From Candidatus Nanoarchaeia archaeon (GTDB lineage: Archaea > Nanobdellota > Nanobdellia > Woesearchaeales > UBA583), in NCBI GenBank assembly GCA_050292425.1, contig JBNKLP010000007.1, forward strand, positions 1 to 58,004: DNA of 58,004 nucleotides. The letters run 5' to 3'. Numbering within the stretch: the stretch's first letter is position 1; the number at the start of each line of letters is the position of its first letter. Made by a program: the position numbers and the translations under genes. The notes beneath the pieces were generated by a model. The model searched no databases, was not told the DNA's origin, and saw only the letters and a program-made list of their open reading frames with translations. Below are positions 1 through 58,004 of this stretch, piece by piece.

Positions 1-123
1 ATGGAATCCAAGATTAATGCAGAACTTGAAAGTCTGCAAAGCAGTGGAAAAGAAGTTGTTGAAGTGAAAACAATTGGAGATTCACTTAATAAGTGTGCAG
101 TTATGGTTGTATATAATGAATAA
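1..123 (+). CDS. small protein, probably 5'-partial (Cse60/DUF2758-like pattern)
   Basis: Open frame from the window edge, MESKINAELESLQSSGKEVVEVKTIGDSLNKCAVMVVYNE*, convergent with the next gene; family resemblance is weak. Confidence 0.4.
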   Translation: MESKINAELESLQSSGKEVVEVKTIGDSLNKCAVMVVYNE

Positions 124-126
124 AGA

Positions 127-600
127 TTAATTTTTGTTTCTTTTATAGTTATTTTTATTCTTGTTCAAAAATCTTGAAGGTATTACTTTTTCTATGATTG
201 ATTTTACTTTTTTGGATCTTTCCATCTTGTCAATCTTTTTTGACATCATTTTTGCCTTGTAATCTAAGAATGAGAGAACTGTTTTTAAAAGATATTCCTG
301 CCATGTTGATGAAAGTTTATATATTGGCACAAATTGTATCCCGCAGTTTTTGAATACATCTTTTTTGTGTTCTGTAGCTTGTCTGTATTCTTCGTTATGT
401 TCATACATGCCAAAGTATTCAATTACCATCTGGTATTCCTTAAGGTAGAAATCAGGATACCAAATCTTTGTTTTTCCTTCATCAATTACAGCAATTGGAA
501 ATTCATATTCAAAAGCAATGTCCATCTTGTCAAGAAATTTTGCAATCTCTACTTCTCCAGTGCTTCTGTAAGTTGTTCCTTTGTGTTTTAGTTTATTCAT
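127..600 (-). CDS. PD-(D/E)XK-fold nuclease-like protein
   Basis: YRSxGE-x-IAxFL, FEYE, PDFYL and IEYFG motifs typical of Vsr/DUF559-like PD-(D/E)XK domains. Confidence 0.65.
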   Translation of the reverse strand: MNKLKHKGTTYRSTGEVEIAKFLDKMDIAFEYEFPIAVIDEGKTKIWYPDFYLKEYQMVIEYFGMYEHNEEYRQATEHKKDVFKNCGIQFVPIYKLSSTWQEYLLKTVLSFLDYKAKMMSKKIDKMERSKKVKSIIEKVIPSRFLNKNKNNYKRNKN

Positions 601-620
601 ATTTATTATTTATTAATTAC

Positions 621-632
621 ACTTATAAATGT
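621..632. promoter_or_regulatory. putative bidirectional TATA box
   Basis: ACTTATAAATGT centred between divergent ATGs at 600 (-) and 655 (+). Confidence 0.55.
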
Positions 633-654
633 ATGGTTGTTGCCTTTTATATTG

Positions 655-1809
655 ATGAGAAAGGTTTTAGTGAAGTATTCGGAGATTGGACTTAAGGGTA
701 AAAACAAGCATGTTTTTGAAAATCAGCTTGTCAGAAATATTAAAGTTGTCTGCCGAAGAAATAAAGTTGTTTTAGAGAAGATTTTCAAAGAAAAGTCAAG
801 AATATTGTGTTATTTTGCCGATGAGGTTTCTAATGAGAGTATTGAATATGTTTTGAAAGGGATTTTTGGAATAAAGTTTTTTTGTTATGTTCATCAGATT
901 GAAAAGACAATTGATGCTATTTTGGAGAAGGGAAGTGAACTTATGGACGAGCTTGAGGGAAAGTCAATCTCATTTAAAACAAAAAGAGGAGATAAGGGTT
1001 TTCCAGTCAAATCTCCAGACATTAATGCTGAACTTGGAGCTATTGCTGTTGATAAGGGATTTAAAATTAATTATAAGGGTGCTGAGGAGACAATTTACAC
1101 AGAAATAACATTCAACACTTGTTATATGTATGCCAAGAGGTTTGAGTGTAATGGAGGTCTTCCAGTTGGAAGTAGTGGGAGAGTTCTGGTTTTGCTTTCT
1201 GGTGGAATTGATAGTCCTGTTGCAGCATGGAATATGATGAGACGAGGAGTTGTTTGCGATTTTGTACATTTTCATACTTTTGATAATAATGATAAGGTTA
1301 TGGAGACTAAGATTAGAGATACAGTTGAGGTTTTGAATAGATGGGGATTTAGTGCAAAGCTTTATCTTGTTCCTTATTCCATGTATGAGTTTTTAACATC
1401 TGGAAAGATTGAGCAAAGATACGAGCTTGTTTTTTTCAAGCATTTTCTTCTTAGGTTTGCTGATAGACTAGCTGATGAGTTTGAGTATGATGCTATTGTT
1501 ACTGGAGATAATTTAGCTCAAGTTGCATCTCAGACCATTGAGAATTTAAGGGCTGCATCAATTGAAATTGAAAATCAGATTTTCAGACCTCTCCTTACTT
1601 ATGAGAAAGCTGAAATTATTGAAAAGGCAAAGGAGATTGGTACTTTTGATTTAGCTGTTCAAGAATACAGGGATTGCTGTTCCATCTTTTCTGTAAATCC
1701 TGTTACAAAAGCAAAGAAAGAGAAAATGAAGGATATCTTGGAGAAGTTTGATGTTGATGGTTTGTATGAGAAAAGTAGAGAAGGGATGGGTATTTTTAGT
1801 ATTAGGTGA
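655..1809 (+). CDS. thiI: tRNA 4-thiouridine synthase ThiI (THUMP + PP-loop, no rhodanese domain)
   Basis: N-terminal KYSEIGLKGKN, GGLPVG, PP-loop LLSGGIDSPVA, GDNLAQVASQT, RPLL, DCC; ATG at 655 preferred over TTG at 637. Confidence 0.93.
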   Translation: MRKVLVKYSEIGLKGKNKHVFENQLVRNIKVVCRRNKVVLEKIFKEKSRILCYFADEVSNESIEYVLKGIFGIKFFCYVHQIEKTIDAILEKGSELMDELEGKSISFKTKRGDKGFPVKSPDINAELGAIAVDKGFKINYKGAEETIYTEITFNTCYMYAKRFECNGGLPVGSSGRVLVLLSGGIDSPVAAWNMMRRGVVCDFVHFHTFDNNDKVMETKIRDTVEVLNRWGFSAKLYLVPYSMYEFLTSGKIEQRYELVFFKHFLLRFADRLADEFEYDAIVTGDNLAQVASQTIENLRAASIEIENQIFRPLLTYEKAEIIEKAKEIGTFDLAVQEYRDCCSIFSVNPVTKAKKEKMKDILEKFDVDGLYEKSREGMGIFSIR

Positions 1810-1811
1810 AA

Positions 1812-2219
1812 ATGGAAGGATATGTTAGAGCAGGACCTAAATTAATCATAGGATTTTCAACCAAAATAAAAACTATGTCAAAAAATTTAGTTGTAGAAAC
1901 TGATCAAATGAGAAAAATGCTTGAAACAAGTTTAAAACCAAATTCAGACATTGATTATGCACTTTTAACTGAAATCTATGAAACTTCTGTAATGAGCCAT
2001 ATTTATTCTTTTCAAAAAAGAAATAAGAAAGAAATAAAAAAAGAAGGATTAGTCAAAGCAATTGAAAATAATTTAATAATTCCCATATGCTCATTATCAA
2101 ATTGTAATAGTTGGAGTGAAGAAGCAACTTGTTCTTATTTGGTTACATCTCCAAATGTAATTGCATCAAGAAGAGTTGAGAAAGGAATTAGGGAATATGG
2201 AAAATGGATTAATATTTAA
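1812..2219 (+). CDS. hypothetical protein
   Basis: ORF directly after thiI with GGTGA just upstream of ATG 1812; no recognised motif. Confidence 0.55.
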
Positions 2220-3013
2220 TCCAATTCAATATCAATCCCAACAGGACAGTGATCTGAGCCCATTATCTCGTTTAGTATAAAAGCGTCTTTTACAAATTTC
2301 ATAAACTCTTTTGATACACAAAAGTAATCAATACGCCAGCCAACATTCTTTGCTCTTGCTTGAAACATGTAAGACCACCAAGAGTATTTTTCTTCATCAG
2401 GATAAAAGTGTCTGAATGTGTCAATAAAACCAGATTTAATTATATTGTCAAATCCTTCTCTTTCCTGATTTGTAAAACCAGCATTTCCCGGCTTTGTTTT
2501 TGTTGTCTTGTTTGTCTGAGGATTTTTTAGATCAATTTCCTTGTGAGCAACGTTTAGATCACCACAAAATATTACTGGTTTTGTCTTCTCAAGTTTCCTT
2601 ACATATTTGAGAAAATCAACATCCCACTTTTCATATCTGTAATCAAGTCTTTCTAGACTCCTTTTTGAGTTTGGCGTGTAAACTGTTACTAGAAAGAAGT
2701 TTTCAAATTCAGCTGTAATGATTCTTCCTTCTTTATCATGTTCTTCAATACCAATTCCAAATGTAATTTTTTTTGGAGATGTTTTGGAGAATATAGCAGT
2801 TCCTGAATAACCTTTTTTCTGAGCAGAGTTCCAATATTCATATTTGTAGCCCAAAGATTCCAAATCATGTTCTAATTGCTCGGGGTGTGCCTTTGTTTCC
2901 TGAAGACATAGTATGTCTGGATTCATCTTTTTTACAGAATCCAGAAATCCTTTTTGCATTACAGCTCTGATTCCATTTACATTCCAAGATATAAGCTTTA
3001 ATTTTTGAGACAT
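2216..3013 (-). CDS. xth: exodeoxyribonuclease III / AP endonuclease
   Basis: [43 protein letters not shown]. Confidence 0.96.
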
Positions 3014-3076
3014 ATTTAGAAGTTTATTCTACTAGTATATAAATGTTCTAGTTGTATTTTTGGAAATTGAAAGAGA

Positions 3077-5623
3077 TTATGATACACTACTTATATGATT
3101 TGTCTTTTCCACATGCAAAATATCATCGGCAATTGATTCAATTTTTTCATCATGTGACACCAATATAATTTGCTTTAAGTTAGTTTGTTTTAGAATATTT
3201 CCAAGTCTGTCTATCTGCTCATTTGAAAAACCGTCTGTTGGTTCATCAAGTATAAGAAGTGAGAGTTTTTGAGATTTTTCCAGATTGTTTTCAATTATTC
3301 TTTTTAGTCCTAATCTGTATGCAACTGCAAGAGATGACTTTTCTCCACCACTAAGATTTTTTATATCAATGTCATATCCATTTTGCTCAACAACTGGTGA
3401 GAAGTTCTCATCAAGTCTTACTTCTATTTCATTGTCTTCAATAAGGTCCTTGAATAAACTTTCAAAGTTTTCTGTAAATTCAACATAGAATTTGGTAAGA
3501 AGAGTTCTTTCAATTTTACTTGTAATATCCGTAGTCTTGTTTAGAAGAAGGTCTTCGTCCTTGAGAAGCTTATCAAATTGGATTTCCACTTTTGATATGT
3601 TCTCTAATTGCTTTTGTTTTTCTTTGAGATGGCTTTGCTTTTCAGTTATCTGAGTTTTGAATGTGCTAAGTAGATTTATAAGTTCTTTCTCTTTAGTTTG
3701 CAAAATTTCATAATTTGATGATAATTTTTGTTTATCTTGTTTTAATGTCAGAACTTTCTCATTTAATTCTTTTAGTTTGGTTTCAAATACAGGTCTTTTT
3801 CTTAGAATTTCTTCTTGTTTTTTTATTGTTTCTTCAAGCTTATTCATATCTTCTTTTAGAGTGTTTATTTTATTTGAAGTAGAGAGAAGTCTTTCCACTT
3901 GTATTTTCTCATTAGAGCTTTGATTTGCAACTTCTATTTCTTTTGAATTTAGTTCCTCAATTTGTTTTCTTATTTGGGTTTCTTCTTTTAATTTGTTATT
4001 TAATGATGTTAATTTATCCTGTTCTGAGGAATTATTGTTTTGAAGTATTTCTTTTTTTAATTCTTTTAATTCATCATAGAGTTTCTTTTCTTTTATTTCT
4101 TTTTCTCTTAACATAAGAAGTTTCTGCTCTTTTTCAATAAGTTGTTTTTCTTGCTTGTCTATTGATTTGAGTTCTTCTTCAAGTGAATTCTTTTCAAGTT
4201 TTAATTTGGTTAATTGAGAGGTGTTTTTTGTTATTTGTATTTGGAATGTTTCTAGTTCTTTTTTTAGCTGAGTTTCAATATTTCCTTTATGCTCACAAGA
4301 GATATCCTGATAACATGTTGGACAGTGCTTGATTTTTGAGAAGTCTTTTAATTTTTTATTATTTGATTCTATCTGCTGTTTGTCTGAAGTTAATTGAAGT
4401 TCTAGTTTTGTTATGTTCTCTTTTAGTTTGTCAAACTCAGCTTTCTTTTTTGAAGTTTTTGTTATTTTTGTATTTAGTTTTTTGATTGCATTTTCCAGAT
4501 CTTTTACTTGACATTTTGTAAGCATATAATCAAATGTGTCGGATTTTGATTTGATTATTGATTTTTTGTTTTCTAAATCTGAAATATATTTTTGCAATTT
4601 TTCTTTTTCTTTTTGAAGTTGAGAAAATTCTTCTAAATTTTTTAGAAGTTTTTCTTTTTTGAATTTAGTTTCTTTTATTTCTTTTTCAAATTCTTTTATT
4701 TTATTTTTATGTTGTTTTGTTAGAGTGTTTATGTCTTGTTTTTGAATGGTTTCTAGTTCTTTTTTTTTCTCTTGTTTATCTGAGAGATATTTTCTATTTG
4801 TCTCTTCTATCTGTGCAAGTTTTGCAAGTGATGTTTCAAGTTTTGTTTTGTTTTGATTTATCTGCTCAATGATCATTTCCCTTTTTTCTATTGCTGTTTT
4901 GTGTTTTAGAAGTTTTTCTTTTAGCTGTGATTCTATTTCCTGCTTTTCTTTTAGTTTTGAGTTAATTTCTTTTAACTGAATTTCTATTTGCTTTGTTTCT
5001 TCAGATAAGTTATCTTTTGGTTCAAGTTTAGATTGAAGAATCTTTTTGTCTTCTCTTATTTTTTGTGAGTAAATTAAAATAGCATTTTGAAGAGTTTTGT
5101 ATTTGTCTATGTTGAATAACTTTCTTATGATTTCCAATCTTTTATCTGTTTCTGCAAATAAGATTTCTTTTAGCTGTTCTTGGGGCGTGTATGTTGTGAA
5201 CCTATAGATTAGGTTTTTGTCCTTGCTAAGAAATTCTTTAGGGAAGTTTAAAAGATCAAATATATGAGCATTCAGTTCTGTTGGTGAAAGCTCAATTAAG
5301 TTCTTGTCAATTTTTAAATAGCCATTCTCCTGAGTTATGTTATCTGTTGATTTGGATTTTTTTATGTTTCTTAATATTTCAATCTCTTTTTTATTGTCTG
5401 AAATTAGAAGTTTTACTGAAGCTTTTGTTTTTCCTTTTCTTAGAAGATGATATCCCTCAAGATCACCTCTTTTGAATCCAAAAAGTGCAAATTCTATAGC
5501 TTGAAGAATTGATGATTTTCCTGAACCTATGTCTCCGGATAGAAAATTTATCCCTTCTAAGAAGTTTATAGTTTGTGATTTGTAACTTCTAATATTCTCA
5601 AGGGCAAGGGATTTTATGTACAT
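3077..5623 (-). CDS. rad50: Rad50/SbcC-type SMC ATPase
   Basis: Walker A GDIGSGKSS, long coiled coil with CPTC zinc hook, signature LSGGE, Walker B LILDEPT, VSHD. Confidence 0.9.
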   Translation of the reverse strand: MYIKSLALENIRSYKSQTINFLEGINFLSGDIGSGKSSILQAIEFALFGFKRGDLEGYHLLRKGKTKASVKLLISDNKKEIEILRNIKKSKSTDNITQENGYLKIDKNLIELSPTELNAHIFDLLNFPKEFLSKDKNLIYRFTTYTPQEQLKEILFAETDKRLEIIRKLFNIDKYKTLQNAILIYSQKIREDKKILQSKLEPKDNLSEETKQIEIQLKEINSKLKEKQEIESQLKEKLLKHKTAIEKREMIIEQINQNKTKLETSLAKLAQIEETNRKYLSDKQEKKKELETIQKQDINTLTKQHKNKIKEFEKEIKETKFKKEKLLKNLEEFSQLQKEKEKLQKYISDLENKKSIIKSKSDTFDYMLTKCQVKDLENAIKKLNTKITKTSKKKAEFDKLKENITKLELQLTSDKQQIESNNKKLKDFSKIKHCPTCYQDISCEHKGNIETQLKKELETFQIQITKNTSQLTKLKLEKNSLEEELKSIDKQEKQLIEKEQKLLMLREKEIKEKKLYDELKELKKEILQNNNSSEQDKLTSLNNKLKEETQIRKQIEELNSKEIEVANQSSNEKIQVERLLSTSNKINTLKEDMNKLEETIKKQEEILRKRPVFETKLKELNEKVLTLKQDKQKLSSNYEILQTKEKELINLLSTFKTQITEKQSHLKEKQKQLENISKVEIQFDKLLKDEDLLLNKTTDITSKIERTLLTKFYVEFTENFESLFKDLIEDNEIEVRLDENFSPVVEQNGYDIDIKNLSGGEKSSLAVAYRLGLKRIIENNLEKSQKLSLLILDEPTDGFSNEQIDRLGNILKQTNLKQIILVSHDEKIESIADDILHVEKTNHISSVS

Positions 5624-5667
5624 AAAATATGTTAGAGGATGGAGTTAATAAAGTTTTTGGGAGAGAA

Positions 5668-6660
5668 TTATTGATATTTATCACTAGATTTTTTTCCTCT
5701 TTGTGTATATAAATAATGTTTATTTGGCCCAAACATATCTCTAACCATACTTTCAAAATCCAAAAATTGTATTTCAATAGGAAAATTTGATAAGCCTTTA
5801 TCAACTAAAGTATAATGAATACCTCCTGGCCTATTCTCTTTTAATCTATCAATATGATTATCAAATCTATCAGGAACAACCTTAAATCCAGGAATTTTAA
5901 TTTCAACTCCAATTTTTGATAAATCTTCTAATCTTTTTTTTGCTCTATCTTGATTTAAATCAACAATTTTAACTCCCATATAATCTCCCAACATCATTCT
6001 AACTATATCTTCTCCATACACTTCTTTATATTTTTTATAATGCTCTTCATCCCAAAAATAAAATTCATCTTTAGAAATTCTTTCTAAAAAATAAGGAAAT
6101 ATGTCTTGATTATCTGTTTTAAGTTTATCGTATTGTAAATCATATTTTGATCTACTATTTGAATTTTGTTTTTGTCTCATAAAATACAAATAATTATTTC
6201 CTTTATCATGATAAATTCTCACATAATTATTTGTAATATTCATTGAATCAGTTGAAAATAATTCTCTACCTGTATCACTATCTAAATCAAATTGCCATTT
6301 AAAATTATCTTTTAAAATTTTTCTTACATCTTCAAAAGGCCTGACTTTGAATGCATTCATTCTACATTTGTCTGGAAAAGAACCCCTACCATCAGTTAAT
6401 GAGGAAACAATTGAACAAATTTTAGGTGAAATTTGCTTCTTATAAACTTCATCAATAATTTTCTCTCTTTCAAGTAAAACATTTATAGAATAATCATCAA
6501 TTGGAATTATTAATTTCTTTTCTTCATCAGGAACCATAATTCCTGAGGGACCATGGAGATATAATCCAATTAATGAAGGGCCATATCCATTTCCAATTTC
6601 CCAAATAGATTCATCAATCTCAGAAGCAAGTACTTCTAAAACTTTTTGCTCTAAAGCCAT
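5668..6660 (-). CDS. divergent RelA/SpoT synthetase-fold (nucleotidyltransferase) protein
   Basis: Ordered motifs GDYMGVKIV, RFDNHI..KENRPGGIHY, PIEIQF, GPNKHYLY parallel DxxGxRI, DYIxxPKxNGYxSxH, ExQIRT, GxAxHxxYK. Confidence 0.55.
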   Translation of the reverse strand: MALEQKVLEVLASEIDESIWEIGNGYGPSLIGLYLHGPSGIMVPDEEKKLIIPIDDYSINVLLEREKIIDEVYKKQISPKICSIVSSLTDGRGSFPDKCRMNAFKVRPFEDVRKILKDNFKWQFDLDSDTGRELFSTDSMNITNNYVRIYHDKGNNYLYFMRQKQNSNSRSKYDLQYDKLKTDNQDIFPYFLERISKDEFYFWDEEHYKKYKEVYGEDIVRMMLGDYMGVKIVDLNQDRAKKRLEDLSKIGVEIKIPGFKVVPDRFDNHIDRLKENRPGGIHYTLVDKGLSNFPIEIQFLDFESMVRDMFGPNKHYLYTQRGKKSSDKYQ

Positions 6661-6722
6661 AAAAATAATAAGAATTCTTAATTTATAAATTTAACTTTTG
6701 TTACTACTTATTGTTAGAACAA

Positions 6723-7217
6723 CTATTCTACATAAATATCTTCACTTATCCACACAGTATTTCTTCTATTCTCAATAAACAAGTTTATCTTGTTTTTCTC
6801 AGGTTTTATGCAAAAACAACCATCTTGTGTTTCGAATTCTCCTATATCATTGGCATTTATTATCATATTTGTATCAAATTGAGCAATATTCTGATTTGTT
6901 GATATGGTTGCCTTGAATTCTTCTTTTTGTGAATCTGAAAGTTCGTTTAAGTTATCAATGCATTGAGCTGTTTCACTAAAACAAATATATTCAACCTCTT
7001 CACTTAATCTGTATTCTACAGGCCTTTCTGAGCCAAAATTTTTGTATACCGCATCATAGTCTTCCTGCAAATCATCATATATTCTAACTTTTTGAGTATC
7101 ATCTTGTGCTCCTATGAAATATACAATGAATTTGGTTACTAGAAATCCAACAAAAACTATAATAATTATTGAAAGAATGTAAATGAATATTTGATTTACT
7201 TGAGCTTTTTTGTTCAT
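6723..7217 (-). CDS. class III signal peptide (pilin-like) protein
   Basis: MNKKAQ followed by hydrophobic VNQIFIYILSIIIIVFVGFLV; paired Cys in the globular part. Confidence 0.7.
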   Translation of the reverse strand: MNKKAQVNQIFIYILSIIIIVFVGFLVTKFIVYFIGAQDDTQKVRIYDDLQEDYDAVYKNFGSERPVEYRLSEEVEYICFSETAQCIDNLNELSDSQKEEFKATISTNQNIAQFDTNMIINANDIGEFETQDGCFCIKPEKNKINLFIENRRNTVWISEDIYVE

Positions 7218-7256
7218 AATATAGTTGATAAATAAGAGTTTTATAATAGTTTGTTA

Positions 7257-8288
7257 TTACTTGTTGTTTTCCAAAACTAGAATATGTCGTGTCATGGATC
7301 TATTAATGAATTCATCTATCTCAACTACTTTGTCAAAGTACTTTAATGCCAAATCTTTGAATTCAACAAAGTTTGCATAGATTATTACCATTCTTTTTCC
7401 GGGTTTGAGATAATTTTTAGCATTTTTGAGAAAGTTTTCGTAAAGATCTTCTCCAAGCTTTCTTGAACATCTGCCATAAGGTATATCTGAAACTATTCCA
7501 TCAACTGAATTGTCTTTTAAAAATGGCTTAGAGGAGTCTGCAAGTATTCTTTTATACTTAGCTTTAGGGTAATAGTGATCAAAGTTTTGCTTGAAGTATT
7601 TTAAATCGTTCCATGATATGTCATTACCTATCACTTTGAAATTCATATCAACTGCTTCTAACAGAATTCCTCCTATCCCGCAAAATGGATCAAGCACAGT
7701 TCCTTCTTTTAAATTAAGCAAGTTTACTGCTGCTCTTGCCATGTCTGATTTTAGTGTGTATGGCATTACAACAGGTCTGAATTTAGGCATTCTTTGCATG
7801 TATTCTTTTGGATTTTCATGTAATTTTTTTGTCATTACAATCTTGTCTTTTATTTTTGAAGATAAAATAAAATTATATTCAATGTCTGGTTTTTCTAATG
7901 AGACTTTTGGATTTTCCAATAAATCCCATATCGGTTTTGCGAGAGCTTTTTCTGGATATGGAATTTCAAGTTCATGTTTGGATTTTTTAAGTCTAATTGC
8001 AAATTTAAGGTTTTGTGCTTCTTTGATTTCATCAAATTTTAGATTATCTTTAAATTGCTCAAAGTTTTTATTCTCTTTTATTACAATCCCCAAGTAATTT
8101 GTAAGAGTCAGTCTTTTTAGAAGTTCGTGTGATGAATTAATGATGTTTTTTGATGAAAAACAGTACATTACGTTTTCTTCTCTTTTTAGTTTAATTTTTT
8201 CATTATAATAAAGATTCCAAAGTGTTTCAAATTCAGTTGTTGCCAAATCCTTATTATTTCCTTTAAGGATTAGATAGTAGGTGTACAT
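7257..8288 (-). CDS. THUMP-domain tRNA methyltransferase (Trm11/TrmG10-like, m2G10)
   Basis: SAM-binding VLDPFCGIGG, DIPYG catalytic motif, N-terminal THUMP-like region, C-terminal SMTRHI. Confidence 0.8.
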   Translation of the reverse strand: MYTYYLILKGNNKDLATTEFETLWNLYYNEKIKLKREENVMYCFSSKNIINSSHELLKRLTLTNYLGIVIKENKNFEQFKDNLKFDEIKEAQNLKFAIRLKKSKHELEIPYPEKALAKPIWDLLENPKVSLEKPDIEYNFILSSKIKDKIVMTKKLHENPKEYMQRMPKFRPVVMPYTLKSDMARAAVNLLNLKEGTVLDPFCGIGGILLEAVDMNFKVIGNDISWNDLKYFKQNFDHYYPKAKYKRILADSSKPFLKDNSVDGIVSDIPYGRCSRKLGEDLYENFLKNAKNYLKPGKRMVIIYANFVEFKDLALKYFDKVVEIDEFINRSMTRHILVLENNK

Positions 8289-8333
8289 AAGAATAGATAA
8301 GAATGTTTGTTTTATAAATTATGGAGGTTTAAA

Positions 8334-8720
8334 TTAATTTATTTTTTTTGAATATAAACTGGCCAAAGAAGAAAAACTATTTGCATTTTTATCTAATTCC
8401 TCTTTAATTTTAATAATCTTTTTTAGATCCAGATTTTCCCAATTATCTCTGACATAGATTAAAAAATCATTTATTACTTTTGCAATATTATTGATTATTA
8501 AATCAAAATCTTCATCTAAATATTCATTAAAATTCTCTTCGAGATTATGAATTTGACCATCAAAATCTCTTTTACGAATAGGAATTTGTTTATTCCATTC
8601 TGCAACAATTTGAGAAGGTGCTTTAATTTCTGTTTTAATTTGATTTAGACCTAACTCAATTATAGAGATAATCTCTTTTATTTTGCCTTTTAAAAATATT
8701 AATTCAGATTCAAGTTTCAT
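8334..8720 (-). CDS. hypothetical helical protein
   Basis: 128-aa ORF filling the intergenic space; no motif. Confidence 0.5.
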   Translation of the reverse strand: MKLESELIFLKGKIKEIISIIELGLNQIKTEIKAPSQIVAEWNKQIPIRKRDFDGQIHNLEENFNEYLDEDFDLIINNIAKVINDFLIYVRDNWENLDLKKIIKIKEELDKNANSFSSLASLYSKKIN

Positions 8721-8758
8721 AATTATTATTGAATCTTGTTAATATTTAAACTTTGTTA

Positions 8759-9034
8759 TTAAAACTTTCTTAATGTAATTCCTTTTGCTAGTTTGAATTT
8801 TATTAATAATGTTTTTTCTTTGTTAAAATACTCAATAGGTAAAATTATTTTTTTGCCATATTTTTTCTCAAATATTTTAGTTATTTTCTCTGAGAGCATA
8901 TCAAGTTCATCTTCTGTTAAAACAATGTCTATTATTTTATAAACATTAAATATTGAATCATTAAAGAACAATATAGACTTTTTATTTGTCATAGCATATA
9001 ATTTATCAATTATTTCTTTTGACATTTTATTCAT
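8759..9034 (-). CDS. hypothetical protein
   Basis: 91-aa ORF abutting the ABC permease gene. Confidence 0.45.
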   Translation of the reverse strand: MNKMSKEIIDKLYAMTNKKSILFFNDSIFNVYKIIDIVLTEDELDMLSEKITKIFEKKYGKKIILPIEYFNKEKTLLIKFKLAKGITLRKF

Positions 9035-10226
9035 CCCTCAAATTATCAGCAGGATCAATATTAGCTGCTCTAATAGCAGGATATGTTCCAAATAAAGTTG
9101 CAAAGAACGTTGTTATTAATATTACTGTTAAAAAGAAATTCATATCAAAATGAACTGGAACATTATAACCAGCATATGTTGTAATTAAATAACCTAGAAG
9201 ATCAGCAAGTCCAAATGCAAGCATAAAACCTATGAATGCACCAATTAAACCAAGTAGAGAACTTTCTATTAAGAACATATTTCTTATATCTGAATTTGTA
9301 GCACCAAGAGCTTTCATCACAGAGATTTCATTTATTCTTTCAAGTATGTTTGAGTACATTGTGTTCATTACATTGATTCCTCCTACAATAAGAGCAATTG
9401 CAGAGACAAATCCAATGATGAATTGAAGAACACCAATTATTTGATTCACCTGCTCTAACATTTGAGTTGGAGATGTTACTTCCACTCTTTTTTCTTTGTT
9501 ATTTGGATTTAGTTTTCTTTCAATTGCCTGCTGATTGTACTCAAGGTCTGCATTTTCATAAAAACTTACTCTGACCAAAGAATAAGTTTCTTGTCCTGAA
9601 ATTTGCTTAATAGTATCAAATGGCATTATCATTGCAGTGTCAAGAAACAAATCTCCTTTTTCCTTCATAATTCCAATTACTCTAAGAGAGGTACCATTTA
9701 TTTTTATTGAATTGCCTATTTTTAGAGGATTATCTTTTCCAAATCCCTCTTTTGCAGTTTTTGCACCTAAAACAATAACATTATTATCTCCTACTCTTAA
9801 TGATCTTCCTTGGGCAATTTCTATATTCAAATCGTTACCAATATCGTCCCAATATTCGTCAGGATATGACACCGATAGTATCTGAGTTTTTACTCTTCCA
9901 TATTCATAAAGTCCAGTATATGCTATTCCAGGAGCTATATATTTGTAATCTCTGACAACTTGTTTTATTTTGTTCAAATCAGTATCTGTCAAATCTCCTT
10001 CTCCGGGAGGACCTGAGGAAGCTCCCACTTTTTGAACTCCAAGCACATGAGTTCCAAATGTTGTGAATTGCTCTGAGATTGCATTTTCCAACCCTTGAGA
10101 TGCCATTATGAAAAATGAAAATGTAAAAATACCAATTATTATACCTAAGATAGTTAGAAATACTCTTCCTTTTTTTTCTGACATGTTTTTAAGTACAAAT
10201 CTTGTGATATCTAATATTGAGGTCAT
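9027..10226 (-). CDS. MacB/FtsX-family ABC transporter permease
   Basis: LTILGIIIG, extracytoplasmic domain, VGGINVMNTM..ERINEISVMKALGA, YPAIRAA. Confidence 0.93.
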   Translation of the reverse strand: MTSILDITRFVLKNMSEKKGRVFLTILGIIIGIFTFSFFIMASQGLENAISEQFTTFGTHVLGVQKVGASSGPPGEGDLTDTDLNKIKQVVRDYKYIAPGIAYTGLYEYGRVKTQILSVSYPDEYWDDIGNDLNIEIAQGRSLRVGDNNVIVLGAKTAKEGFGKDNPLKIGNSIKINGTSLRVIGIMKEKGDLFLDTAMIMPFDTIKQISGQETYSLVRVSFYENADLEYNQQAIERKLNPNNKEKRVEVTSPTQMLEQVNQIIGVLQFIIGFVSAIALIVGGINVMNTMYSNILERINEISVMKALGATNSDIRNMFLIESSLLGLIGAFIGFMLAFGLADLLGYLITTYAGYNVPVHFDMNFFLTVILITTFFATLFGTYPAIRAANIDPADNLRDE

Positions 10227-11404
10227 TTTCTAATCGCCTCAATTATATTAATTTTAGATGCCTTGTATGCAGGAATGAATCCTGCAACAGTTCCTATTGC
10301 AAATCCAAATACAAGAAGTGAGATTACATTAGATGGAAGTATTGATATTGTAAGAAATGTGAAACCATAACTTTGTGCAAATGACTCAAAGGCTTTTGCT
10401 GCAAGTGAACCGAAAACAACCCCAAAGACTGATCCCAAAAAACCAAAGAAGCCTGCCTGAAATATGTATATGAATAATATGTCTGAGTTAGTGGCACCAA
10501 TGGATTTCATTATTCCTATGTCTTTTGTTTTTTCAGTTATGATTACAAACATTGTATTTATTATTCCTATTGCTCCAACAATTAATGCTACAAATGCGAT
10601 TCCACCTAATGTGAATTTTACAATATCCAAAATACCACTTACTTGTTCTAAAAGAGCAGTTGGTGCTATTACAACAACTGTGTCTTTTCCAAGCTTGTTT
10701 TCAAGCAGAGTTTTGAGGTTTTCTTCTGCTATTGTTATGTCGTAGTTTTCTTCAATTATTACATCTATGTAACCAACATTATTTCCATCATCATATATGT
10801 CTCTTAAAGTCTCAATGTCAAAATATAAGTTTGAATCATCCTGAGGATTTCCTATACTTTTTAATATTCCTACAACTTTGAATTTTGTATCTTTTAAATA
10901 AATGTTTGAGCCTAGCTGAATTTCTTTATCGAACATATCTGAGGCTGCTTTTGGACCTAATATAACTGAGAATCTTTCATTAGATTTAGGTATTCTTCCT
11001 TGATCTACCTCAAGGTTTATGTCATCAAGAAATTCCTGAGTTATATGTGTTCCTATTATAAGACCTTGAACGTATTCTCTTCCAAATTGAATCTGTGCAG
11101 GTTTGAAATAATACGGATGCGCCCTTTTTACATATGGTTTGGACTCAATAAGATTAATTTCATTATCTGTGAGTCCTTTTGTTACATCAGTAGAACCAAT
11201 ATTTGTTGTTGCAGATGTAATGTATATTCTATTTGAACCAAGTTGATTGAATTGCTCTTCAATTGAATTTTCAAAACCCTGTCCAAGAAGAAAAATAACA
11301 AAAATTATCAATATTCCCAAACTTATTGCAAGAAGTGTTAAAGCTGAAGAAAATTTTCTCTGATTAATGTCCTTAAATACCAACATTAAATATGAAAATC
11401 TCAT
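10223..11404 (-). CDS. MacB/FtsX-family ABC transporter permease (paralogue)
   Basis: VGAIGIINTM..EKTKDIGIMKSIGA, IPAYKAS; 4-nt overlap with the next permease. Confidence 0.93.
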   Translation of the reverse strand: MRFSYLMLVFKDINQRKFSSALTLLAISLGILIIFVIFLLGQGFENSIEEQFNQLGSNRIYITSATTNIGSTDVTKGLTDNEINLIESKPYVKRAHPYYFKPAQIQFGREYVQGLIIGTHITQEFLDDINLEVDQGRIPKSNERFSVILGPKAASDMFDKEIQLGSNIYLKDTKFKVVGILKSIGNPQDDSNLYFDIETLRDIYDDGNNVGYIDVIIEENYDITIAEENLKTLLENKLGKDTVVVIAPTALLEQVSGILDIVKFTLGGIAFVALIVGAIGIINTMFVIITEKTKDIGIMKSIGATNSDILFIYIFQAGFFGFLGSVFGVVFGSLAAKAFESFAQSYGFTFLTISILPSNVISLLVFGFAIGTVAGFIPAYKASKINIIEAIRK

Positions 11405-11484
11405 TTTTCTACTCCGTACAAAAATGAAGAAATTTTCTCAAAATTTCTTGACAAAATTTCCACTTTGTACAAATTTAGTTTCAT
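11401..11484 (-). CDS. putative 27-aa small ORF containing an inverted repeat
   Basis: MKLNLYKVEILSRNFEKISSFLYGVEK*, GAGGT upstream, stop overlaps the permease start (ATGA). Confidence 0.35.
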   Translation of the reverse strand: MKLNLYKVEILSRNFEKISSFLYGVEK

Positions 11485-11525
11485 CTTTTCTACCTCTTTG
11501 CAAAAATAATTAATTTAATAATTAT

Positions 11526-12764
11526 TTATTTTCTGTGTTTTGCTCCTTTTTTATATCCCAATTTTCTTCCTACAAAAAATGCTATCACTCCCATTATAAG
11601 TGCAAAGATTATTGAACCATAAGATGTGTTTCCACCACCTGCAACAATCCCATAAGAGACAAGTTCATCTTGTGAATATATTTTAAGAGGAATCTCAATC
11701 ATTTCTTCACTTTTCTGATTGTAACTGTCAAGATATGTAAGTTTTATCTTAAGTGTTGCAGCATCTGAGTTGCTTATGTGAATGTTTGCTTGAATAGTCT
11801 GAAAATCATCCGGATTCAAATCTCCAACATATTGAAATTCTCCTTCAATAATTTCATATTCATCAGAAGGAAGAATTTCTATTCTTGTTCCTTTTACTGA
11901 ACTTGTTCCAGGGTTTGCAATTGCAAGTGTAATCTTTCCATTTCCTTGAGTATATATTTCTTGAGAGTCAAGTTTTAATGAAATGATTGGCTCTGAATAA
12001 ACTCTAACAGATCCCAAAACTTCTGTTGTGTATGAGTTTTCAAATGAATCCTCATAATTTACTTCAACTGGAAGCAGATATGGCTGAGCATCTGCATCAG
12101 GAGATACTTCAATCTCAAATTCAATTGTTTTCTTTTCTCCCGCCTTTAGGAATGATATAACTTTCTGATTTGTTCCTGAAACAGTACTTAAAGCTTTATC
12201 ATCAACATCACTTAGACCCAAAGATACAACCATATTACTTAAAGTTACTGAGTTTGGATTTGTAATATCAAATGTTAATTTGCCAATTTCTCCTGCTTTT
12301 ACTGTTCCAATCTGGAAATTGCTTACTTCCAAAGAAGGATTCTGATCCTGAACTGAAAGATCAAATTCATAATTATAAGTTCCTTGAGCTGTTGTTACTT
12401 CAAAGCTTACTGGGTTTTCTCCAAGTGGAGTGTCTGGTGCAACTTCAATTAGAAATTTTGCAATTACATAACTGTTTGAGCCAGTAAGTGAAGAGTATGC
12501 AGGAATAACTCCAATATCTTTTTTTATTTGTTTTCCTTGTGCAATTTTGAAGTTTTCATTTTCAATAAATCTTATTGTTGCATCATTTATTGATGTGTCT
12601 CCACTGTTTGAAACTTTTACATTTAATTCAACAAAGTTTCCTGGCGATACAGGATCTGGATTCTGGTTTGCCAGCACTACATTCAATTCTCCTATGGAGT
12701 ATGCTGAGGATACTCCCAAAATAATTGTCAGGAGACTTAATAGGAATATTTTAAATATTTTCAT
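11526..12764 (-). CDS. COG1361 S-layer-family Ig-repeat protein (ABC-associated)
   Basis: Signal peptide, QNPDPVSPG, repeated Ig-like domains, YVGDLNPDDF, C-terminal TM helix plus basic tail. Confidence 0.8.
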   Translation of the reverse strand: MKIFKIFLLSLLTIILGVSSAYSIGELNVVLANQNPDPVSPGNFVELNVKVSNSGDTSINDATIRFIENENFKIAQGKQIKKDIGVIPAYSSLTGSNSYVIAKFLIEVAPDTPLGENPVSFEVTTAQGTYNYEFDLSVQDQNPSLEVSNFQIGTVKAGEIGKLTFDITNPNSVTLSNMVVSLGLSDVDDKALSTVSGTNQKVISFLKAGEKKTIEFEIEVSPDADAQPYLLPVEVNYEDSFENSYTTEVLGSVRVYSEPIISLKLDSQEIYTQGNGKITLAIANPGTSSVKGTRIEILPSDEYEIIEGEFQYVGDLNPDDFQTIQANIHISNSDAATLKIKLTYLDSYNQKSEEMIEIPLKIYSQDELVSYGIVAGGGNTSYGSIIFALIMGVIAFFVGRKLGYKKGAKHRK

Positions 12765-12773
12765 TTTTCTCTT

Positions 12774-13487
12774 TTATAAAATGTGATTATTTGGTTTGTC
12801 ATCAACCACTTTACCATCTATCAAAGTGATAATTCTGTGGGCATAATGTGATAGTTTATCATCATGTGTTACCAAAATGATTGTTTTTCCTTCTTTATGG
12901 AGCCGTTTTAAGCTTTCCATAACTGTGATACCTGTTTTGGAATCTAAATTTCCAGTTGGTTCATCAGCCAGGATTATTTCGGGTTCGTTAGCAAGCGCTC
13001 TAGCAATAGCCACCCTTTGCTGCTGACCTCCTGAGAGCTCAGAAGGTTTGTTTATGAGTCTCTCTCCCATATCAAGTTTTTCTAAAAGTTCTTGAGCTTT
13101 TTTTGATCTTTCTTCTTTTGAGATTCCCTGAAATATCATTGGAAGTTCAACGTTTTCCTGTGAAGATAAGGTTTTTATTAAGTTGAATTTTTGGAAGATA
13201 TATCCAATTTTCTTTCCTCTGATTATTGCCAATTGTGATTCTGAAAGGTTTGACACTCTATGACCATCAAGCACAACATCTCCTTGTGAGGGAGTATCTA
13301 AACAACCTATCTGGTTTACAGCAGTTGTTTTTCCCGAACCTGATTTTCCAACTATTGCTACAAATTCTCCCTTTTTTACTTTAAATGAGAGACCTTTTAG
13401 TGCATGGACAGTATTATCTCCCAAGTAATATGTTTTCCAAACGTTTTCAAGTTCAATTGCTGTTTTGTGTTTTTGATTTTGTGCCAT
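12774..13487 (-). CDS. ABC transporter ATP-binding protein (LolD/MacB type)
   Basis: GKSGSGKT, LSGGQQQRVAIARAL, ILADEPTGNLD, VTHD. Confidence 0.96.
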   Translation of the reverse strand: MAQNQKHKTAIELENVWKTYYLGDNTVHALKGLSFKVKKGEFVAIVGKSGSGKTTAVNQIGCLDTPSQGDVVLDGHRVSNLSESQLAIIRGKKIGYIFQKFNLIKTLSSQENVELPMIFQGISKEERSKKAQELLEKLDMGERLINKPSELSGGQQQRVAIARALANEPEIILADEPTGNLDSKTGITVMESLKRLHKEGKTIILVTHDDKLSHYAHRIITLIDGKVVDDKPNNHIL

Positions 13488-13488
13488 T

Positions 13489-14025
13489 TTATTTCATATG
13501 CATTGATTTTATCTTATTTCTAAAATCCAGAAGTGATTTTATTAGAAATTGTGCATCTTCTATGGAAAAGAGCGAAGTTTTTTGAGAAGAATGAAATTCA
13601 AATACCTCTTCAAGTTTTTTTTCACCAATTTTAGTAATACTAACAAGTTTCTCTCTTTTATTTAAAGGATTGTCAGTTCTTTTTATCAAACCTTTTTCCT
13701 CCATACGAGTAATTAATGTGGAAATGTTTGCTTTTGATGAATAAACCCAATTTGAAAGTTCATTTTGTGTTAATGAATCCTTGTTGCAAAAGTATAAGGT
13801 TTCAAGTATGGATTGTTGTGCTATGCTTAAATCAAAGTGTTTTAAGAATTCGTTGAATATGTCTTCAACTAGTTTTCCAGATCTTAGTATGGATATCATT
13901 GCTTGGTCATCAAGATCAATATCTTTGCATTTTAATATTCCGTTGTCAAGTATGTCGTCCCAATTCTTAAAGTTCTGATTCCATACAGAAGAATCCTTAA
14001 TATTTCTAACTTGATTATTGTTCAT
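13489..14025 (-). CDS. MarR-family transcriptional regulator
   Basis: LTQNELS..SKANISTLITRMEEKGLIKR..NKREKLVSITKIG winged helix; first gene of the ABC operon. Confidence 0.88.
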   Translation of the reverse strand: MNNNQVRNIKDSSVWNQNFKNWDDILDNGILKCKDIDLDDQAMISILRSGKLVEDIFNEFLKHFDLSIAQQSILETLYFCNKDSLTQNELSNWVYSSKANISTLITRMEEKGLIKRTDNPLNKREKLVSITKIGEKKLEEVFEFHSSQKTSLFSIEDAQFLIKSLLDFRNKIKSMHMK

Positions 14026-14032
14026 AAGTTAA

Positions 14033-14050
14033 TAGTTAATATGTTAACTA
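14033..14050. promoter_or_regulatory. putative MarR operator
   Basis: Inverted repeat TAGTTAA-tatg-TTAACTA between the TATA-like element (14053-14061) and the marR ATG (14025). Confidence 0.65.
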
Positions 14051-14100
14051 ACTATATAAAAGTATGTTGTAACTAAGTAGTGTTTGAGTTAAAAAAATAA

Positions 14101-14700
14101 TTAGTCAAAATTATTTTGATTTTTGCTATGGGATTTCTTCACATAAAACACAATTCCCAATATAATTGTCAGAATCACCATAAAGCTTATTACAATTAGC
14201 AATGTAGGTAAAGAACTAGAGTTCTTAACGCTTTGAGCAATTTCTCCCATATCATCAGCCATGGTAGTCTCCATCAAATTAAGTTCCTTCAGTTCTTCAT
14301 GCGAGTTCTGGTCAATCTCTTCCAAAGTATAGTAATATTTCCCATCAACCTCATCACTTAGTCTTGCCAAATATTCAGCCTCTGTTGTATCATCAACCAC
14401 AATGAAACTCTCATCCTCTGCCTTCTCATCCAAATAGAAAATCTCATTGTAACTTCCCTCTAACTTTGTCTTGTAAGTTCTTTTATCAAATTTCTCCAAA
14501 ACCAACTTCTTTGCATTCATAAACATATTTTGAATTTCATTATTCTGAGGAGAACAGCTTCTTTCCTGAATTTCATTACCCTTACAGCCATTTAAGTCAG
14601 TTTTTGTTCTAGTTTGTTTGAAATTGTTACAGTTAGACCAAGAGGAGTATTGATAACTGGGTTCACAAGTTGGAGGAATATATATTGAAGAACTTCCACC
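14101..14700 (-). repeat. dispersed repeat, copy 1 (shared C-terminal anchor cassette)
   Basis: Clearly homologous at DNA and protein level to 53287-53889. Confidence 0.85.
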
Positions 14701-17424
14701 ACTAGAAGAGGAACTGCTGGAAGAGGAACCAGAACTGCTTGATGAAGAAGATGTTGAAGAACTACTACTAGAACTTGAACTGCTACTCTGTTCATTAGAA
14801 GTATCGTTATTATTGGTTGAACTATTTTGATTTGAGCCATACTCAATCTCAGTCAGCCACATAACAGTAGGATAACCAATATAACCCATATTGGCTGGTT
14901 GATAAAATCTTATTCTGTCTGTTGTAATCTCATTAAAAGAAACACTTGAATTAGAAACGGACACTCCATTCAACATTGAATCAATCAAAACATATGAACT
15001 TCCATCCCAGTATTCAACATTAACCTGCTGTGAACTCATATAGTGATTTCTATTACTTCCACTGCTAAGAGTGTTGTTTGCCCAGTAAATTGTAGCATAA
15101 TTCAAGGAAGTTGACTCATTGAAATTGATAACAACCCAATGAGCCTCTGTTGCAGAACTTCCTGAGGCCCAAGTGCCACTCTGAACACTATCAGCAGAAA
15201 TAACATCATCATCAATTACTAAGGTTGAATAACCAGAGTATGTTGAATCAACTTCAACTGAATTTGATGAATTCTGAGTTGGTTGACAAACCAAATCAGA
15301 TCCATCACAGTCCTCATCAATGCCATTGCCACATATCTCAGTTGTTGCCAGGGTGTCTTGAATGCAAGAACCCCAGGCATTGTTTGTACAAGTCTGGGTT
15401 CCGGCTGAACAAATCCCTAAGTTTGAAGTTGAACAAGATTGAGTTTGCCCGTTTGAGCAAACGGGAGGAGGGTTAGTTCCTCCGGAACTTGAAGGAACTC
15501 CATTCCATACTTCAAATTTATCCAAATCAATTCCCATTGGAAAGTCAGGAACCATGGCAGACCAGTTTGTAAATAATTCTCCAATTCTAAATCCATCACC
15601 AAAATCAGGAACAGTTATAATTTGTGAATAGCCAGTGCCTTGCATGTCCCAATCATCAATCCAGAAAGTGACTCGAACATTCCCTGGTTGGTTATTTGTA
15701 TTTAATAATTCCACTTTCATTGCAATTGAGTGCCAATTACCATCTTTTATATTAATTCCAGTTTGAAAGTAATTACTAGCATAAGTGCTAGGATCGTAGA
15801 TGTTCCACCTAGGATCATTAGGAGTTGCACTATCACCATCAAATCTTAGTTTCAAAAGAGCTCCGGCACCATCGCCATTACCTCCATTTCCTGTTATTCG
15901 AATGAATTTCAAACCTCCGCCTCCATCAACAGCATCATTTGCAATACTCCAATCTCCAGTGGTTCGAAAATTAAATCTGACAACCATTGTATCAGAAGTT
16001 ATGGTATTGACAAATTCATTTCTGTCTTGAGAGCCCAAAGGGTATGTGAAATCATTTCCAAATTGAAGGTAGTTGTTTGGATAAGTTGCATCTTGGGAAA
16101 GACAAGGGTCAGGACCTGGACGGAATTGAAGATGCAAGTAATTAGTCTGATCAGATGCAGTTCTGCCCTCACAGTTTGAGATGATTTGTGTTCCGCTTAT
16201 GTGATGATTCCAATATGTTTCATACCCAGAACCAAATGGGTAGTTTTCTGCTGGAGCATAAAGACCACTCTGACCTGTTAACATCTCAAAACTTTGATTA
16301 ATTACTATTGTTGCATTATTTGAAACAGGAGGTTGGCAAACCAAATCTGTACCGTCACAGTCCTCATCAATGCCATTGCCACATATCTCAGTTGTTGCCA
16401 GGGTGTCTTGGATACAGGTACCCCAGGCATTGTTTGTACAAGTTTGGGTTCCGGTTGAACAGATCCCTAAGTTTGAGGTTGAACAAGACTGAGTTTGACC
16501 TAAGGAACAAACCGGAGGAGTTTGGCCTGCATCATCTGGCAAACCATTCCAAACTTCCACTTTATCAATGTCAATTCCCATAGGAAAATCCGGGTAATTA
16601 GCAGACCAATTAGCAAACAACTCAATTAAATTAAAACCACCTCCAAAGTCTGGAGACACTATGTTTTCAGTTATTCCCTCTCCTTGCATGTTCCAATCAT
16701 CAACCCAGAAAGTTACAGTTAGATTCCCTTGATCATCATTTCTAGTAACTTTAAAAACTACAGAATGCCACTCTCCATCCTGAACATCAATATTCACCGT
16801 ATGAGGGTTATTGATATCTGTCCAAGATGTTCCTGAAGGATCAAATAGTTTCCATTCAGAATCTGTGTCATCCCCATCATTATTTAATTTCAAAAGTGCA
16901 GCTGCAGGATCTCCTGTTCCTCCTGTTCCAAATACTCTAATGAATTTTAAACCTCCTCCGGCATCAGTTGGATTGTTTGATGTCCAATCTCCTGTTGTTC
17001 TGAAATAAAATCTCACAACCATAGTGTCTGAAGTTATGACATCTTGTAAATTTACTCTATTTTGTGTACCTTGGGGATAGAGATAATCCTCACCAATATT
17101 TGAATGTGAATTAACTGATGTTGGAGTAGTGCCCAAACAAGGATCTGTTGCTCCAGTATAAAATTGTAAGTGCCAATAATAAGAACCCTCATAGGCACCT
17201 AAACCTCCACATTGACTAAGAATGCTTGTTCCTGCATCATGAGTTTCCCAAAAACTTAAATAATTTGTTCCAAATAAATAATTATCTGCAGGAGCCATCA
17301 ATCCCGATTGATTATTAAATCCTTCAAAACCTGACTCTATAACAAGTTCTGCAAAAATCAAGTTTACATTAAATAAAATTAATGTTACTAGAACTATTTT
17401 TTTAAAAATTGAATTTGATATCAT
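14101..17424 (-). CDS. large membrane-anchored surface protein: 2x (jelly-roll/polysaccharide-lyase-like domain + Cys-rich EICGNGIDEDCDG repeat), discoidin-like domain, Ser-rich linker, C-terminal TM
   Basis: Signal peptide, 350-aa tandem duplication, W..WVVINF..IYW..TDRIRF F5/8-like domain, poly-Ser, TM plus basic tail. Confidence 0.75.
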   Translation of the reverse strand: MISNSIFKKIVLVTLILFNVNLIFAELVIESGFEGFNNQSGLMAPADNYLFGTNYLSFWETHDAGTSILSQCGGLGAYEGSYYWHLQFYTGATDPCLGTTPTSVNSHSNIGEDYLYPQGTQNRVNLQDVITSDTMVVRFYFRTTGDWTSNNPTDAGGGLKFIRVFGTGGTGDPAAALLKLNNDGDDTDSEWKLFDPSGTSWTDINNPHTVNIDVQDGEWHSVVFKVTRNDDQGNLTVTFWVDDWNMQGEGITENIVSPDFGGGFNLIELFANWSANYPDFPMGIDIDKVEVWNGLPDDAGQTPPVCSLGQTQSCSTSNLGICSTGTQTCTNNAWGTCIQDTLATTEICGNGIDEDCDGTDLVCQPPVSNNATIVINQSFEMLTGQSGLYAPAENYPFGSGYETYWNHHISGTQIISNCEGRTASDQTNYLHLQFRPGPDPCLSQDATYPNNYLQFGNDFTYPLGSQDRNEFVNTITSDTMVVRFNFRTTGDWSIANDAVDGGGGLKFIRITGNGGNGDGAGALLKLRFDGDSATPNDPRWNIYDPSTYASNYFQTGINIKDGNWHSIAMKVELLNTNNQPGNVRVTFWIDDWDMQGTGYSQIITVPDFGDGFRIGELFTNWSAMVPDFPMGIDLDKFEVWNGVPSSSGGTNPPPVCSNGQTQSCSTSNLGICSAGTQTCTNNAWGSCIQDTLATTEICGNGIDEDCDGSDLVCQPTQNSSNSVEVDSTYSGYSTLVIDDDVISADSVQSGTWASGSSATEAHWVVINFNESTSLNYATIYWANNTLSSGSNRNHYMSSQQVNVEYWDGSSYVLIDSMLNGVSVSNSSVSFNEITTDRIRFYQPANMGYIGYPTVMWLTEIEYGSNQNSSTNNNDTSNEQSSSSSSSSSSSTSSSSSSSGSSSSSSSSSGGSSSIYIPPTCEPSYQYSSWSNCNNFKQTRTKTDLNGCKGNEIQERSCSPQNNEIQNMFMNAKKLVLEKFDKRTYKTKLEGSYNEIFYLDEKAEDESFIVVDDTTEAEYLARLSDEVDGKYYYTLEEIDQNSHEELKELNLMETTMADDMGEIAQSVKNSSSLPTLLIVISFMVILTIILGIVFYVKKSHSKNQNNFD
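15281..15470. repeat. intragenic direct repeat, copy A
   Basis: 169/190 nt identical (manual count) to 16331-16520, offset 1050 nt. Confidence 0.9.
16331..16520. repeat. intragenic direct repeat, copy B
   Basis: Partner of 15281-15470. Confidence 0.9.
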
Positions 17425-17483
17425 AATTAAATTAAATTTTTAAGTTAATAGTTTAAAAAAATTTGTAATAATTAAAAGTGAAT

Positions 17484-18689
17484 TCAATTACTGTATACAC
17501 ACCTAAATCCACTTCTAGAATCTCCTCCAAATGAACTAAGTTGCATATCAACAGTATAAATTCCTGAATTATCTATTCCATACAAATAACTTCCTCCCCT
17601 AGTCATATATGTTAAAATTGGATTAGTGTCTCCTTCAATTCTCCCAATACCATTATTAGCATTATAATTGCCCAAAGGACCTATCTCAAATTTTTTATTT
17701 ATAGTATTCGTTTTGTTATAAGGATATTGATAAGGACATTCAGAGTTTCCATCATTTCCATAGAAACTATAAATAATACTATTACCACAAATATCTCCAT
17801 TAAGAATGTCCCCTGTTTCATTTGCATCAACCCACTCTTCAAGATTTCCTGCAAAATCCCAAATCACTTCTCCATTGGATAAATAATGTGTTCTTCTTTG
17901 ATTTGGCCCAACTGAACTTGAATTTCCAGTACTATAATATCCATCATTGTCATTTAAAGATGCATTTAATCTTGAAGATGGAGAATCATCAGTATGTCCC
18001 TTAAAAACAAATCCACTTCCAATTTGAGATGAATTCCAATTAAAGCTATTTGTTTCAATCTGTCTTGCAATAGTCATCCACTCACGATTAGTAATTAAAT
18101 GATAACCTGTTCCCAAAGCACTACAGTTATTTAAAGATTCAGTAAAATTAATCCAAGATGAAGGCTGAGAGCTAGCAGATGAATTTGCAATACCACTATA
18201 TGCATCACCCTCATATTTCATCACACAAAAGTCATCCAATCCAAAATATGTACTTCCTGGAACATATATCCATGAACCGCCAGATAAGGAAGAGCAATCT
18301 AATACATTCAAATCAATATTGAATGTTTCACTTAAAATTCTATCATCTGAAACAAGAACAAATTCTTGAATAGTCTGAGTTAAGTTACTTAAACAATTAC
18401 CAACACTAATTTCATTCAAACCTTCAACCAAATCCAAAGTTCCACTATAACAAACATCATTACCTATTTTGATAGTATTTATTGATAGAGTGCCATCAGA
18501 ATAAACATACATTGTTCCTTTAATAACATTCTTTATATCCAAACTGTCAAAATTTCCCCTAGAATCAGCTTCTGCAAACAAATTAGAAGAAAATCCAATA
18601 AACCATTGTTGAAATGCAACAACAGAGACAACTGTAACAACTAAAAGTAAAGCTATGGCAACAACAGGATGAACTGCTTTTTTATTCAT
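17484..18689 (-). CDS. archaeal type IV pilin N-terminus fused to an FGE-sulfatase/CLec-fold domain
   Basis: MNKKA|VHPVVAIALLLVVTVV class III signal; FCVMKYE, YHLITNREW, IWDFAGNLEEWV, RGGSY, GFRCV. Confidence 0.8.
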   Translation of the reverse strand: MNKKAVHPVVAIALLLVVTVVSVVAFQQWFIGFSSNLFAEADSRGNFDSLDIKNVIKGTMYVYSDGTLSINTIKIGNDVCYSGTLDLVEGLNEISVGNCLSNLTQTIQEFVLVSDDRILSETFNIDLNVLDCSSLSGGSWIYVPGSTYFGLDDFCVMKYEGDAYSGIANSSASSQPSSWINFTESLNNCSALGTGYHLITNREWMTIARQIETNSFNWNSSQIGSGFVFKGHTDDSPSSRLNASLNDNDGYYSTGNSSSVGPNQRRTHYLSNGEVIWDFAGNLEEWVDANETGDILNGDICGNSIIYSFYGNDGNSECPYQYPYNKTNTINKKFEIGPLGNYNANNGIGRIEGDTNPILTYMTRGGSYLYGIDNSGIYTVDMQLSSFGGDSRSGFRCVYSN

Positions 18690-18764
18690 AACATCAAATT
18701 AATAAAACAACTTATAAATATTTGTAATTTCTTGAAGTTAAAAATAATGTATTGACATAAAAAA

Positions 18765-19166
18765 TTATGATAATTTATTGAGTTTGGATAAATCTTTTGA
18801 AAGTGAAATAGTATTCAAAGAAATCTCATGAATTTCACCATTTATTGCTACAAGACTCTTGAATTTACATTCAAAACTCTTCATTAATTTTTCAATATCT
18901 TTTCGTATGTATTGCAATTGTATGCAATGAGGAGATTTGTCCATAGATATGAAGATCAATTCCTCTACTTGTTGAGTCTCAATCACTGAGGCAATTTTAT
19001 GAGCAATCATATTCATATGAGTTGACTCTAAACATACAAAAAATATGTTTTGTGAGATCTCCCTTACTTTTTCAAAAGCTCTTGGATCCATTGCAGGCAT
19101 GCAAGTAGCACAAATTACAACTTTTCCTTTAAGTTCAAATACATTTGATGTAAGAAGATCTTTCAT
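18765..19166 (-). CDS. Cys-containing hypothetical protein (possible Fe-S/metal binding)
   Basis: CATC, VCLE, SPHC motifs; begins 12 nt downstream of tbp. Confidence 0.5.
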   Translation of the reverse strand: MKDLLTSNVFELKGKVVICATCMPAMDPRAFEKVREISQNIFFVCLESTHMNMIAHKIASVIETQQVEELIFISMDKSPHCIQLQYIRKDIEKLMKSFECKFKSLVAINGEIHEISLNTISLSKDLSKLNKLS

Positions 19167-19178
19167 ATAAAAAAATAA

Positions 19179-19736
19179 TTATTTATAGGATTTAACGTTG
19201 TGCCTTTTTAGCACTTCAAGCAAGTTTTTAATAGCAACATGAACGTCCTTGTCGGATTTTGTTCCTGTACATACAATCTTCCCGTTTCCAAAGATTAGAA
19301 ATGTTGCTCCTGTCTCATCGTTAATCTTGAATACAAGTCCTGGAAATTGCTCAGGTTCGTATTCTACATTTGTTAGTTTGATTGCGATTTCGTTCAAGTC
19401 CAGTCTCATATCAATGTCTGAGGATGCAACAACATTTTCAACTCTGATTTTTGGCTTGATCTTAATTTCAATATCAACCTTTTTCATATATTCTATCAAT
19501 CTTTCTAAAGCGTATTCAGCTTCTTCAAGTGACTTTGTTCCTGTACATACAACTTTTCCTGAGGAGAAAATCAAGAATGATGCTTTAGGTTCTCTGATTT
19601 TCATAATCAGTCCTGGGAACTGCTCTGGATTGTATTCAGTGTTTGGTAAATCCATAATTAGTCTTTCCAGAGGAATCTTATGTTCAAGTGATGTTGAAAT
19701 CACAATGTTTACTATTTTTGTATTTGCTTGAGCCAT
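19179..19736 (-). CDS. tbp: TATA-box-binding protein
   Basis: Two repeats of EYxPEQFPGL..FLIFxxGKxVCTGTKS. Confidence 0.98.
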   Translation of the reverse strand: MAQANTKIVNIVISTSLEHKIPLERLIMDLPNTEYNPEQFPGLIMKIREPKASFLIFSSGKVVCTGTKSLEEAEYALERLIEYMKKVDIEIKIKPKIRVENVVASSDIDMRLDLNEIAIKLTNVEYEPEQFPGLVFKINDETGATFLIFGNGKIVCTGTKSDKDVHVAIKNLLEVLKRHNVKSYK

Positions 19737-19750
19737 TTTTATTACCTTTT

Positions 19751-20023
19751 TTATAGTCTGTCCATTAGTTCAAGAACAACGTCTCCAACCTGAGGAAGAG
19801 CTTTTAATTTTTCTTCTAGTTCTTCTGAACCATATGTTTCATCCAACTGAAGTTTGATTTTACAAGCCTGAAGTCCAAATCCAACATTGTGGGCATTTAT
19901 TTCCAGAACTTTAACTGTGTCGTTATAATTCTCTACAGTTTCCTTTGTTACTTTCTCCAATTCGGAGTACTCCACCTCACCATCTTCTGGCATTACTCTG
20001 TATACTAATATCATATCAGCCAT
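19751..20023 (-). CDS. ef1b: archaeal elongation factor 1-beta
   Basis: MADMILVYRVMPE..VGFGL..EELEEKL..MDRL; typical 90-aa aEF-1beta. Confidence 0.88.
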   Translation of the reverse strand: MADMILVYRVMPEDGEVEYSELEKVTKETVENYNDTVKVLEINAHNVGFGLQACKIKLQLDETYGSEELEEKLKALPQVGDVVLELMDRL

Positions 20024-20027
20024 TGTT

Positions 20028-20062
20028 ATTTATAAATGATTTATAAATGTAGATTTATAAAG
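20028..20062. promoter_or_regulatory. three tandem TATA-like elements
   Basis: ATTTATAAATG at 20028 and 20039, ATTTATAAAG at 20053, upstream of ef1b-tbp. Confidence 0.5.
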
Positions 20063-20123
20063 GTATCGTTTTTATTGCTTAGTGGAATATGATGTTTAAA
20101 AGTAAAAGATTTTATAATATCAT

Positions 20124-20732
20124 ATGAAGAAGAATATCTTTTCATTGATTTTACTTAGTATTTTTACTATAATATGGATTTTTCTTGCAATTAACCCATC
20201 ATATAGAACCCCTTGGATTGTAGAGAATGTTATATTAATTGTCTTTCTAGCAATTCTTATTTTATCTTACAGAAAATTCCAGTTTTCAAATATTTCATAT
20301 TTTATGATTTTTATTTTTGCAATACTTCAGACAATAGGAGCTCATTATACATATGCAGAGGTTCCTATTGGCTTCTGGCTTCAGAATATGTTTGATTTTA
20401 GTAGAAACCATTATGACAGGATTGCTCATTTCTGCTTTGGATTTTTATTGGCATATCCATTTAGGGAGTTTATGAATAGAACATCAGAACTTAGAACAAG
20501 ATTTTGGACATATTATTTCCCAGTTGAAATGGCTTTTGCATCAGGAGCAGTTTATGAGATAATTGAATGGCTATTTGCTGTTTTTTCTGGAGACCAAAAT
20601 CTAGGAGATCAATTTTTAGGACATCAGGGAGACATATGGGATGCACAAATAGATATGTTTTTAGCAGGAATTGGTGCTATGATTGCAATGGGAATAACTT
20701 ATATTTGTAATTGTTTTAAGAAGAAAAAGTAA
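20124..20732 (+). CDS. DUF2238/YjdF-family membrane protein
   Basis: IGAHYTYAEVP, RNHYDRIAHF, YEIIEW, FLGHQGDIWDAQxDM. Confidence 0.88.
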   Translation: MKKNIFSLILLSIFTIIWIFLAINPSYRTPWIVENVILIVFLAILILSYRKFQFSNISYFMIFIFAILQTIGAHYTYAEVPIGFWLQNMFDFSRNHYDRIAHFCFGFLLAYPFREFMNRTSELRTRFWTYYFPVEMAFASGAVYEIIEWLFAVFSGDQNLGDQFLGHQGDIWDAQIDMFLAGIGAMIAMGITYICNCFKKKK

Positions 20733-20734
20733 TT

Positions 20735-21130
20735 TTAATTTAATTTTTTTAATGTTTCTTTTAAAAGACAGAAATCTTTTAGATATTGTATTTTATTTTT
20801 TTTACAAAATGATTCACATTTTGAATCGTAAGAACCTGGCTGGAACCAAACTTTTTTTATACCTAATTGTTTTACTATCTCAAGGACTTGCAGGGTTATT
20901 TTTGGAGGAACAACAAAGTCAACAACATCTATGGTTTTTTTGATTTGATTTAGAGATTCATAGACTTTTATCCCCAAGATTTCAGATTCATTAGGATTAA
21001 TTGGCATTGCTTTGAAATTTACTTGTTTTAGAGCTTCTAGTATCTTATATCCGTATTTGTCTTGGTTGCTTGATGCTCCAACTATTGCATAGGTGTAATC
21101 TTTGCTAAAAAAGTTCTGTATATTTATCAT
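20735..21130 (-). CDS. CoA-binding protein (YccU-like)
   Basis: AIVGASSNQDKYG, PINP, DVVDFVVPP, VWFQPG. Confidence 0.9.
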   Translation of the reverse strand: MINIQNFFSKDYTYAIVGASSNQDKYGYKILEALKQVNFKAMPINPNESEILGIKVYESLNQIKKTIDVVDFVVPPKITLQVLEIVKQLGIKKVWFQPGSYDSKCESFCKKNKIQYLKDFCLLKETLKKLN

Positions 21131-21162
21131 AAATATGAAATTGTGAATAAGATTTATAAGAT

Positions 21163-21687
21163 TTATTCTATAAGAGGTTCAAAATCTTTATCTGAAGCCA
21201 AAATTTTCTCCCAGCTAGCAATTAATTCTTCTTGAGCAGATAATTCCTTTTTACTAATATATATCGGTTTAGTAAAATCTAATCTTTCAATAGGAACTTC
21301 TGAATCCCCATAATTTATTGATTCATTTTCATTGTCAAAACGTTCCAAATAATCTCCGATAGTATTTCCAAATAAAAATGTTGATAATGAAACATTATGA
21401 CCTGAAATATTTACATAATTTCCATCTGTAAAATAACCCTCAGATTCATGAATTATTTGAACCATCACAGATAATATATTATTTGATCTTTTTCTAATTT
21501 CAAATAGCTCTTTTGGAGATGCTTTGTGTAAGATATAATCTTTAAATTCATCATATTGCTCAGAATACCTAATAAGATGTTGATTTTTAACTTCAGAATC
21601 AAATATTTCTACTAATTTTTCTCTTGAAAAATACTCTGGATAAAAATATTCTAATTCTAAAGATGTTCTCATCTCAAGATCTAACAT
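21163..21687 (-). CDS. hypothetical protein
   Basis: ORFan; ATG 21687 chosen because TTTATAA lies about 25 nt upstream. Confidence 0.5.
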   Translation of the reverse strand: MLDLEMRTSLELEYFYPEYFSREKLVEIFDSEVKNQHLIRYSEQYDEFKDYILHKASPKELFEIRKRSNNILSVMVQIIHESEGYFTDGNYVNISGHNVSLSTFLFGNTIGDYLERFDNENESINYGDSEVPIERLDFTKPIYISKKELSAQEELIASWEKILASDKDFEPLIE

Positions 21688-21725
21688 ACAATCAAGAATG
21701 ATTATCCAGTTTATAATTATTTCTA

Positions 21726-21781
21726 TTTTGGGATAAAAAATGGTAAAAATTTTCAAAAAAATCCTAAAATTTATCCCAAAA
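21726..21781. repeat. 12-bp inverted repeat with 32-nt spacer
   Basis: TTTTGGGATAAA (21726-21737) and TTTATCCCAAAA (21770-21781). Confidence 0.6.
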
Positions 21782-21798
21782 AATAAAAAAGTTGAAAA

Positions 21799-22269
21799 TT
21801 ATTGAGAGAAAATAGATTCACGAGTCATACCATTTCCCAAATATGAAGAATTGGGAGTTAAAGTTTTGATAAAATACCAATGAACATTTTCCAAAACAGT
21901 TAAATTTCTTAAAAGAGAATCTTTAAAAACATCATCAACTTCTCCATCAACTTCTTCTATCAGAGGATATCTTGAAGTTCCCTCTAAATTAAAAGAATAC
22001 AATTTAGGATAAACTCTTACTATTCTTCCTTCCTTACTATCTTTTTCACCAACAATTGTCAAAATTCTTGAATTAATTGATTTCTCTAAAAATCTGATTT
22101 TTTTATAATTTACAGAACCTAAATAAGGAGTTATTCCTTTGATAAGAGCAGTTATTTGCGGATTATCTATTTCAAATCTAGAAATTTCACCAAATTCAGG
22201 TTTATGACTAATTCCCACAGGTTGTCCTGGATATGAACATCTAATTTTCAAATTTCCATTATCTAACAT
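21799..22269 (-). CDS. hypothetical protein
   Basis: ORFan; first ATG at 22269 (MLDNGNL). Confidence 0.5.
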   Translation of the reverse strand: MLDNGNLKIRCSYPGQPVGISHKPEFGEISRFEIDNPQITALIKGITPYLGSVNYKKIRFLEKSINSRILTIVGEKDSKEGRIVRVYPKLYSFNLEGTSRYPLIEEVDGEVDDVFKDSLLRNLTVLENVHWYFIKTLTPNSSYLGNGMTRESIFSQ

Positions 22270-22317
22270 AAGAATTGCTAATAGATTAGACTTTAAAAAT
22301 ATTATCAATAATTGAAA

Positions 22318-22779
22318 TTAGTAATTTTCGAGGTTTTTAACAAGATTTGGAATACTTTTTTTAATATAATCAACAACCCCAACTACAAACTCACTTAAAG
22401 ATGTGTCAAAAGCAAATTCAACATCGTCCATTAAATCATCTTGCTTTGAATATGCTATTTCATTGAATAAATAAGCTTTTTTGTCAAAATTCTCTTCTAC
22501 AAACTGCTTGTGTTTTTTTGTCATGCAAATTATGATGTCAAATTTATCTATAAAGGTCTGACTTAATTTTTTGTTTTTGTAATCTTCAATTACAATTCCA
22601 TATTGATTTAGTCTATCAATAGTCCAAGAATATGGAGATTCGAAAGGATGAGCAACAGTTCCTGCACTATCTATTTCATAGCCTTGCAAATTGTTTTCTT
22701 CTAAGTATTTTTTCATCAAATGATGAGCAGAGAGAGAACGAAATACATTTTGAGTGCATACGAAAAGTACTTTTTTCAT
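22318..22779 (-). CDS. low-molecular-weight protein tyrosine phosphatase family protein
   Basis: VLFVCTQNVFRS (Cx5R) P-loop, IDSAGT, DIIICM. Confidence 0.88.
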   Translation of the reverse strand: MKKVLFVCTQNVFRSLSAHHLMKKYLEENNLQGYEIDSAGTVAHPFESPYSWTIDRLNQYGIVIEDYKNKKLSQTFIDKFDIIICMTKKHKQFVEENFDKKAYLFNEIAYSKQDDLMDDVEFAFDTSLSEFVVGVVDYIKKSIPNLVKNLENY

Positions 22780-22799
22780 TTTTAGAAATAGTAAAGAGA

Positions 22800-25064
22800 T
22801 TATCCTTTTATCAAAACTCTTTTCTCAAAAGCAAGAATCTGTTTTTCAACTTGAAGCAGTTCTGGGTCTGTCTGAACATCTTTTACATATACTGCTTCAA
22901 TCTTACTTATGTAGTTTTCAATTAATGAAACGTCTGATTTGTTTGCAATCAAAGAAAATTTAGGCAGTGAATTGTAACAAGTTTTAAGGAAATTTTCTTT
23001 TAGATTGGCAGGAACATTACTGATATTTAGGAAGTAATCAACATCTTGAGCAGGATCAATGAGGAAATATTCTTCCAAAGAATCAATAAGCAAATAACAA
23101 TTTTTTACATCTGGAGAGTTGCTTGCAATAGGGAGAACATACTTGAGATTCTTGTTTCCCATGTTACTTTTATCTGTTACTAGCAAATAGATTTCTCCTC
23201 CTTGAACTTCTGAGATTGAATTCATATCAGCAAAATGATAGCTTGAAGGAACTGATGGGGGGGAGAGAATTTTTGTTGCAAGAATACCTTCATATTTTGA
23301 TACATCTTGAGGTATTTGTATCTGTGGTTGAAGTGTAGGTTGAGGCATCATAGATTGTGCTGGCTGCTCTAATGAAGGTTGAGTTGACTGCTGAGGTTCA
23401 TTGGAATACTTTTCAAGATCAGCAAATGGATCGTTTGATGTAGGTTGAACATCCTGTGATTTTACATTATCCATCACAAGTTCACTTTTGGAAAAATCTC
23501 CAAAGGAGTCTAATGGTTTTTGAGTAGGAGCTTCAGGTGGCTGGGCTGGCTGCTGAGGTTCTGCCTTTTCCTGTGGAGAAGGAGCATTCATAACGCTATC
23601 TGCAAGCATTGCAATAGCACTTTTTTTACCCTGAGAAGGTGTTGAATTTGATGGCCAATTCATATTACTATTTCCTCTTTGATTAGATGTTGACGCATTA
23701 GGAGAGGAGATTATTCCTTGCGCTAAATTTTCCACCTCAGGATTAAACGGTTCCTTTGTCTGAGGTGTGCTTAAATCAATGTTTTTAAGCTTTTCAAGGA
23801 ATTCATCTTTTTCCTTTTTACCATCATCAATAATATTAGAAAATGGATTTGCAGCTGATCTTGAAGTAAATGCTCCTTCTATTGAAAAATTCTCAAGATC
23901 AATGCTTACCTCAAGTGACTTTTGAAGAGGATTTTTGTAAAATAGTATATCAATGTCAAGAGCCTGACCCAATTTATCAAGAACTACTGCGTAAAAATTA
24001 CTATTGAAAATCAGTCCGTCAATTTGTGATAAAATCGAAAGATCCTGAAGAAGCTGCTCAATTTCCTGATCATTTCTGATTATCAAGTATTTAGGATTTG
24101 GCAGCTCATCTTCAAGATTATCCCTAAGAGTTATAAGAGACACTTTATTGTAGTTTTTTGATGATTTGTTTATTACAAATCCGTCATCTGAATTAGTGTA
24201 AATTGAGTTTTCAAGAAGGGAAAGATTTAATATTCTTAGATGTCCTTTTTTATCAAGATACATTTCAATTACTGCATCATTTATGTTTTTTGTATTGTTG
24301 TTTATTAAAACAAGATCTTCATTTGTCAAAATCTTTTCCTGAGGATTGATTTCCTGAATGGCAAGTTTTGCATGATCCCTTAGAACTGCTGTAGTTTGGG
24401 AGTTTTCAAAAAACTTGAAGTCCTCTCCAATTGAAAAATAAAATTCATTACCTGGAATGTAATCCATAGGTTTTGATTTTGAGAATCCAAATGCTGAGGA
24501 TAAAAGCAATGAACTTCCCTCCTTTTTTAGAGTGATGCTTTTGTATATCTCTTCAGTTTCGTAAATCTCAATTTGAAAGTTTTCCAATTTGTTAAGTCTG
24601 TAAAGGTTCCCACTAAATTCCAAGTATTCTTTTATCAATGATCTTATTGCACTAAGAATTGCTCCTTTTTCCTGATAGTAATGAGATAAAGAAAAATTGT
24701 CAGTTCTAAGTGTTACTGTGAATTTTGCATTCGAGACAGTACTCATAAAGTTGTAGTCCTTTAGCTGAACATCCATAACTCCATCAGATATTTTTTTAAT
24801 TGAATCCTGTATCTGTTTGTAGAGTTCATTTTTTAAAAGAGAATCAAAGACATCTGTCTCTTTTGCCTGCTTTAAGATATCAAAATAGTGCTCTGAATCT
24901 CCCGCCTGAAGATTTGAGAAAAGTTCTCGTATTTTATTGTCTTCAAATGATGTAAGAATTATTTCTTTTGTAAGAATTACTTTTTTTATATTTGAAAATT
25001 GCTTATTTAGATTGTAGTAGATTACTGATGATTCATTTCCCAATACTACCATGTTGTTGTCCAT
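22800..25064 (-). CDS. highly diverged PEP synthase (PpsA)-like protein, probably inactive, with Pro/Gln-rich linker
   Basis: Segments colinear with the PpsA nucleotide-binding domain, His domain and ATK start of the C-terminal barrel; catalytic motifs absent. Confidence 0.5.
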   Translation of the reverse strand: MDNNMVVLGNESSVIYYNLNKQFSNIKKVILTKEIILTSFEDNKIRELFSNLQAGDSEHYFDILKQAKETDVFDSLLKNELYKQIQDSIKKISDGVMDVQLKDYNFMSTVSNAKFTVTLRTDNFSLSHYYQEKGAILSAIRSLIKEYLEFSGNLYRLNKLENFQIEIYETEEIYKSITLKKEGSSLLLSSAFGFSKSKPMDYIPGNEFYFSIGEDFKFFENSQTTAVLRDHAKLAIQEINPQEKILTNEDLVLINNNTKNINDAVIEMYLDKKGHLRILNLSLLENSIYTNSDDGFVINKSSKNYNKVSLITLRDNLEDELPNPKYLIIRNDQEIEQLLQDLSILSQIDGLIFNSNFYAVVLDKLGQALDIDILFYKNPLQKSLEVSIDLENFSIEGAFTSRSAANPFSNIIDDGKKEKDEFLEKLKNIDLSTPQTKEPFNPEVENLAQGIISSPNASTSNQRGNSNMNWPSNSTPSQGKKSAIAMLADSVMNAPSPQEKAEPQQPAQPPEAPTQKPLDSFGDFSKSELVMDNVKSQDVQPTSNDPFADLEKYSNEPQQSTQPSLEQPAQSMMPQPTLQPQIQIPQDVSKYEGILATKILSPPSVPSSYHFADMNSISEVQGGEIYLLVTDKSNMGNKNLKYVLPIASNSPDVKNCYLLIDSLEEYFLIDPAQDVDYFLNISNVPANLKENFLKTCYNSLPKFSLIANKSDVSLIENYISKIEAVYVKDVQTDPELLQVEKQILAFEKRVLIKG

Positions 25065-25133
25065 AAATGATTATGACAAAATTTGTCTTTTTAAATATTT
25101 GTAGTCTAGGAAAGGAGTATTATAGAATTTGTT

Positions 25134-27035
25134 TTATTCAAAGAAATTACCAAGTTCAATTTTATATTCTTTGTTTCTATTAAGTTTCCAATGTTTTGGA
25201 AAGGACTGAGCGTATAGTGGCCAAAGAAATCTATTATCCATTAAAACCACCGCTCCCTTGTCTGTTTCTGTTCTTATACATCTTCCGGCTGCCTGAATGA
25301 TCTTTGACATTGCAGGGTAAATGTAACCATATAATTGGCCTTTTTTGAACTTCTTATCGAAATGTGCAATAACTGCATTTGTGTAGAGATCAGGAACTCC
25401 AAGAGGAAGACCAACAACTACAACCATTTCTAGGGCCTCGTTTGGCAAGTCTAATCCTTCAGCAAAGGAACCTGAAGTTATTGCAAAGAGAACTTTGGAT
25501 TTTCCTGTAAAGTCTGCCTTTTTGAATTCATCAACATATTTTTCCTTGTCCTCTTTTGTCATGTACCTTTGCTCTTTTAATATTTTTCTGTGGAGAATTG
25601 TTATTGGCAAATTGGCAAGTATCTTGTCCATGAAATCATAGCTTGGAAAGAAGATTATTGCATTTTTATCTTGTGCTGTGATTAGAAGTGATTGGGTATG
25701 GTCTGCAATTTTTTTGTACATTTGAGGAGATCTTGCAGAATATTTTGATGTTACATCATCAAGCACTAAAGTTAATTGTTGCTTTGAAGAAAAAGGAGAA
25801 TCTAATTCAAGAAGTTCAACATTTTCAATTCCTAAAATATCCTTGTACATCTGAATTGGACTTAAAGTTCCTGACATGAGAACTGAAGAGTATGTATGGT
25901 TTAAAACTTTGGATGCAATTTCTGATGGGTCAATGCAACTAATTTTTAGAGATAGAGTTGTCTTATCTGTTTTAATATCTTTTTGAAGTTGTCTTAGGTA
26001 GCTTTCCTCATCCATCTCAAGCCAGGTATTTATGAAGTTTGCAACTCTACCAACATACGAGATTACTCTTTCTTCCTTTACCAAAGCTTCAACTTTGTAC
26101 AGCTCTTCTAAGATATCTCCTAATTTTGTTCCGTTAACGAATTTTGACATAAGTACATCAACAAATTCTTTTTTTGAAATAAGATAGTCTTTTTTTTCTC
26201 CAAGAAGTTTGTCAAAGTATATATCTTCTATAGCTTGTTTTATGTTTGATATGTATGTGTCATATTTGGTTTCCTTTATGAAATCTGAGAGTTCTTTTAG
26301 AGCATTTTTTATCATTTCAGTTGAAAGTGTGTAAGTATGAGCATTTCTTATCCTATCTGGCAAATTGTGAGCCTCATCAACTATTAATATGCTCTCATCA
26401 AGTGTTCTGCCTATTTTTCCCAAAAAGTTTTCTCTTATACCTTCTGAAAACATATAATTGAAATCACAAATTACAACATCAGCTTGGAATGCTTTTTTTC
26501 CTGCAAGTTCATAAGGGCAAAAATTATTTGAACCTGCAAGCTGAGTGAATCCTTCAACAGACATAAATGAGCTTGAGGTCTCATCAATTATTGCCTTGAT
26601 TTGTTCTTCATAATCATCGTTTTTTGTATTTTTGAAGAATTTACATCTTCCAGTTTCTTTCATTTTTTTACAAAAATCATTGAAATCTTGAGGTGGATAT
26701 AAATCTCTTTCTGGATGAGTACACATCGAACGTTTTCCAATGAATGCCATATAATTAATTGGCTGTTTTGATTTTGTGTTTATGTCCTTGATTGTTTTAA
26801 TTGCCTGATTTGCCTGAGTTTGCCTTGATGTTAAATAAATTATTGTATAGTTTTTTTCTTTTGCTATTTTTAGAGCTGGTGCTAGGCCAGATATAGTTTT
26901 TCCAAGCCCTGTTGGAGCTGATACCATAATGTTTTTACAGGCAAGAATGTTTTCGTAGACTTTTTTAATGAAAATGTCCTGTTGATCTCTTACAACAGAA
27001 TAAGGAAAGTTGATTTCTTTGAAAAAGTCGTCCAT
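25134..27035 (-). CDS. xpd: XPD/Rad3/DinG-family Fe-S DNA helicase
   Basis: Q motif, APTGLGKT, four Fe-S Cys (MC, FC, RC, FCPYE), VDEAHNL, SGTLSP, FAEGLD, QAAGRCIR. Confidence 0.9.
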   Translation of the reverse strand: MDDFFKEINFPYSVVRDQQDIFIKKVYENILACKNIMVSAPTGLGKTISGLAPALKIAKEKNYTIIYLTSRQTQANQAIKTIKDINTKSKQPINYMAFIGKRSMCTHPERDLYPPQDFNDFCKKMKETGRCKFFKNTKNDDYEEQIKAIIDETSSSFMSVEGFTQLAGSNNFCPYELAGKKAFQADVVICDFNYMFSEGIRENFLGKIGRTLDESILIVDEAHNLPDRIRNAHTYTLSTEMIKNALKELSDFIKETKYDTYISNIKQAIEDIYFDKLLGEKKDYLISKKEFVDVLMSKFVNGTKLGDILEELYKVEALVKEERVISYVGRVANFINTWLEMDEESYLRQLQKDIKTDKTTLSLKISCIDPSEIASKVLNHTYSSVLMSGTLSPIQMYKDILGIENVELLELDSPFSSKQQLTLVLDDVTSKYSARSPQMYKKIADHTQSLLITAQDKNAIIFFPSYDFMDKILANLPITILHRKILKEQRYMTKEDKEKYVDEFKKADFTGKSKVLFAITSGSFAEGLDLPNEALEMVVVVGLPLGVPDLYTNAVIAHFDKKFKKGQLYGYIYPAMSKIIQAAGRCIRTETDKGAVVLMDNRFLWPLYAQSFPKHWKLNRNKEYKIELGNFFE

Positions 27036-27082
27036 ATTTAGTTAGTAGGTTGAGGACTTTATAAGAGTTTTGTGGGTGTGGA

Positions 27083-27694
27083 TTATTTGTTAGGATTTGG
27101 AAGAGATAATCTTATTCTCATTCGATATGAATTTAACCAAGACCATTGATAATCAGAAGGATGAAATACATTTGTAAGAAATCTCTCAATTGGTAATAGA
27201 CTCTCAGGAGTTCCAAAATCAAAATTCGGTTCAAAGCTTTCAGGATTATTTATTATTTCTGCAATAATATTTTTAGTATCATTTAACCATTTAATCTGAA
27301 AAATGAGATTTGAATCACTAGTATTTAATGTTTCTACCGATTGTTGAACTCTAAACTCCAATGCTTTTTTATATAAGATTCCAACTTCTTTTAGATTTCC
27401 ATAGTCAAAGAATTTATTTAAAGAAACAGATTCTCTTAGATGATGTGCAGATTTTATATAAAGATTTGATATTATCATTGAATTGAATTTATTCTGATTT
27501 GCATTTTCTTTCAAGATAGTTATCAACATTTTATAATAAACATTATGAGCAAATACTAATTTTGAGGGTTCTATTTCTGTAATCTTTGAATATATTTGGG
27601 ATTGAAATAAACTTTCCAAATCAAAGACTTTTTTTATTGAATCTTCTTTAGAAAGATAACTTTTTGCAATTTCAATTGATGGATCGTAGTTCAT
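27083..27694 (-). CDS. hypothetical protein
   Basis: 203-aa ORFan with upstream TATA-like TATATAAA. Confidence 0.5.
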   Translation of the reverse strand: MNYDPSIEIAKSYLSKEDSIKKVFDLESLFQSQIYSKITEIEPSKLVFAHNVYYKMLITILKENANQNKFNSMIISNLYIKSAHHLRESVSLNKFFDYGNLKEVGILYKKALEFRVQQSVETLNTSDSNLIFQIKWLNDTKNIIAEIINNPESFEPNFDFGTPESLLPIERFLTNVFHPSDYQWSWLNSYRMRIRLSLPNPNK

Positions 27695-27819
27695 TATAAG
27701 TTTTTGTTATGATCAATTCTATATAAATATTTTGTGTGAATTTGAACAAATTTTATTAATAATATTTTCGATGTCCCCATTTGTATAATACAAAGAATTT
27801 AATTGTAAGTTAAAATGAA

Positions 27820-28254
27820 GTGTTAGGGAGTGAAAACTTATTGGAAAGTGCTCTGACTATTGCTCAAGAAGCCAGAAACTCACTAGGAGATTTCTGCATA
27901 AGGGAGTGCAAAGCGCAATGTTGTCAAAGAGGACAGCTGCTTTTGATGACTGATAATGAAGTAAAAGCCATTGTTGGTTCTAAAAAAAATGATTATCTGA
28001 AATGTGGGATTCTTACTCCTTCAAGAAATGGATTTTTTACATATAATAGTGAAATTAAAACTTGCAAGAATTTGAAGAAGGATTTTACGTGTAAGATACA
28101 TCTGAACACATCAAGACCACTAGTTTGCAGAGACTATCCTGTGTTTTTAGTAAAAGATTATGTGATGTTTGGAAAGACTTGTCCTGCTGTTGAAAAAGGA
28201 ATGATGAAGCCTTTTGCTCAAAGGTTTAAGAAAATAGGAGTTAAGGTTATTTAA
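27820..28254 (+). CDS. YkgJ-family (CxxCxxCC) cysteine-cluster protein
   Basis: FCIRECKAQCC, C..L...CKIH..RPLVCRDYP, CPA; start codon uncertain. Confidence 0.8.
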   Translation: MLGSENLLESALTIAQEARNSLGDFCIRECKAQCCQRGQLLLMTDNEVKAIVGSKKNDYLKCGILTPSRNGFFTYNSEIKTCKNLKKDFTCKIHLNTSRPLVCRDYPVFLVKDYVMFGKTCPAVEKGMMKPFAQRFKKIGVKVI

Positions 28255-29465
28255 ATTCTAATTGAACCAAATCCAGAGATTCTCCATTTGTTACCTTCGA
28301 ATCTTTTGAAGATAACTGCTCTATCGCCATTAAATGCCATTACTGGTCTTTTTAGTTTTACTGTTGCAGTTTGTGGATTTACTTTTGTTACAACACCAAC
28401 TGTTGTCAATGAGTTTACAATGAGCATTAAAGGTTCTGTCTGAATGATTGGCTTTACATCTAATTCTCCAGAGGATGTGATTATTTTGTCAAATAAGGAA
28501 ATGTCGAATGTAAGCTCAGTTACTGGTTCTGGCAGAGTTCCTTTCAATCCTGCAATTTGTCCTACTAGTGAATCTGTTTTTGTTACAGTTGGATCAAGCT
28601 GAGTCATGATAGCTACACTTCCTCCTGGAATTGCCTCATCTAATTTGTCTTTGTCAGACATTAATCCTTCAACTTTAGCCTCAATTGGAACATATGTTAC
28701 TTTTCCTTCTCTTGTTACTGCAAGTCCTGGCTTGATTTCTATTTCCTGACCAACTTTTAGAGTTCCATCTTTTAGGGAACCACCAAGAACTCCTCCTTTC
28801 ATGTCAAGGTAGTTTTCTCCAGGTTTGTTGATATCAAAAGATCTTACAATGTACATATGAGGATCCTTGTCAAGTTGTCTTTGAGGTTCATCAAAGGTTT
28901 TAGTAATGTATTCTAATAATGATGATAGGTTTGCCCCATGCTGTGCTGAAAGAGGAATAATAGGTGAATCTTGCGCTACAGTTCCCTTAAGGAATGCTTT
29001 TATCTGCTTAAAGTTCTCAATTGCCTCTTCTTTTGTTACAAGATCAATTTTGTTCTGAATTACGATGATGTTTTTAATTCCAGATATTTCAAGAGTTTTA
29101 AGGTGTTCAACTGTTTGGGGCTGAGGGCATTTTTCGTTTGCCGCAATCAACAATAAAGCGCAATCCATAACTGCAGCTCCTGATATCATTGTTGCCATAA
29201 ATGATTCGTGACCTGGCGCGTCCACAATAGAGAATTTTCTAAGAGGTTCAAGGTTTCCTTCTTTTTTTACAGAATAATGGGAACCATCTGAGTAGACTGT
29301 AAAGTTTGTGTAACCCAGTTTGATAGTGATTCCTCTTTTTTTTTCTTCTGAGTGTGTGTCTGTCCACTTTCCAGATAGAAGTTTTGTCAAAGTTGTTTTT
29401 CCGTGGTCTACATGACCCACAAGTCCTAAATTCACTGTTGGTTGGATTGGGAGCGCTTTTGTCAT
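28251..29465 (-). CDS. eif2g: translation initiation factor 2 gamma subunit
   Basis: QPTVNLGLVGHVDHGKTT, TDTHSEEKKRGITIKLGY, DAPGHE, PQPQTxEH, NKID, RSFDINKPG. Confidence 0.96.
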   Translation of the reverse strand: MTKALPIQPTVNLGLVGHVDHGKTTLTKLLSGKWTDTHSEEKKRGITIKLGYTNFTVYSDGSHYSVKKEGNLEPLRKFSIVDAPGHESFMATMISGAAVMDCALLLIAANEKCPQPQTVEHLKTLEISGIKNIIVIQNKIDLVTKEEAIENFKQIKAFLKGTVAQDSPIIPLSAQHGANLSSLLEYITKTFDEPQRQLDKDPHMYIVRSFDINKPGENYLDMKGGVLGGSLKDGTLKVGQEIEIKPGLAVTREGKVTYVPIEAKVEGLMSDKDKLDEAIPGGSVAIMTQLDPTVTKTDSLVGQIAGLKGTLPEPVTELTFDISLFDKIITSSGELDVKPIIQTEPLMLIVNSLTTVGVVTKVNPQTATVKLKRPVMAFNGDRAVIFKRFEGNKWRISGFGSIRI

Positions 29466-29510
29466 AGTAGAAATGAATTGGTTGGTTTATATAAAGGTTA
29501 TGTAGTGGAA

Positions 29511-30752
29511 TTAGAGTTTAATCTTTCCTTCTTTTCCACTAACGATGTTCTTTAGTGTGTATTTGCCTTCTTCTATGTCTTTCTTTCCTAAGATTGCAAT
29601 GTTGTCGCATCCCAAATACTGAGCATAGTCGAATGCCTTTTTTAGTTTGTAACCATAGTAAACTTCAGTTCTGAAGTCTTTTCTTAGTGTCTGAGCCAGT
29701 GTCTGAGCCTGAATTGCAAACTCTGCCTCTAATGGCACAACTAGTATTTGTGTAAGTCCTTCTTTTTCTGAGCCGTCTTTTAGGCATGCCATAATTGGAA
29801 CAAGTCCAAAGCTTACTCCTACTGCAGGTATTTCTTCATTAGAGGATGCATACTCGCCAATTACCTTATCATATCTTCCTCCTGACCCAAGAGATGATGT
29901 GATTTTCTCTTTTTTGTCATAGCTTTCCCAGATGTTTCCTGTGTAGATGTCAAGCCCTCTTGACATTGAGAAGTTGATTCTGAATTCAACTTTGAATTCT
30001 TTTAACATTGCAGTTAGTTTCTTCAACTCTTCAATACCTTCTTTTAGCAAGTCATCATTTGTTAATTTCTCAATTGCCTTGAAGTCTTTTGCCGATAAGG
30101 TTTCAATTGCTGCTTTTGCCTTTTTAATATCAAATCCTTTTTCTTTAATCTCATCTAAAACTCCTTTTTCTCCAATTTTCTTTAGCTTGTCAATAGAGAG
30201 AATAATTGAGGATAAGTCTTTTTGCTTGAAACCTTCTTGCAGAAGTGCTCCTCTAAGAATTTTGTTGTTGTTTATCTCAAGAATGGGAGTTATTCCAAGC
30301 TCCTTGTAAGTGTTGTAGAACATTGTTAGAAGTTCAGCTTCTATTTCAACTCCAGAGGTTCCAATCACATCACCATCACACTGAATGAATTCTCTTGCCC
30401 TTCCAGTCTTAATAGGACCATCCCTGAATACTTTTCCAATCTGATATCTCCTAAATGGTTTTTTTAATTTCTTGTTGTTTGCTGCAACATATCTTGAAAG
30501 AGGAGTTGTAAGGTCATATCTTAGACCTAGTTTTCTTTTCCCTCTGTCTGATAATTTGAATATCTCTTCAACAATTTCTGCATTCTTGTCATATTTGAGA
30601 GTCAGAGTCTCAAAATACTCAACAATTGGAGTGTCAAGCGGTCTGAAACCATAGCTCTCAAAATTTGCTCTAATAATGTCTAAAATTGCGTTAATTCTTA
30701 TTTGATCTTTAGGTTCACTATCTTGTGTTCCTTTTAGTACTTCGAATCTCAT
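29511..30752 (-). CDS. hisS: histidine--tRNA ligase
   Basis: KGTQD, LRYDLT, RYQIGKVFRD, REFIQCD, RGLDIYTG, GGRYD, C-terminal anticodon-binding domain. Confidence 0.96.
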   Translation of the reverse strand: MRFEVLKGTQDSEPKDQIRINAILDIIRANFESYGFRPLDTPIVEYFETLTLKYDKNAEIVEEIFKLSDRGKRKLGLRYDLTTPLSRYVAANNKKLKKPFRRYQIGKVFRDGPIKTGRAREFIQCDGDVIGTSGVEIEAELLTMFYNTYKELGITPILEINNNKILRGALLQEGFKQKDLSSIILSIDKLKKIGEKGVLDEIKEKGFDIKKAKAAIETLSAKDFKAIEKLTNDDLLKEGIEELKKLTAMLKEFKVEFRINFSMSRGLDIYTGNIWESYDKKEKITSSLGSGGRYDKVIGEYASSNEEIPAVGVSFGLVPIMACLKDGSEKEGLTQILVVPLEAEFAIQAQTLAQTLRKDFRTEVYYGYKLKKAFDYAQYLGCDNIAILGKKDIEEGKYTLKNIVSGKEGKIKL

Positions 30753-30773
30753 ATTTAATTAATATTTAAAAAT

Positions 30774-30785
30774 ACTTATAAATGT
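30774..30785. promoter_or_regulatory. putative bidirectional TATA box
   Basis: ACTTATAAATGT, identical to 621-632, between ATG 30752 (-) and ATG 30807 (+). Confidence 0.55.
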
Positions 30786-30806
30786 TATTGAATGTAGTAT
30801 AAATAT

Positions 30807-30914
30807 ATGACTGAAGAATTAATTCCTGCAATCTTGTCTGAAAAAGCTTTGAGTTATGGCTGGAATTCTATAGAAGATGAGAAGGCATTTATGTATTTTC
30901 AAAATAAAAAATGA
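30807..30914 (+). CDS. 35-aa small protein resembling the DUF2281-type C-terminal motif
   Basis: MTEELIPAILSEKALSYGWNSIEDEKAFMYFQNKK*; TATA about 22 nt upstream; ATGA overlap with the next gene. Confidence 0.55.
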   Translation: MTEELIPAILSEKALSYGWNSIEDEKAFMYFQNKK

Positions 30915-32047
30915 AACAACTCTCATCAATGGATTTGTATTTTTTGACAAAAGAGTTCAAAGTTTTGGAGAATCAGAGAGTTGATACTTTTTATTTTGAA
31001 AATGATACGTTCTACTTGAGAGTATATGTTAGCGGAAAAGGACATTTGCTTTTAACTTCAAAAATTGGAAAGTACATATTTTTAGGTGATGAGAAGGAAG
31101 AGAGTGGTACTCCATCATCATTTGTTTCTCATTTGAGGAAGTATTTGAAAGGAGGATTTATTCGAGAAGTTGAGCAGGTTGAGGCAGAGAGAATCCTAAA
31201 AATAATTATTGAGAAGAAGCAAGGGGAAAACATTGTCAGATATCATTTGTTTGTTGAAGTGTTTGCTCCAGGAAATGTGATTATTACCAATTCCAATCTG
31301 GAGATTATGAACTCTCTTAAGAAAAAGAAGTTCAAAGACAGAAAAGTAATGGTTCGTGAGAAATATGAACTTCCTCCTAAAAAAGCAGTTACTGCATTCA
31401 GCATTGAAAAGGAAAAACTAGTTGAAGAACTTATGGCTAGCGATTTGAGCATTGTTAAGTTTTTGGCAATGAAGCTTGGGATGGGAGGTAAGTTTGCTGA
31501 GGAAGTGTGCTTTTTGGCAGGAGTTGATAAGAGTAGAGCTGCAAAAGAGTTTGATGGCAAGGAGCTTAGTGATTTGATTAAAACCATTAAGGACCTTGTT
31601 GGTCGTAATGTTGAAGGATGGGAAGTTCTTGATGGAGCAGGAAATATAACAGATTTTGTTCCTTTTAAGTTTGAAAGCATTAAGGAAGAACAGAAAAGAA
31701 TGCTTAGTTTTAATGATGTTGTGAAGAAGTATTTTAGCTTATTTAGGGAGCAAAAAGATGCAAAGCAAGATAGTTTGTCTAAAGATTTGAAAAAGCTTCA
31801 AAACAGGCTTGAAAAACAGCAAGAACAAATGAAAGATATTGAAGTTGATTATGAAAAATACAACTCGCTAGGGAATGTTGTTTATGAAAATTATGCATTG
31901 ATTGAGGAGTTGCTTACTTCAATTAACAAGGCAGGACGTGAGAAAGGATGGGATTATGTTTTAGAGAAAATAAAAACTGATGAAAGACTGGCTAAAATTG
32001 TTTCAAAATTGAATTATAAAAATAATGAAATTATACTAGAATTATAA
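30911..32047 (+). CDS. Rqc2/NFACT (FbpA) family protein, N-terminal part only
   Basis: LSSMDL, PSSFVSHLRKYLKGG, ERIL, EVFAPGNVII, HhH GMGGKFAEEVC, coiled coil; ends before any NFACT-R domain. Confidence 0.85.
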   Translation: MKQLSSMDLYFLTKEFKVLENQRVDTFYFENDTFYLRVYVSGKGHLLLTSKIGKYIFLGDEKEESGTPSSFVSHLRKYLKGGFIREVEQVEAERILKIIIEKKQGENIVRYHLFVEVFAPGNVIITNSNLEIMNSLKKKKFKDRKVMVREKYELPPKKAVTAFSIEKEKLVEELMASDLSIVKFLAMKLGMGGKFAEEVCFLAGVDKSRAAKEFDGKELSDLIKTIKDLVGRNVEGWEVLDGAGNITDFVPFKFESIKEEQKRMLSFNDVVKKYFSLFREQKDAKQDSLSKDLKKLQNRLEKQQEQMKDIEVDYEKYNSLGNVVYENYALIEELLTSINKAGREKGWDYVLEKIKTDERLAKIVSKLNYKNNEIILEL

Positions 32048-32074
32048 TTACATATTCTAAAAAGAGAAGAAGAT

Positions 32075-35000
32075 TTATTCTACCTTTACGTAGATGTATC
32101 TTGTCTGTTTGTCATCTCCATCGTTGATGGATAGTCTTGCAGGATACATTCCTGATTTAGTTCCTGATGCGATGAAGATAGGAACCTGAACTTCTCTTTC
32201 CATGTCTGCACCAATTGAGATTTCCTCATGATAGTTCAATTTCAACTCAGTACTCATAAGAGTAATTGAAATCTCCTTTGCTTCTTCTTCGTTATTCTCA
32301 ATTATAAATGAGATTGTGTTGTATCCTGGAATGATTTCCTGACTTAGAGCAGTGCTCATGTAATTAAGGATATCAGTTCCCTGTCCTCTAATTGATTGAA
32401 TCTTTCTTTGAGCAACTGGATATGAGAACATTACTGATTTTGTTACATCAATGTCTGTTCCATATGCATCTTGTACATTTAGTACAAACCTACAGTTTAC
32501 ATCTGTTGGGATTGTTGATGTGAAATCAAGTGTGTTAATGTCAAACCAGTATACAAATCCTTCTTCTCTTTCAACCTTGGATATAGCTCCATTAGGAATT
32601 GTACCATCATTTGCAAGGTTGATTCTTGCTGTTGCACCATCACAGGAGATTCTTGGTCTAAATTCAAGTACTCTTTCGTTTAGAGTCTCATTCATTACTG
32701 TAATACCAAATCTTACTTCTCCAGGTGTTACAACATCATCCAAAATGATGTCAACCAAGTCAAGTGTTAAATCAACTGTATTGTTTGTATCATTTTGTGA
32801 TACGAATAGTTGTTCTATTGTCTCAGATGCATTTGTTGTTCCATCAGTTGCTGTGAATACAAATACTCCAGTTCCTGTCAAATCATAATTTGTTACTTCA
32901 AATGTTCCAATACAAGGAACAACACTTGAGTTACCATTGATATCCAAAGTACAATCCATTGAAGTTAACAAAGGATGAGTTGCACTGAATTCGAAAGTCA
33001 AATTGTTAGGTACTGTAAAGTCTCCTGTAGCAGTTGACATAATGAAATAATCAATCTGAGGCCCATCAGCTGTTGTTACAACAGTAATTGGAACAAGATT
33101 GGAATTTACAATGTTTGTTCCATCAGTCACTCTTACAAAGGCATTGTAAAAGCCAATAGTGTAATTGTGAGTCAGCCCATCAATGTTTGAACAGTCATCC
33201 TGAGTGCTTTGACCATCACCATAGTAAATTGTACATGTAAGGTTGTCATTTTCAGGATCCTGAGCACTGAACTGAACTGTTGAAGTCAGATTCTCAATTC
33301 CAAATGTTGGTGTCATATTGAATAGAGTTACAACTGGAGCTTCGTTTACTGAAACAAAGTATCTGTCAATGCTTCTTAGTACTTGATGCTCACCATCATC
33401 TGCAATGATTGTGAATCTTGAGTTTCCTGCAATGTTAAAGTTGTCAATATTTTCAACACCATTTGCACAACCTACTGCCTGACTTACTCCATTTACTCTT
33501 AGAGTACATGTCATTGGAAAATTATCAGGATGAGTAACATCCCAAGTTAGTGTCAAGTTTGTTGGAATGTTATTTCCATTTGTTGAGTCAAGTGTGAAAT
33601 ATCCAATGTGAGGTGATGAGTATTCTCTTTCAAATACAAATACTTGTTCAACTACCTGAACTGGCTCGTTGGTACCATCTTCTACAATTAATACAGCATT
33701 GTATGTTCCAACGTTTGAGTATGTGTGTGCTACACCATTCAAATTGCTACATGAATCAGATGTCTGAGTTCCATCTCCAAATGTCAAAGTACAACTTAAA
33801 GAGTCTCCTTCAGCATCTGTTACATCAATTGCAAAGTTAGTTGCAAAAGGAGCATCACCATTATCTGGCTGAGCTTCAAATACATTTACAACTGGTGCTG
33901 TGTTGTCAACAAAGTGAATTGTGATTGAATCCTGAGCTGTAGCTCCAGAAGGATCTTCAACTCTTACCTGAACTACAGCATCATTTGGTGTACTTGTTGA
34001 TACATACAAGTATCCATTTACAATTACTGCATTTGCTGTTCCTGATGTTACTGAACTTGTTAGGCTTAAGGATGTGAACAAGTCATTGAAGTCTGTTACA
34101 TAGTTTGAAAGATCAACTTCAACTGTGTTTAGGTAATATTCAGTTAGTTCAGTAGGCAAGTCAATTAGAGGTGCTACATTATCTGCTGGCAGAGTGATGT
34201 AGATGTCTGAGTTTGATGCAATGTGAACAGTGTTTGAAACTGTTACATAATCAGCCTTTGATACAGTGTATGTGTATGTTCCTGCAATTACATCATTAAA
34301 ACTTACAGTTCCCAATGCGTTTGTTGCAAGGTTCTGATTGTATGAAGGAGCAGTCTGATAGTAATCATCTGCACTTAATAGTTGAAGATTGATGTTTGCA
34401 TTATCTACAACGTTTGAGTCAGAATCTCTTACAAAGAAATTTACTGAATAAGTTTCAGTTGCTAATATCTGCAAGTTTTGTGTCTGCTCAACATCTTCAA
34501 TAATATCACATCCATTGTCAACAGGTGTTGTGATTAATTTAACTTCATATGAACCTGCAGGAAGGTTTGTAATGAAAGGTGATAAATCTGCTCTGTATTC
34601 CTGAAGGTTGAAGTCTGATTGAAGAGTCCAACTCATTACCAACTGATTGTTAAAATACAAGTCTGCATTGAAATTCATAGGAGTGATAGACTCATCCCTG
34701 TATGCTCCTCCTCTAAATCCTCCATAAAGAGTTTCACCTTCTGAGATTTGAGCAATGCTTGTAGTTAGGTCGAATGTTTCTGTATTTGATAGAGTGAAAT
34801 CATATGCTCTTACCCAACATGCTCCATCTAAAGTAGCTGGATAGATTGTCTCAATTACTTCTGCATAGTCTGGAAGTGATGAGGATACCTGATTGTCAAT
34901 TACATCAGTGTCTACTCTGAATTTAATTGATTCATTTTCAAGTCCTGCATCTGGTGTCCATGAAAAAGCAGCAAGTCCTGCGCAAGTGTCAGCTTCAATT

Positions 35001-35701
35001 GGAATTGTTACCATCTCTGTTAGGTAAGTTTCTTGTGTGTTATCATTACTGATTCTTAGTTGAATTTGTGTGTTTGCACTAAAGTCTGAGTAACCTGTTG
35101 GAGGTGTTGCTCTCCACATGCTTGGCTGTGTAAATCTAAAAGCTGAACATACTGTCTCTTCAATTGATACTGGAATTTCAATTTGAACTGGAAGCAGTTC
35201 ATTGTCAATATTCTTAATGTTTAGCTGCTGGATTTCTGCATGTGCATTAGCTTTTTTCTCAAATGAGATTAAAATCGGAGTCTCATCAAAACAGATGTCA
35301 TATTCACATGTAAATCCTGTTGCTCTAAAGTATTCTGGAAGGTATGAATCTTCTGAGGGGAAAAATTCTGCAACATATCCAAATGTTGAAGGGATTTCCT
35401 GTCTTACAATTACTCCTGAGGATGTTGCAATGTTTCCTGATAGAGCGTAACCTGCCATACATGTATTGAATGCCTCTTGAGTTGTTCTATCTGTCCAACA
35501 GGATAGAGCCCCTCTATCATATAGCTGCATATCACCTGCAAGAGATGAACATTGTGAGTTTGAACATTCTCCTCCGTCAACAAACACGTTTGAAGGAGTT
35601 TGAACAGAGTATGCAAAATCGTATACTGTATAAAAATCAGCAGAGTACGCTGTAAATACAGATGCGAAAAGTGCAATTAATAGTATTAATAGTTTTTTCA
35701 T
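32075..35701 (-). CDS. large secreted Ig/PKD-repeat surface protein
   Basis: Signal peptide, acidic/Thr-rich, PKD motifs (LTFGDG..HTYSNVGTYNA; YYGDG..HNY), GTYTYTVSK domain, no C-terminal TM. Confidence 0.75.
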   Translation of the reverse strand: MKKLLILLIALFASVFTAYSADFYTVYDFAYSVQTPSNVFVDGGECSNSQCSSLAGDMQLYDRGALSCWTDRTTQEAFNTCMAGYALSGNIATSSGVIVRQEIPSTFGYVAEFFPSEDSYLPEYFRATGFTCEYDICFDETPILISFEKKANAHAEIQQLNIKNIDNELLPVQIEIPVSIEETVCSAFRFTQPSMWRATPPTGYSDFSANTQIQLRISNDNTQETYLTEMVTIPIEADTCAGLAAFSWTPDAGLENESIKFRVDTDVIDNQVSSSLPDYAEVIETIYPATLDGACWVRAYDFTLSNTETFDLTTSIAQISEGETLYGGFRGGAYRDESITPMNFNADLYFNNQLVMSWTLQSDFNLQEYRADLSPFITNLPAGSYEVKLITTPVDNGCDIIEDVEQTQNLQILATETYSVNFFVRDSDSNVVDNANINLQLLSADDYYQTAPSYNQNLATNALGTVSFNDVIAGTYTYTVSKADYVTVSNTVHIASNSDIYITLPADNVAPLIDLPTELTEYYLNTVEVDLSNYVTDFNDLFTSLSLTSSVTSGTANAVIVNGYLYVSTSTPNDAVVQVRVEDPSGATAQDSITIHFVDNTAPVVNVFEAQPDNGDAPFATNFAIDVTDAEGDSLSCTLTFGDGTQTSDSCSNLNGVAHTYSNVGTYNAVLIVEDGTNEPVQVVEQVFVFEREYSSPHIGYFTLDSTNGNNIPTNLTLTWDVTHPDNFPMTCTLRVNGVSQAVGCANGVENIDNFNIAGNSRFTIIADDGEHQVLRSIDRYFVSVNEAPVVTLFNMTPTFGIENLTSTVQFSAQDPENDNLTCTIYYGDGQSTQDDCSNIDGLTHNYTIGFYNAFVRVTDGTNIVNSNLVPITVVTTADGPQIDYFIMSTATGDFTVPNNLTFEFSATHPLLTSMDCTLDINGNSSVVPCIGTFEVTNYDLTGTGVFVFTATDGTTNASETIEQLFVSQNDTNNTVDLTLDLVDIILDDVVTPGEVRFGITVMNETLNERVLEFRPRISCDGATARINLANDGTIPNGAISKVEREEGFVYWFDINTLDFTSTIPTDVNCRFVLNVQDAYGTDIDVTKSVMFSYPVAQRKIQSIRGQGTDILNYMSTALSQEIIPGYNTISFIIENNEEEAKEISITLMSTELKLNYHEEISIGADMEREVQVPIFIASGTKSGMYPARLSINDGDDKQTRYIYVKVE

Positions 35702-35705
35702 TTTC

Positions 35706-36350
35706 TTATTGTACTAGGCTTCCTCCTGAACCTGTAGTGCTACCTGATCCCCAAGTAGAAGTTGATGAACTTGACTGTGATGTTGCATTGTGAGTAGAAC
35801 TTCCTGAAAGAAGACCAAGTAATATACCTAAGGAAACATATCTTCCTGTTTCTCTTTTAACTCCTGCTGCTGCCCAAGCATTTGCATCAGCTTCTACTTG
35901 TTGACCAGCATATTTAAGTGCTGCATATTTCATATTTGTTTTATGAAATCCATTTTCCATTAATGAATTTTTCACTACATCAGCCTTACAGTAATCATTC
36001 TCACAAAGAGTGTAATCTAATTTTACATTTTCTGGAACTAATTTTTCCAGACCAGTTCTGATATTTGAAATTTTACATACAGTATCTGCATCATTACATG
36101 CTGAATACTTTGAAGCATTTGCAAATGGAATTGAAAAAGTACCTGCCTCATACATCTTAAGAACATCTTCTGGAGAGAACCCTGCAAATGTTGAATTTGT
36201 TGATGTTCTCATCTCAGTTGCTTTTTTAACCATAGTTGTTGCAATAATTGCTGATGAATTCACATCATCCCTTATTTCATATTTTGCAACACATCCAGTC
36301 ATTAAAGCTGGGATTAATGCTGTTGCTAAAGCTTTTGTTCTTTTATTCAT
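35706..36350 (-). CDS. putative lipoprotein
   Basis: MNKRTK..ALIPALMTG|C lipobox; C-terminal hydrophobic SLGILLGLLSG followed by a Ser/Gly/Thr tail. Confidence 0.6.
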   Translation of the reverse strand: MNKRTKALATALIPALMTGCVAKYEIRDDVNSSAIIATTMVKKATEMRTSTNSTFAGFSPEDVLKMYEAGTFSIPFANASKYSACNDADTVCKISNIRTGLEKLVPENVKLDYTLCENDYCKADVVKNSLMENGFHKTNMKYAALKYAGQQVEADANAWAAAGVKRETGRYVSLGILLGLLSGSSTHNATSQSSSSTSTWGSGSTTGSGGSLVQ

Positions 36351-37600
36351 TCTTTAACACCTCCAATACCAAAAAAAGGTTGTGCAACATTTTCACCTGC
36401 TTGCCTGTTTCTTGAAACTTCTTGAGGAATTTCCTTAAGTACACATCTTCCTGCAATAGCAAGATTTCCAGTATTACATTTTTCTACAATTGCATTGTAG
36501 TTTGAACCTAGCAAATCATTTCCAGTTCCTGCTGTAAGCTGGTAAAATCTTGGCTCAACAAGTGGAGCAGGTATAGCTGCTGTCCAATTATTCTGCCAGA
36601 AATCAACATACTTGTTCTTTGCAATCTGTTTTAAAATTTCTGGATTGTTTTTTACATACTCTCTATCAATTGATGATTCAACTGAAAATTGACCTAAATT
36701 TGTCAAATATTCTGCTCTTTGTTCTGGAGTGTTCTGAGCCCCTGAAAGTTCTGTTGCAGAAGTTACTTGTGCATTTAGTAAAAATTCAAGTCCTGTTGTT
36801 AATTCAGGATGAAGTTCATCTAATGCTTCTGGAATGAAAAAAGCTTCTGTTCTTTCTCTTGCACTTAATTTTTCAAGTCCATAAATCTGTCTTGCAACTT
36901 CTTTCTCTGAGAATGTCTCATTGATTTCCTCTCCATTAACACTAAGCAATTTGTAAAGTCCTGAACCCATATTTTCATAAATTGCTAATTTTGCACTATT
37001 ATTAATTAATATAGGAGTTACAAGGTAGTTTCTGAAATCAGCAGGTTTTTTAGATTCAATTGACTTTTCAGCAGCTATTTTTCTATTATCTATAACTACT
37101 ATTCTATCTTGAGGTTTTTCAGGATTGTATACAATTACATCAATGTTATCTCCTTTTTTAGTTGGGTTGAAATTTTTATTTTTAATATTACCAATATTTT
37201 CAATTGGACCTCTATGAACTCTTTCTCCATTTACTAAAATATTTGCTTCAGAATAACTATTACCAACAATTTTCTTAACTAATTCTTCTAATCTATCTCC
37301 TTCATCATCTGATGGATACTTGAACTTGTTTCCAACTTTTCTTGAAGGACACCAGTCTCTCCCCATTACAGTTTCATTAGTTGCAAGTGGTTTACCTTCT
37401 TGAGTGCTAATTCTTACATTATCAGCATATAAACCATTAGGGTATTTTTTACATTTGTCTACTGCAGGCTTTGCAGGAGCAGGTCCAACATATGCAGGTG
37501 ATGCAGGATCATGTCTAGGATCTATAGCATAAGCTGAAGTTGCAAGAAGAGTTCCAGCTAAAATTGTTGCTAAAGCATTAATTGTTTTCATTCTTTCCAA
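36347..37600 (-). CDS. secreted hypothetical protein
   Basis: Signal peptide ending AYA, Pro/Ala linker, Cys pairs; overlaps both neighbours. Confidence 0.6.
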   Translation of the reverse strand: MERMKTINALATILAGTLLATSAYAIDPRHDPASPAYVGPAPAKPAVDKCKKYPNGLYADNVRISTQEGKPLATNETVMGRDWCPSRKVGNKFKYPSDDEGDRLEELVKKIVGNSYSEANILVNGERVHRGPIENIGNIKNKNFNPTKKGDNIDVIVYNPEKPQDRIVVIDNRKIAAEKSIESKKPADFRNYLVTPILINNSAKLAIYENMGSGLYKLLSVNGEEINETFSEKEVARQIYGLEKLSARERTEAFFIPEALDELHPELTTGLEFLLNAQVTSATELSGAQNTPEQRAEYLTNLGQFSVESSIDREYVKNNPEILKQIAKNKYVDFWQNNWTAAIPAPLVEPRFYQLTAGTGNDLLGSNYNAIVEKCNTGNLAIAGRCVLKEIPQEVSRNRQAGENVAQPFFGIGGVKE

Positions 37601-38445
37601 CCCCCTTTCTCCAATACCTGAGTGTGATACCCAGTAATATCTGAATTAGTTGGAAAACAGTTTGGCAATTCAATTTCCATTCTTGCATAAAGAGGAGCAT
37701 TTTCCCTCAGACTTTTTAGTTCACTTTTAGCTGAAAGATCTGATCTAACTTTAAAATAATCTTCTAAAGATAAATTCTGAGTCATACCACTATTGTAGCT
37801 TTTTGGAAATAAACATCTATTTGCATCAATACTCATTCCTTTGTAATTTCCGTCAAGACTTAGATAATTAAAAGTTACAATTTCTTCTCCTTTTTTAGTA
37901 GTTTTTCTATCTACACCAATTGAACCAGTTGCTTCTCTTCCTCCTAATCTTCTTCTTAAATCATCATATGAAGCTTCTCCATTTTTTAATAATAATTTAT
38001 TCAAATCATCTTTGTTTGGAAGAAGAGCTTCAGTTTCATTTGTTCTGTATCTAACATCAGATCCATCTCTTAAAGCACTTCCAGTCTGAACTTCTCCAAA
38101 TCCTCTATGTGGTTCGTCTGCATTGAATCCTCTATTGTATGCAACATATCCTCCAAATCCTCCTAAAAGTAAAAGAGCAGCAGCACCAAGACCACATACA
38201 ATGTTTTTTCTAGTGTGACTTCTTTCTAACTCTTCATTTTCACCCCTAAGTTTAACATTTTCATTTTGATTATTAGAATTTCTTCTGGACATAGATTGAT
38301 ATTCTTTATTTATTTTATTTAAATCCTCAACTTTTTCAGGATTATTTTCTCCAGCTTTTAACTTACCTATTCTCTCTTCAAATTCTGCAAATTCATCCTT
38401 TAAAATTGGTTCGAATCTGTCTTGTTTATGTCTATCTTCAGCCAT
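37588..38445 (-). CDS. single-pass membrane protein with N-terminal coiled coil
   Basis: Charged heptad N-terminus, TM GLGAAALLLLGGFGGYVAY, C-terminal domain with a Cys pair. Confidence 0.6.
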   Translation of the reverse strand: MAEDRHKQDRFEPILKDEFAEFEERIGKLKAGENNPEKVEDLNKINKEYQSMSRRNSNNQNENVKLRGENEELERSHTRKNIVCGLGAAALLLLGGFGGYVAYNRGFNADEPHRGFGEVQTGSALRDGSDVRYRTNETEALLPNKDDLNKLLLKNGEASYDDLRRRLGGREATGSIGVDRKTTKKGEEIVTFNYLSLDGNYKGMSIDANRCLFPKSYNSGMTQNLSLEDYFKVRSDLSAKSELKSLRENAPLYARMEIELPNCFPTNSDITGYHTQVLEKGGWKE

Positions 38446-38534
38446 TTTTTATAATATATTATAGTTTTAATCTATAGTAAACCTCCTATATTTATAAATG
38501 TTTTGATTTGTACACTACTGAAAAGTGAAGAAAA

Positions 38535-39686
38535 TTAAAGAGATTTCTTTGAATTTACAATTTTTTGATAAATATCATCTATTCTCTTTTTATAATTTCG
38601 TGTCTCTCCAATATTTAAATAATTTTGAGGTGTTCCTTTTTTTAAGTTCCTTTCTCCAGCGTTAAATGCCATTCTTGTATAGTCCATCTGAGTTTCAAGA
38701 GGTAAATTTCTATCAACATATTTCTCAAAGATATCTCGGGAATATTGATGTCCTGCAGCAAGATTTTTTTCAGGAATAAATATGTCCTCAGCACTCAAAC
38801 CATATCTTTTACCAGTATCAACAATTATCTGCATCAATCCTCCTGCTCCAGCTGAAGATTTAACATAAGGATTTCCTTGTGATTCCGTTGCAACTTGCGC
38901 TAAATCAGATTCAAAAAGATATTTTCCTTCTTCAGTATAACCATTATCAATTAAAAAATTATTTCCATTTGTTACTATCTCCAAATATCTTAAACAACTA
39001 TTTCCTGAACATTCTAACTCATTTAATCTTCCTACTGTTCTTCTAAGTCTGCTTGCATTATCTGAATCATCATTTTCTAAGATCAAATATTGATATTTTT
39101 GAGGAAGTCTTGCTTTTAGCAAAGCGATTTGATCTTGAGGAGACAAATATTTCTTATTTTTCATTAAACCTAAAAATGAAACTGAAGATAATCTATCTGG
39201 CAATTCTCTTTTATTTGTTGTTTTGGAAACTTTACCAACAGCTGACTGAGTTCTTGCTTTATTCAATTGTATTGTTAAAGTTGTAATTTGTTTTTCAAGT
39301 TCTGATATTTGACTTTCAGTAAATTCAAGTTCTTCCGAAATTAAATTATTTTCGTGATATAAATCCTCATTTACTTGTTGAGCTTCGTTTGCTCTTATAG
39401 TTTGAACTGCCAAATCAGTTTTATCTTTCCATTGAATAACTGAGGCTCCAAGAATAATTGTTGCTGCAGTTGCCAAATATGCATTACTAGGTATTCTAGT
39501 AAGTAATTGAGGAATTGAAATAACTCCTATCCCTAGTTTTCCTAAAAGAGTATTATTGACACCAAAAGTTCTTCTAACTTCAGATTTTCTTTCTCTTTCT
39601 TTTATAAATTCATCAATTCTATAATTAACATAAAGACTATATAAATCAAATTTTTCTTTGGCAAAATTAACTAATGGATTATTCAT
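38535..39686 (-). CDS. membrane-anchored lytic transglycosylase (SLT/GH23 domain)
   Basis: Catalytic ES (ATESQGNP), SSAGAGGLMQI, PEKNLAAG..Y, AFNAG, ETRNY; N-terminal TM and coiled-coil stalk. Confidence 0.88.
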   Translation of the reverse strand: MNNPLVNFAKEKFDLYSLYVNYRIDEFIKERERKSEVRRTFGVNNTLLGKLGIGVISIPQLLTRIPSNAYLATAATIILGASVIQWKDKTDLAVQTIRANEAQQVNEDLYHENNLISEELEFTESQISELEKQITTLTIQLNKARTQSAVGKVSKTTNKRELPDRLSSVSFLGLMKNKKYLSPQDQIALLKARLPQKYQYLILENDDSDNASRLRRTVGRLNELECSGNSCLRYLEIVTNGNNFLIDNGYTEEGKYLFESDLAQVATESQGNPYVKSSAGAGGLMQIIVDTGKRYGLSAEDIFIPEKNLAAGHQYSRDIFEKYVDRNLPLETQMDYTRMAFNAGERNLKKGTPQNYLNIGETRNYKKRIDDIYQKIVNSKKSL

Positions 39687-39755
39687 ACTTATTAATTAGT
39701 ATTATTTGATTATTTATAAAAATTACTAAATTTGTTTATTTTAGTAGTAACAAAA

Positions 39756-40859
39756 TCAAGCATTGTATTGATTGAAATAATTGTTTAATTCACCATATAC
39801 TAAACCATTCCATTCCTCAGGTTTTTTTCCATTAACAGAATTAATTAATTGAGGGATAAATTGATTAAATCCTGTGGAATTAGCAAGAATAGAATTTATT
39901 TTTGTTGTAAAAATAGCATCATTAGAATTAATCTTATTCATAATAAAACCAAAAATAATCTGTATAAAATAATTCTCAATATTTGTATCGGCTTGTGTTC
40001 TTCCTCTACCCATTCTTATCAACATTCTATAATAATAATCATTTACTGAATTTGCAATTAAATTTCTGATTCTTTGCTCAAGTTCTGAATTTGAAAGTTG
40101 AGACTGCTGAGAAGTTGGTTGTTGTGGATTTTGAACACCATTTTTTTCTTTAATTAAAAAGTAACTATTGAAATACTTCTGAGCCTCTGTTGTTCCAGAT
40201 AAATTATATTTTTTAAAATAATTTAAAGATAACTCTAAAAAAATTCTAAGTTCAGGAAACTCTTTTTGTACATTTCCATCAGGAGTTTTTTGAATCACAA
40301 TTGCATCAGTCTTAATATCTTTAGAATTTTCTTGCATAATCGTTAATATATCATTAATAATATCTAACTCCTTATTCCAAGTTTCTAATTCACCCTTCAT
40401 TTTTTGATTCATCTCAACTTTTACTTGCTCAGAATCAAAATCTCTTGATGAATTTACTATAGTAGAAAGTTGAGCATCATATGTATTGTGCTTTATTTTC
40501 ATATAAGTACTAAGTTCATCTTTTAGATTTTTAGGTAAAGTTTTATCTTTGATTTCTTTTTCTAATTTATCTATATTTACTGCTAATTCATCTTGATTCT
40601 TGTATTCATACTCTAAATCCATTGCAACTTTTGAGATTGATTTTTGTTTTAATTGAGATATTAAACCACTTCTTACTTGTTCTTTTTGAACATCAAGAGG
40701 AGTATTTATATCTTCATTACAAAGAGTTATGATTTGTGAGCAAAGTTGTTGAATTGCAAGGGCTTCTGTCTCAGTATTTGCTTTTTTAGAAACTTCAATT
40801 AATTTAGTTGCAAATTGAATAATTTGACTATTATAGGCTTTTATTTGTTCAGAGTTCAT
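39756..40859 (-). CDS. hypothetical alpha-helical protein
   Basis: Gln/Asn-rich helical ORF, ATGA overlap with the upstream membrane protein. Confidence 0.6.
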   Translation of the reverse strand: MNSEQIKAYNSQIIQFATKLIEVSKKANTETEALAIQQLCSQIITLCNEDINTPLDVQKEQVRSGLISQLKQKSISKVAMDLEYEYKNQDELAVNIDKLEKEIKDKTLPKNLKDELSTYMKIKHNTYDAQLSTIVNSSRDFDSEQVKVEMNQKMKGELETWNKELDIINDILTIMQENSKDIKTDAIVIQKTPDGNVQKEFPELRIFLELSLNYFKKYNLSGTTEAQKYFNSYFLIKEKNGVQNPQQPTSQQSQLSNSELEQRIRNLIANSVNDYYYRMLIRMGRGRTQADTNIENYFIQIIFGFIMNKINSNDAIFTTKINSILANSTGFNQFIPQLINSVNGKKPEEWNGLVYGELNNYFNQYNA

Positions 40860-41641
40860 TTTGCCTTCTCCTCTCTTAATTTAGTGTAAATACTCGTAAT
40901 ACTATCAGCTAGTTGCTCTTGTGCTTTTTTAAATTCATTATTTTCTTTTTTTGCAGTCCTTCTCTTTTTCAAACTATTTAGTACTGAACCATCTGTATTC
41001 TGCATATCACTTACTTTTTTACCTGCTTTAAATCCAACAATAAACAGAATTAGTCCTGTTATTATTCCAAGTATTCCAAATGAAACAACCCAATTTAATA
41101 TTGCAAAAATTGCAGAATTTTCATCAAAAATACTAGACCCATTTTCAATAAAAGTTATAAGAGTTGTACCTACAAAAAAAGATGCCAAACTCATAAAAAG
41201 AAGCCAAGTAGGCTTTCTGAATCTTCTTCCATCTTCTCCAACTAATAGAGCATCTAGTCCTTTTAATCCTCCAAATAAAACTATGGCAATTAAAAAAAAA
41301 CCAATTGTACCTCCAAACGTAACAATTAATTGATCAATACCATCTTTTGAATACATATAGAAAATTCCTGAAGTCCCTATGAAAGAAATTGCAAATGACA
41401 TAACATTTCTTTCTTTTGTATTATTTCTAAATACAAATCTAAGACCTACTTTAACCAATGCATTGAATCCAAGAAGCATTGCAATAAACATTAATGATGC
41501 AACAGTAAAGTTGTTAGACAATAATCCATAAACACCACTATCTCCTAGCAAATCAGTAAAAGGTTTCTTGAAATCAGCTGCAAAAGTTGTCTGCAAAGAT
41601 GTTAGAATGATTGCAAAAGGTAATAATAGTCTTTTTAACAT
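40856..41641 (-). CDS. polytopic membrane protein (paralogue of 45471-46379)
   Basis: Signal-like N-terminus, about 5 TM helices, LMFIA / IGTSGIFYMY / FGGTIGFFLI, basic helical tail. Confidence 0.7.
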   Translation of the reverse strand: MLKRLLLPFAIILTSLQTTFAADFKKPFTDLLGDSGVYGLLSNNFTVASLMFIAMLLGFNALVKVGLRFVFRNNTKERNVMSFAISFIGTSGIFYMYSKDGIDQLIVTFGGTIGFFLIAIVLFGGLKGLDALLVGEDGRRFRKPTWLLFMSLASFFVGTTLITFIENGSSIFDENSAIFAILNWVVSFGILGIITGLILFIVGFKAGKKVSDMQNTDGSVLNSLKKRRTAKKENNEFKKAQEQLADSITSIYTKLREEKAK

Positions 41642-41693
41642 AAATTTCTGTTATAAATTGAATTTATAAATTTTTGTGGTTGCTGAGCAGGAG

Positions 41694-43754
41694 TTATTTA
41701 CGTTCAGGAGGAAAAGAACCAGATCTAATCTCAAATCCTCTTTCAGTTAAGAAACTGCTCTCATTACCAGCAATAGATTTTGATGAACTATCATCATTTA
41801 AATTTTCACTTAAACTATCAATAGTTCTCATTAAAGAAGTTAATTTATTTATATCAAAATTACTAAACTCATAATGATTTTTATTTAATGTCATTATCTC
41901 AGAGAATATGTTTGAAATTAAAGTAAATTTTCCTTTTATTTGAGAATAATTGTTATCATCTAAATTTTCATTCAACCATTTAATAAATTTTAGAGAACCT
42001 TTTATTAAACTAATACTTTGTAGAGAAAAAGGGTTATGATTTGGATCCCTTTCTATTAATGCTTTCCAATTTTTTAAGAAAGTAACTAATTTAGAATATC
42101 TTTTTGGAACCTTATTTTTATTATCAAATAAATTCTGAAAAATTTTTCCTACTCCTTGTTTTGTAGATGGTTTTGTTGGATCTAGAGCAAGTTCAATTTC
42201 ATGCAAGTGTTTTCTAAAAGTATTTTCTAATTTTTCAATTTCATATTTTAGTTCTTCCACACCAATAAAATTGCCACTAGAAATTCCTTTTAAATTACTT
42301 TTTGCCCTTTCAAGTTCATCCTCCAATCTAACTATTGCCTCTTTTCCAAAATATTTTTTGAATTCCTGAAAGTCACCTTTCCAATTTAAATTAATTGATT
42401 GAACATAAGTTTCTGAAATGCCAGTAATAGAAGCCACATTAATCTTGTCTTTACAAATGTTTGCCAAATCCTCAATTTGATCAGAATTAAATTTTTGCAG
42501 ACTTTCTTTATTAACAAATAAAATTTTATTATTTACATATTCCCATACTTGTTTACATCTCTCAAAGTTAGGCAGTCCAAGATAAATTTTTTGAAGTCTA
42601 CCATCTCTTGTCAGTGCATCATCAAATTCACTTTTCTCAAGATTGGTAGCAAGACAAACAATTATCCCCGGATATCTAGAACGATTAATGAAACTTTTCA
42701 TAGCTTCAACTCCTTGCGCTCTCCATCCTGAATCACCTCCAGAACCTGAAGTTTTTTTTAATAAATCTGTTGCTTCATCTATGTAAACAAAACAAGGAAC
42801 TCTATACCTTTTCACCAAACTGATTGCTGGACCAAAAATCTTTTTAGAAACATTTGTTGCAAGACCTCCAACATATTGATTTGAAAGCATATCCCCAATT
42901 TCCTGAAAATGAGTTTTAAATCCTAATTCATTATATATTTCCATAAGAGATGCCTGTATAAGATGAGTTTTACCTGTTCCAGGTGGTCCATACAGAACAA
43001 TTCCATTTTGTGAAGGCTGTTTTCCATTTAAATAATCTTTAATACAAGAATAAATCTCTAATAAATCTCTAGTATTAGTTGAACCATTTTTAAAATCTTC
43101 TTTCAAAAACATCTTATCTAATAATTCTTCTATAATTTTTCTTTTTTCATTAGAAATTTTAGGAATATTTAGAGTAATATTACTTATATCATCAAGAGAT
43201 AAAATGTCTTCCTCTTCTGGATTTAAATAGCCTCTTTGATTCGAAGTTGGTAAAATCAATGTAGGACTAATTCTTTCATCCACATAAAGAATAGAAAAAT
43301 TAAGTTTCTCACTAGTTTTCTTATTATCTCTTCTTGCATCCCTAATTTCTTCAATTGTGATCTTTGAATTTATTTTATTATAACTTGAAAATGCATAATA
43401 CATTATCTTTTCTAAAATCGGATGGGTTATTTTTGCTTGCTGCGGATTTTGTTCATCTGGTATTTGTCGGAATAAAGAATTATCTAGATAAAGAGTATAA
43501 AAATCAGCAACTTTTCCCTTCACTTTTTGTATTGGAATTTGAAAAGTGTCATTACTAATTAAAGAAACGATTGCGTCTAAATGAATAAATATTCTCCAAC
43601 CAACAATTTCTTTTTCATTATATCTCAATGATTCAATTTTTGGCTCTATTTTGAAGGTTCCTGATCCTAAAGCCATATAATACACAGGACTTAAACCTGT
43701 TTTTTCATTAACTGGCACTTCTTTTAAAGAAGAAGTTTCAGGATAACCCTCCAT
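41694..43754 (-). CDS. classical-clade AAA+ ATPase with unique N- and C-terminal domains
   Basis: GIVLYGPPGTGKT, pore loop QYVG, VYIDEA, sensor-1 LATN, SRH FDDALTRDGRL. Confidence 0.88.
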   Translation of the reverse strand: MEGYPETSSLKEVPVNEKTGLSPVYYMALGSGTFKIEPKIESLRYNEKEIVGWRIFIHLDAIVSLISNDTFQIPIQKVKGKVADFYTLYLDNSLFRQIPDEQNPQQAKITHPILEKIMYYAFSSYNKINSKITIEEIRDARRDNKKTSEKLNFSILYVDERISPTLILPTSNQRGYLNPEEEDILSLDDISNITLNIPKISNEKRKIIEELLDKMFLKEDFKNGSTNTRDLLEIYSCIKDYLNGKQPSQNGIVLYGPPGTGKTHLIQASLMEIYNELGFKTHFQEIGDMLSNQYVGGLATNVSKKIFGPAISLVKRYRVPCFVYIDEATDLLKKTSGSGGDSGWRAQGVEAMKSFINRSRYPGIIVCLATNLEKSEFDDALTRDGRLQKIYLGLPNFERCKQVWEYVNNKILFVNKESLQKFNSDQIEDLANICKDKINVASITGISETYVQSINLNWKGDFQEFKKYFGKEAIVRLEDELERAKSNLKGISSGNFIGVEELKYEIEKLENTFRKHLHEIELALDPTKPSTKQGVGKIFQNLFDNKNKVPKRYSKLVTFLKNWKALIERDPNHNPFSLQSISLIKGSLKFIKWLNENLDDNNYSQIKGKFTLISNIFSEIMTLNKNHYEFSNFDINKLTSLMRTIDSLSENLNDDSSSKSIAGNESSFLTERGFEIRSGSFPPERK

Positions 43755-43759
43755 TTTTA

Positions 43760-45469
43760 TTAGATATTAAATATTTGTTTCAAACTCGATAAAAATTCTT
43801 CATATCTTGAAAAATTCTCTGCAGAAATTGAAGGAGTTGAAGAGACTTTTGCAAATGAGATTACATCTTCAGCAAGTTTTTGTATATTTGCATTAATTTC
43901 ATTGAATTTCTTTGCATTTCTTGCCTTTGCAACTAATTTTCTAAAACTATCGTAATCATGTTCTGATTTATTAAATAAAAGAAGATAAAGGTTTGACATT
44001 AAATTAGAAGCCCTATCAAAATTATGAGTCTGAATTTCTGCTCCAATTTGAATTATTAATGACTTTATATTTTTTTTAATTTCATCAATATCTTTTATTG
44101 AACTTGAAGAACTCTCTTCTTCCTCGAAATTCTTGAACAATGATTTATTATCTTTCATTATTGATTTAAATTTATCATTATTTTCCCAAGGTTCTTCTCC
44201 TTCAAGAGCATCTTCAATTTCTCTAATTAAGTATTTAGCTAAAGATTTGTTGTCCTCATTCTCAAAGAATTTTTTATCCAATTGTGAAATTTTTATACTC
44301 TCTCCATCATCTTTAACAAGCTCAACATTTTTGAATCCTCCAGAACCAATTCTAAAATGATATTTTTTATTAATTGTAGACTGTAATTCCTGGGCTAATT
44401 TATCAAAGCCTTCTTTTAATTCGCTCAGCCCACTATCAACTTTTGTAATTTTCGAAGCTAATTCCTTAATTTCCTTCTCATTTCCATCTTTATCTTTGAA
44501 TCTGACTCCTGTAAATAATTCTGTTAATACTCTTTTGAGGAATTCGTCTAAATTATTATTTTCATTTGCATCTGAATATGATTTACCTGAACCATAATTG
44601 TTGCTCTCCCAGTTTAGTTTTTCCAAAAATTTATTTAGTTCTGCTAAGAGAGCTTTTCCTCTTCCTGCATTACCATAAAAAAAATGATTTAAGAATTTTT
44701 TGAAGCCTAGTTTGAAATCATTAAATCCTCCTAAATTGTAAGAATAAGTCTTTTTATATGTTGAAAAATCCACATTCATTGCTGCTTGAACCAAACCATC
44801 TGACCAATCCTGAATTACTCCTTCTGATTGTCTAATGTAATTGTCTAAATATTTAAGTCCTGAGACTAAAGATGTGAATACCGTTTCTTTGTTTGCAGTT
44901 TCCTGAATTAAATAATAAATTTGAGCATAGTATTGAGCAAAATAGTTTGCAGAGTTAATAAAGTGAGATTTATTAGCAGTATTTATATTATCTTCAATAC
45001 CCAATGCACTCTGCTGTAATTTTACTATTTCTGGCGCACTTGCTTGAATCGAGGCCCTTAATGAGTATTCCTTGCTGTTGTATTCAAGGCAAAGCTGTTC
45101 AAATTGTTTTAAAGCATGAATCTCTTCAGTGTGAATTGTTTTGAAAAAATCAGTAGTTTTCTTTTGTTCTTCATCAAGATGTTCAACCAACTTTTGTAAA
45201 TCTTCAATCAAAGGAGTAATGGAAGTTCTTAGTCTTTGATAAACATCCCTCAAATCTTTTGAAAATTTCTCCTGTCCAAAAGAGAACATTTTATTTTTTA
45301 ATTCAATAGCACTTACTCCATCTTTTTCATTTAATGCTTTAAGATAATCATGAGCAGATTGAAAAAAAGCTCTTTCTTTTCTATTTTCAGAAATATATTT
45401 TTGAAACATCTCAGCAAGTTGTTTTAGTTTCATACCAGAACCTGTTTCATTTCCAATTTCAATTGTCAT
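43760..45469 (-). CDS. hypothetical coiled-coil/helical protein
   Basis: Long helical ORF; ATG 45469 lies 1 nt after the upstream stop and is preceded by GGAGGGGG. Confidence 0.65.
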   Translation of the reverse strand: MTIEIGNETGSGMKLKQLAEMFQKYISENRKERAFFQSAHDYLKALNEKDGVSAIELKNKMFSFGQEKFSKDLRDVYQRLRTSITPLIEDLQKLVEHLDEEQKKTTDFFKTIHTEEIHALKQFEQLCLEYNSKEYSLRASIQASAPEIVKLQQSALGIEDNINTANKSHFINSANYFAQYYAQIYYLIQETANKETVFTSLVSGLKYLDNYIRQSEGVIQDWSDGLVQAAMNVDFSTYKKTYSYNLGGFNDFKLGFKKFLNHFFYGNAGRGKALLAELNKFLEKLNWESNNYGSGKSYSDANENNNLDEFLKRVLTELFTGVRFKDKDGNEKEIKELASKITKVDSGLSELKEGFDKLAQELQSTINKKYHFRIGSGGFKNVELVKDDGESIKISQLDKKFFENEDNKSLAKYLIREIEDALEGEEPWENNDKFKSIMKDNKSLFKNFEEEESSSSSIKDIDEIKKNIKSLIIQIGAEIQTHNFDRASNLMSNLYLLLFNKSEHDYDSFRKLVAKARNAKKFNEINANIQKLAEDVISFAKVSSTPSISAENFSRYEEFLSSLKQIFNI

Positions 45470-45470
45470 T

Positions 45471-46379
45471 TTAATTACCCCCTCCATTAATTATTTTTTG
45501 CATATCTTTCAAGATTTTCACTTTATCGTCTGCTGCTTCATTTGCCTCTTTTAAGGAGTTGACAAAATTCTTGACATAACTTTTTATTTGAGAGATATTG
45601 TTGTCAGATTCTTCATCCTCTTTTGTATAATCAGATTCTTCCTCTTTTTCCTCCTTATTTTTCTTCATCTTCTTGATGATTCCCCAGATTCCAAAACCAA
45701 TAGCAATTACTATAACATATGGGATTAAATATGCAAAGAAATTGTAAACTTTTGCATAAAGCCAAGTTCCTTGCTGTGAATTACAACTAATTGAATCCAC
45801 CCAAGCATCAGGGTCTGGAATAGAATGACAATTTAAACCTCCAAGAACAGTTCCTGTATACCCAATCATTAAATATGAAGAAACAAGAACTCCCAAAACA
45901 ACTAAAAAAACCCACATAGGTCCTTTACCAAAAATACCTGTCTCATCTTTAGAACTTTCAGCAAAGTTGTACATGAACTTCATAACAAATACTACAAAGA
46001 AGAGAATCAGAAAATAACCAACTCCTCCTCCAAAGATGTAAATGAAAGTGTCTGGATGACTTCTGTACATAAAGAAAATTCCCAAAGTACCAATTACTGA
46101 GAGCATCATAGAAATTACAGTAATGGGCTTTCGAGTGAATCCTGAATGAGATTTGAATGCAAGTTTTAGAAGAGATTGAAACATTGAAAATGTTCCCATA
46201 AATGTTGCAATGAACATTAAGGCAAATACCACATCTGCATTTTCAAGAAGAGAAGTTATTCCTGCACCAACTTCTTTAAGCCCTCTTAGAACAGGACCAT
46301 CTGCTCCATAAGCACCAGTTAAAAACAAGAAAAAACTGGAAAGCAACAATCCCAGCTTTAGTCTAAATGCATTTTTCAT
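45471..46379 (-). CDS. polytopic membrane protein (paralogue of 40856-41641)
   Basis: Signal-like N-terminus, LMFIA / IGTLGIFFMY / FGGGVGYFLI, charged helical tail. Confidence 0.7.
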   Translation of the reverse strand: MKNAFRLKLGLLLSSFFLFLTGAYGADGPVLRGLKEVGAGITSLLENADVVFALMFIATFMGTFSMFQSLLKLAFKSHSGFTRKPITVISMMLSVIGTLGIFFMYRSHPDTFIYIFGGGVGYFLILFFVVFVMKFMYNFAESSKDETGIFGKGPMWVFLVVLGVLVSSYLMIGYTGTVLGGLNCHSIPDPDAWVDSISCNSQQGTWLYAKVYNFFAYLIPYVIVIAIGFGIWGIIKKMKKNKEEKEEESDYTKEDEESDNNISQIKSYVKNFVNSLKEANEAADDKVKILKDMQKIINGGGN

Positions 46380-46437
46380 ATAGAATTTTTTTATAAATAC
46401 AATTTATAAATATTTTTACTCACAAAACAATAGCAAC

Positions 46438-48393
46438 TTACTGTTTCCCGAACAATTTGTCAATCATCTCAATGTAGGTTGCAGTTGACCACATCTGAGC
46501 CATGCAGCCTTGAGCTTTTTGAGCTGATACTGAGGAAATTTCTGAGCCAAATCCAACTGTTCCTAAGGTCAGAATATCTTTTGTTGAAGAGGATAATATT
46601 TTTGCAATGTCCCTACGATATTTTTTCTCATTCAAATCATTCATGGCAATTGCTGCAACATTATTTATCCAGTACCAACTATCACCATTGTGATAAGAGG
46701 CATTATTTTCTCCTGTGTAGTTTGGTTGAAATGCAGAATCCTTATTACTTAGTGATGCAATTCCTCCCCAAGTAGTTCTTAAGTGCATTAGTGTAACATC
46801 AAAGATTTTTTCCCAATCTTCTGATAGAAACAAGTCAGGATAAGTATAGTAAGTCAAGAAAACATTACTATCAACTCTGTCTCTAAATGCTTCTGCATAG
46901 AGTGTACCATTTCTAAAATAAGTCTGCCTGATTTTCTTTCTAAGAAGATTTTCCAAATCTAGGAATCTTTTTGCATCTTCAACTTTCCCAAGCATGGCAG
47001 CAAGAGTTGCAAGAGTTGATGTGAATTCTAGAAACTGAGCCTGAATGTCAAGAGGGAATTGAACTTCAATTGTGTCCATCCAAGAATCTCCATTTTTTAC
47101 TTTAACTAATTCGTTTTCAAAATCCCAAGATGTTTTAATTATCTTGTTGAAAGAAAAATTAAATTTGTCATATATTTGCTCAATCTCTTTTTTGGAAAAA
47201 GTCTTTTCAAGTTTGTGCTGTTTGTCAAGAGAGAATATGAAATCAGCAAATCTTTTTGCAAGCCAGAATATTCCATCAAAACTAAGCCAAGAACCTTCTA
47301 CATTTAGCCTTTTCAATTGACCTGTTTCTTCATCAATGCTATTAAGATGAGCAATTATTCTCTCTTTTACAAGCGAATCTTCCCCAAGATTTATTAGAGA
47401 TCTTAATCCAACCAACTCATCCCTTGCCCAAACTTGAGAAAACCAAGGATATCCTGCAAACAAACCCTTGCTTTTCTTACTCATAACATCCCTACTCAAG
47501 AATTTGTAGATTCCAAGAACAGACATTTTGTATGCAGTGTCAATATCCTGAGGCATTGGTTTTGAAAAATTGTCAATATCATCAAGCAAATCAGTTGAAA
47601 CAGTTTTATCAAAGCCTTCAAGTTCATCTTTGTGTGTTTCAAGGAGAGCTATTTGAGTTGCCACATCTTCTTTGGAAAATCCCGAGCCCATAAAAAGAAT
47701 TTTTGATTCCTTTACAGAAATAGACATAAGTCTGTAAACATATCTTTTGTGAAGAGAGTTTCTTTGTTTTGAATATTCATATTCTTTTTTAACCCACTCT
47801 TTTTTCAAATTATATAAAAAGTTTGAAGCTTTGATTCCAAACCATAATTTGTAATTATCATTATCTCCTGAATTTTTAGTGAACTCAACAAAAAGGATGC
47901 CATTTTCTTTGAATACATTGTAATCTCTTCCCCACTCATCAAAGTCATTCAACTCCTTGCAATCAAGATCAATGTCTAACTCACTATCAAAGTTCTTAAT
48001 CTCATAAACTACTCCTCCAGCAGGACCTAAGTAGAAAGTATCAGTTGTTTTTATTTTTTGTTCAATATGATCTGAGTTACCATGTTCATCAATTGTATAG
48101 GAAACATTTTCTGAGAATTTACTTGCAAATTTTCTTGATGCCTTGTAGGAGTAAAAATCAATTTCATCAACTTCCATTTCTTTTGGTAATATTTCGTCAA
48201 GTATTTTGAAAACTTTTAGTGAATCCTGATTTATTACATTCCATCCTTGAAATTTGGATGTATTTTTGTTTAATCCAAGATTTACAAAATCTCCTTTATT
48301 ATTACTTAGCAAGAAATTAAGATTTTCAATCTCCTTAGGATCTACTTGGTCAAAGGAATAAGATTGATTAGGAAGATGGTAGTTTATTTTCAT
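46438..48393 (-). CDS. amylo-alpha-1,6-glucosidase (glycogen debranching enzyme, GDE_C)
   Basis: AGYPWFSQVWARD, SWMDT, YHNGDSWYW, QMWS. Confidence 0.85.
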   Translation of the reverse strand: MKINYHLPNQSYSFDQVDPKEIENLNFLLSNNKGDFVNLGLNKNTSKFQGWNVINQDSLKVFKILDEILPKEMEVDEIDFYSYKASRKFASKFSENVSYTIDEHGNSDHIEQKIKTTDTFYLGPAGGVVYEIKNFDSELDIDLDCKELNDFDEWGRDYNVFKENGILFVEFTKNSGDNDNYKLWFGIKASNFLYNLKKEWVKKEYEYSKQRNSLHKRYVYRLMSISVKESKILFMGSGFSKEDVATQIALLETHKDELEGFDKTVSTDLLDDIDNFSKPMPQDIDTAYKMSVLGIYKFLSRDVMSKKSKGLFAGYPWFSQVWARDELVGLRSLINLGEDSLVKERIIAHLNSIDEETGQLKRLNVEGSWLSFDGIFWLAKRFADFIFSLDKQHKLEKTFSKKEIEQIYDKFNFSFNKIIKTSWDFENELVKVKNGDSWMDTIEVQFPLDIQAQFLEFTSTLATLAAMLGKVEDAKRFLDLENLLRKKIRQTYFRNGTLYAEAFRDRVDSNVFLTYYTYPDLFLSEDWEKIFDVTLMHLRTTWGGIASLSNKDSAFQPNYTGENNASYHNGDSWYWINNVAAIAMNDLNEKKYRRDIAKILSSSTKDILTLGTVGFGSEISSVSAQKAQGCMAQMWSTATYIEMIDKLFGKQ

Positions 48394-48478
48394 AAGATGA
48401 AATGAGATGTGATATTTTAAAACATATATTCTTAATTTAAAAGTGAAGAACTAAGACTCAAGAATATAAGAGAAAAAA

Positions 48479-50101
48479 TTAATGTTTGTTTGATGCAATT
48501 TCATATGCTTTTAGATAGTTATTTACAAAAATATTCCAACTAAAATTCTTAGATAGATTTACAGATGCTGATTTGATTTTTGACTTATCAGAGTTTAGAT
48601 ATTCTAAAATGACTTTATGCATTTCATCAGATGCTATTTCAAAAGATTGCTTTTCTCTTTTTAAAATTTTCACACAAGTTTCTAAGGGGTGGTTTTTATA
48701 TACATATCTTCCAAATCCTGCTAGATCTGAAGTGATAGTAGGAACGGCATAAGCAATGGATTCAAGTGGCGTGTAACCCCAAGGCTCATAGTATGATGCA
48801 AATACTCCCAAATCCAGTCCTGAGATTACATCATAGTATTCTCTGTTTAGAACACCATCATTTTTTCCAATATAAAATGGCATTAACAGAACTTTAACAG
48901 TATCACCTTTCCCATTAAATAATTGAGCGTTCAAAAAAGATTTTATGTAAAGGTCACCATCAGGCATGTTATGAGTACATAAAGGTGCAAAATCTTTTGT
49001 TTGAGGAAGTATTTGACCTAGGTTGAATTTTTGAATTGCATCAAACACTTCATTGTTTTTTGGGAAGTCTCCAACAGGAATCAAGAATAAAGAAATTACT
49101 GTTTTGTCTGAGTCTTCTTTTTTCAGAGATTTGTTCAATTTACCTAAAGAATTTATTAAAACATCAATTCCCTTGTTTCTAAATTCATTTCTTCCTGAAG
49201 TGTAAAGAATAGTTGATTTTTGAGGATTAATTTCATAGGAATAGTTAAAAAATCCTTTCAGGAAATTATTTGTTTTTTCCCTTGAATGGTAGAAGAGTTC
49301 TTGGAATTCATGTTGAGATGATGCATCAAAGTTATCAAAACCATTGAATAAAATCACATCTGCAGATTTAGAGTAGAATTTTGCTGCCTCCATATCAGTT
49401 ATGTGAGATACTGTTGTGAAACAATCTGAGAAATTTGCAAGTGCTTTTTCAGTCAAGTATTTTGTTTGAACATTTAAATCATATGCTGTTTTATTGGGAT
49501 CAATTTCCTCTATGTCTGAATACAAATCAAAACCATTTCCTGCATATGCCCTTCCAAGCATGGTTGCATGTGTTGTAAAAATTGTTTTGAATCGATTATT
49601 GTTTAGAGTTTTTAGATAAAGAATTGCTCCTCCCGACATCCATTCATGAGAGTGAACATGCACATCACCCTCAAGTTCTTTCGATAACCTCTCAATTACA
49701 ATACCACAAGTCCACGACCAAAGAATTGCCTCATCAAAATCATACCAGTTTGAGTTCATAGAATCTATTGAGAATTTTTCCCAAAGAGTGCTTTTTATTT
49801 CATTGATGTGTGAAGAATATTCAATGTACTCAACTAAAATCGTGTTTGGATATCCTTGTGTAATCCATTTTCCAAAGTGAAGTTTTATTCCTAATTTTTC
49901 AAGGTCTTGTGTTGCTTTTTGAAATTTTTCAGGAACTTCCATAGGAGAGAATTCATCACTATGTCCATCTTTAAAATACCCAATAGAAAAATAATTTTCA
50001 ACATGAGGAGTTATGTATGGCATTTTCGATGTAAGAACAGTATAAATTCCCCCAACTTTTGCACAAGTTTCCCAACAAATTTCAAACAAGTTTTGAATCA
50101 T
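48479..50101 (-). CDS. glycogen synthase, GT3 family
   Basis: FEICWETCAKVGGIYTVL, HSHEWM, FTTHATMLGR, GRNEFRNKG, SYYEPWGYTPLE. Confidence 0.88.
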   Translation of the reverse strand: MIQNLFEICWETCAKVGGIYTVLTSKMPYITPHVENYFSIGYFKDGHSDEFSPMEVPEKFQKATQDLEKLGIKLHFGKWITQGYPNTILVEYIEYSSHINEIKSTLWEKFSIDSMNSNWYDFDEAILWSWTCGIVIERLSKELEGDVHVHSHEWMSGGAILYLKTLNNNRFKTIFTTHATMLGRAYAGNGFDLYSDIEEIDPNKTAYDLNVQTKYLTEKALANFSDCFTTVSHITDMEAAKFYSKSADVILFNGFDNFDASSQHEFQELFYHSREKTNNFLKGFFNYSYEINPQKSTILYTSGRNEFRNKGIDVLINSLGKLNKSLKKEDSDKTVISLFLIPVGDFPKNNEVFDAIQKFNLGQILPQTKDFAPLCTHNMPDGDLYIKSFLNAQLFNGKGDTVKVLLMPFYIGKNDGVLNREYYDVISGLDLGVFASYYEPWGYTPLESIAYAVPTITSDLAGFGRYVYKNHPLETCVKILKREKQSFEIASDEMHKVILEYLNSDKSKIKSASVNLSKNFSWNIFVNNYLKAYEIASNKH

Positions 50102-50223
50102 TTATTAAGATTTTTGCTTAAAAATAAATTAAGATTTATTAATTTATTTGAGGAGTCATTGTGAGTTTTAATTTAATAGTAAAAACTAAAATAATTAAAC
50201 TAAAAAAATTGGCTTTTGAGTAG

Positions 50224-51504
50224 ATGAAAATTTTGATGCTTGGATGGGAGTTTCCACCTTTTTTTGCTGGAGGAGTAGGGATTGCTTGTTATGAACTTTC
50301 AAAAGTATTACAAAACTATTCAGACCTTGATGTAACGTACATAATGCCGGCAGGGCCAGATAGTGAAGTAAATCTAGGAGGAAACTTCAAATTAATGGGT
50401 GCTAGCAAGATTCCTATAATGGAAAATTTTAGATTCAAAAACTTTAATTTTGAGTTTATCAGGGGAGCTTTTTTGGCATATGATACATTCAAACAATATG
50501 AAGATAGAGTTGGAGAATATTCTGAAGAATTAATTCAAAAACTAAAAGATGAGAAAGCAGGGAAAATGAATCTTTATGGTGAGAATTTGATTGAAGAGAT
50601 GTATCTTTTTGCGCAAAGAGTTGCATCAAGATTCAAAGATACAGATTTTGATATCATTCATGCTCATGACTGGACAACTATTCCTGCTGCTCTTTTGTTA
50701 AAAGAAATTACTGGAAAGCCAGTAGTTCTTCATGTTCACATTACTGAACTTGACAAAAATGGAGGAAATGGAGGACATGAGAAGATTTTTGAAATTGAAA
50801 AGCTAGGATTTTATGGAGCTGACAGATTGATTGCTGTGAGCAATTTTACAAAGAATAGACTTATGCACAATTATGGAGTTCCCGAGAGTAAGATCTCAGT
50901 AATACATAATGGAGGAATCAGCGATATGACTCCACAAATATGTGATAAGTCATACCCAGAAAAGACAGGAAAACTAGTTTTGTTTGCAGGAAGGATTACA
51001 CAGCAAAAAGGTCCTGAATTTTTTCTTCATGCTGCAAAAAAGGTTTTGGAATATGAACCAAGCACCAAATTTGCCATAATAGGACCAGGAGATTTGGTGC
51101 CAAGAATTATTGAACTTAGAAAAGAATTAGGAATAGAAGAAAATGTTTTAATTACTGGAAAAAAATACTCAAGAGAAGAAGCTGACAAATATTATTCAAT
51201 GGCTGATGTTTTTGTTATGCCATCTGTTTCTGAACCATTTGGAATTGTTCCTCTGGAGGCAGTCTCAAAAGGAACAGCAGTTGTTGTTTCAAAGCAAAGT
51301 GGGATTTCGGAAGTATTGGACCATTCATTCAAAGTTGATTTCTGGGATGTTGATGAGATGGCACACAAGATACTTGCTCTTTTGAAATATGATAATCTGC
51401 ACCATGAGATTAGACATAATGCATATAATGATTTTGACAAATTTTCATGGGAGAAGCCTACTGAAAAAATAGTTAATCTGTACCATCAGATAACTGGAAA
51501 ATAG
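50224..51504 (+). CDS. GT4 glycosyltransferase (glycogen-cluster type)
   Basis: MKILMLGWEFPPFFAGGVG, IHAHDWTT, QKGPEFF, PSVSEPFGIVPLEA, VDFWD. Confidence 0.9.
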   Translation: MKILMLGWEFPPFFAGGVGIACYELSKVLQNYSDLDVTYIMPAGPDSEVNLGGNFKLMGASKIPIMENFRFKNFNFEFIRGAFLAYDTFKQYEDRVGEYSEELIQKLKDEKAGKMNLYGENLIEEMYLFAQRVASRFKDTDFDIIHAHDWTTIPAALLLKEITGKPVVLHVHITELDKNGGNGGHEKIFEIEKLGFYGADRLIAVSNFTKNRLMHNYGVPESKISVIHNGGISDMTPQICDKSYPEKTGKLVLFAGRITQQKGPEFFLHAAKKVLEYEPSTKFAIIGPGDLVPRIIELRKELGIEENVLITGKKYSREEADKYYSMADVFVMPSVSEPFGIVPLEAVSKGTAVVVSKQSGISEVLDHSFKVDFWDVDEMAHKILALLKYDNLHHEIRHNAYNDFDKFSWEKPTEKIVNLYHQITGK

Positions 51505-51508
51505 AAAA

Positions 51509-51949
51509 TTGACAAACAATATTTTTGGTGGAGGAGATGAAAAGCTGCAATCAGAGTTTAAGGAAAAAGTAGATACTCAAACTAAGGCACTGCTTGGTAT
51601 GGTTCAACGTCAGAAAGATTTAGAATCATCTATTGATCTGCTTGATGAGAAGATTGAACTTCTTGATCATAATTCTATTAAAAATTTCAAGAAAGTAAAT
51701 CAAGACATGAAAAATATCAAATCTGATTTACGTGAATTGAAATCTGAAATTGAGATTATTAAAGAGTTTAATGACAAAGTTAAGAAACAACTTAAACTAA
51801 TGAGTACAAGAGATGAAGTTGCAAAGCTGGAGAAGTATATTGATTTGTGGAACCCCATGAATTTTATTACACGTGAAGAACTGGAAGAATTTCATCAAAA
51901 GGTGAAAGATGATTTGCAGAATATTGTTGAAGAGTTTTTGAAAAAATAA
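51509..51949 (+). CDS. hypothetical coiled-coil protein
   Basis: Heptad-rich, ending in LEKYIDLWNPMNFITREE; TTG start. Confidence 0.6.
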   Translation: MTNNIFGGGDEKLQSEFKEKVDTQTKALLGMVQRQKDLESSIDLLDEKIELLDHNSIKNFKKVNQDMKNIKSDLRELKSEIEIIKEFNDKVKKQLKLMSTRDEVAKLEKYIDLWNPMNFITREELEEFHQKVKDDLQNIVEEFLKK

Positions 51950-51952
51950 CAT

Positions 51953-53200
51953 CTATTCTTTTACCTGAGCAAATTCAACAGTTAATACTCTTTTTCTTGA
52001 AGCTTTTGTTACTCTGAATTTTCCTTGAGGAATTTTCACCCCATCATTAACTCTTGGAAGTTTGTCAAGCTGTGAGATTAGAAAACCATTTAATGTTGTA
52101 TAATCCTGATTCTCGTCAAGTTCCAAATCCAATTTGTGGTTTAATACATCAATTTCAATATCTCCTTTGATTTCAAATTTATTCTCATTAATTTTCTTTA
52201 TACCTGTTTCATCTTCATCATCAAACTCATCTTCAATTTCTCCTAAAAGTTCTTCAATTATATCCTCAAGTGTTACAATGCCTGTAAAGTCTCCATGCTC
52301 ATTTACTATTACAGCCATATGAATTCTATTTTTTTTCAGCTTTTCTTCAAGTGTGAAAATCTTCATTGCTTCAGGAGCATAAGTAATAGGCCTTAGAATT
52401 TTAGCAACAGAGAATTTATCTTCCTTTCCATGAAATTTGAATAGATCCTTTATATTAATAAGCCCAATAATTTCATGATCTTTTGACACAGGAAATCTTG
52501 TGAAACCTGTTTTTTGAGATGCTTTCACAATATCTTCAAATGAATCGTTTATATCAAGCATAGAAACCTTGTTTTTTGGAATCATAATATCATAGGCTTC
52601 AATATCATTCATCTTGAATACATTTTCTATTACCTCACTTTCATATGTATTTATGGAACCTTCCTGTTTTCCAAGTGCAGCCATTTCCATAATTTCCCCT
52701 TCGGAAACATAGTTGGCATTATTTTTTTCCTTTACAAAAAAGTTTGTAATTTTATTTAATGTGAAATTAATAGGAGTAAATAATTTAGTTATGAAGATAA
52801 GAGGACTGGCAACTTTTAGAGAAATCATTTCAGAGTGCTTTTCACCATAGACCTTTGGAATAATTTCTGAGAACATAATAATTAAGAATGTTAATATTCC
52901 TGAAACAACTCCCAAGAATATTTCTCCAAATATTTTTGATGCCAAAACTCCCACATAGATACTCCCCACAATATTGATTATATTGTTTAAAACAACAATT
53001 GTTGTAATGTATTTTTGTATGTTTTCTTTTACTGTTAAAAGAGAGAGAGCCTTTTTCTTTTTTCTATTGGATTTTGCATTATTGAGAATCTCTTTTGATT
53101 TAGTGTATGAAACAGATAGAAGAGCAGCTTCTGAACCTGATACAATCCCACTTGATATTATAACTAGAAGAACTAGAAGAATAAAAGATATTATGTCCAT
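51953..53200 (-). CDS. CNNM/DUF21-CBS-CorC (hemolysin-family) membrane protein
   Basis: SGSEAALLS, NNIINI, FSEIIPK, FTRFPV, VNEHG..GIVTLEDIIEELLGEIEDE, CorC domain. Confidence 0.92.
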   Translation of the reverse strand: MDIISFILLVLLVIISSGIVSGSEAALLSVSYTKSKEILNNAKSNRKKKKALSLLTVKENIQKYITTIVVLNNIINIVGSIYVGVLASKIFGEIFLGVVSGILTFLIIMFSEIIPKVYGEKHSEMISLKVASPLIFITKLFTPINFTLNKITNFFVKEKNNANYVSEGEIMEMAALGKQEGSINTYESEVIENVFKMNDIEAYDIMIPKNKVSMLDINDSFEDIVKASQKTGFTRFPVSKDHEIIGLINIKDLFKFHGKEDKFSVAKILRPITYAPEAMKIFTLEEKLKKNRIHMAVIVNEHGDFTGIVTLEDIIEELLGEIEDEFDDEDETGIKKINENKFEIKGDIEIDVLNHKLDLELDENQDYTTLNGFLISQLDKLPRVNDGVKIPQGKFRVTKASRKRVLTVEFAQVKE

Positions 53201-53286
53201 TTAATTTGTTTTCACCTTAGTTAAAAATTGACTTTCCTATTTTTTCTTATGATTGATTATTTTTAAAGTTATGTTTTATAAAAAAA

Positions 53287-53889
53287 TTAATTAAAATTAT
53301 TTTTGTTTTTATTATGTACTTTCTTCACATAAAACATAATTCCCAAAATAATTGTTATGGTCAGCATAAAACTAATCACAATCAGCAAAGTAGGTAGAGA
53401 GCCTGAGTCCTTAACACTCTGGGCAAACTCGCCAACATCCTCACTAACAGTGGTATCAATTAAATCAAGCTCCTTAAGCTCGTCATACGAGTTCTGGTCA
53501 ATCTCTTCCAAATTGTAATAATACTTGCCATCAACCTCATCACTTAGTCTGGCCAAATATTCAGTCTGAGTTGCATCATCAACCACAATGAAACTCTCAT
53601 CTTCAGCTTTTTCGTCTAAGTAAATCATCTCATTGTAGTTGTCTTCAAAGGAAGTTCTGTAGAATCGTTTGCCTACTTTTTCAAGAAAAACTTTCTTGGC
53701 ATTCAGGAATAAGTTCTGAATCTCATCATTTTGAGGAGAACAACTCCTTTTCTGAATCTCTTTTGCATGACAGTTATTAAGATCAACTTTGGTTCTGCTT
53801 TGAGAGTAATCAGTACAATCAGTCCATAAACTGAATTCATAGCTTGGCTCACATACTGGTGGTTTGTAAGTAGAACTTCCTCCACCACC
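53287..53889 (-). repeat. dispersed repeat, copy 2 (shared C-terminal anchor cassette)
   Basis: Homologous to 14101-14700, e.g. YLDEKAEDESFIVVDD..EYLARLSDEVDGKYYY is present in both. Confidence 0.85.
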
Positions 53890-56800
53890 TGAGGAACTTG
53901 AAGAGGTTGATGAACTACTGCTGGAACTGGTGCTGCTGGAACTGCTCGAAGAGGTCTCATTGTTAGTAGGAAGAGTGGTGTTTGTCTCAGGAGAATATCC
54001 ACTATCAAGTTCTAAGATTAGTTCGGGAATGAAGGAAAAGTCTGAACTGTCAATGGCAATATTTTGAACTTCAAAGGCCATAATGTTTGTTCCGTCAACT
54101 AAGTAATTGGTATAACTGCTTAGATCATAAGTCTCAATGTTGCCTTCTTCATGACTGGCAGAGGCACCTGTGTTAATGTCAGTAGATCCGGATTGCATGT
54201 TGATTCGTTGAATTTCATTGCCATTTAGATACATAATGAAACCATCGTCATAGTCAAGGTTTAAGGTCATGCCAAGGACTTGGGAAGAGTTGGAGAGAGT
54301 GAAGGAGTTCCTAAAGTAAACAGCTAAGTAGTTGTTGTACATGTCAGATAAAGTGGTTGGGTAAGTGTATTCATCACTGTATCCAATTCCAGAGGGACCT
54401 GAGAGCCAGGAACTATCATCAAAGCTTGGATTCATCCATGTGGAAACAGGGTTGGAAGTGCCTTTGAAGTATTGCCAAGTATCGCCAATGCTGATTACGG
54501 TTGAATTGCTGCTATTTGTTGAAACAACAGGAGTATCACTACATGTAATGGAACAACAAGTGTTAGTATCAGTGGAAGTTAAAATGTTTCCTGAACAAGT
54601 TTGAGAGGATGTGCATAAGAAACCGGATTGCTGAGCGCAAGTCTCTAGCTGACAAGTGCTGGAACAACCATCACCACTGATTAAGTTTCCATCATCACAA
54701 GACTCACCTGTCTCTACAATAGTATTCCCGCATAGAGGAGTTACTGGCTCAGTTGGAACGCCGCCATATTCAAAGGCTCCAATGTCCCAACCACTGCCTG
54801 CAGGCCGGGAATTGCCGGCAAAGTCAACTCTGATGTCAAGTCCATATCTGTCATAGAATGCCTGGTATACATCAACTTCAACTCCTGAATCAATAGCAGG
54901 AGACGAAGATTGCAGAGTGAAATCATCATTGGAAGGATTAATAAATAAAGGATTAGTGTTTGCCATTCCATTTGTCTCATGACCAAAGGTTGATTGGAAC
55001 TGAGAAAAATCATAATTTTGAGAACCACCAACCCTGAAACTTCCTGGTGAAATATACAAATTGTTATCAATTTCTGAATTTTGAACTAAAGTGTTTTCAT
55101 ATAAAAACATTTCAGAACCTTTCTGAACAGAATCAATGATATTGTTTTTGGCTACAACGAATCCCCGGGTTCTTGGAGAGTAAATTCCTCCATCAATGTC
55201 ATACATTACATTGTTTACTACATAAGTGTTTGTTCCTCCCCAAACAGAAACGGCAGTATTTTGCCAACTGTTCTCAGTGTCAAAGGTAGGGTCGTGCAAA
55301 TTATGTAAAACGTTCCCGATTATGTAATGATTTAATCCAGTACCGCCACTATCACTGTTTATGCTGATTCCAGCATAACAATCATGAAGATCATTGTATA
55401 AAAACCAAACATTTTCTGGAGCGTACTGTAATCCTGCACATTGACCTCCGGGAGAGGAACCAGAAGGGATTTGGGAATGAACAATGTTTTGGGAGAAGAT
55501 TACATCACTTGCCTGTTTGGACCAAAAACCTGTTTGTTTATTGTGATGGGCAACGTTTCTTCCAAAATATACATATCTAATTCCAGTATTTCCTGACCCT
55601 GCAGCATTAATCTGGATTCCATCCCCACTACTATAGCTTATCTCATTATCCAGAATCCAAATGTTAGAAGATGTCGCAAATACACCAATTCCATGCTTGT
55701 CCTGATCATAATCTGCCTGCCAATCTCCATTTTTGTGAATGTTGTTGTTGAAGATTAAAACATTGTTTGAGTTTACAATAGAAATTCCTCCTATTGTGCC
55801 TCCAGTATCTCCTCGCAAATCTCCATTTTTAATTGCAACATAATTAGCTCCAGTAATGGCAAATCTACCATTATAAGAAGCATTGTCCCATTCTGCATTA
55901 ATTCCGTCAAGTATATAATATTCTCCCCCCAAGACCCATTTGTTCTTGATTATTGCCTGAAGTGAGCCTGTTCCGGCACTGATTAGAAAGATAGGATTCT
56001 GAGCAGTTCCATAAAAATTGTGAGTTCGTTCTCCTCCTTCATCATAATTTCCTTCAATTACGATTACTGAACCTGCAGGAGCATCAGTAGGAAGGCTGTG
56101 ACGTGGGTTTGAAGGATAACCATTGCCAGTATTGCTTCCTCCTCGTTTTACATAGTAAAAGTTCGCAGTGTCTGAGGTCCAACTTGAAGGTAAGTCAGGA
56201 GCTTGCTCGACCATTCCAAAACTAGGGAAAGGAATACCAATTGGTGGTTCCCAAGTGATTGAAGAAGGTGTATTGTAACAACCACTAGAACCAATAACAC
56301 TACAACTGCTAGTACAACTTAGAGAACCACTATTAAAACCATAATCAGAACAGGTTTGTCCTCCAAATAAAGTGCCATCACAATTTTCCCCTACTTCAAG
56401 AATTCCATTGTTACAAACTGCAATAGGTTCAGCAGGAACACCACCATATTCAAAAGCTCCAATATCCCAATCTGAACTAGTAGAAGGTCTTGCATTCCCT
56501 TCATAATCAACCCTAATGTCTATTCCATATAAATCATAAAATGTCTGATATTCATCAGCTTCAACACCAGAATCAATGGCAGGAGATGAAGATTGCAAAG
56601 AATAATCAGAGTTCAATAGAGGGTCTGAGTTTATTTCATTCAAGGAATTACCATCAACATTAGGAAGACTGCTAGGAAAGTAAAAAAAATTATATGTAAT
56701 ATCAGCCCTTTCCCGGTATGAAGTATAATCTAATTTGACATAATCTTGATTTGCAAGATTTGAAAAAATATTACCTTTTAGTCTTAAATAGTGAGTACCA

Positions 56801-58002
56801 TCACCTCCTGTAATTGATACTCCTGAAAAAGAATCAGATACTATATTATCAATAACATGAATATTAAAGGAACTCCAAGATTCAAAAGCAGGACCTTCAG
56901 TCATCCCATGAATTATATTACCAATAAAATATATTTCATCAGGACCACTTGAAACAACATTTGCCTTATCAGAGTCATAAATCTCATTAAAAAGATACCA
57001 AACTCTTTTTGCAACATTAGAACTTGGAACATCATAGTGATTAGAAGTTACTGAGGCAGGAGATGAATTTGGAAAACCATCATAATTGTACATCTTGTTT
57101 TGAGAAACAATTACATCCAAACAACCTTTAAGATCAATTGCATTTTCGCCATCATCATGAAATTCATTACGACCAATATAAATATACTGAGGAGTGAAAT
57201 CTGGTGCTGAACTGTAAAAACGAGCTTGAAGAGAGTCTCCACCCATGTCATGAACATGATTGTCCAAGACCCAAAGATTTCTTACATTTTTTCCAGGAGC
57301 AATTGCATGATAGTCATTCTCAGTTGTGTAATCAGAATCACCAAAATCATGAATGTAATTATTAAATATAACAATATTCTCTACTAAATTGTCATAATTT
57401 ATAGTAGAAATGCCTAATACAGAACCATGACCATTTATTCCTGTTCCGGCAAATTCATTGTGCCTAAATGAAATGTATTTTGCAGTTCCTGAAGCACTAT
57501 TTTGAGAATGAGGGATTTGTGAACCTGCATTGTTGAAGTAAAAATCTTCAATTATTGTATATTGCCCATTAATCTGAAATGGAGCATTAAGCCAAGGGTT
57601 GTTAATTCCTCTTATGAAAATGGGATTTGCAGAGTTTCCATTTAAAGTTAAAATAATTTGAGTTTTCCCTGTCATTACTGAACTATAACCTGAACCATGA
57701 ACCTCAACTACACTACCAGCTTCCAAAGTAGTTGGAATTTTACATAAGGGGTTGGCAGCATCACCGTAACCTCCAAGATTGGCATCATTACAATTTGAAG
57801 CAGTATTGTCTACATAGTGGGTGTATGGACCATTGCCGGCATCTTTATAGATAAATCCTCCTGCAACATAAGTCTGACCAGAATACATTTCATGTGTTTC
57901 AGAGATTCCGAAAGGGGGCGTGGGAATACCAATTGGTGGAATGTAATTTCCATCACCATCATAAACCGGAGCAGCAAAGATAATGTTTGCTGAGAATAAA
58001 AC
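53287..58002 (-). CDS. giant surface protein, 5'-partial: 2x parallel beta-helix with SSPAIDSG/DIGAFEY modules, Cys-rich repeats, galactose-binding-like domain, Ser linker, C-terminal TM
   Basis: Frame stays open past 57888 to the window edge (..VLFSANIIFAAPVYDGDGNYIPPIGIPTPPFG..); CGNTIVETGESCDDGNLISGDGCSSTC repeat; YDDGFIMYLNG domain. Confidence 0.8.
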   Translation of the reverse strand, partial: VLFSANIIFAAPVYDGDGNYIPPIGIPTPPFGISETHEMYSGQTYVAGGFIYKDAGNGPYTHYVDNTASNCNDANLGGYGDAANPLCKIPTTLEAGSVVEVHGSGYSSVMTGKTQIILTLNGNSANPIFIRGINNPWLNAPFQINGQYTIIEDFYFNNAGSQIPHSQNSASGTAKYISFRHNEFAGTGINGHGSVLGISTINYDNLVENIVIFNNYIHDFGDSDYTTENDYHAIAPGKNVRNLWVLDNHVHDMGGDSLQARFYSSAPDFTPQYIYIGRNEFHDDGENAIDLKGCLDVIVSQNKMYNYDGFPNSSPASVTSNHYDVPSSNVAKRVWYLFNEIYDSDKANVVSSGPDEIYFIGNIIHGMTEGPAFESWSSFNIHVIDNIVSDSFSGVSITGGDGTHYLRLKGNIFSNLANQDYVKLDYTSYRERADITYNFFYFPSSLPNVDGNSLNEINSDPLLNSDYSLQSSSPAIDSGVEADEYQTFYDLYGIDIRVDYEGNARPSTSSDWDIGAFEYGGVPAEPIAVCNNGILEVGENCDGTLFGGQTCSDYGFNSGSLSCTSSCSVIGSSGCYNTPSSITWEPPIGIPFPSFGMVEQAPDLPSSWTSDTANFYYVKRGGSNTGNGYPSNPRHSLPTDAPAGSVIVIEGNYDEGGERTHNFYGTAQNPIFLISAGTGSLQAIIKNKWVLGGEYYILDGINAEWDNASYNGRFAITGANYVAIKNGDLRGDTGGTIGGISIVNSNNVLIFNNNIHKNGDWQADYDQDKHGIGVFATSSNIWILDNEISYSSGDGIQINAAGSGNTGIRYVYFGRNVAHHNKQTGFWSKQASDVIFSQNIVHSQIPSGSSPGGQCAGLQYAPENVWFLYNDLHDCYAGISINSDSGGTGLNHYIIGNVLHNLHDPTFDTENSWQNTAVSVWGGTNTYVVNNVMYDIDGGIYSPRTRGFVVAKNNIIDSVQKGSEMFLYENTLVQNSEIDNNLYISPGSFRVGGSQNYDFSQFQSTFGHETNGMANTNPLFINPSNDDFTLQSSSPAIDSGVEVDVYQAFYDRYGLDIRVDFAGNSRPAGSGWDIGAFEYGGVPTEPVTPLCGNTIVETGESCDDGNLISGDGCSSTCQLETCAQQSGFLCTSSQTCSGNILTSTDTNTCCSITCSDTPVVSTNSSNSTVISIGDTWQYFKGTSNPVSTWMNPSFDDSSWLSGPSGIGYSDEYTYPTTLSDMYNNYLAVYFRNSFTLSNSSQVLGMTLNLDYDDGFIMYLNGNEIQRINMQSGSTDINTGASASHEEGNIETYDLSSYTNYLVDGTNIMAFEVQNIAIDSSDFSFIPELILELDSGYSPETNTTLPTNNETSSSSSSSTSSSSSSSTSSSSSGGGGSSTYKPPVCEPSYEFSLWTDCTDYSQSRTKVDLNNCHAKEIQKRSCSPQNDEIQNLFLNAKKVFLEKVGKRFYRTSFEDNYNEMIYLDEKAEDESFIVVDDATQTEYLARLSDEVDGKYYYNLEEIDQNSYDELKELDLIDTTVSEDVGEFAQSVKDSGSLPTLLIVISFMLTITIILGIMFYVKKVHNKNKNNFN

Positions 58003-58004
58003 TA

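Follow-up and report, generated by a model that had tools for sequence, protein, structure and literature searches.

FtsH, Msp1/ATAD1 and Bcs1 are classical AAA rings that are held at a membrane and act on membrane or exported proteins. The three-gene module analyzed here (TM-A, HEL and AAA; hereafter the trio) is proposed to work on a like principle, but its anchor would be a separate five-helix protein with a helical adaptor, it has neither a protease domain nor the Bcs1 N-domain, and its sequence link to these systems is confined to the AAA core. SLT enzymes of these archaea have been described before: murein-like lytic transglycosylases (GH23/SLT) of Woesearchaeota and Pacearchaeota (fam00969; Castelle et al. 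2021, PMC8204110; Vigneron et al. 2022, PMC9723730) are described, in the sections consulted, as large extracellular proteins of up to 3000 aa, proposed to bind and cut bacterial walls. The consulted sections of both papers draw no link to an AAA module, and those of PMC9723730 mention no AAA, PKD, operon or gene cluster. Type IV secretion and conjugation systems with a VirB1-type SLT resemble the present locus in combining SLT, polytopic membrane proteins and an ATPase in one cluster; however, the locus contains no VirB4, VirD4 or VirB11-type ATPase, and its parts are not kept together in relatives.

The locus lies in a window of 58,004 nucleotides (the whole stretch of DNA that was analyzed), and all ten predicted ORFs were confirmed on the minus strand (Table 1). 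The intergenic gaps from g01 to g10 (–17 and 5 nt within g01–g03, then 52, –4, 69 and 89 nt, and –13, –4 and 4 nt within g07–g10) agree with the four sub-operons that had been proposed. Housekeeping and metabolic genes flank the cluster on both sides, as predicted, namely glycogen synthase and a glucosidase of the GDE type on the upstream side and NFACT, HisRS and aIF2-gamma on the downstream side. The assignment to a DPANN-type archaeon was likewise borne out, since TBP, aIF2-gamma and XPD are encoded in the window and the relatives are labelled Woesearchaeota or Nanoarchaeales. Pfam supported the AAA, SLT and PKD calls and matched no other gene (g03, AAA PF00004; g06, SLT PF01464; g10, PKD_4/PKD); g01, g02, g04, g05, g07, g08 and g09 had no Pfam family above the curated cut-offs. 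No VirB4, VirB11, FtsK or PilB-type family was found among the ten genes in Pfam or NCBIfam, which agrees with the view that the cluster is no named secretion system. Seven genes had been called membrane or secreted; with an in-house hydropathy script this was clear for g01 (5 TM), g04 (at least 4 TM), g07 (1 TM) and g10 (N-terminal signal-like segment), but the support was moderate for g06 as well as for g08 and g09, the latter two having a hydrophobic stretch at the N-terminus.

Table 1 The ten genes of the locus, with positions in the window.
Gene	Description	Position	Strand	Length (aa)
g01	TM-A	45471-46379	-	302
g02	HEL	43760-45487	-	575
g03	AAA	41694-43754	-	686
g04	TM-A'	40856-41641	-	261
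g05	helical-looking	39756-40859	-	367
g06	SLT	38535-39686	-	383
g07	single-pass membrane	37588-38445	-	285
g08	signal-peptide-like N-terminus	36347-37600	-	417
g09	lipobox-like N-terminus	35706-36350	-	214
g10	PKD protein	32075-35701	-	1208

Comparison of 20 genomes of the genus, which are kin and not independent samples, revealed TM-A (profile A1) in 14 and HEL (profile A2) in the identical 14, always with HEL directly downstream and co-oriented. An AAA-family gene came next in 11 of these 14; G013 lacks the AAA core, none was detected in G014, and in G017 the third position is without it, which suggests that the ATPase is not indispensable to the TM-A/HEL pair. The predicted TM-A–helical–AAA sub-operon stands as a conserved, uncharacterized ATPase module. 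The trio is located directly upstream of envelope genes in six genomes, whereas in three others (G005, G014 and G019) TatD follows it and no surface genes lie nearby; G012 carries a second copy. The trio appears undescribed, and any function for it is one that we infer.

TM-A has a signal-like N-terminus, five TM helices and an extracellular loop with two Cys, as judged from hydropathy and an AF2 model (pLDDT 72.3); its family comprises 224 cluster representatives among 1.84 billion proteins. The predicted topology would place the N-terminus outside and a C-terminal, amphipathic-looking helix (residues 259–299) in the cytoplasm. HEL, predicted to be cytoplasmic, was modelled as an all-alpha protein with very long helices (pLDDT 61.6), and the model gave no significant fold match; neither TM-A nor HEL matched any Pfam, NCBIfam, PHROG or PDB family or fold. 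Complex prediction for TM-A with HEL scored 0.60 against 0.00 for the best of three controls, with a calibration in which 58 of 80 solved complexes but also 2 of 110 mismatched pairs reached the mark, and in which scores of 0.60 or below included only 7 of the 80 solved complexes along with both passing mismatches. The runs agreed in at least 74% of contacts with a partner pLDDT of at least 66. The score, weak on this calibration, tentatively suggests that the two proteins may bind each other. The g03 protein contains one classical AAA+ domain (PF00004, 8e-14; core about 245–470) between N-terminal (1–235) and C-terminal (470–686) family-specific regions without known domains, and is the sole copy of its AAA subfamily in this genome. 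Its core, and the core only, had its best PDB matches in the Cdc48/p97 D2 domain and Vps4/CdvC; as in these ATPases and the proteasomal PAN, it carries Walker A (GPPGTGKT), Walker B (DE), an aromatic pore loop (QYVGG) and the SRH arginine, all kept across g03 homologues. Unlike classical AAA+ proteins, g03 combines a single AAA domain with scores far below every NCBIfam equivalog cut-off and always occurs with TM-A and HEL.

The TM-plus-helical pair had been predicted to be duplicated within the locus, and this held for the membrane half only. TM-A' is paralogous to TM-A (BLASTP 2e-14, 24% over 241 residues) and has orthologues at the same position in four other genomes (L020, L021, L022 and L085), but g05, a soluble helical-looking protein without a Pfam or NCBIfam family, gave an hhalign probability of 0.1% against the HEL profile. 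The same value was obtained against A4, the profile of position 5, where relatives carry a 343–392 aa protein of which g05 is the positional analogue.

The SLT domain of g06 (PF01464, 1e-12, 48.2 bits against a cut-off of 21.3, residues 265–352) follows a basic N-terminus, hydrophobic segments and a coiled-coil-like stalk. The topology is ambiguous, because the two segments (47–65 and 65–84) both reach a KD of only about 1.3. The catalytic motifs are present (E268 in TES, GLMQ at 283–286 and AFNAG at 340–344), and these motifs, the Pfam score above the cut-off and the wall-synthesis genes that were looked for and not found make it likely that the enzyme is active and outward-looking. PBP transpeptidase and SEDS polymerase (FtsW/RodA) were not found in the genome, which is 90% complete, in keeping with the prediction of an archaeon devoid of its own peptidoglycan; the most plausible substrate of the g06 SLT is therefore peptidoglycan of foreign origin. 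Like the fam00969-type proteins, g06 is an SLT-domain protein from a DPANN archaeon with no peptidoglycan machinery of its own, but it is just 383 aa long, with an N-terminal hydrophobic anchor region and the stalk. A search of 5.8 billion proteins yielded only three relatives, weak and of similar length, none longer. SLT genes occur at 29 places in 14 of the 20 genus genomes, and only the copy studied here lies inside a TM-A-to-g10 cluster; the syntenic loci of relatives contained none (0 of 26 ORFs in six loci and 0 of 9 in one further locus), and the remaining genes are scattered singletons. In G011, two SLT genes are located about 2.7 kb beyond the g10 homologue, so that SLT may have some linkage to the neighborhood of the cluster.

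No homologues of g05–g09 were detected in related loci by tblastn or phmmer; as the closest genomes are about 50% identical, missing homologues of surface proteins stand for replacement or fast divergence, which are not separable. The g07 protein, which lacks a Pfam or NCBIfam family and a homologue in related loci, is species-specific and consists of a charged N-terminal part, a TM helix (82–100) and, at the C-terminal end, a domain of about 185 aa. The g08 protein, also without a Pfam or NCBIfam family, had matches in 0 of 60 related genomes at E ≤ 0.001 and by this search is a species-specific orphan. The g09 protein has a lipobox-like N-terminus (MTGC) and, near its C-terminus, a hydrophobic stretch, along with a tail rich in Ser, Thr and Gly; proteins of 187–232 aa with similar architecture are found at the corresponding position in relatives, with no significant sequence similarity to g09. 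Relatives have positional and architectural analogues in the form of a single-pass protein, a small protein with a lipobox and a secreted one of about 450 aa, and these speak for a conserved design of the cassette.

The g10 protein (Pfam PKD_4/PKD, 4e-11) is predicted to be secreted, carries PKD and CarboxypepD_reg-like Ig-fold domains, is very acidic (D+E 13.4%, K+R 4%) and contains 20 Cys. Homologues were found in 15 of the 20 genus genomes, including four without the trio (G008, G009, G015 and G018); they occupy unrelated contexts in G009 and G013 and other contexts in L088 and L089. Judging by this distribution, g10 is a genus-wide surface protein with a line of inheritance of its own, separate from the other parts of the locus.

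Comparison of gene neighborhoods revealed the order GDE, trio, TM-A', 4 to 6 unmatched ORFs, g10, NFACT and HisRS in five genomes (G000, which is the one studied here, G002, G011, G012 and G017) and a matching extended order without TM-A' in G001. The original prediction took all ten genes for one ATP-driven trans-envelope apparatus. On this reading, the PKD protein would attach to a bacterial host and the SLT would open its wall, with the TM-A proteins as membrane platform and the AAA as motor. Ten co-oriented, closely spaced genes, gene order and protein architectures that recur in 5–6 genomes, intact SLT motifs where own-wall synthesis genes were not found, the SLT genes near the G011 cluster, and the bacterial hosts already proposed for SLT-bearing Woesearchaeota (consulted sections of PMC8204110 and PMC9723730) are consistent with such a machine. 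However, only one of the six extended clusters contains an SLT, the trio occurs without envelope genes in three genomes and the PKD protein without the trio in four, and Pfam and NCBIfam revealed neither an ATPase of the VirB4, VirD4, PilB or FtsK type nor any part resembling a secretin or pilin. To our knowledge, no classical AAA unfoldase is the motor of any trans-envelope injection system, which also counts against this reading, and we consider it unlikely. That the region is left over from an integrated virus or plasmid, which would have carried in a phage-type lytic transglycosylase, would fit the best profile matches of g06, which are a phage lytic tail protein (PHROG 2013, 4e-17), endolysins and a tape-measure protein (gp41, PDB 9b45, 0.0015), and the DDE transposase within the G001 version of the locus. 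These matches cover the SLT domain only, though, and other phage-like genes (capsid, terminase, integrase and replication genes) are absent from the ten, the window contains no tRNA, the GC content is not distinct, and the genus retains both the flanks and the gene order, making this origin highly improbable.

Two further readings concern the trio alone. If it served in conflict or defence, a membrane-perturbing effector (TM-A) would be under the control of the AAA and a helical sensor in the style of abortive infection, and the proximity of surface genes would be incidental. The patchy occurrence in varying contexts, the second copy in G012, fast sequence divergence, decay of the ATPase in some genomes and the weak resemblance of the AAA core to IetA in PADLOC (5.7e-07) point in this direction; yet the PADLOC and NCBIfam IteA matches reflect the generic AAA core (24.8 bits against a cut-off of 510), PADLOC has no model that fits TM-A or HEL, effector domains such as nucleases or proteases were not detected, and the module keeps its chromosomal place between housekeeping genes in six genomes with no obvious defence island, so that we regard defence as improbable. 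Alternatively, the trio could be a membrane remodeller akin to ESCRT-III/Vps4 or SNARE/NSF, with HEL assembling on TM-A and being disassembled by the AAA during division, vesicle formation or the formation of cytoplasmic bridges to a host. CdvC was the best NCBIfam match of the AAA core (2.6e-15), Vps4/CdvC are among its PDB matches, and the very long helices of HEL and the cytoplasmic helix of TM-A would suit such a role. Against this, the CdvC score was 56 bits where the cut-off is 650, MIT domain, Snf7 and PspA families are absent from all ten genes in Pfam and NCBIfam, HEL has no significant fold match, and the module went undetected in 6 of the 20 genus genomes and is thus unlikely to be essential for division; we judge remodelling to be quite improbable.

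The neighborhoods therefore upheld the prediction in part: the trio is syntenic and co-occurring, but half of the parts are not, and the claim that ten genes form one apparatus was not supported, since the SLT is in the cluster only here, g05–g09 are unmatched in the related loci, and the trio and the PKD protein are separable. The reading that we favor, in which separable parts together make up the locus, is in our estimate about an even call, and the single-apparatus reading is only partly supported. The collinear order, tight spacing and single strand in 5–6 genomes could reflect functional coupling in that sub-clade. On the composite reading, the trio would be a membrane-tethered AAA unfoldase: the cytoplasmic tail of TM-A would bind HEL, HEL would use the family-specific N- or C-terminal region of the ATPase to dock the ring, and the ring would thread or remodel a substrate protein at the membrane's inner face. 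Because the trio lies directly upstream of envelope genes in six genomes, its most likely job would be the handling of envelope proteins (help with export, extraction or turnover). TM-A' would be a duplicate with its own, unrelated partner, followed by a species-specific, quickly changing cassette, made up of anchored or secreted proteins, that includes an SLT/GH23 enzyme in this genome alone. This enzyme probably works alone at the cell surface, cutting the bacterial peptidoglycan of host, prey or dead cells, and g10 would be a giant Ig-fold surface protein of the whole genus, separately inherited.

The locus fits best with a composite, in which a separable and lineage-restricted TM-A/HEL/AAA module (the trio, g01–g03) would stand beside a duplicated TM-A' (g04) that has a partner of its own, a rapidly changing envelope-protein cassette and a giant surface protein that would be independently conserved. 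The source genome G000 (1.23 Mb, 31% GC, 133 contigs, rated 90% complete; the window is its contig C7) belongs to an archaeon, since TBP, aIF2-gamma, XPD and a Rad50-like ATPase are encoded in the window. Ten minus-strand ORFs, g01 to g10 in order of transcription, were found exactly where the original prediction had placed them. Their intergenic spacing (-17 and 5 nt in the trio, 52 nt before g04, -4 nt between g04 and g05, 69 and 89 nt on either side of g06, and -13, -4 and 4 nt among the last four genes) agrees with the proposed sub-operons [TM-A, helical, AAA], [TM-A', helical], [SLT] and the rest, and the domain calls made for the AAA (g03), SLT (g06) and PKD (g10) proteins were all confirmed by Pfam. 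The other seven genes gave no Pfam match above cut-off, and NCBIfam, PHROGs and PADLOC searches with the ten proteins returned generic AAA-core and SLT-domain matches, with nothing further. The cluster is flanked by a GDE-type glucosidase and a glycogen synthase on one side and by NFACT, HisRS and aIF2-gamma on the other; further gene sets in the window are listed in the table. Comparison of contigs from three DNA runs with the window revealed identical cover in the likely source sample and a copy at low depth in another sample; a contig joint of position 32651 to 45157 was disregarded, because one side consisted of only 20 letters.

The trio was followed across 20 genomes of the genus (G000–G019). 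TM-A (profile A1) and HEL, the helical protein (profile A2), were each present in 14 of them, an identical set, and HEL lay directly downstream of the TM-A match on the same strand in all 14, with two such pairs in G012. An AAA-family gene came third in 11 of the 14; at this position G017 had a gene with weak similarity to the N- and C-terminal regions of the family and no AAA core, G014 a 672-aa protein without any AAA match, and G013 genes on the opposite strand. Neither TM-A nor HEL was found in G006, G007, G008, G009, G015 and G018 (rated 82–95% complete), and the module is single-copy in G000. The extended order GDE - TM-A - HEL - AAA - TM-A' - several ORFs - g10 homologue - NFACT - HisRS was shared by G000, G002, G011, G012 and G017, and was seen in G001 without TM-A'; contigs of G003, G010 and G016 end too early for this order to be read. 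The interval upstream of the g10 homologue in G001 accepts insertions, since a collagen-repeat protein and a DDE transposase are located there. In G005, G014 and G019 the gene after the trio encodes a TatD nuclease and no envelope genes follow, and G004 has the trio in a different context again. A shorter variant in G007, close to an oligosaccharyltransferase gene, hints at a link to envelope glycoprotein biogenesis.

An exhaustive TM-A profile search of 1.84 billion proteins yielded 224 cluster representatives at E<=0.001, 107 at 1e-10 and 49 at 1e-30, mostly of 240–330 aa and with end-to-end matches. Among 401 genomes sampled evenly across the phylum, only genomes of the genus gave full-length matches; outside it, only the first ~160 profile positions matched, in proteins of 270–2355 aa, and these N-terminal matches (positions ~5–160) may be partly compositional. 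Some such TM-A-like N-terminal proteins of other families adjoin PKD, Ig or papain-like peptidase surface proteins, and none of the eight TM-A-like loci examined outside the genus had HEL or AAA-family neighbours. Scanning genome contigs with a closer TM-A alignment (A3), with each locus counted once, detected five loci, all on contigs of genus genomes in the comparison, and scanning metagenome contigs detected four, of which three were shorter than 4 kb.

The AAA protein of the trio, g03, has one classical AAA domain (PF00004, 52.6 bits against a cut-off of 21.2). Proteins of the classical clade are marked by Walker A and Walker B motifs, an aromatic pore loop 1 and an SRH arginine; g03 contains these as GPPGTGKT, ..IDE.., QYVGG and TRDGR, respectively, and they are largely kept in seven homologues. 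TM-A and HEL had no usable family in Pfam, NCBIfam, PHROGs, PADLOC or PDB profile searches, and a word-based protein search with the HEL profile gave one weak match besides the query among the matches listed. Both g01 and g04 encode polytopic membrane proteins, and the two are paralogues (BLASTP 2e-14). The model of g01 (pLDDT 72.3, from a 13-row alignment) predicts a signal-like helix, five TM helices, an extracellular two-cysteine loop and a cytoplasmic C-terminal helix (residues 259–299), and that of g02 (pLDDT 61.6) is all-alpha with very long helices. Foldseek comparison of both models with the PDB returned nothing at E<=0.001, a wide structure comparison of TM-A (VIA) reached a best Z of 9.1, to helical hairpins, where the noise level for helical proteins is ~13, and ESM Atlas queries with g02 and the AAA N-domain gave no usable match (best score 0.76).

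Binding between TM-A and HEL was already fairly likely because of their strict adjacency and co-occurrence, and the complex prediction raises this likelihood a little. A single job with 10- and 13-row alignments gave a score of 0.60 (runs 0.62, 0.54 and 0.60) against 0.00 for the best of three controls, with contact agreement between the runs of at least 74% and partner pLDDT of at least 66. In the calibration, 58 of 80 solved complexes passed the mark, as did 2 of 110 mismatched pairs, and only seven of the 80 complexes, along with both passing mismatches, did so with a score of 0.60 or under; the prediction lends weak support to binding.

Within the cassette (g05–g09), none of the five proteins had a tblastn or phmmer match at the corresponding loci of relatives, and g08 matched none of 60 related genomes. 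In relatives, the positions of g05–g09 are occupied by ORFs of similar length and architecture, which encode a soluble protein (343–392 aa), single-pass proteins (one or two), a secreted protein (436–521 aa) and a small lipobox-type protein. In the window, the single-pass protein is g07, a signal-like N-terminus is present in g08, and g09 carries a lipobox-like motif (..LMTGC) with putative lipid modification. At position 5, the proteins of four relatives form a related set, and g05 showed no detectable relation to them or to HEL. Since conserved proteins share only ~50% identity even with the closest genome, replacement and very fast divergence are indistinguishable for g05–g09, and "hypervariable cassette" is used here for both. 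The last protein, g10, is very acidic, Cys-rich and of Ig fold, with a signal-like N-terminus and PKD domains (PKD_4, 43.2 bits against 27; PKD, 31.7 against 23.5). Its family occurs in 15 of the 20 genomes, including four that have no TM-A/HEL (G008, G009, G015 and G018), and no trio members were found within 20 kb around the g10 homologue in G009 and G013. In the likely source sample, the 3' end of g10 is also covered by minor, heavily substituted contigs, suggesting a co-occurring strain in which the C-terminal part of this protein is divergent.

In SLT (GH23) enzymes the catalytic Glu belongs to a Glu-Ser motif, and GLMQ and AYNAG-like motifs come after it. The SLT domain of g06 (48.2 bits against a cut-off of 21.3, residues 265–352 in Pfam) has TES (267–269), GLMQ (283–286) and AFNAG (340–344), and follows a basic N-terminus, two moderately hydrophobic segments (47–84) and a coiled-coil-like middle. 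G000 was searched for three peptidoglycan-synthesis families; one Mur-ligase-type match was obtained, of a kind that also matches in archaeal control genomes, and because neither a PBP transpeptidase nor a SEDS polymerase was found, the SLT enzyme has no obvious substrate of its own. No SLT domain was detected by Pfam in 26 ORFs from six related loci or in nine from a further locus. PF01464 matched at 29 places in 14 of the 20 genomes, with up to three per genome. Among the places inspected (seven and a pair in G011), six carried the motif in ORFs whose N-terminus is hydrophobic, with unrelated neighbours and none of the window's cluster proteins nearby; only one of these ORFs was detectably similar to g06, in the SLT domain only (2.7e-06). 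The two adjacent SLT ORFs of G011 lie ~2.7 kb beyond the g10 homologue, between HisRS and aIF2-gamma, which are direct neighbours in the window. An SLT gene occurred within 10 kb of two of six extended clusters; given a chance of ~9% per genome (a rough estimate from about three SLT genes per 1.2 Mb), this excess is slight and not convincing among kin. A word-based protein search with g06 gave three weak matches. The giant SLT family fam00969 of DPANN archaea is described as one of large proteins (PMC8204110), whereas g06 has 383 aa; its SLT domain was searched for among longer proteins and none was found, which is weak evidence on membership. We read g06 as a probable independently acting, surface-exposed lytic transglycosylase with predicted cleavage of bacterial peptidoglycan, in agreement with reports that propose SLT enzymes with bacterial targets for Woesearchaeota and Pacearchaeota (PMC8204110; PMC9723730; PMC10936187; PMC11537232) and that demonstrate the ability of archaeal peptidoglycan hydrolases to kill bacteria (PMC12352652).

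Coordinates of features in the window, elsewhere in G000 and at loci of related genomes (L numbers).
Location	Feature	Details
Window 9027-13487	MacB/FtsX-type ABC transporter set	with CARDB protein
Window 14101-17424	giant protein	1107 aa; MopE-type metal-binding motif
Window 32075-46379	g01-g10	minus strand
Window 32108-32783	3' end of g10	minor contigs in likely source sample
Window 46438-51504	glycogen gene set directly upstream	both strands; GDE_C glucosidase, eukaryote-type glycogen synthase (PF05693, 5e-100), GT4/GT5 glycosyltransferase
Window 53287-57888	giant protein	1533 aa; right-handed beta-helix, DUF4215
C31:1951-3489	further SLT-like ORF of G000	512 aa; twin-arginine-like N-terminus
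C4:63873-64892	further SLT-like ORF of G000	339 aa; N-terminal TM segment
L025:15135-17190	G001 insert just upstream of g10 homologue	collagen-triple-helix-repeat protein, DDE transposase
L026:7534-15789	shorter variant in G007	144-aa small hydrophobic ORF, 253-aa ORF, 439-aa AAA protein; ~1 kb downstream of STT3/AglB-type oligosaccharyltransferase gene (1033 aa)
L063:2702-14848 and L066:1-15028	loci of other families of the order	two or three TM-A-like N-terminal proteins per locus, interleaved with very large surface proteins: 2355 aa (CarboxypepD_reg/SdrD_B), 854 aa (papain-like peptidase + PKD), 1038 aa (weak C39-like match)
L071:12318-13652 and L085:11893-13227	gene at AAA position	444 aa; weak similarity to the family's N- and C-termini, no AAA core; TM-A and HEL intact; identical ORF layout, counted once
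L075:8161-11748	adjacent SLT ORFs of G011	771 aa; 420 aa (lipobox-like GGC)

From the motifs, the predicted topology and the neighbourhood, we infer that the trio is a membrane-tethered classical AAA unfoldase whose substrates would be proteins on the cytoplasmic side of the membrane, and whose most likely task would be to serve envelope proteins. An ESCRT/NSF-like remodelling role has a low probability. PDB matches of g03 include Cdc48/p97 D2, Vps4/CdvC and similar proteins, and cover the AAA core only; all NCBIfam equivalogs were missed widely. CdvC/Vps4 proteins are expected to carry an N-terminal MIT domain, and identification of g03 as one of them was rejected, because the CdvC model NF041006 gave 56.2 bits in the AAA core only, far under its cut-off of 650, and no Pfam MIT family was detected in g03. 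A defence-type role of the trio is likewise improbable: PADLOC IetA matched g03 at 5.7e-07, in the AAA core only, no PADLOC model of the partner IetS/IteS was matched, and the anti-phage IetA/IteA assignment was rejected at 24.8 bits against a cut-off of 510 (NF042959).

The original prediction had taken the ten genes for a single apparatus, whose parts should accompany each other in related genomes; the SLT protein, the cassette and the PKD protein do not co-occur in this way, so that the claim is not supported for the locus as a whole, although the genes may form one apparatus in the sub-clade with the extended arrangement. Assignment to type IV secretion systems was rejected, since no VirB4-, VirD4- or VirB11-type ATPase was found among the ten proteins in Pfam and NCBIfam, and a provirus or mobile-element reading of the locus was also rejected. 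Beyond the membrane-tethered unfoldase, we consider it rather unlikely that the trio is an undescribed Woesearchaeales-specific membrane machine that, in the extended-arrangement sub-clade, exports or arms a swappable host-contact cassette, with the G000 SLT protein as a "cartridge" for the bacterial wall and the locus as a module-based determinant of host range in an archaeon that lives as an episymbiont of bacteria.

SLT proteins in DPANN archaea are already known, and the locus is related in kind to membrane-associated AAA modules and to DPANN surface-gene islands. The trio itself appears to be undescribed: the literature searched held no description of it, and the supplementary family tables of PMC8204110, which lay outside that search, may list these families among modules of "unknown function". 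Little is understood of the ways in which Woesearchaeota and other DPANN archaea make contact with other cells and exploit them, and none of this group with a bacterial partner is known to be in culture. A role of the trio in handling envelope proteins would mean that a classical AAA motor can be coupled to the archaeal membrane in a new way; without such a role, the locus would still illustrate clearly how a conserved frame can enclose a hypervariable cassette of surface proteins, a likely place for host-specificity genes.

Follow-up and report, generated by a model that had tools for sequence, protein, structure and literature searches.

The SLT383 gene raises the question of why an archaeon would encode an enzyme of a type directed at murein. 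The gene lies in a 58,004-nucleotide stretch of DNA (the window) from Candidatus Nanoarchaeia archaeon, and a sequence-only reading had described its product as an intact lytic transglycosylase carried on a membrane-anchored stalk and displayed outward. The evidence gathered here somewhat favours SLT383 being a surface-anchored, murein-directed, predicted lytic transglycosylase, which was added to a conserved gene module in this lineage.

The gene itself appears sound. Its coordinates are the exact bounds of an ATG-started ORF of 383 aa in the ORF list, the reading frame is intact across all 383 codons, and the Pfam SLT match together with the AlphaFold match to MltF bears out the description of an intact lytic transglycosylase gene (features of the gene and its surroundings are given in Table 1). 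The archaeal host was likewise borne out, as the window carries genes for TBP, aIF2-gamma, an XPD-type helicase, a Rad50-like protein and NFACT, with archaeal genes on both sides of the SLT383 locus and the gene itself in mid-contig. SLT domains are typically bacterial or phage-borne, and the best labelled matches of this one are phage and plasmid proteins at 31–41% identity, as would be the case if misassembly or binning had attached a bacterial or phage gene to archaeal DNA. Such an artefact is exceedingly unlikely, however. Contig-level depth, which had been expected to be uniform in a genuine contig, is flat at 7.0–11.4 over 30–50 kb, an independent assembly of run X1 yielded overlapping contigs of even depth that tile the same 30–50 kb (one of them spanning 38538–40001), and a second sample contains pieces of the locus at at least 99% identity. 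The GC content of 29.3% fits the genome, and the tetranucleotide usage of the locus resembles that of the genome to an ordinary degree (r 0.979, 21st percentile). Synteny of the flanking module extends to congeneric archaea, and SLT domains above the cut-off occur in 122 of the 201 genomes of the order and 13 of the 20 of the genus. Markers, depth and composition thus give no sign of chimerism in the contig. A joint from 32651 to 45157 in a Logan contig was dismissed as a chance or repeat match, having only 20 letters on a side.

Table 1. Coordinates of SLT383, its parts and the neighbouring module genes in the window.
Feature	Position	Strand	Basis
SLT383, whole ORF, 383 aa and stop codon	38535..39686	-	ORF list, Pfam SLT, AlphaFold2
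N-terminal helix, residues 4-42	39561..39677	-	AlphaFold helix, pLDDT 66-82; coordinates checked
Weak hydrophobic stretch 1, residues 45-62, contains Lys and Pro	39501..39554	-	Kyte-Doolittle
Weak hydrophobic stretch 2, residues 69-86, candidate membrane anchor	39429..39482	-	Hydropathy
Helical stalk, residues 87-149	39240..39428	-	AlphaFold helix 67-149, heptad scan
Linker, residues 150-220, mostly low confidence	39027..39239	-	pLDDT <50 at 151-173, 199-223
Lytic transglycosylase (GH23, family 1) catalytic domain, residues 221-383	38538..39026	-	VIA-align, Foldseek, profile
Codon of Glu268, predicted catalytic acid, ES motif	38883..38885	-	Alignment, codon check
Codon of Phe341, in the place of the AYNAG Tyr	38664..38666	-	Alignments, codon check
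mem302, signal peptide and ~5 TM helices, first gene of module	45471..46379	-	Hydropathy
sol575, soluble, no known family, core module gene	43760..45487	-	No family match
AAA686, AAA+ ATPase, unique N- and C-terminal domains, core	41694..43754	-	Pfam AAA, 52.6 bits
mem261, signal peptide and ~5 TM helices, core module gene	40856..41641	-	Hydropathy, paralogy
sol367, soluble helical protein, first gene of fast-diverging arm	39756..40859	-	No family match
tm285, bitopic, charged N-terminus, TM helix at residues 82-100	37588..38445	-	Hydropathy 1.83
sec417, signal-peptide-like N-terminus, no known family	36347..37600	-	N-terminus
lipo214, lipoprotein-like N-terminus, hydrophobic stretch ending Gly-Cys	35706..36350	-	N-terminus
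PKD1208, giant secreted PKD-domain protein, closes module	32075..35701	-	Pfam PKD, tblastn synteny

By its sequence and modelled structure, SLT383 is a real protein of the lytic-transglycosylase fold, of the family-1 GH23/SLT type. Pfam SLT (PF01464) matches residues 265–352 with an E-value of 9.6e-13 and 48.2 bits, against a gathering cut-off of 21.3, and a six-frame search of the genome with the same model gave the gene 50.5 bits. A profile of an alignment of 61 sequences (SLT383 and 60 relatives) matches Slt70 at E 8e-32. The AlphaFold2 model has a mean pLDDT of 73.9 over the whole protein and exceeds 90 over most of residues 260–350, and a lysozyme-like, all-helical catalytic fold is predicted by AlphaFold, Foldseek and VIA-align together. 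Foldseek returned a probability of 1.00 for Slt, Slt70, MltE, MltC, MltD and MltF, whilst in VIA-align MltF was matched with Z 17.6 (rmsd 2.7 Å over 149 residues, model range 221–381), followed by MltC (Z 16.4), MltE (15.2) and Slt70 (15.1). The top structural matches are solely lytic transglycosylases and g-type lysozymes. The NCBIfam equivalog models all score far below their cut-offs (MltD, for example, 27.7 against 508).

The motifs, with codons checked, lie at residues 266–269 (ATES, containing Glu268), 283–286 (GLMQ), 340–344 (AFNAG) and 361–365 (ETRNY), where the family consensus is given as ES-GLMQ-AYNAG in passages of PMC8517470. All of the GH23/SLT motifs had been claimed from the sequence; ES, GLMQ and ETRNY stood, but the third motif reads AFNAG and not AYNAG. 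Glu268 is shared by 60/60 aligned relatives, in a column that aligns with the ES of Slt70, and SLT383 keeps all nine of the positions that are invariant in the alignment (E268, S269, S277, A281, G283, Q286, T291, N342 and G344), in addition to the conserved E361, T362 and Y365. The Asn, Ala and Gly of the third motif are also kept. Its Tyr, on the other hand, is present in all 60 other rows of the alignment and in all 178 other domains that have a residue there (149 of them environmental representatives, the other 29 labelled as archaeal, phage or plasmid), leaving the Phe of SLT383 unique among 179. At position 289, where 57 of the 60 other rows have Pro, SLT383 has Val.

Because of the Tyr-to-Phe and Pro-to-Val changes, an altered function has to be considered, in which SLT383 would be a weak enzyme, would only bind glycan, or would act on another beta-1,4-GlcNAc polymer, such as chitin-like, archaeal or its own glycans. 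The uniqueness of Phe341 is consistent with this, as are the chito-oligosaccharides in solved members of the family, which according to the titles of the structure entries are chitopentaose in MltE, chitotriose in Cj0843 and chitotetraose in MltD. The fold also recurs in g-type lysozymes and in a GH124 cellulase (VIA-align Z ~12), and cultivated DPANN archaea are described as episymbionts of archaea in the abstract of PMC8204110. An altered function is nevertheless unlikely, given that SLT383 departs from this murein-specific family at no other conserved position, the catalytic Glu and the ExxxY motif being intact, that a change of Tyr to Phe retains the aromatic ring, and that a muramoyl-alanine amidase domain encoded elsewhere in the genome points to murein.

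How the domain is presented depends on the N-terminal part of the protein, which can be read less firmly. Residues 1–44 contain nine Lys and Arg residues, and the N-terminal helix is presumed to be cytoplasmic. No canonical signal peptide was seen in SLT383, judged by its N-terminus and hydropathy. A transmembrane segment had been claimed, and two short hydrophobic stretches are indeed present, but no 19-residue window reaches the classical Kyte-Doolittle threshold of 1.6; the second stretch (residues 69–86) peaks at 1.3 over 19 residues and at 1.9 over 15. In the AlphaFold model the first stretch has a pLDDT <50 and no helix, whereas a single continuous helix begins with the second stretch and runs from 67 to 149. 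Heptad periodicity is clear over residues ~107–147, and weak, sub-threshold matches to coiled-coil-type Pfam models cover residues 88–170. The coiled coil of ~50 residues that had been proposed is therefore a fair description, with a stalk of ~40–60 residues supported by the helix and the heptads. Two N-glycosylation sequons are present, of which only Asn210 lies beyond the anchor.

The predicted outward topology is likely only, because both hydrophobic stretches fail the hydropathy threshold. With a weak anchor, a second such stretch and positive charges on both outer flanks (the 6-residue loop between the stretches has just one Arg), a cytoplasm-facing hairpin is possible. SLT383 could by extension be a protein with a hairpin or with no membrane segment at all, facing the cytoplasm, or a recently acquired insert that is functionless or in decay. 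The sub-threshold hydropathy and the charges would agree with this, as would the two departures from near-invariant positions, the absence of any full-length relative among 1.84 billion representatives and the absence of a counterpart from 19 congeners. This is a decidedly unlikely explanation, though, given the intact frame, the well-formed domain predicted with pLDDT >90, the retention of 9/9 invariant columns, a composition that matches the genome, and the lack of a helix over residues 45–62. A murein enzyme inside the cell would, moreover, have no conceivable substrate.

The gene content of the genome bears on what the substrate could be. No murein polymerase, transpeptidase or SEDS protein (PF00912, PF00905, PF01098) was matched in the 90.3%-complete genome, whilst the same search gave matches in 10 of 14 control genomes. 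The host is, judged by its genes, a small-genome DPANN-type archaeon without sign of murein-making capacity. Two further SLT proteins are encoded in the genome, both with clear export signals, one of 512 aa with a twin-arginine-like signal (C31) and one of 339 aa with an N-terminal TM helix (C4). Among SLT ORFs inspected from related genomes, 14 of 16 have a strongly hydrophobic segment within the first ~140 residues. The amidase domain mentioned above (Amidase_2, 76.7 bits) represents a second type of murein hydrolase in the genome, in which no LysM, PG_binding_1, NlpC/P60 or M23 partners were found. As the murein genes searched for were not found in the 90.3%-complete genome, and as this genome and its relatives encode SLT proteins with signs of export, an outward-facing, murein-directed role for SLT383 is the most economical reading.

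Under this outward-facing, murein-directed reading, the Lys/Arg-rich N-terminal helix would stay in the cytoplasm and the weakly hydrophobic stretch at residues 69–86 would hold the protein in the membrane. The heptad helix of ~60 residues and the flexible linker, as seen in the predicted structure, would then hold the catalytic domain off the cell surface, where it would bind, and probably cleave, the MurNAc-GlcNAc backbone of bacterial peptidoglycan via Glu268. The bacteria targeted may be hosts, prey or neighbours. The earlier proposal of an outward enzyme attacking bacterial walls thus holds as regards the fold, the archaeal host and the missing murein synthesis genes, but the topology is ambiguous. 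Its further suggestion, that wall material is scavenged, was not upheld, and an anhydro-muropeptide scavenging pathway was rejected, as no AnmK was found in the genome.

That such proteins serve to attack bacterial walls is already published for Woesearchaeota/Pacearchaeota and is not new. Passages of PMC8204110 and PMC9723730 (Vigneron et al., 2022) ascribe to the SLT/GH23 proteins of these archaea a role in bacterial wall attachment or degradation, and cite Rinke 2013 and Castelle 2015 as the first to have noted SLT proteins in DPANN. The large extracellular SLT proteins of fam00969 (Castelle et al., 2021) are similar to SLT383 in placing an SLT domain in a small-genome DPANN archaeon, but reach up to ~3,000 aa (passages of PMC8204110), whereas SLT383 is 383 aa long and without a full-length relative. 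Haloarchaeal peptidoglycan hydrolases were found to be lethal to bacteria (Strock et al., 2025, PMC12352652), and these, like SLT383, are archaeal enzymes of a kind directed at a polymer exclusive to bacteria. The enzymes tested there were haloarchaeal; in passages of that paper the Woesearchaeota transglycosylases are cited as a further hint, and no assay of an SLT-type archaeal enzyme is described in them. If active and outward-facing, SLT383 would be a small, easily expressed candidate for testing a long-standing idea, that bacteria and not archaea are what some DPANN attach to or feed on, and its domain of 163 residues, in which an invariant motif naturally carries Phe in place of Tyr, would make a convenient object for assay.

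The catalytic domain shares its fold and the ES, GLMQ and ExxxY motifs with the bacterial family-1 enzymes Slt70, MltC, MltE, MltF and MltD. It differs from these in its archaeal host, whose genome yielded no genes for murein synthesis, in having AFNAG and not AYNAG, and in following a helix, a weak anchor and a stalk instead of a signal peptide, lipobox or superhelical domain. In an exhaustive HMMER search of 1.84 billion representatives no full-length relative was found; all 870 matches at E <=1e-3 lie on residues ~205–383, with the exception of P0058. This sole match to the linker is a low-complexity tandem-repeat sequence with a repeat-inflated score and was judged spurious. A word-indexed search with SLT383 gave three non-self matches, to the SLT domain only.

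A phylogeny against bacterial and phage SLTs had been suggested as a check, and a quick tree was built from 50 domains (that of SLT383, 23 from archaea, 6 from phages or plasmids and 20 from unlabelled environmental sequences), without L026, which duplicates L009, and without L003, in which the domain match is too short. In this poorly resolved tree, with 29 of 47 forks open and four well supported, the SLT383 domain is on a long branch with unlabelled sequences, apart from the 23 archaeal domains, which come from the same order. One of the plasmid matches adjoins a type IV secretion gene. A phage or mobile-element origin of the locus was also considered and rejected, as no integrase, tRNA or phage genes are present and the locus is syntenic in congeners. 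PHROGs matches in the neighbourhood are limited to the SLT domain and a generic AAA domain. This chromosomal, syntenic setting is not that of a phage endolysin or a signal-anchor-release endolysin; in the latter, a weakly hydrophobic segment directly precedes the catalytic domain, whereas in SLT383 ~135 residues lie between them.

The more interesting lead is the genomic context, an AAA+/membrane module in which the outward-facing genes of different species have diverged beyond recognition. SLT383 is the sixth of ten tightly packed genes on the same strand (32075–46379, with gaps of -17 to 89 nt), and tblastn revealed synteny of this module in the five congeners examined, between glycogen genes and NFACT. 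mem302 and mem261 are paralogous, and mem302 was found in 7 of 19 congeners. The ortholog of AAA686 in congener G002 is 50% identical, and the NCBIfam model nearest to AAA686 itself is CdvC (56 bits, far below the cut-off of 650). sol575 has 29% identity to its positional counterpart in G002, but a search of the 200 other genomes in the order did not recover it, and among wider genome contigs none of 343 pattern matches was confirmed. At the other end, PKD1208 is kept in congeners at 34–50% identity, and similar lipoprotein-like genes occur at the position of lipo214. The counterparts of sol367 in congeners are interrelated (E 4e-7 and 7e-13) and barely related to sol367 itself (E 0.42). The C-terminal domain of tm285 (~185 aa) gave a single-sequence AlphaFold model too poor to read (pLDDT 44.5).

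No SLT was found among the 25 variable-arm proteins of the five congener modules examined, and PHROGs gave only collagen-repeat matches on 24 such proteins. Gene order and similarity within the genus indicate that SLT383 is a lineage-specific addition to the fast-diverging arm of an envelope module that is conserved in the genus. What is specific here, as far as the sequence comparisons reach, is the combination of no full-length relative, a fast-diverging module arm and the absence of SLT from the modules of five congeners. Outside the genus, a profile of the membrane proteins matched 24/201 genomes, mostly with partial, weak matches. Loci in G035 and G037 were rejected as the same module, having only a loose membrane-soluble-membrane likeness and no AAA gene.

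This context may mean that SLT383 is coupled to an apparatus, as a component or cargo of the AAA+/membrane module that would open the bacterial wall locally at contact. Its place in a string that also encodes a paralogous pair of polytopic membrane proteins, an AAA+ ATPase, proteins that are bitopic or secreted and a giant PKD protein is consistent with this, as is the synteny of the module core in congeners. Cargo of dedicated secretion systems often has no canonical signal peptide, and in this SLT383 is similar to much of it. The NCBIfam model for a flagellar-assembly transglycosylase also gives a weak match to SLT383 (E 1.3e-5). In its fullest form, the proposal is that 32075–46379 encodes an undescribed DPANN envelope apparatus, with a conserved core of motor and membrane parts (the paralogous pair of 5-TM proteins, the AAA+ ATPase and a soluble partner), and with a rapidly diversifying, outward-facing arm that would exchange tools between species and end in the giant, adhesin-like PKD protein. 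SLT383 would then be an exchangeable wall-opening tool of this species only. This proposal is put forward tentatively; if true, SLT383 would link the apparatus to bacterial contact. The module could provide a handle on how these uncultured cells engage their partners.

VirB1-type transglycosylases belong to type IV secretion. With these trans-envelope enzymes, and with the flagellar BB0259 of Borrelia, SLT383 shares the setting of a short SLT protein among membrane and ATPase genes, and BB0259 likewise has a unique N-terminal part and a C-terminal SLT domain (passages of PMC8517470). Unlike the VirB1 type, however, the SLT383 module has no recognised secretion, pilus or flagellar component, and, unlike with VirB1 and BB0259, the wall opened by SLT383 would be that of another organism. 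Searches of the module proteins against Pfam, NCBIfam, PHROGs and PADLOC brought up no family of secretion, pilus or conjugation (the AAA match being generic), and PADLOC gave nothing meaningful. Neither sol575, sol367 nor sec417 has a Pfam, NCBIfam or PHROGs match, and the ESM Atlas held no usable match for sol575 or sec417. Profiles of the sol575 and mem302/mem261 families against PDB sequences returned noise (syntaxin at E 0.07; GPCR/cytochrome b562 chimeras).

A coupling of SLT383 to the module is accordingly possible but doubtful, as its proteins match no known secretion, pilus or conjugation family or PDB profile, as all five of the congener modules examined do without an SLT, and as a TATA-like box hints, weakly, at separate transcription. 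This box lies ~27–36 nt upstream of the SLT383 ATG, in AT-rich DNA, and may be the gene's own promoter.

The open reading frame SLT383 (383 codons, ATG start, exact bounds) encodes an SLT/GH23 lytic transglycosylase-type protein, as the sequence-only reading had proposed, evidenced through its predicted fold and a Pfam match to SLT (PF01464) over residues 265–352 (E 9.6e-13; 48.2 bits against a cut-off of 21.3). In PHROGs, it is likewise the SLT part that is hit, by families of lytic tail proteins and of endolysins (best E 4.4e-17); NCBIfam adds weak matches to MltD, MltF, MltC and the flagellar transglycosylase of Borrelia, all scoring far short of the equivalog cut-offs. An AlphaFold2 model was built from A1, an alignment of SLT383 with 60 of its best HMMER matches, and has a mean pLDDT of 73.9, exceeding 90 over most of residues 260–350. 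Its top Foldseek ranks are lytic transglycosylases only, with a probability of 1.00 each for Slt, Slt70, Cj0843, LtgA, MltE, MltC, MltD and MltF. The best VIA-align match is MltF (Z 17.6, rmsd 2.7 Å over 149 residues, model range 221–381), followed by MltC (16.4), MltE (15.2), Slt70 (15.1) and then g-type lysozymes at around 12. These structural matches, together with the aligned range, place the catalytic domain of the model at residues 221–383.

The observation made from the sequence is real, but it requires two corrections, the first of which concerns the motifs, all described as intact. This holds for ES and the other conserved columns, with E268, S269, S277, A281, G283, Q286, T291, N342 and G344 invariant in A1, and with the A1 profile matching Slt70 at E 8e-32 with the ES, GLMQ, AYNAG and ETR-Y columns in register. 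The third motif, however, is AFNAG, with Phe where the family consensus, given as ES-GLMQ-AYNAG in excerpted text of PMC8517470, has Tyr; the aromatic ring is kept and the hydroxyl lost. Tyr occupies this column in 60 of 60 other A1 rows and in all 178 other domains with a residue there (149 of them environmental representatives, the remaining 29 labelled domains from archaea, phages and plasmids). At position 289, SLT383 has Val, against Pro in 57 of the 60 A1 relatives.

Searched exhaustively with HMMER, a set of 1.84 billion representatives yielded 870 proteins matching SLT383 at E 1e-3 or better. Among the matches listed, the non-self ones fall on residues ∼205–383, with the sole exception of P0058, which is a low-complexity tandem repeat and was rejected as an N-terminal relative; the first ∼200 residues thus have no relative detectable by the searches used. 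The predicted layout of this part is a helix at 4–42, an unstructured stretch at 43–66, a long single helix at 67–149 and a low-confidence linker at 150–220. Heptad periodicity is clear over ∼107–147, which upholds the coiled coil proposed ahead of the SLT domain.

The second correction concerns the transmembrane segment, which is present only in the form of two short and weak hydrophobic stretches, at 45–62 (containing Lys and Pro) and 69–86. The Kyte-Doolittle maximum over 19-residue windows is 1.3, with none reaching 1.6, compared with 1.83 for the clear helix of the neighboring tm285. Lys and Arg are abundant ahead of the first stretch, and three such residues directly follow the second. 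Were both stretches to span the membrane, the SLT domain would lie inside the cell; the continuous helix 67–149 suggests instead that only 69–86 does so, with the domain outside. The outside position is moderately favored, in part because other SLT proteins, in the same genome and in relatives, are clearly exported. Of 16 SLT ORFs examined in relatives, 14 have a strong hydrophobic segment (≥1.6) within the first ∼140 residues, a count that includes one place listed twice.

A chimeric assembly is a very unlikely explanation for such a gene in an archaeon. Contigs assembled independently from sequencing run X1 tile 30–50 kb, their contig-level depth staying even at 7.0–11.4, and one covers 38538–40001. 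Pieces of the locus recur in a second sample at ≥99% identity, the 35–45 kb chunk is ordinary in its tetranucleotide usage (r 0.979, in the 21st percentile among 181 chunks), and the whole neighborhood is syntenic in congeners. One X1 contig hints at a joint 32651/45157 skipping 12,505 bases, with only 20 matching letters per side and loose ends on both; it probably results from chance or from a repeat. The window carries archaeal-type genes for TBP, aIF2-gamma, an XPD-type helicase, a Rad50-like ATPase and NFACT, and the genome comprises 1.23 Mb in 133 contigs (0.3% contamination, 31.4% GC).

The part of the finding worth a follow-up is the module around SLT383, the sixth of ten same-strand genes spaced −17 to 89 nt apart (see table). 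The fetched congener loci, L042–L047 among those compared, keep the order glycogen synthase, debranching enzyme, mem, sol, AAA, mem, an interval of ∼5–7 kb, PKD giant and NFACT, and genes 1–4, which form the core, and the PKD protein are recognizably conserved. Seven of 19 congeners, and none of 21 genomes from other families, contain relatives of mem302, and the AAA686 N-domain has a match of 48% identity in congener G002. Genes 5–9 had no match at E 0.01 or better in the modules of five congeners. The congener arms nevertheless keep positional types (in order: soluble, 343–392 aa; anchored; signal-peptide, 436–521 aa; lipoprotein-like, 187–232 aa), and the position-5 proteins of congeners are mutually related (E 4e-7 and 7e-13). 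Since none of the 25 variable-arm proteins of the five congeners carries an SLT domain, the comparison suggests that this domain is peculiar to the species, an addition to the fast-diverging, putatively outward-facing arm of an otherwise conserved module. Searches of Pfam, NCBIfam, PHROGs and PADLOC, and profiles against PDB sequences, linked none of the module proteins to a known secretion, pilus, conjugation or defence family. In congener G001, the arm holds transposase and collagen-repeat genes, indicating that foreign DNA does enter it. The glycogen genes directly upstream hold the same place in G001 and G002. A TATA-like run, tttttataaata, precedes the SLT383 start codon by ∼27–36 nt and is compatible with an own promoter and leaderless mRNA, such runs being frequent by chance at 29% GC.

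Features of the module, its surroundings and murein-related genes elsewhere (window coordinates unless a contig or locus is named)
Feature	Location	Strand	Description
Module	32075–46379	−	Ten genes, genus-conserved
mem302		−	Gene 1; signal peptide, ∼5 TM helices
sol575		−	Gene 2; soluble
AAA686		−	Gene 3; AAA+ ATPase
mem261		−	Gene 4; signal peptide, ∼5 TM helices; paralog of mem302
sol367		−	Gene 5
SLT383	38535–39686	−	Gene 6
tm285, sec417, lipo214		−	Genes 7–9, in that order
PKD protein		−	Gene 10; 1208 aa, closes module
TATA-like run	39712–39723	−	
Glycogen genes	46438–51504		GDE_C debranching-type enzyme, glycogen synthase, GT4
HisRS, aIF2-gamma	28251–30752		Adjacent
CNNM + CBS + CorC_HlyC	51953–53200	−	
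C-terminal domain, ∼185 aa	53290–53868, 14104–14682	−	Also C1, C8, C12, C18, C20, C24, C25, C34, C35
Second SLT protein	C31:3115–3423 (L002 337–1875)		512 aa, twin-arginine-like signal
Third SLT protein	C4:64413–64577 (L003 961–1980)		339 aa, N-terminal TM helix
Amidase_2	C14:8761–9075		N-acetylmuramoyl-L-alanine amidase type, 76.7 bits
G011 SLT genes	L063 3161–5476, 5486–6748 (G011:C1, ∼888–892 kb)		771 and 420 aa
G001 arm genes	L047 14135–14977, 15180–16190 (G001:C7)		Collagen triple-helix-repeat lipoprotein-like protein, DDE transposase

The genome encodes two further SLT proteins and an Amidase_2 ORF of ∼200 aa with no visible signal peptide; a genome-wide search for AnmK, NlpC/P60, M23, LysM and PG_binding_1 found none. 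In this 90.3% complete genome there were no matches to transpeptidase, SEDS or murein glycosyltransferase, with 10 of 14 controls positive, and the one Mur-ligase-type match belongs to a kind shared by archaeal controls. The complete congener genome G011 has two paralogous SLT genes, the second with a lipoprotein-like signal, whose insertion separates HisRS from aIF2-gamma at a distance of a few kb from the counterpart of the module; SLT383 resembles them only remotely.

Of 201 genomes sampled from the order, 122 have SLT domains above the Pfam cut-off, as do 13 of 20 from the genus, both counts including the genome of SLT383. SLT genes as such are already known in these archaea, whilst the architecture of SLT383 is distinct from known members. 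Display toward bacterial walls, as first suggested, agrees with the export of the other SLT proteins and with the null results for murein synthesis, but less well with an anchor below 1.6; an enzyme against bacterial walls is plausible but unproven. This reading is the standard one: excerpts of Castelle et al. (2021; PMC8204110), as well as of Vigneron et al. (2022; PMC9723730), already propose that with SLT proteins Woesearchaeota and Pacearchaeota can attach to bacterial walls or break them down, and a portion of Strock et al. (2025; PMC12352652) touches on the idea. The closest labelled relatives are phage and plasmid SLTs (31–41% identity over 26–33% of the query), and SLTs from archaea within the order come no nearer (27–37% over full-domain alignments). 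A quick tree of 50 domains left 29 of 47 forks open and placed the SLT383 domain, on a long branch, among environmental sequences without labels.

The giant surface proteins have a common C-terminal domain in at least 12 places of the genome (33–85% identity), several copies lying at contig ends; this domain could serve all of them as a module for anchoring or sorting. Proteins of the CNNM/CorC type, to which the Pfam domains of another gene in the window belong, are divalent-cation transporters, and a toxin label for that gene therefore deserves caution; it may be of the kind reported as the pore-forming toxin gene 'tlyC' in papers on DPANN archaea (PMC9723730, in part).
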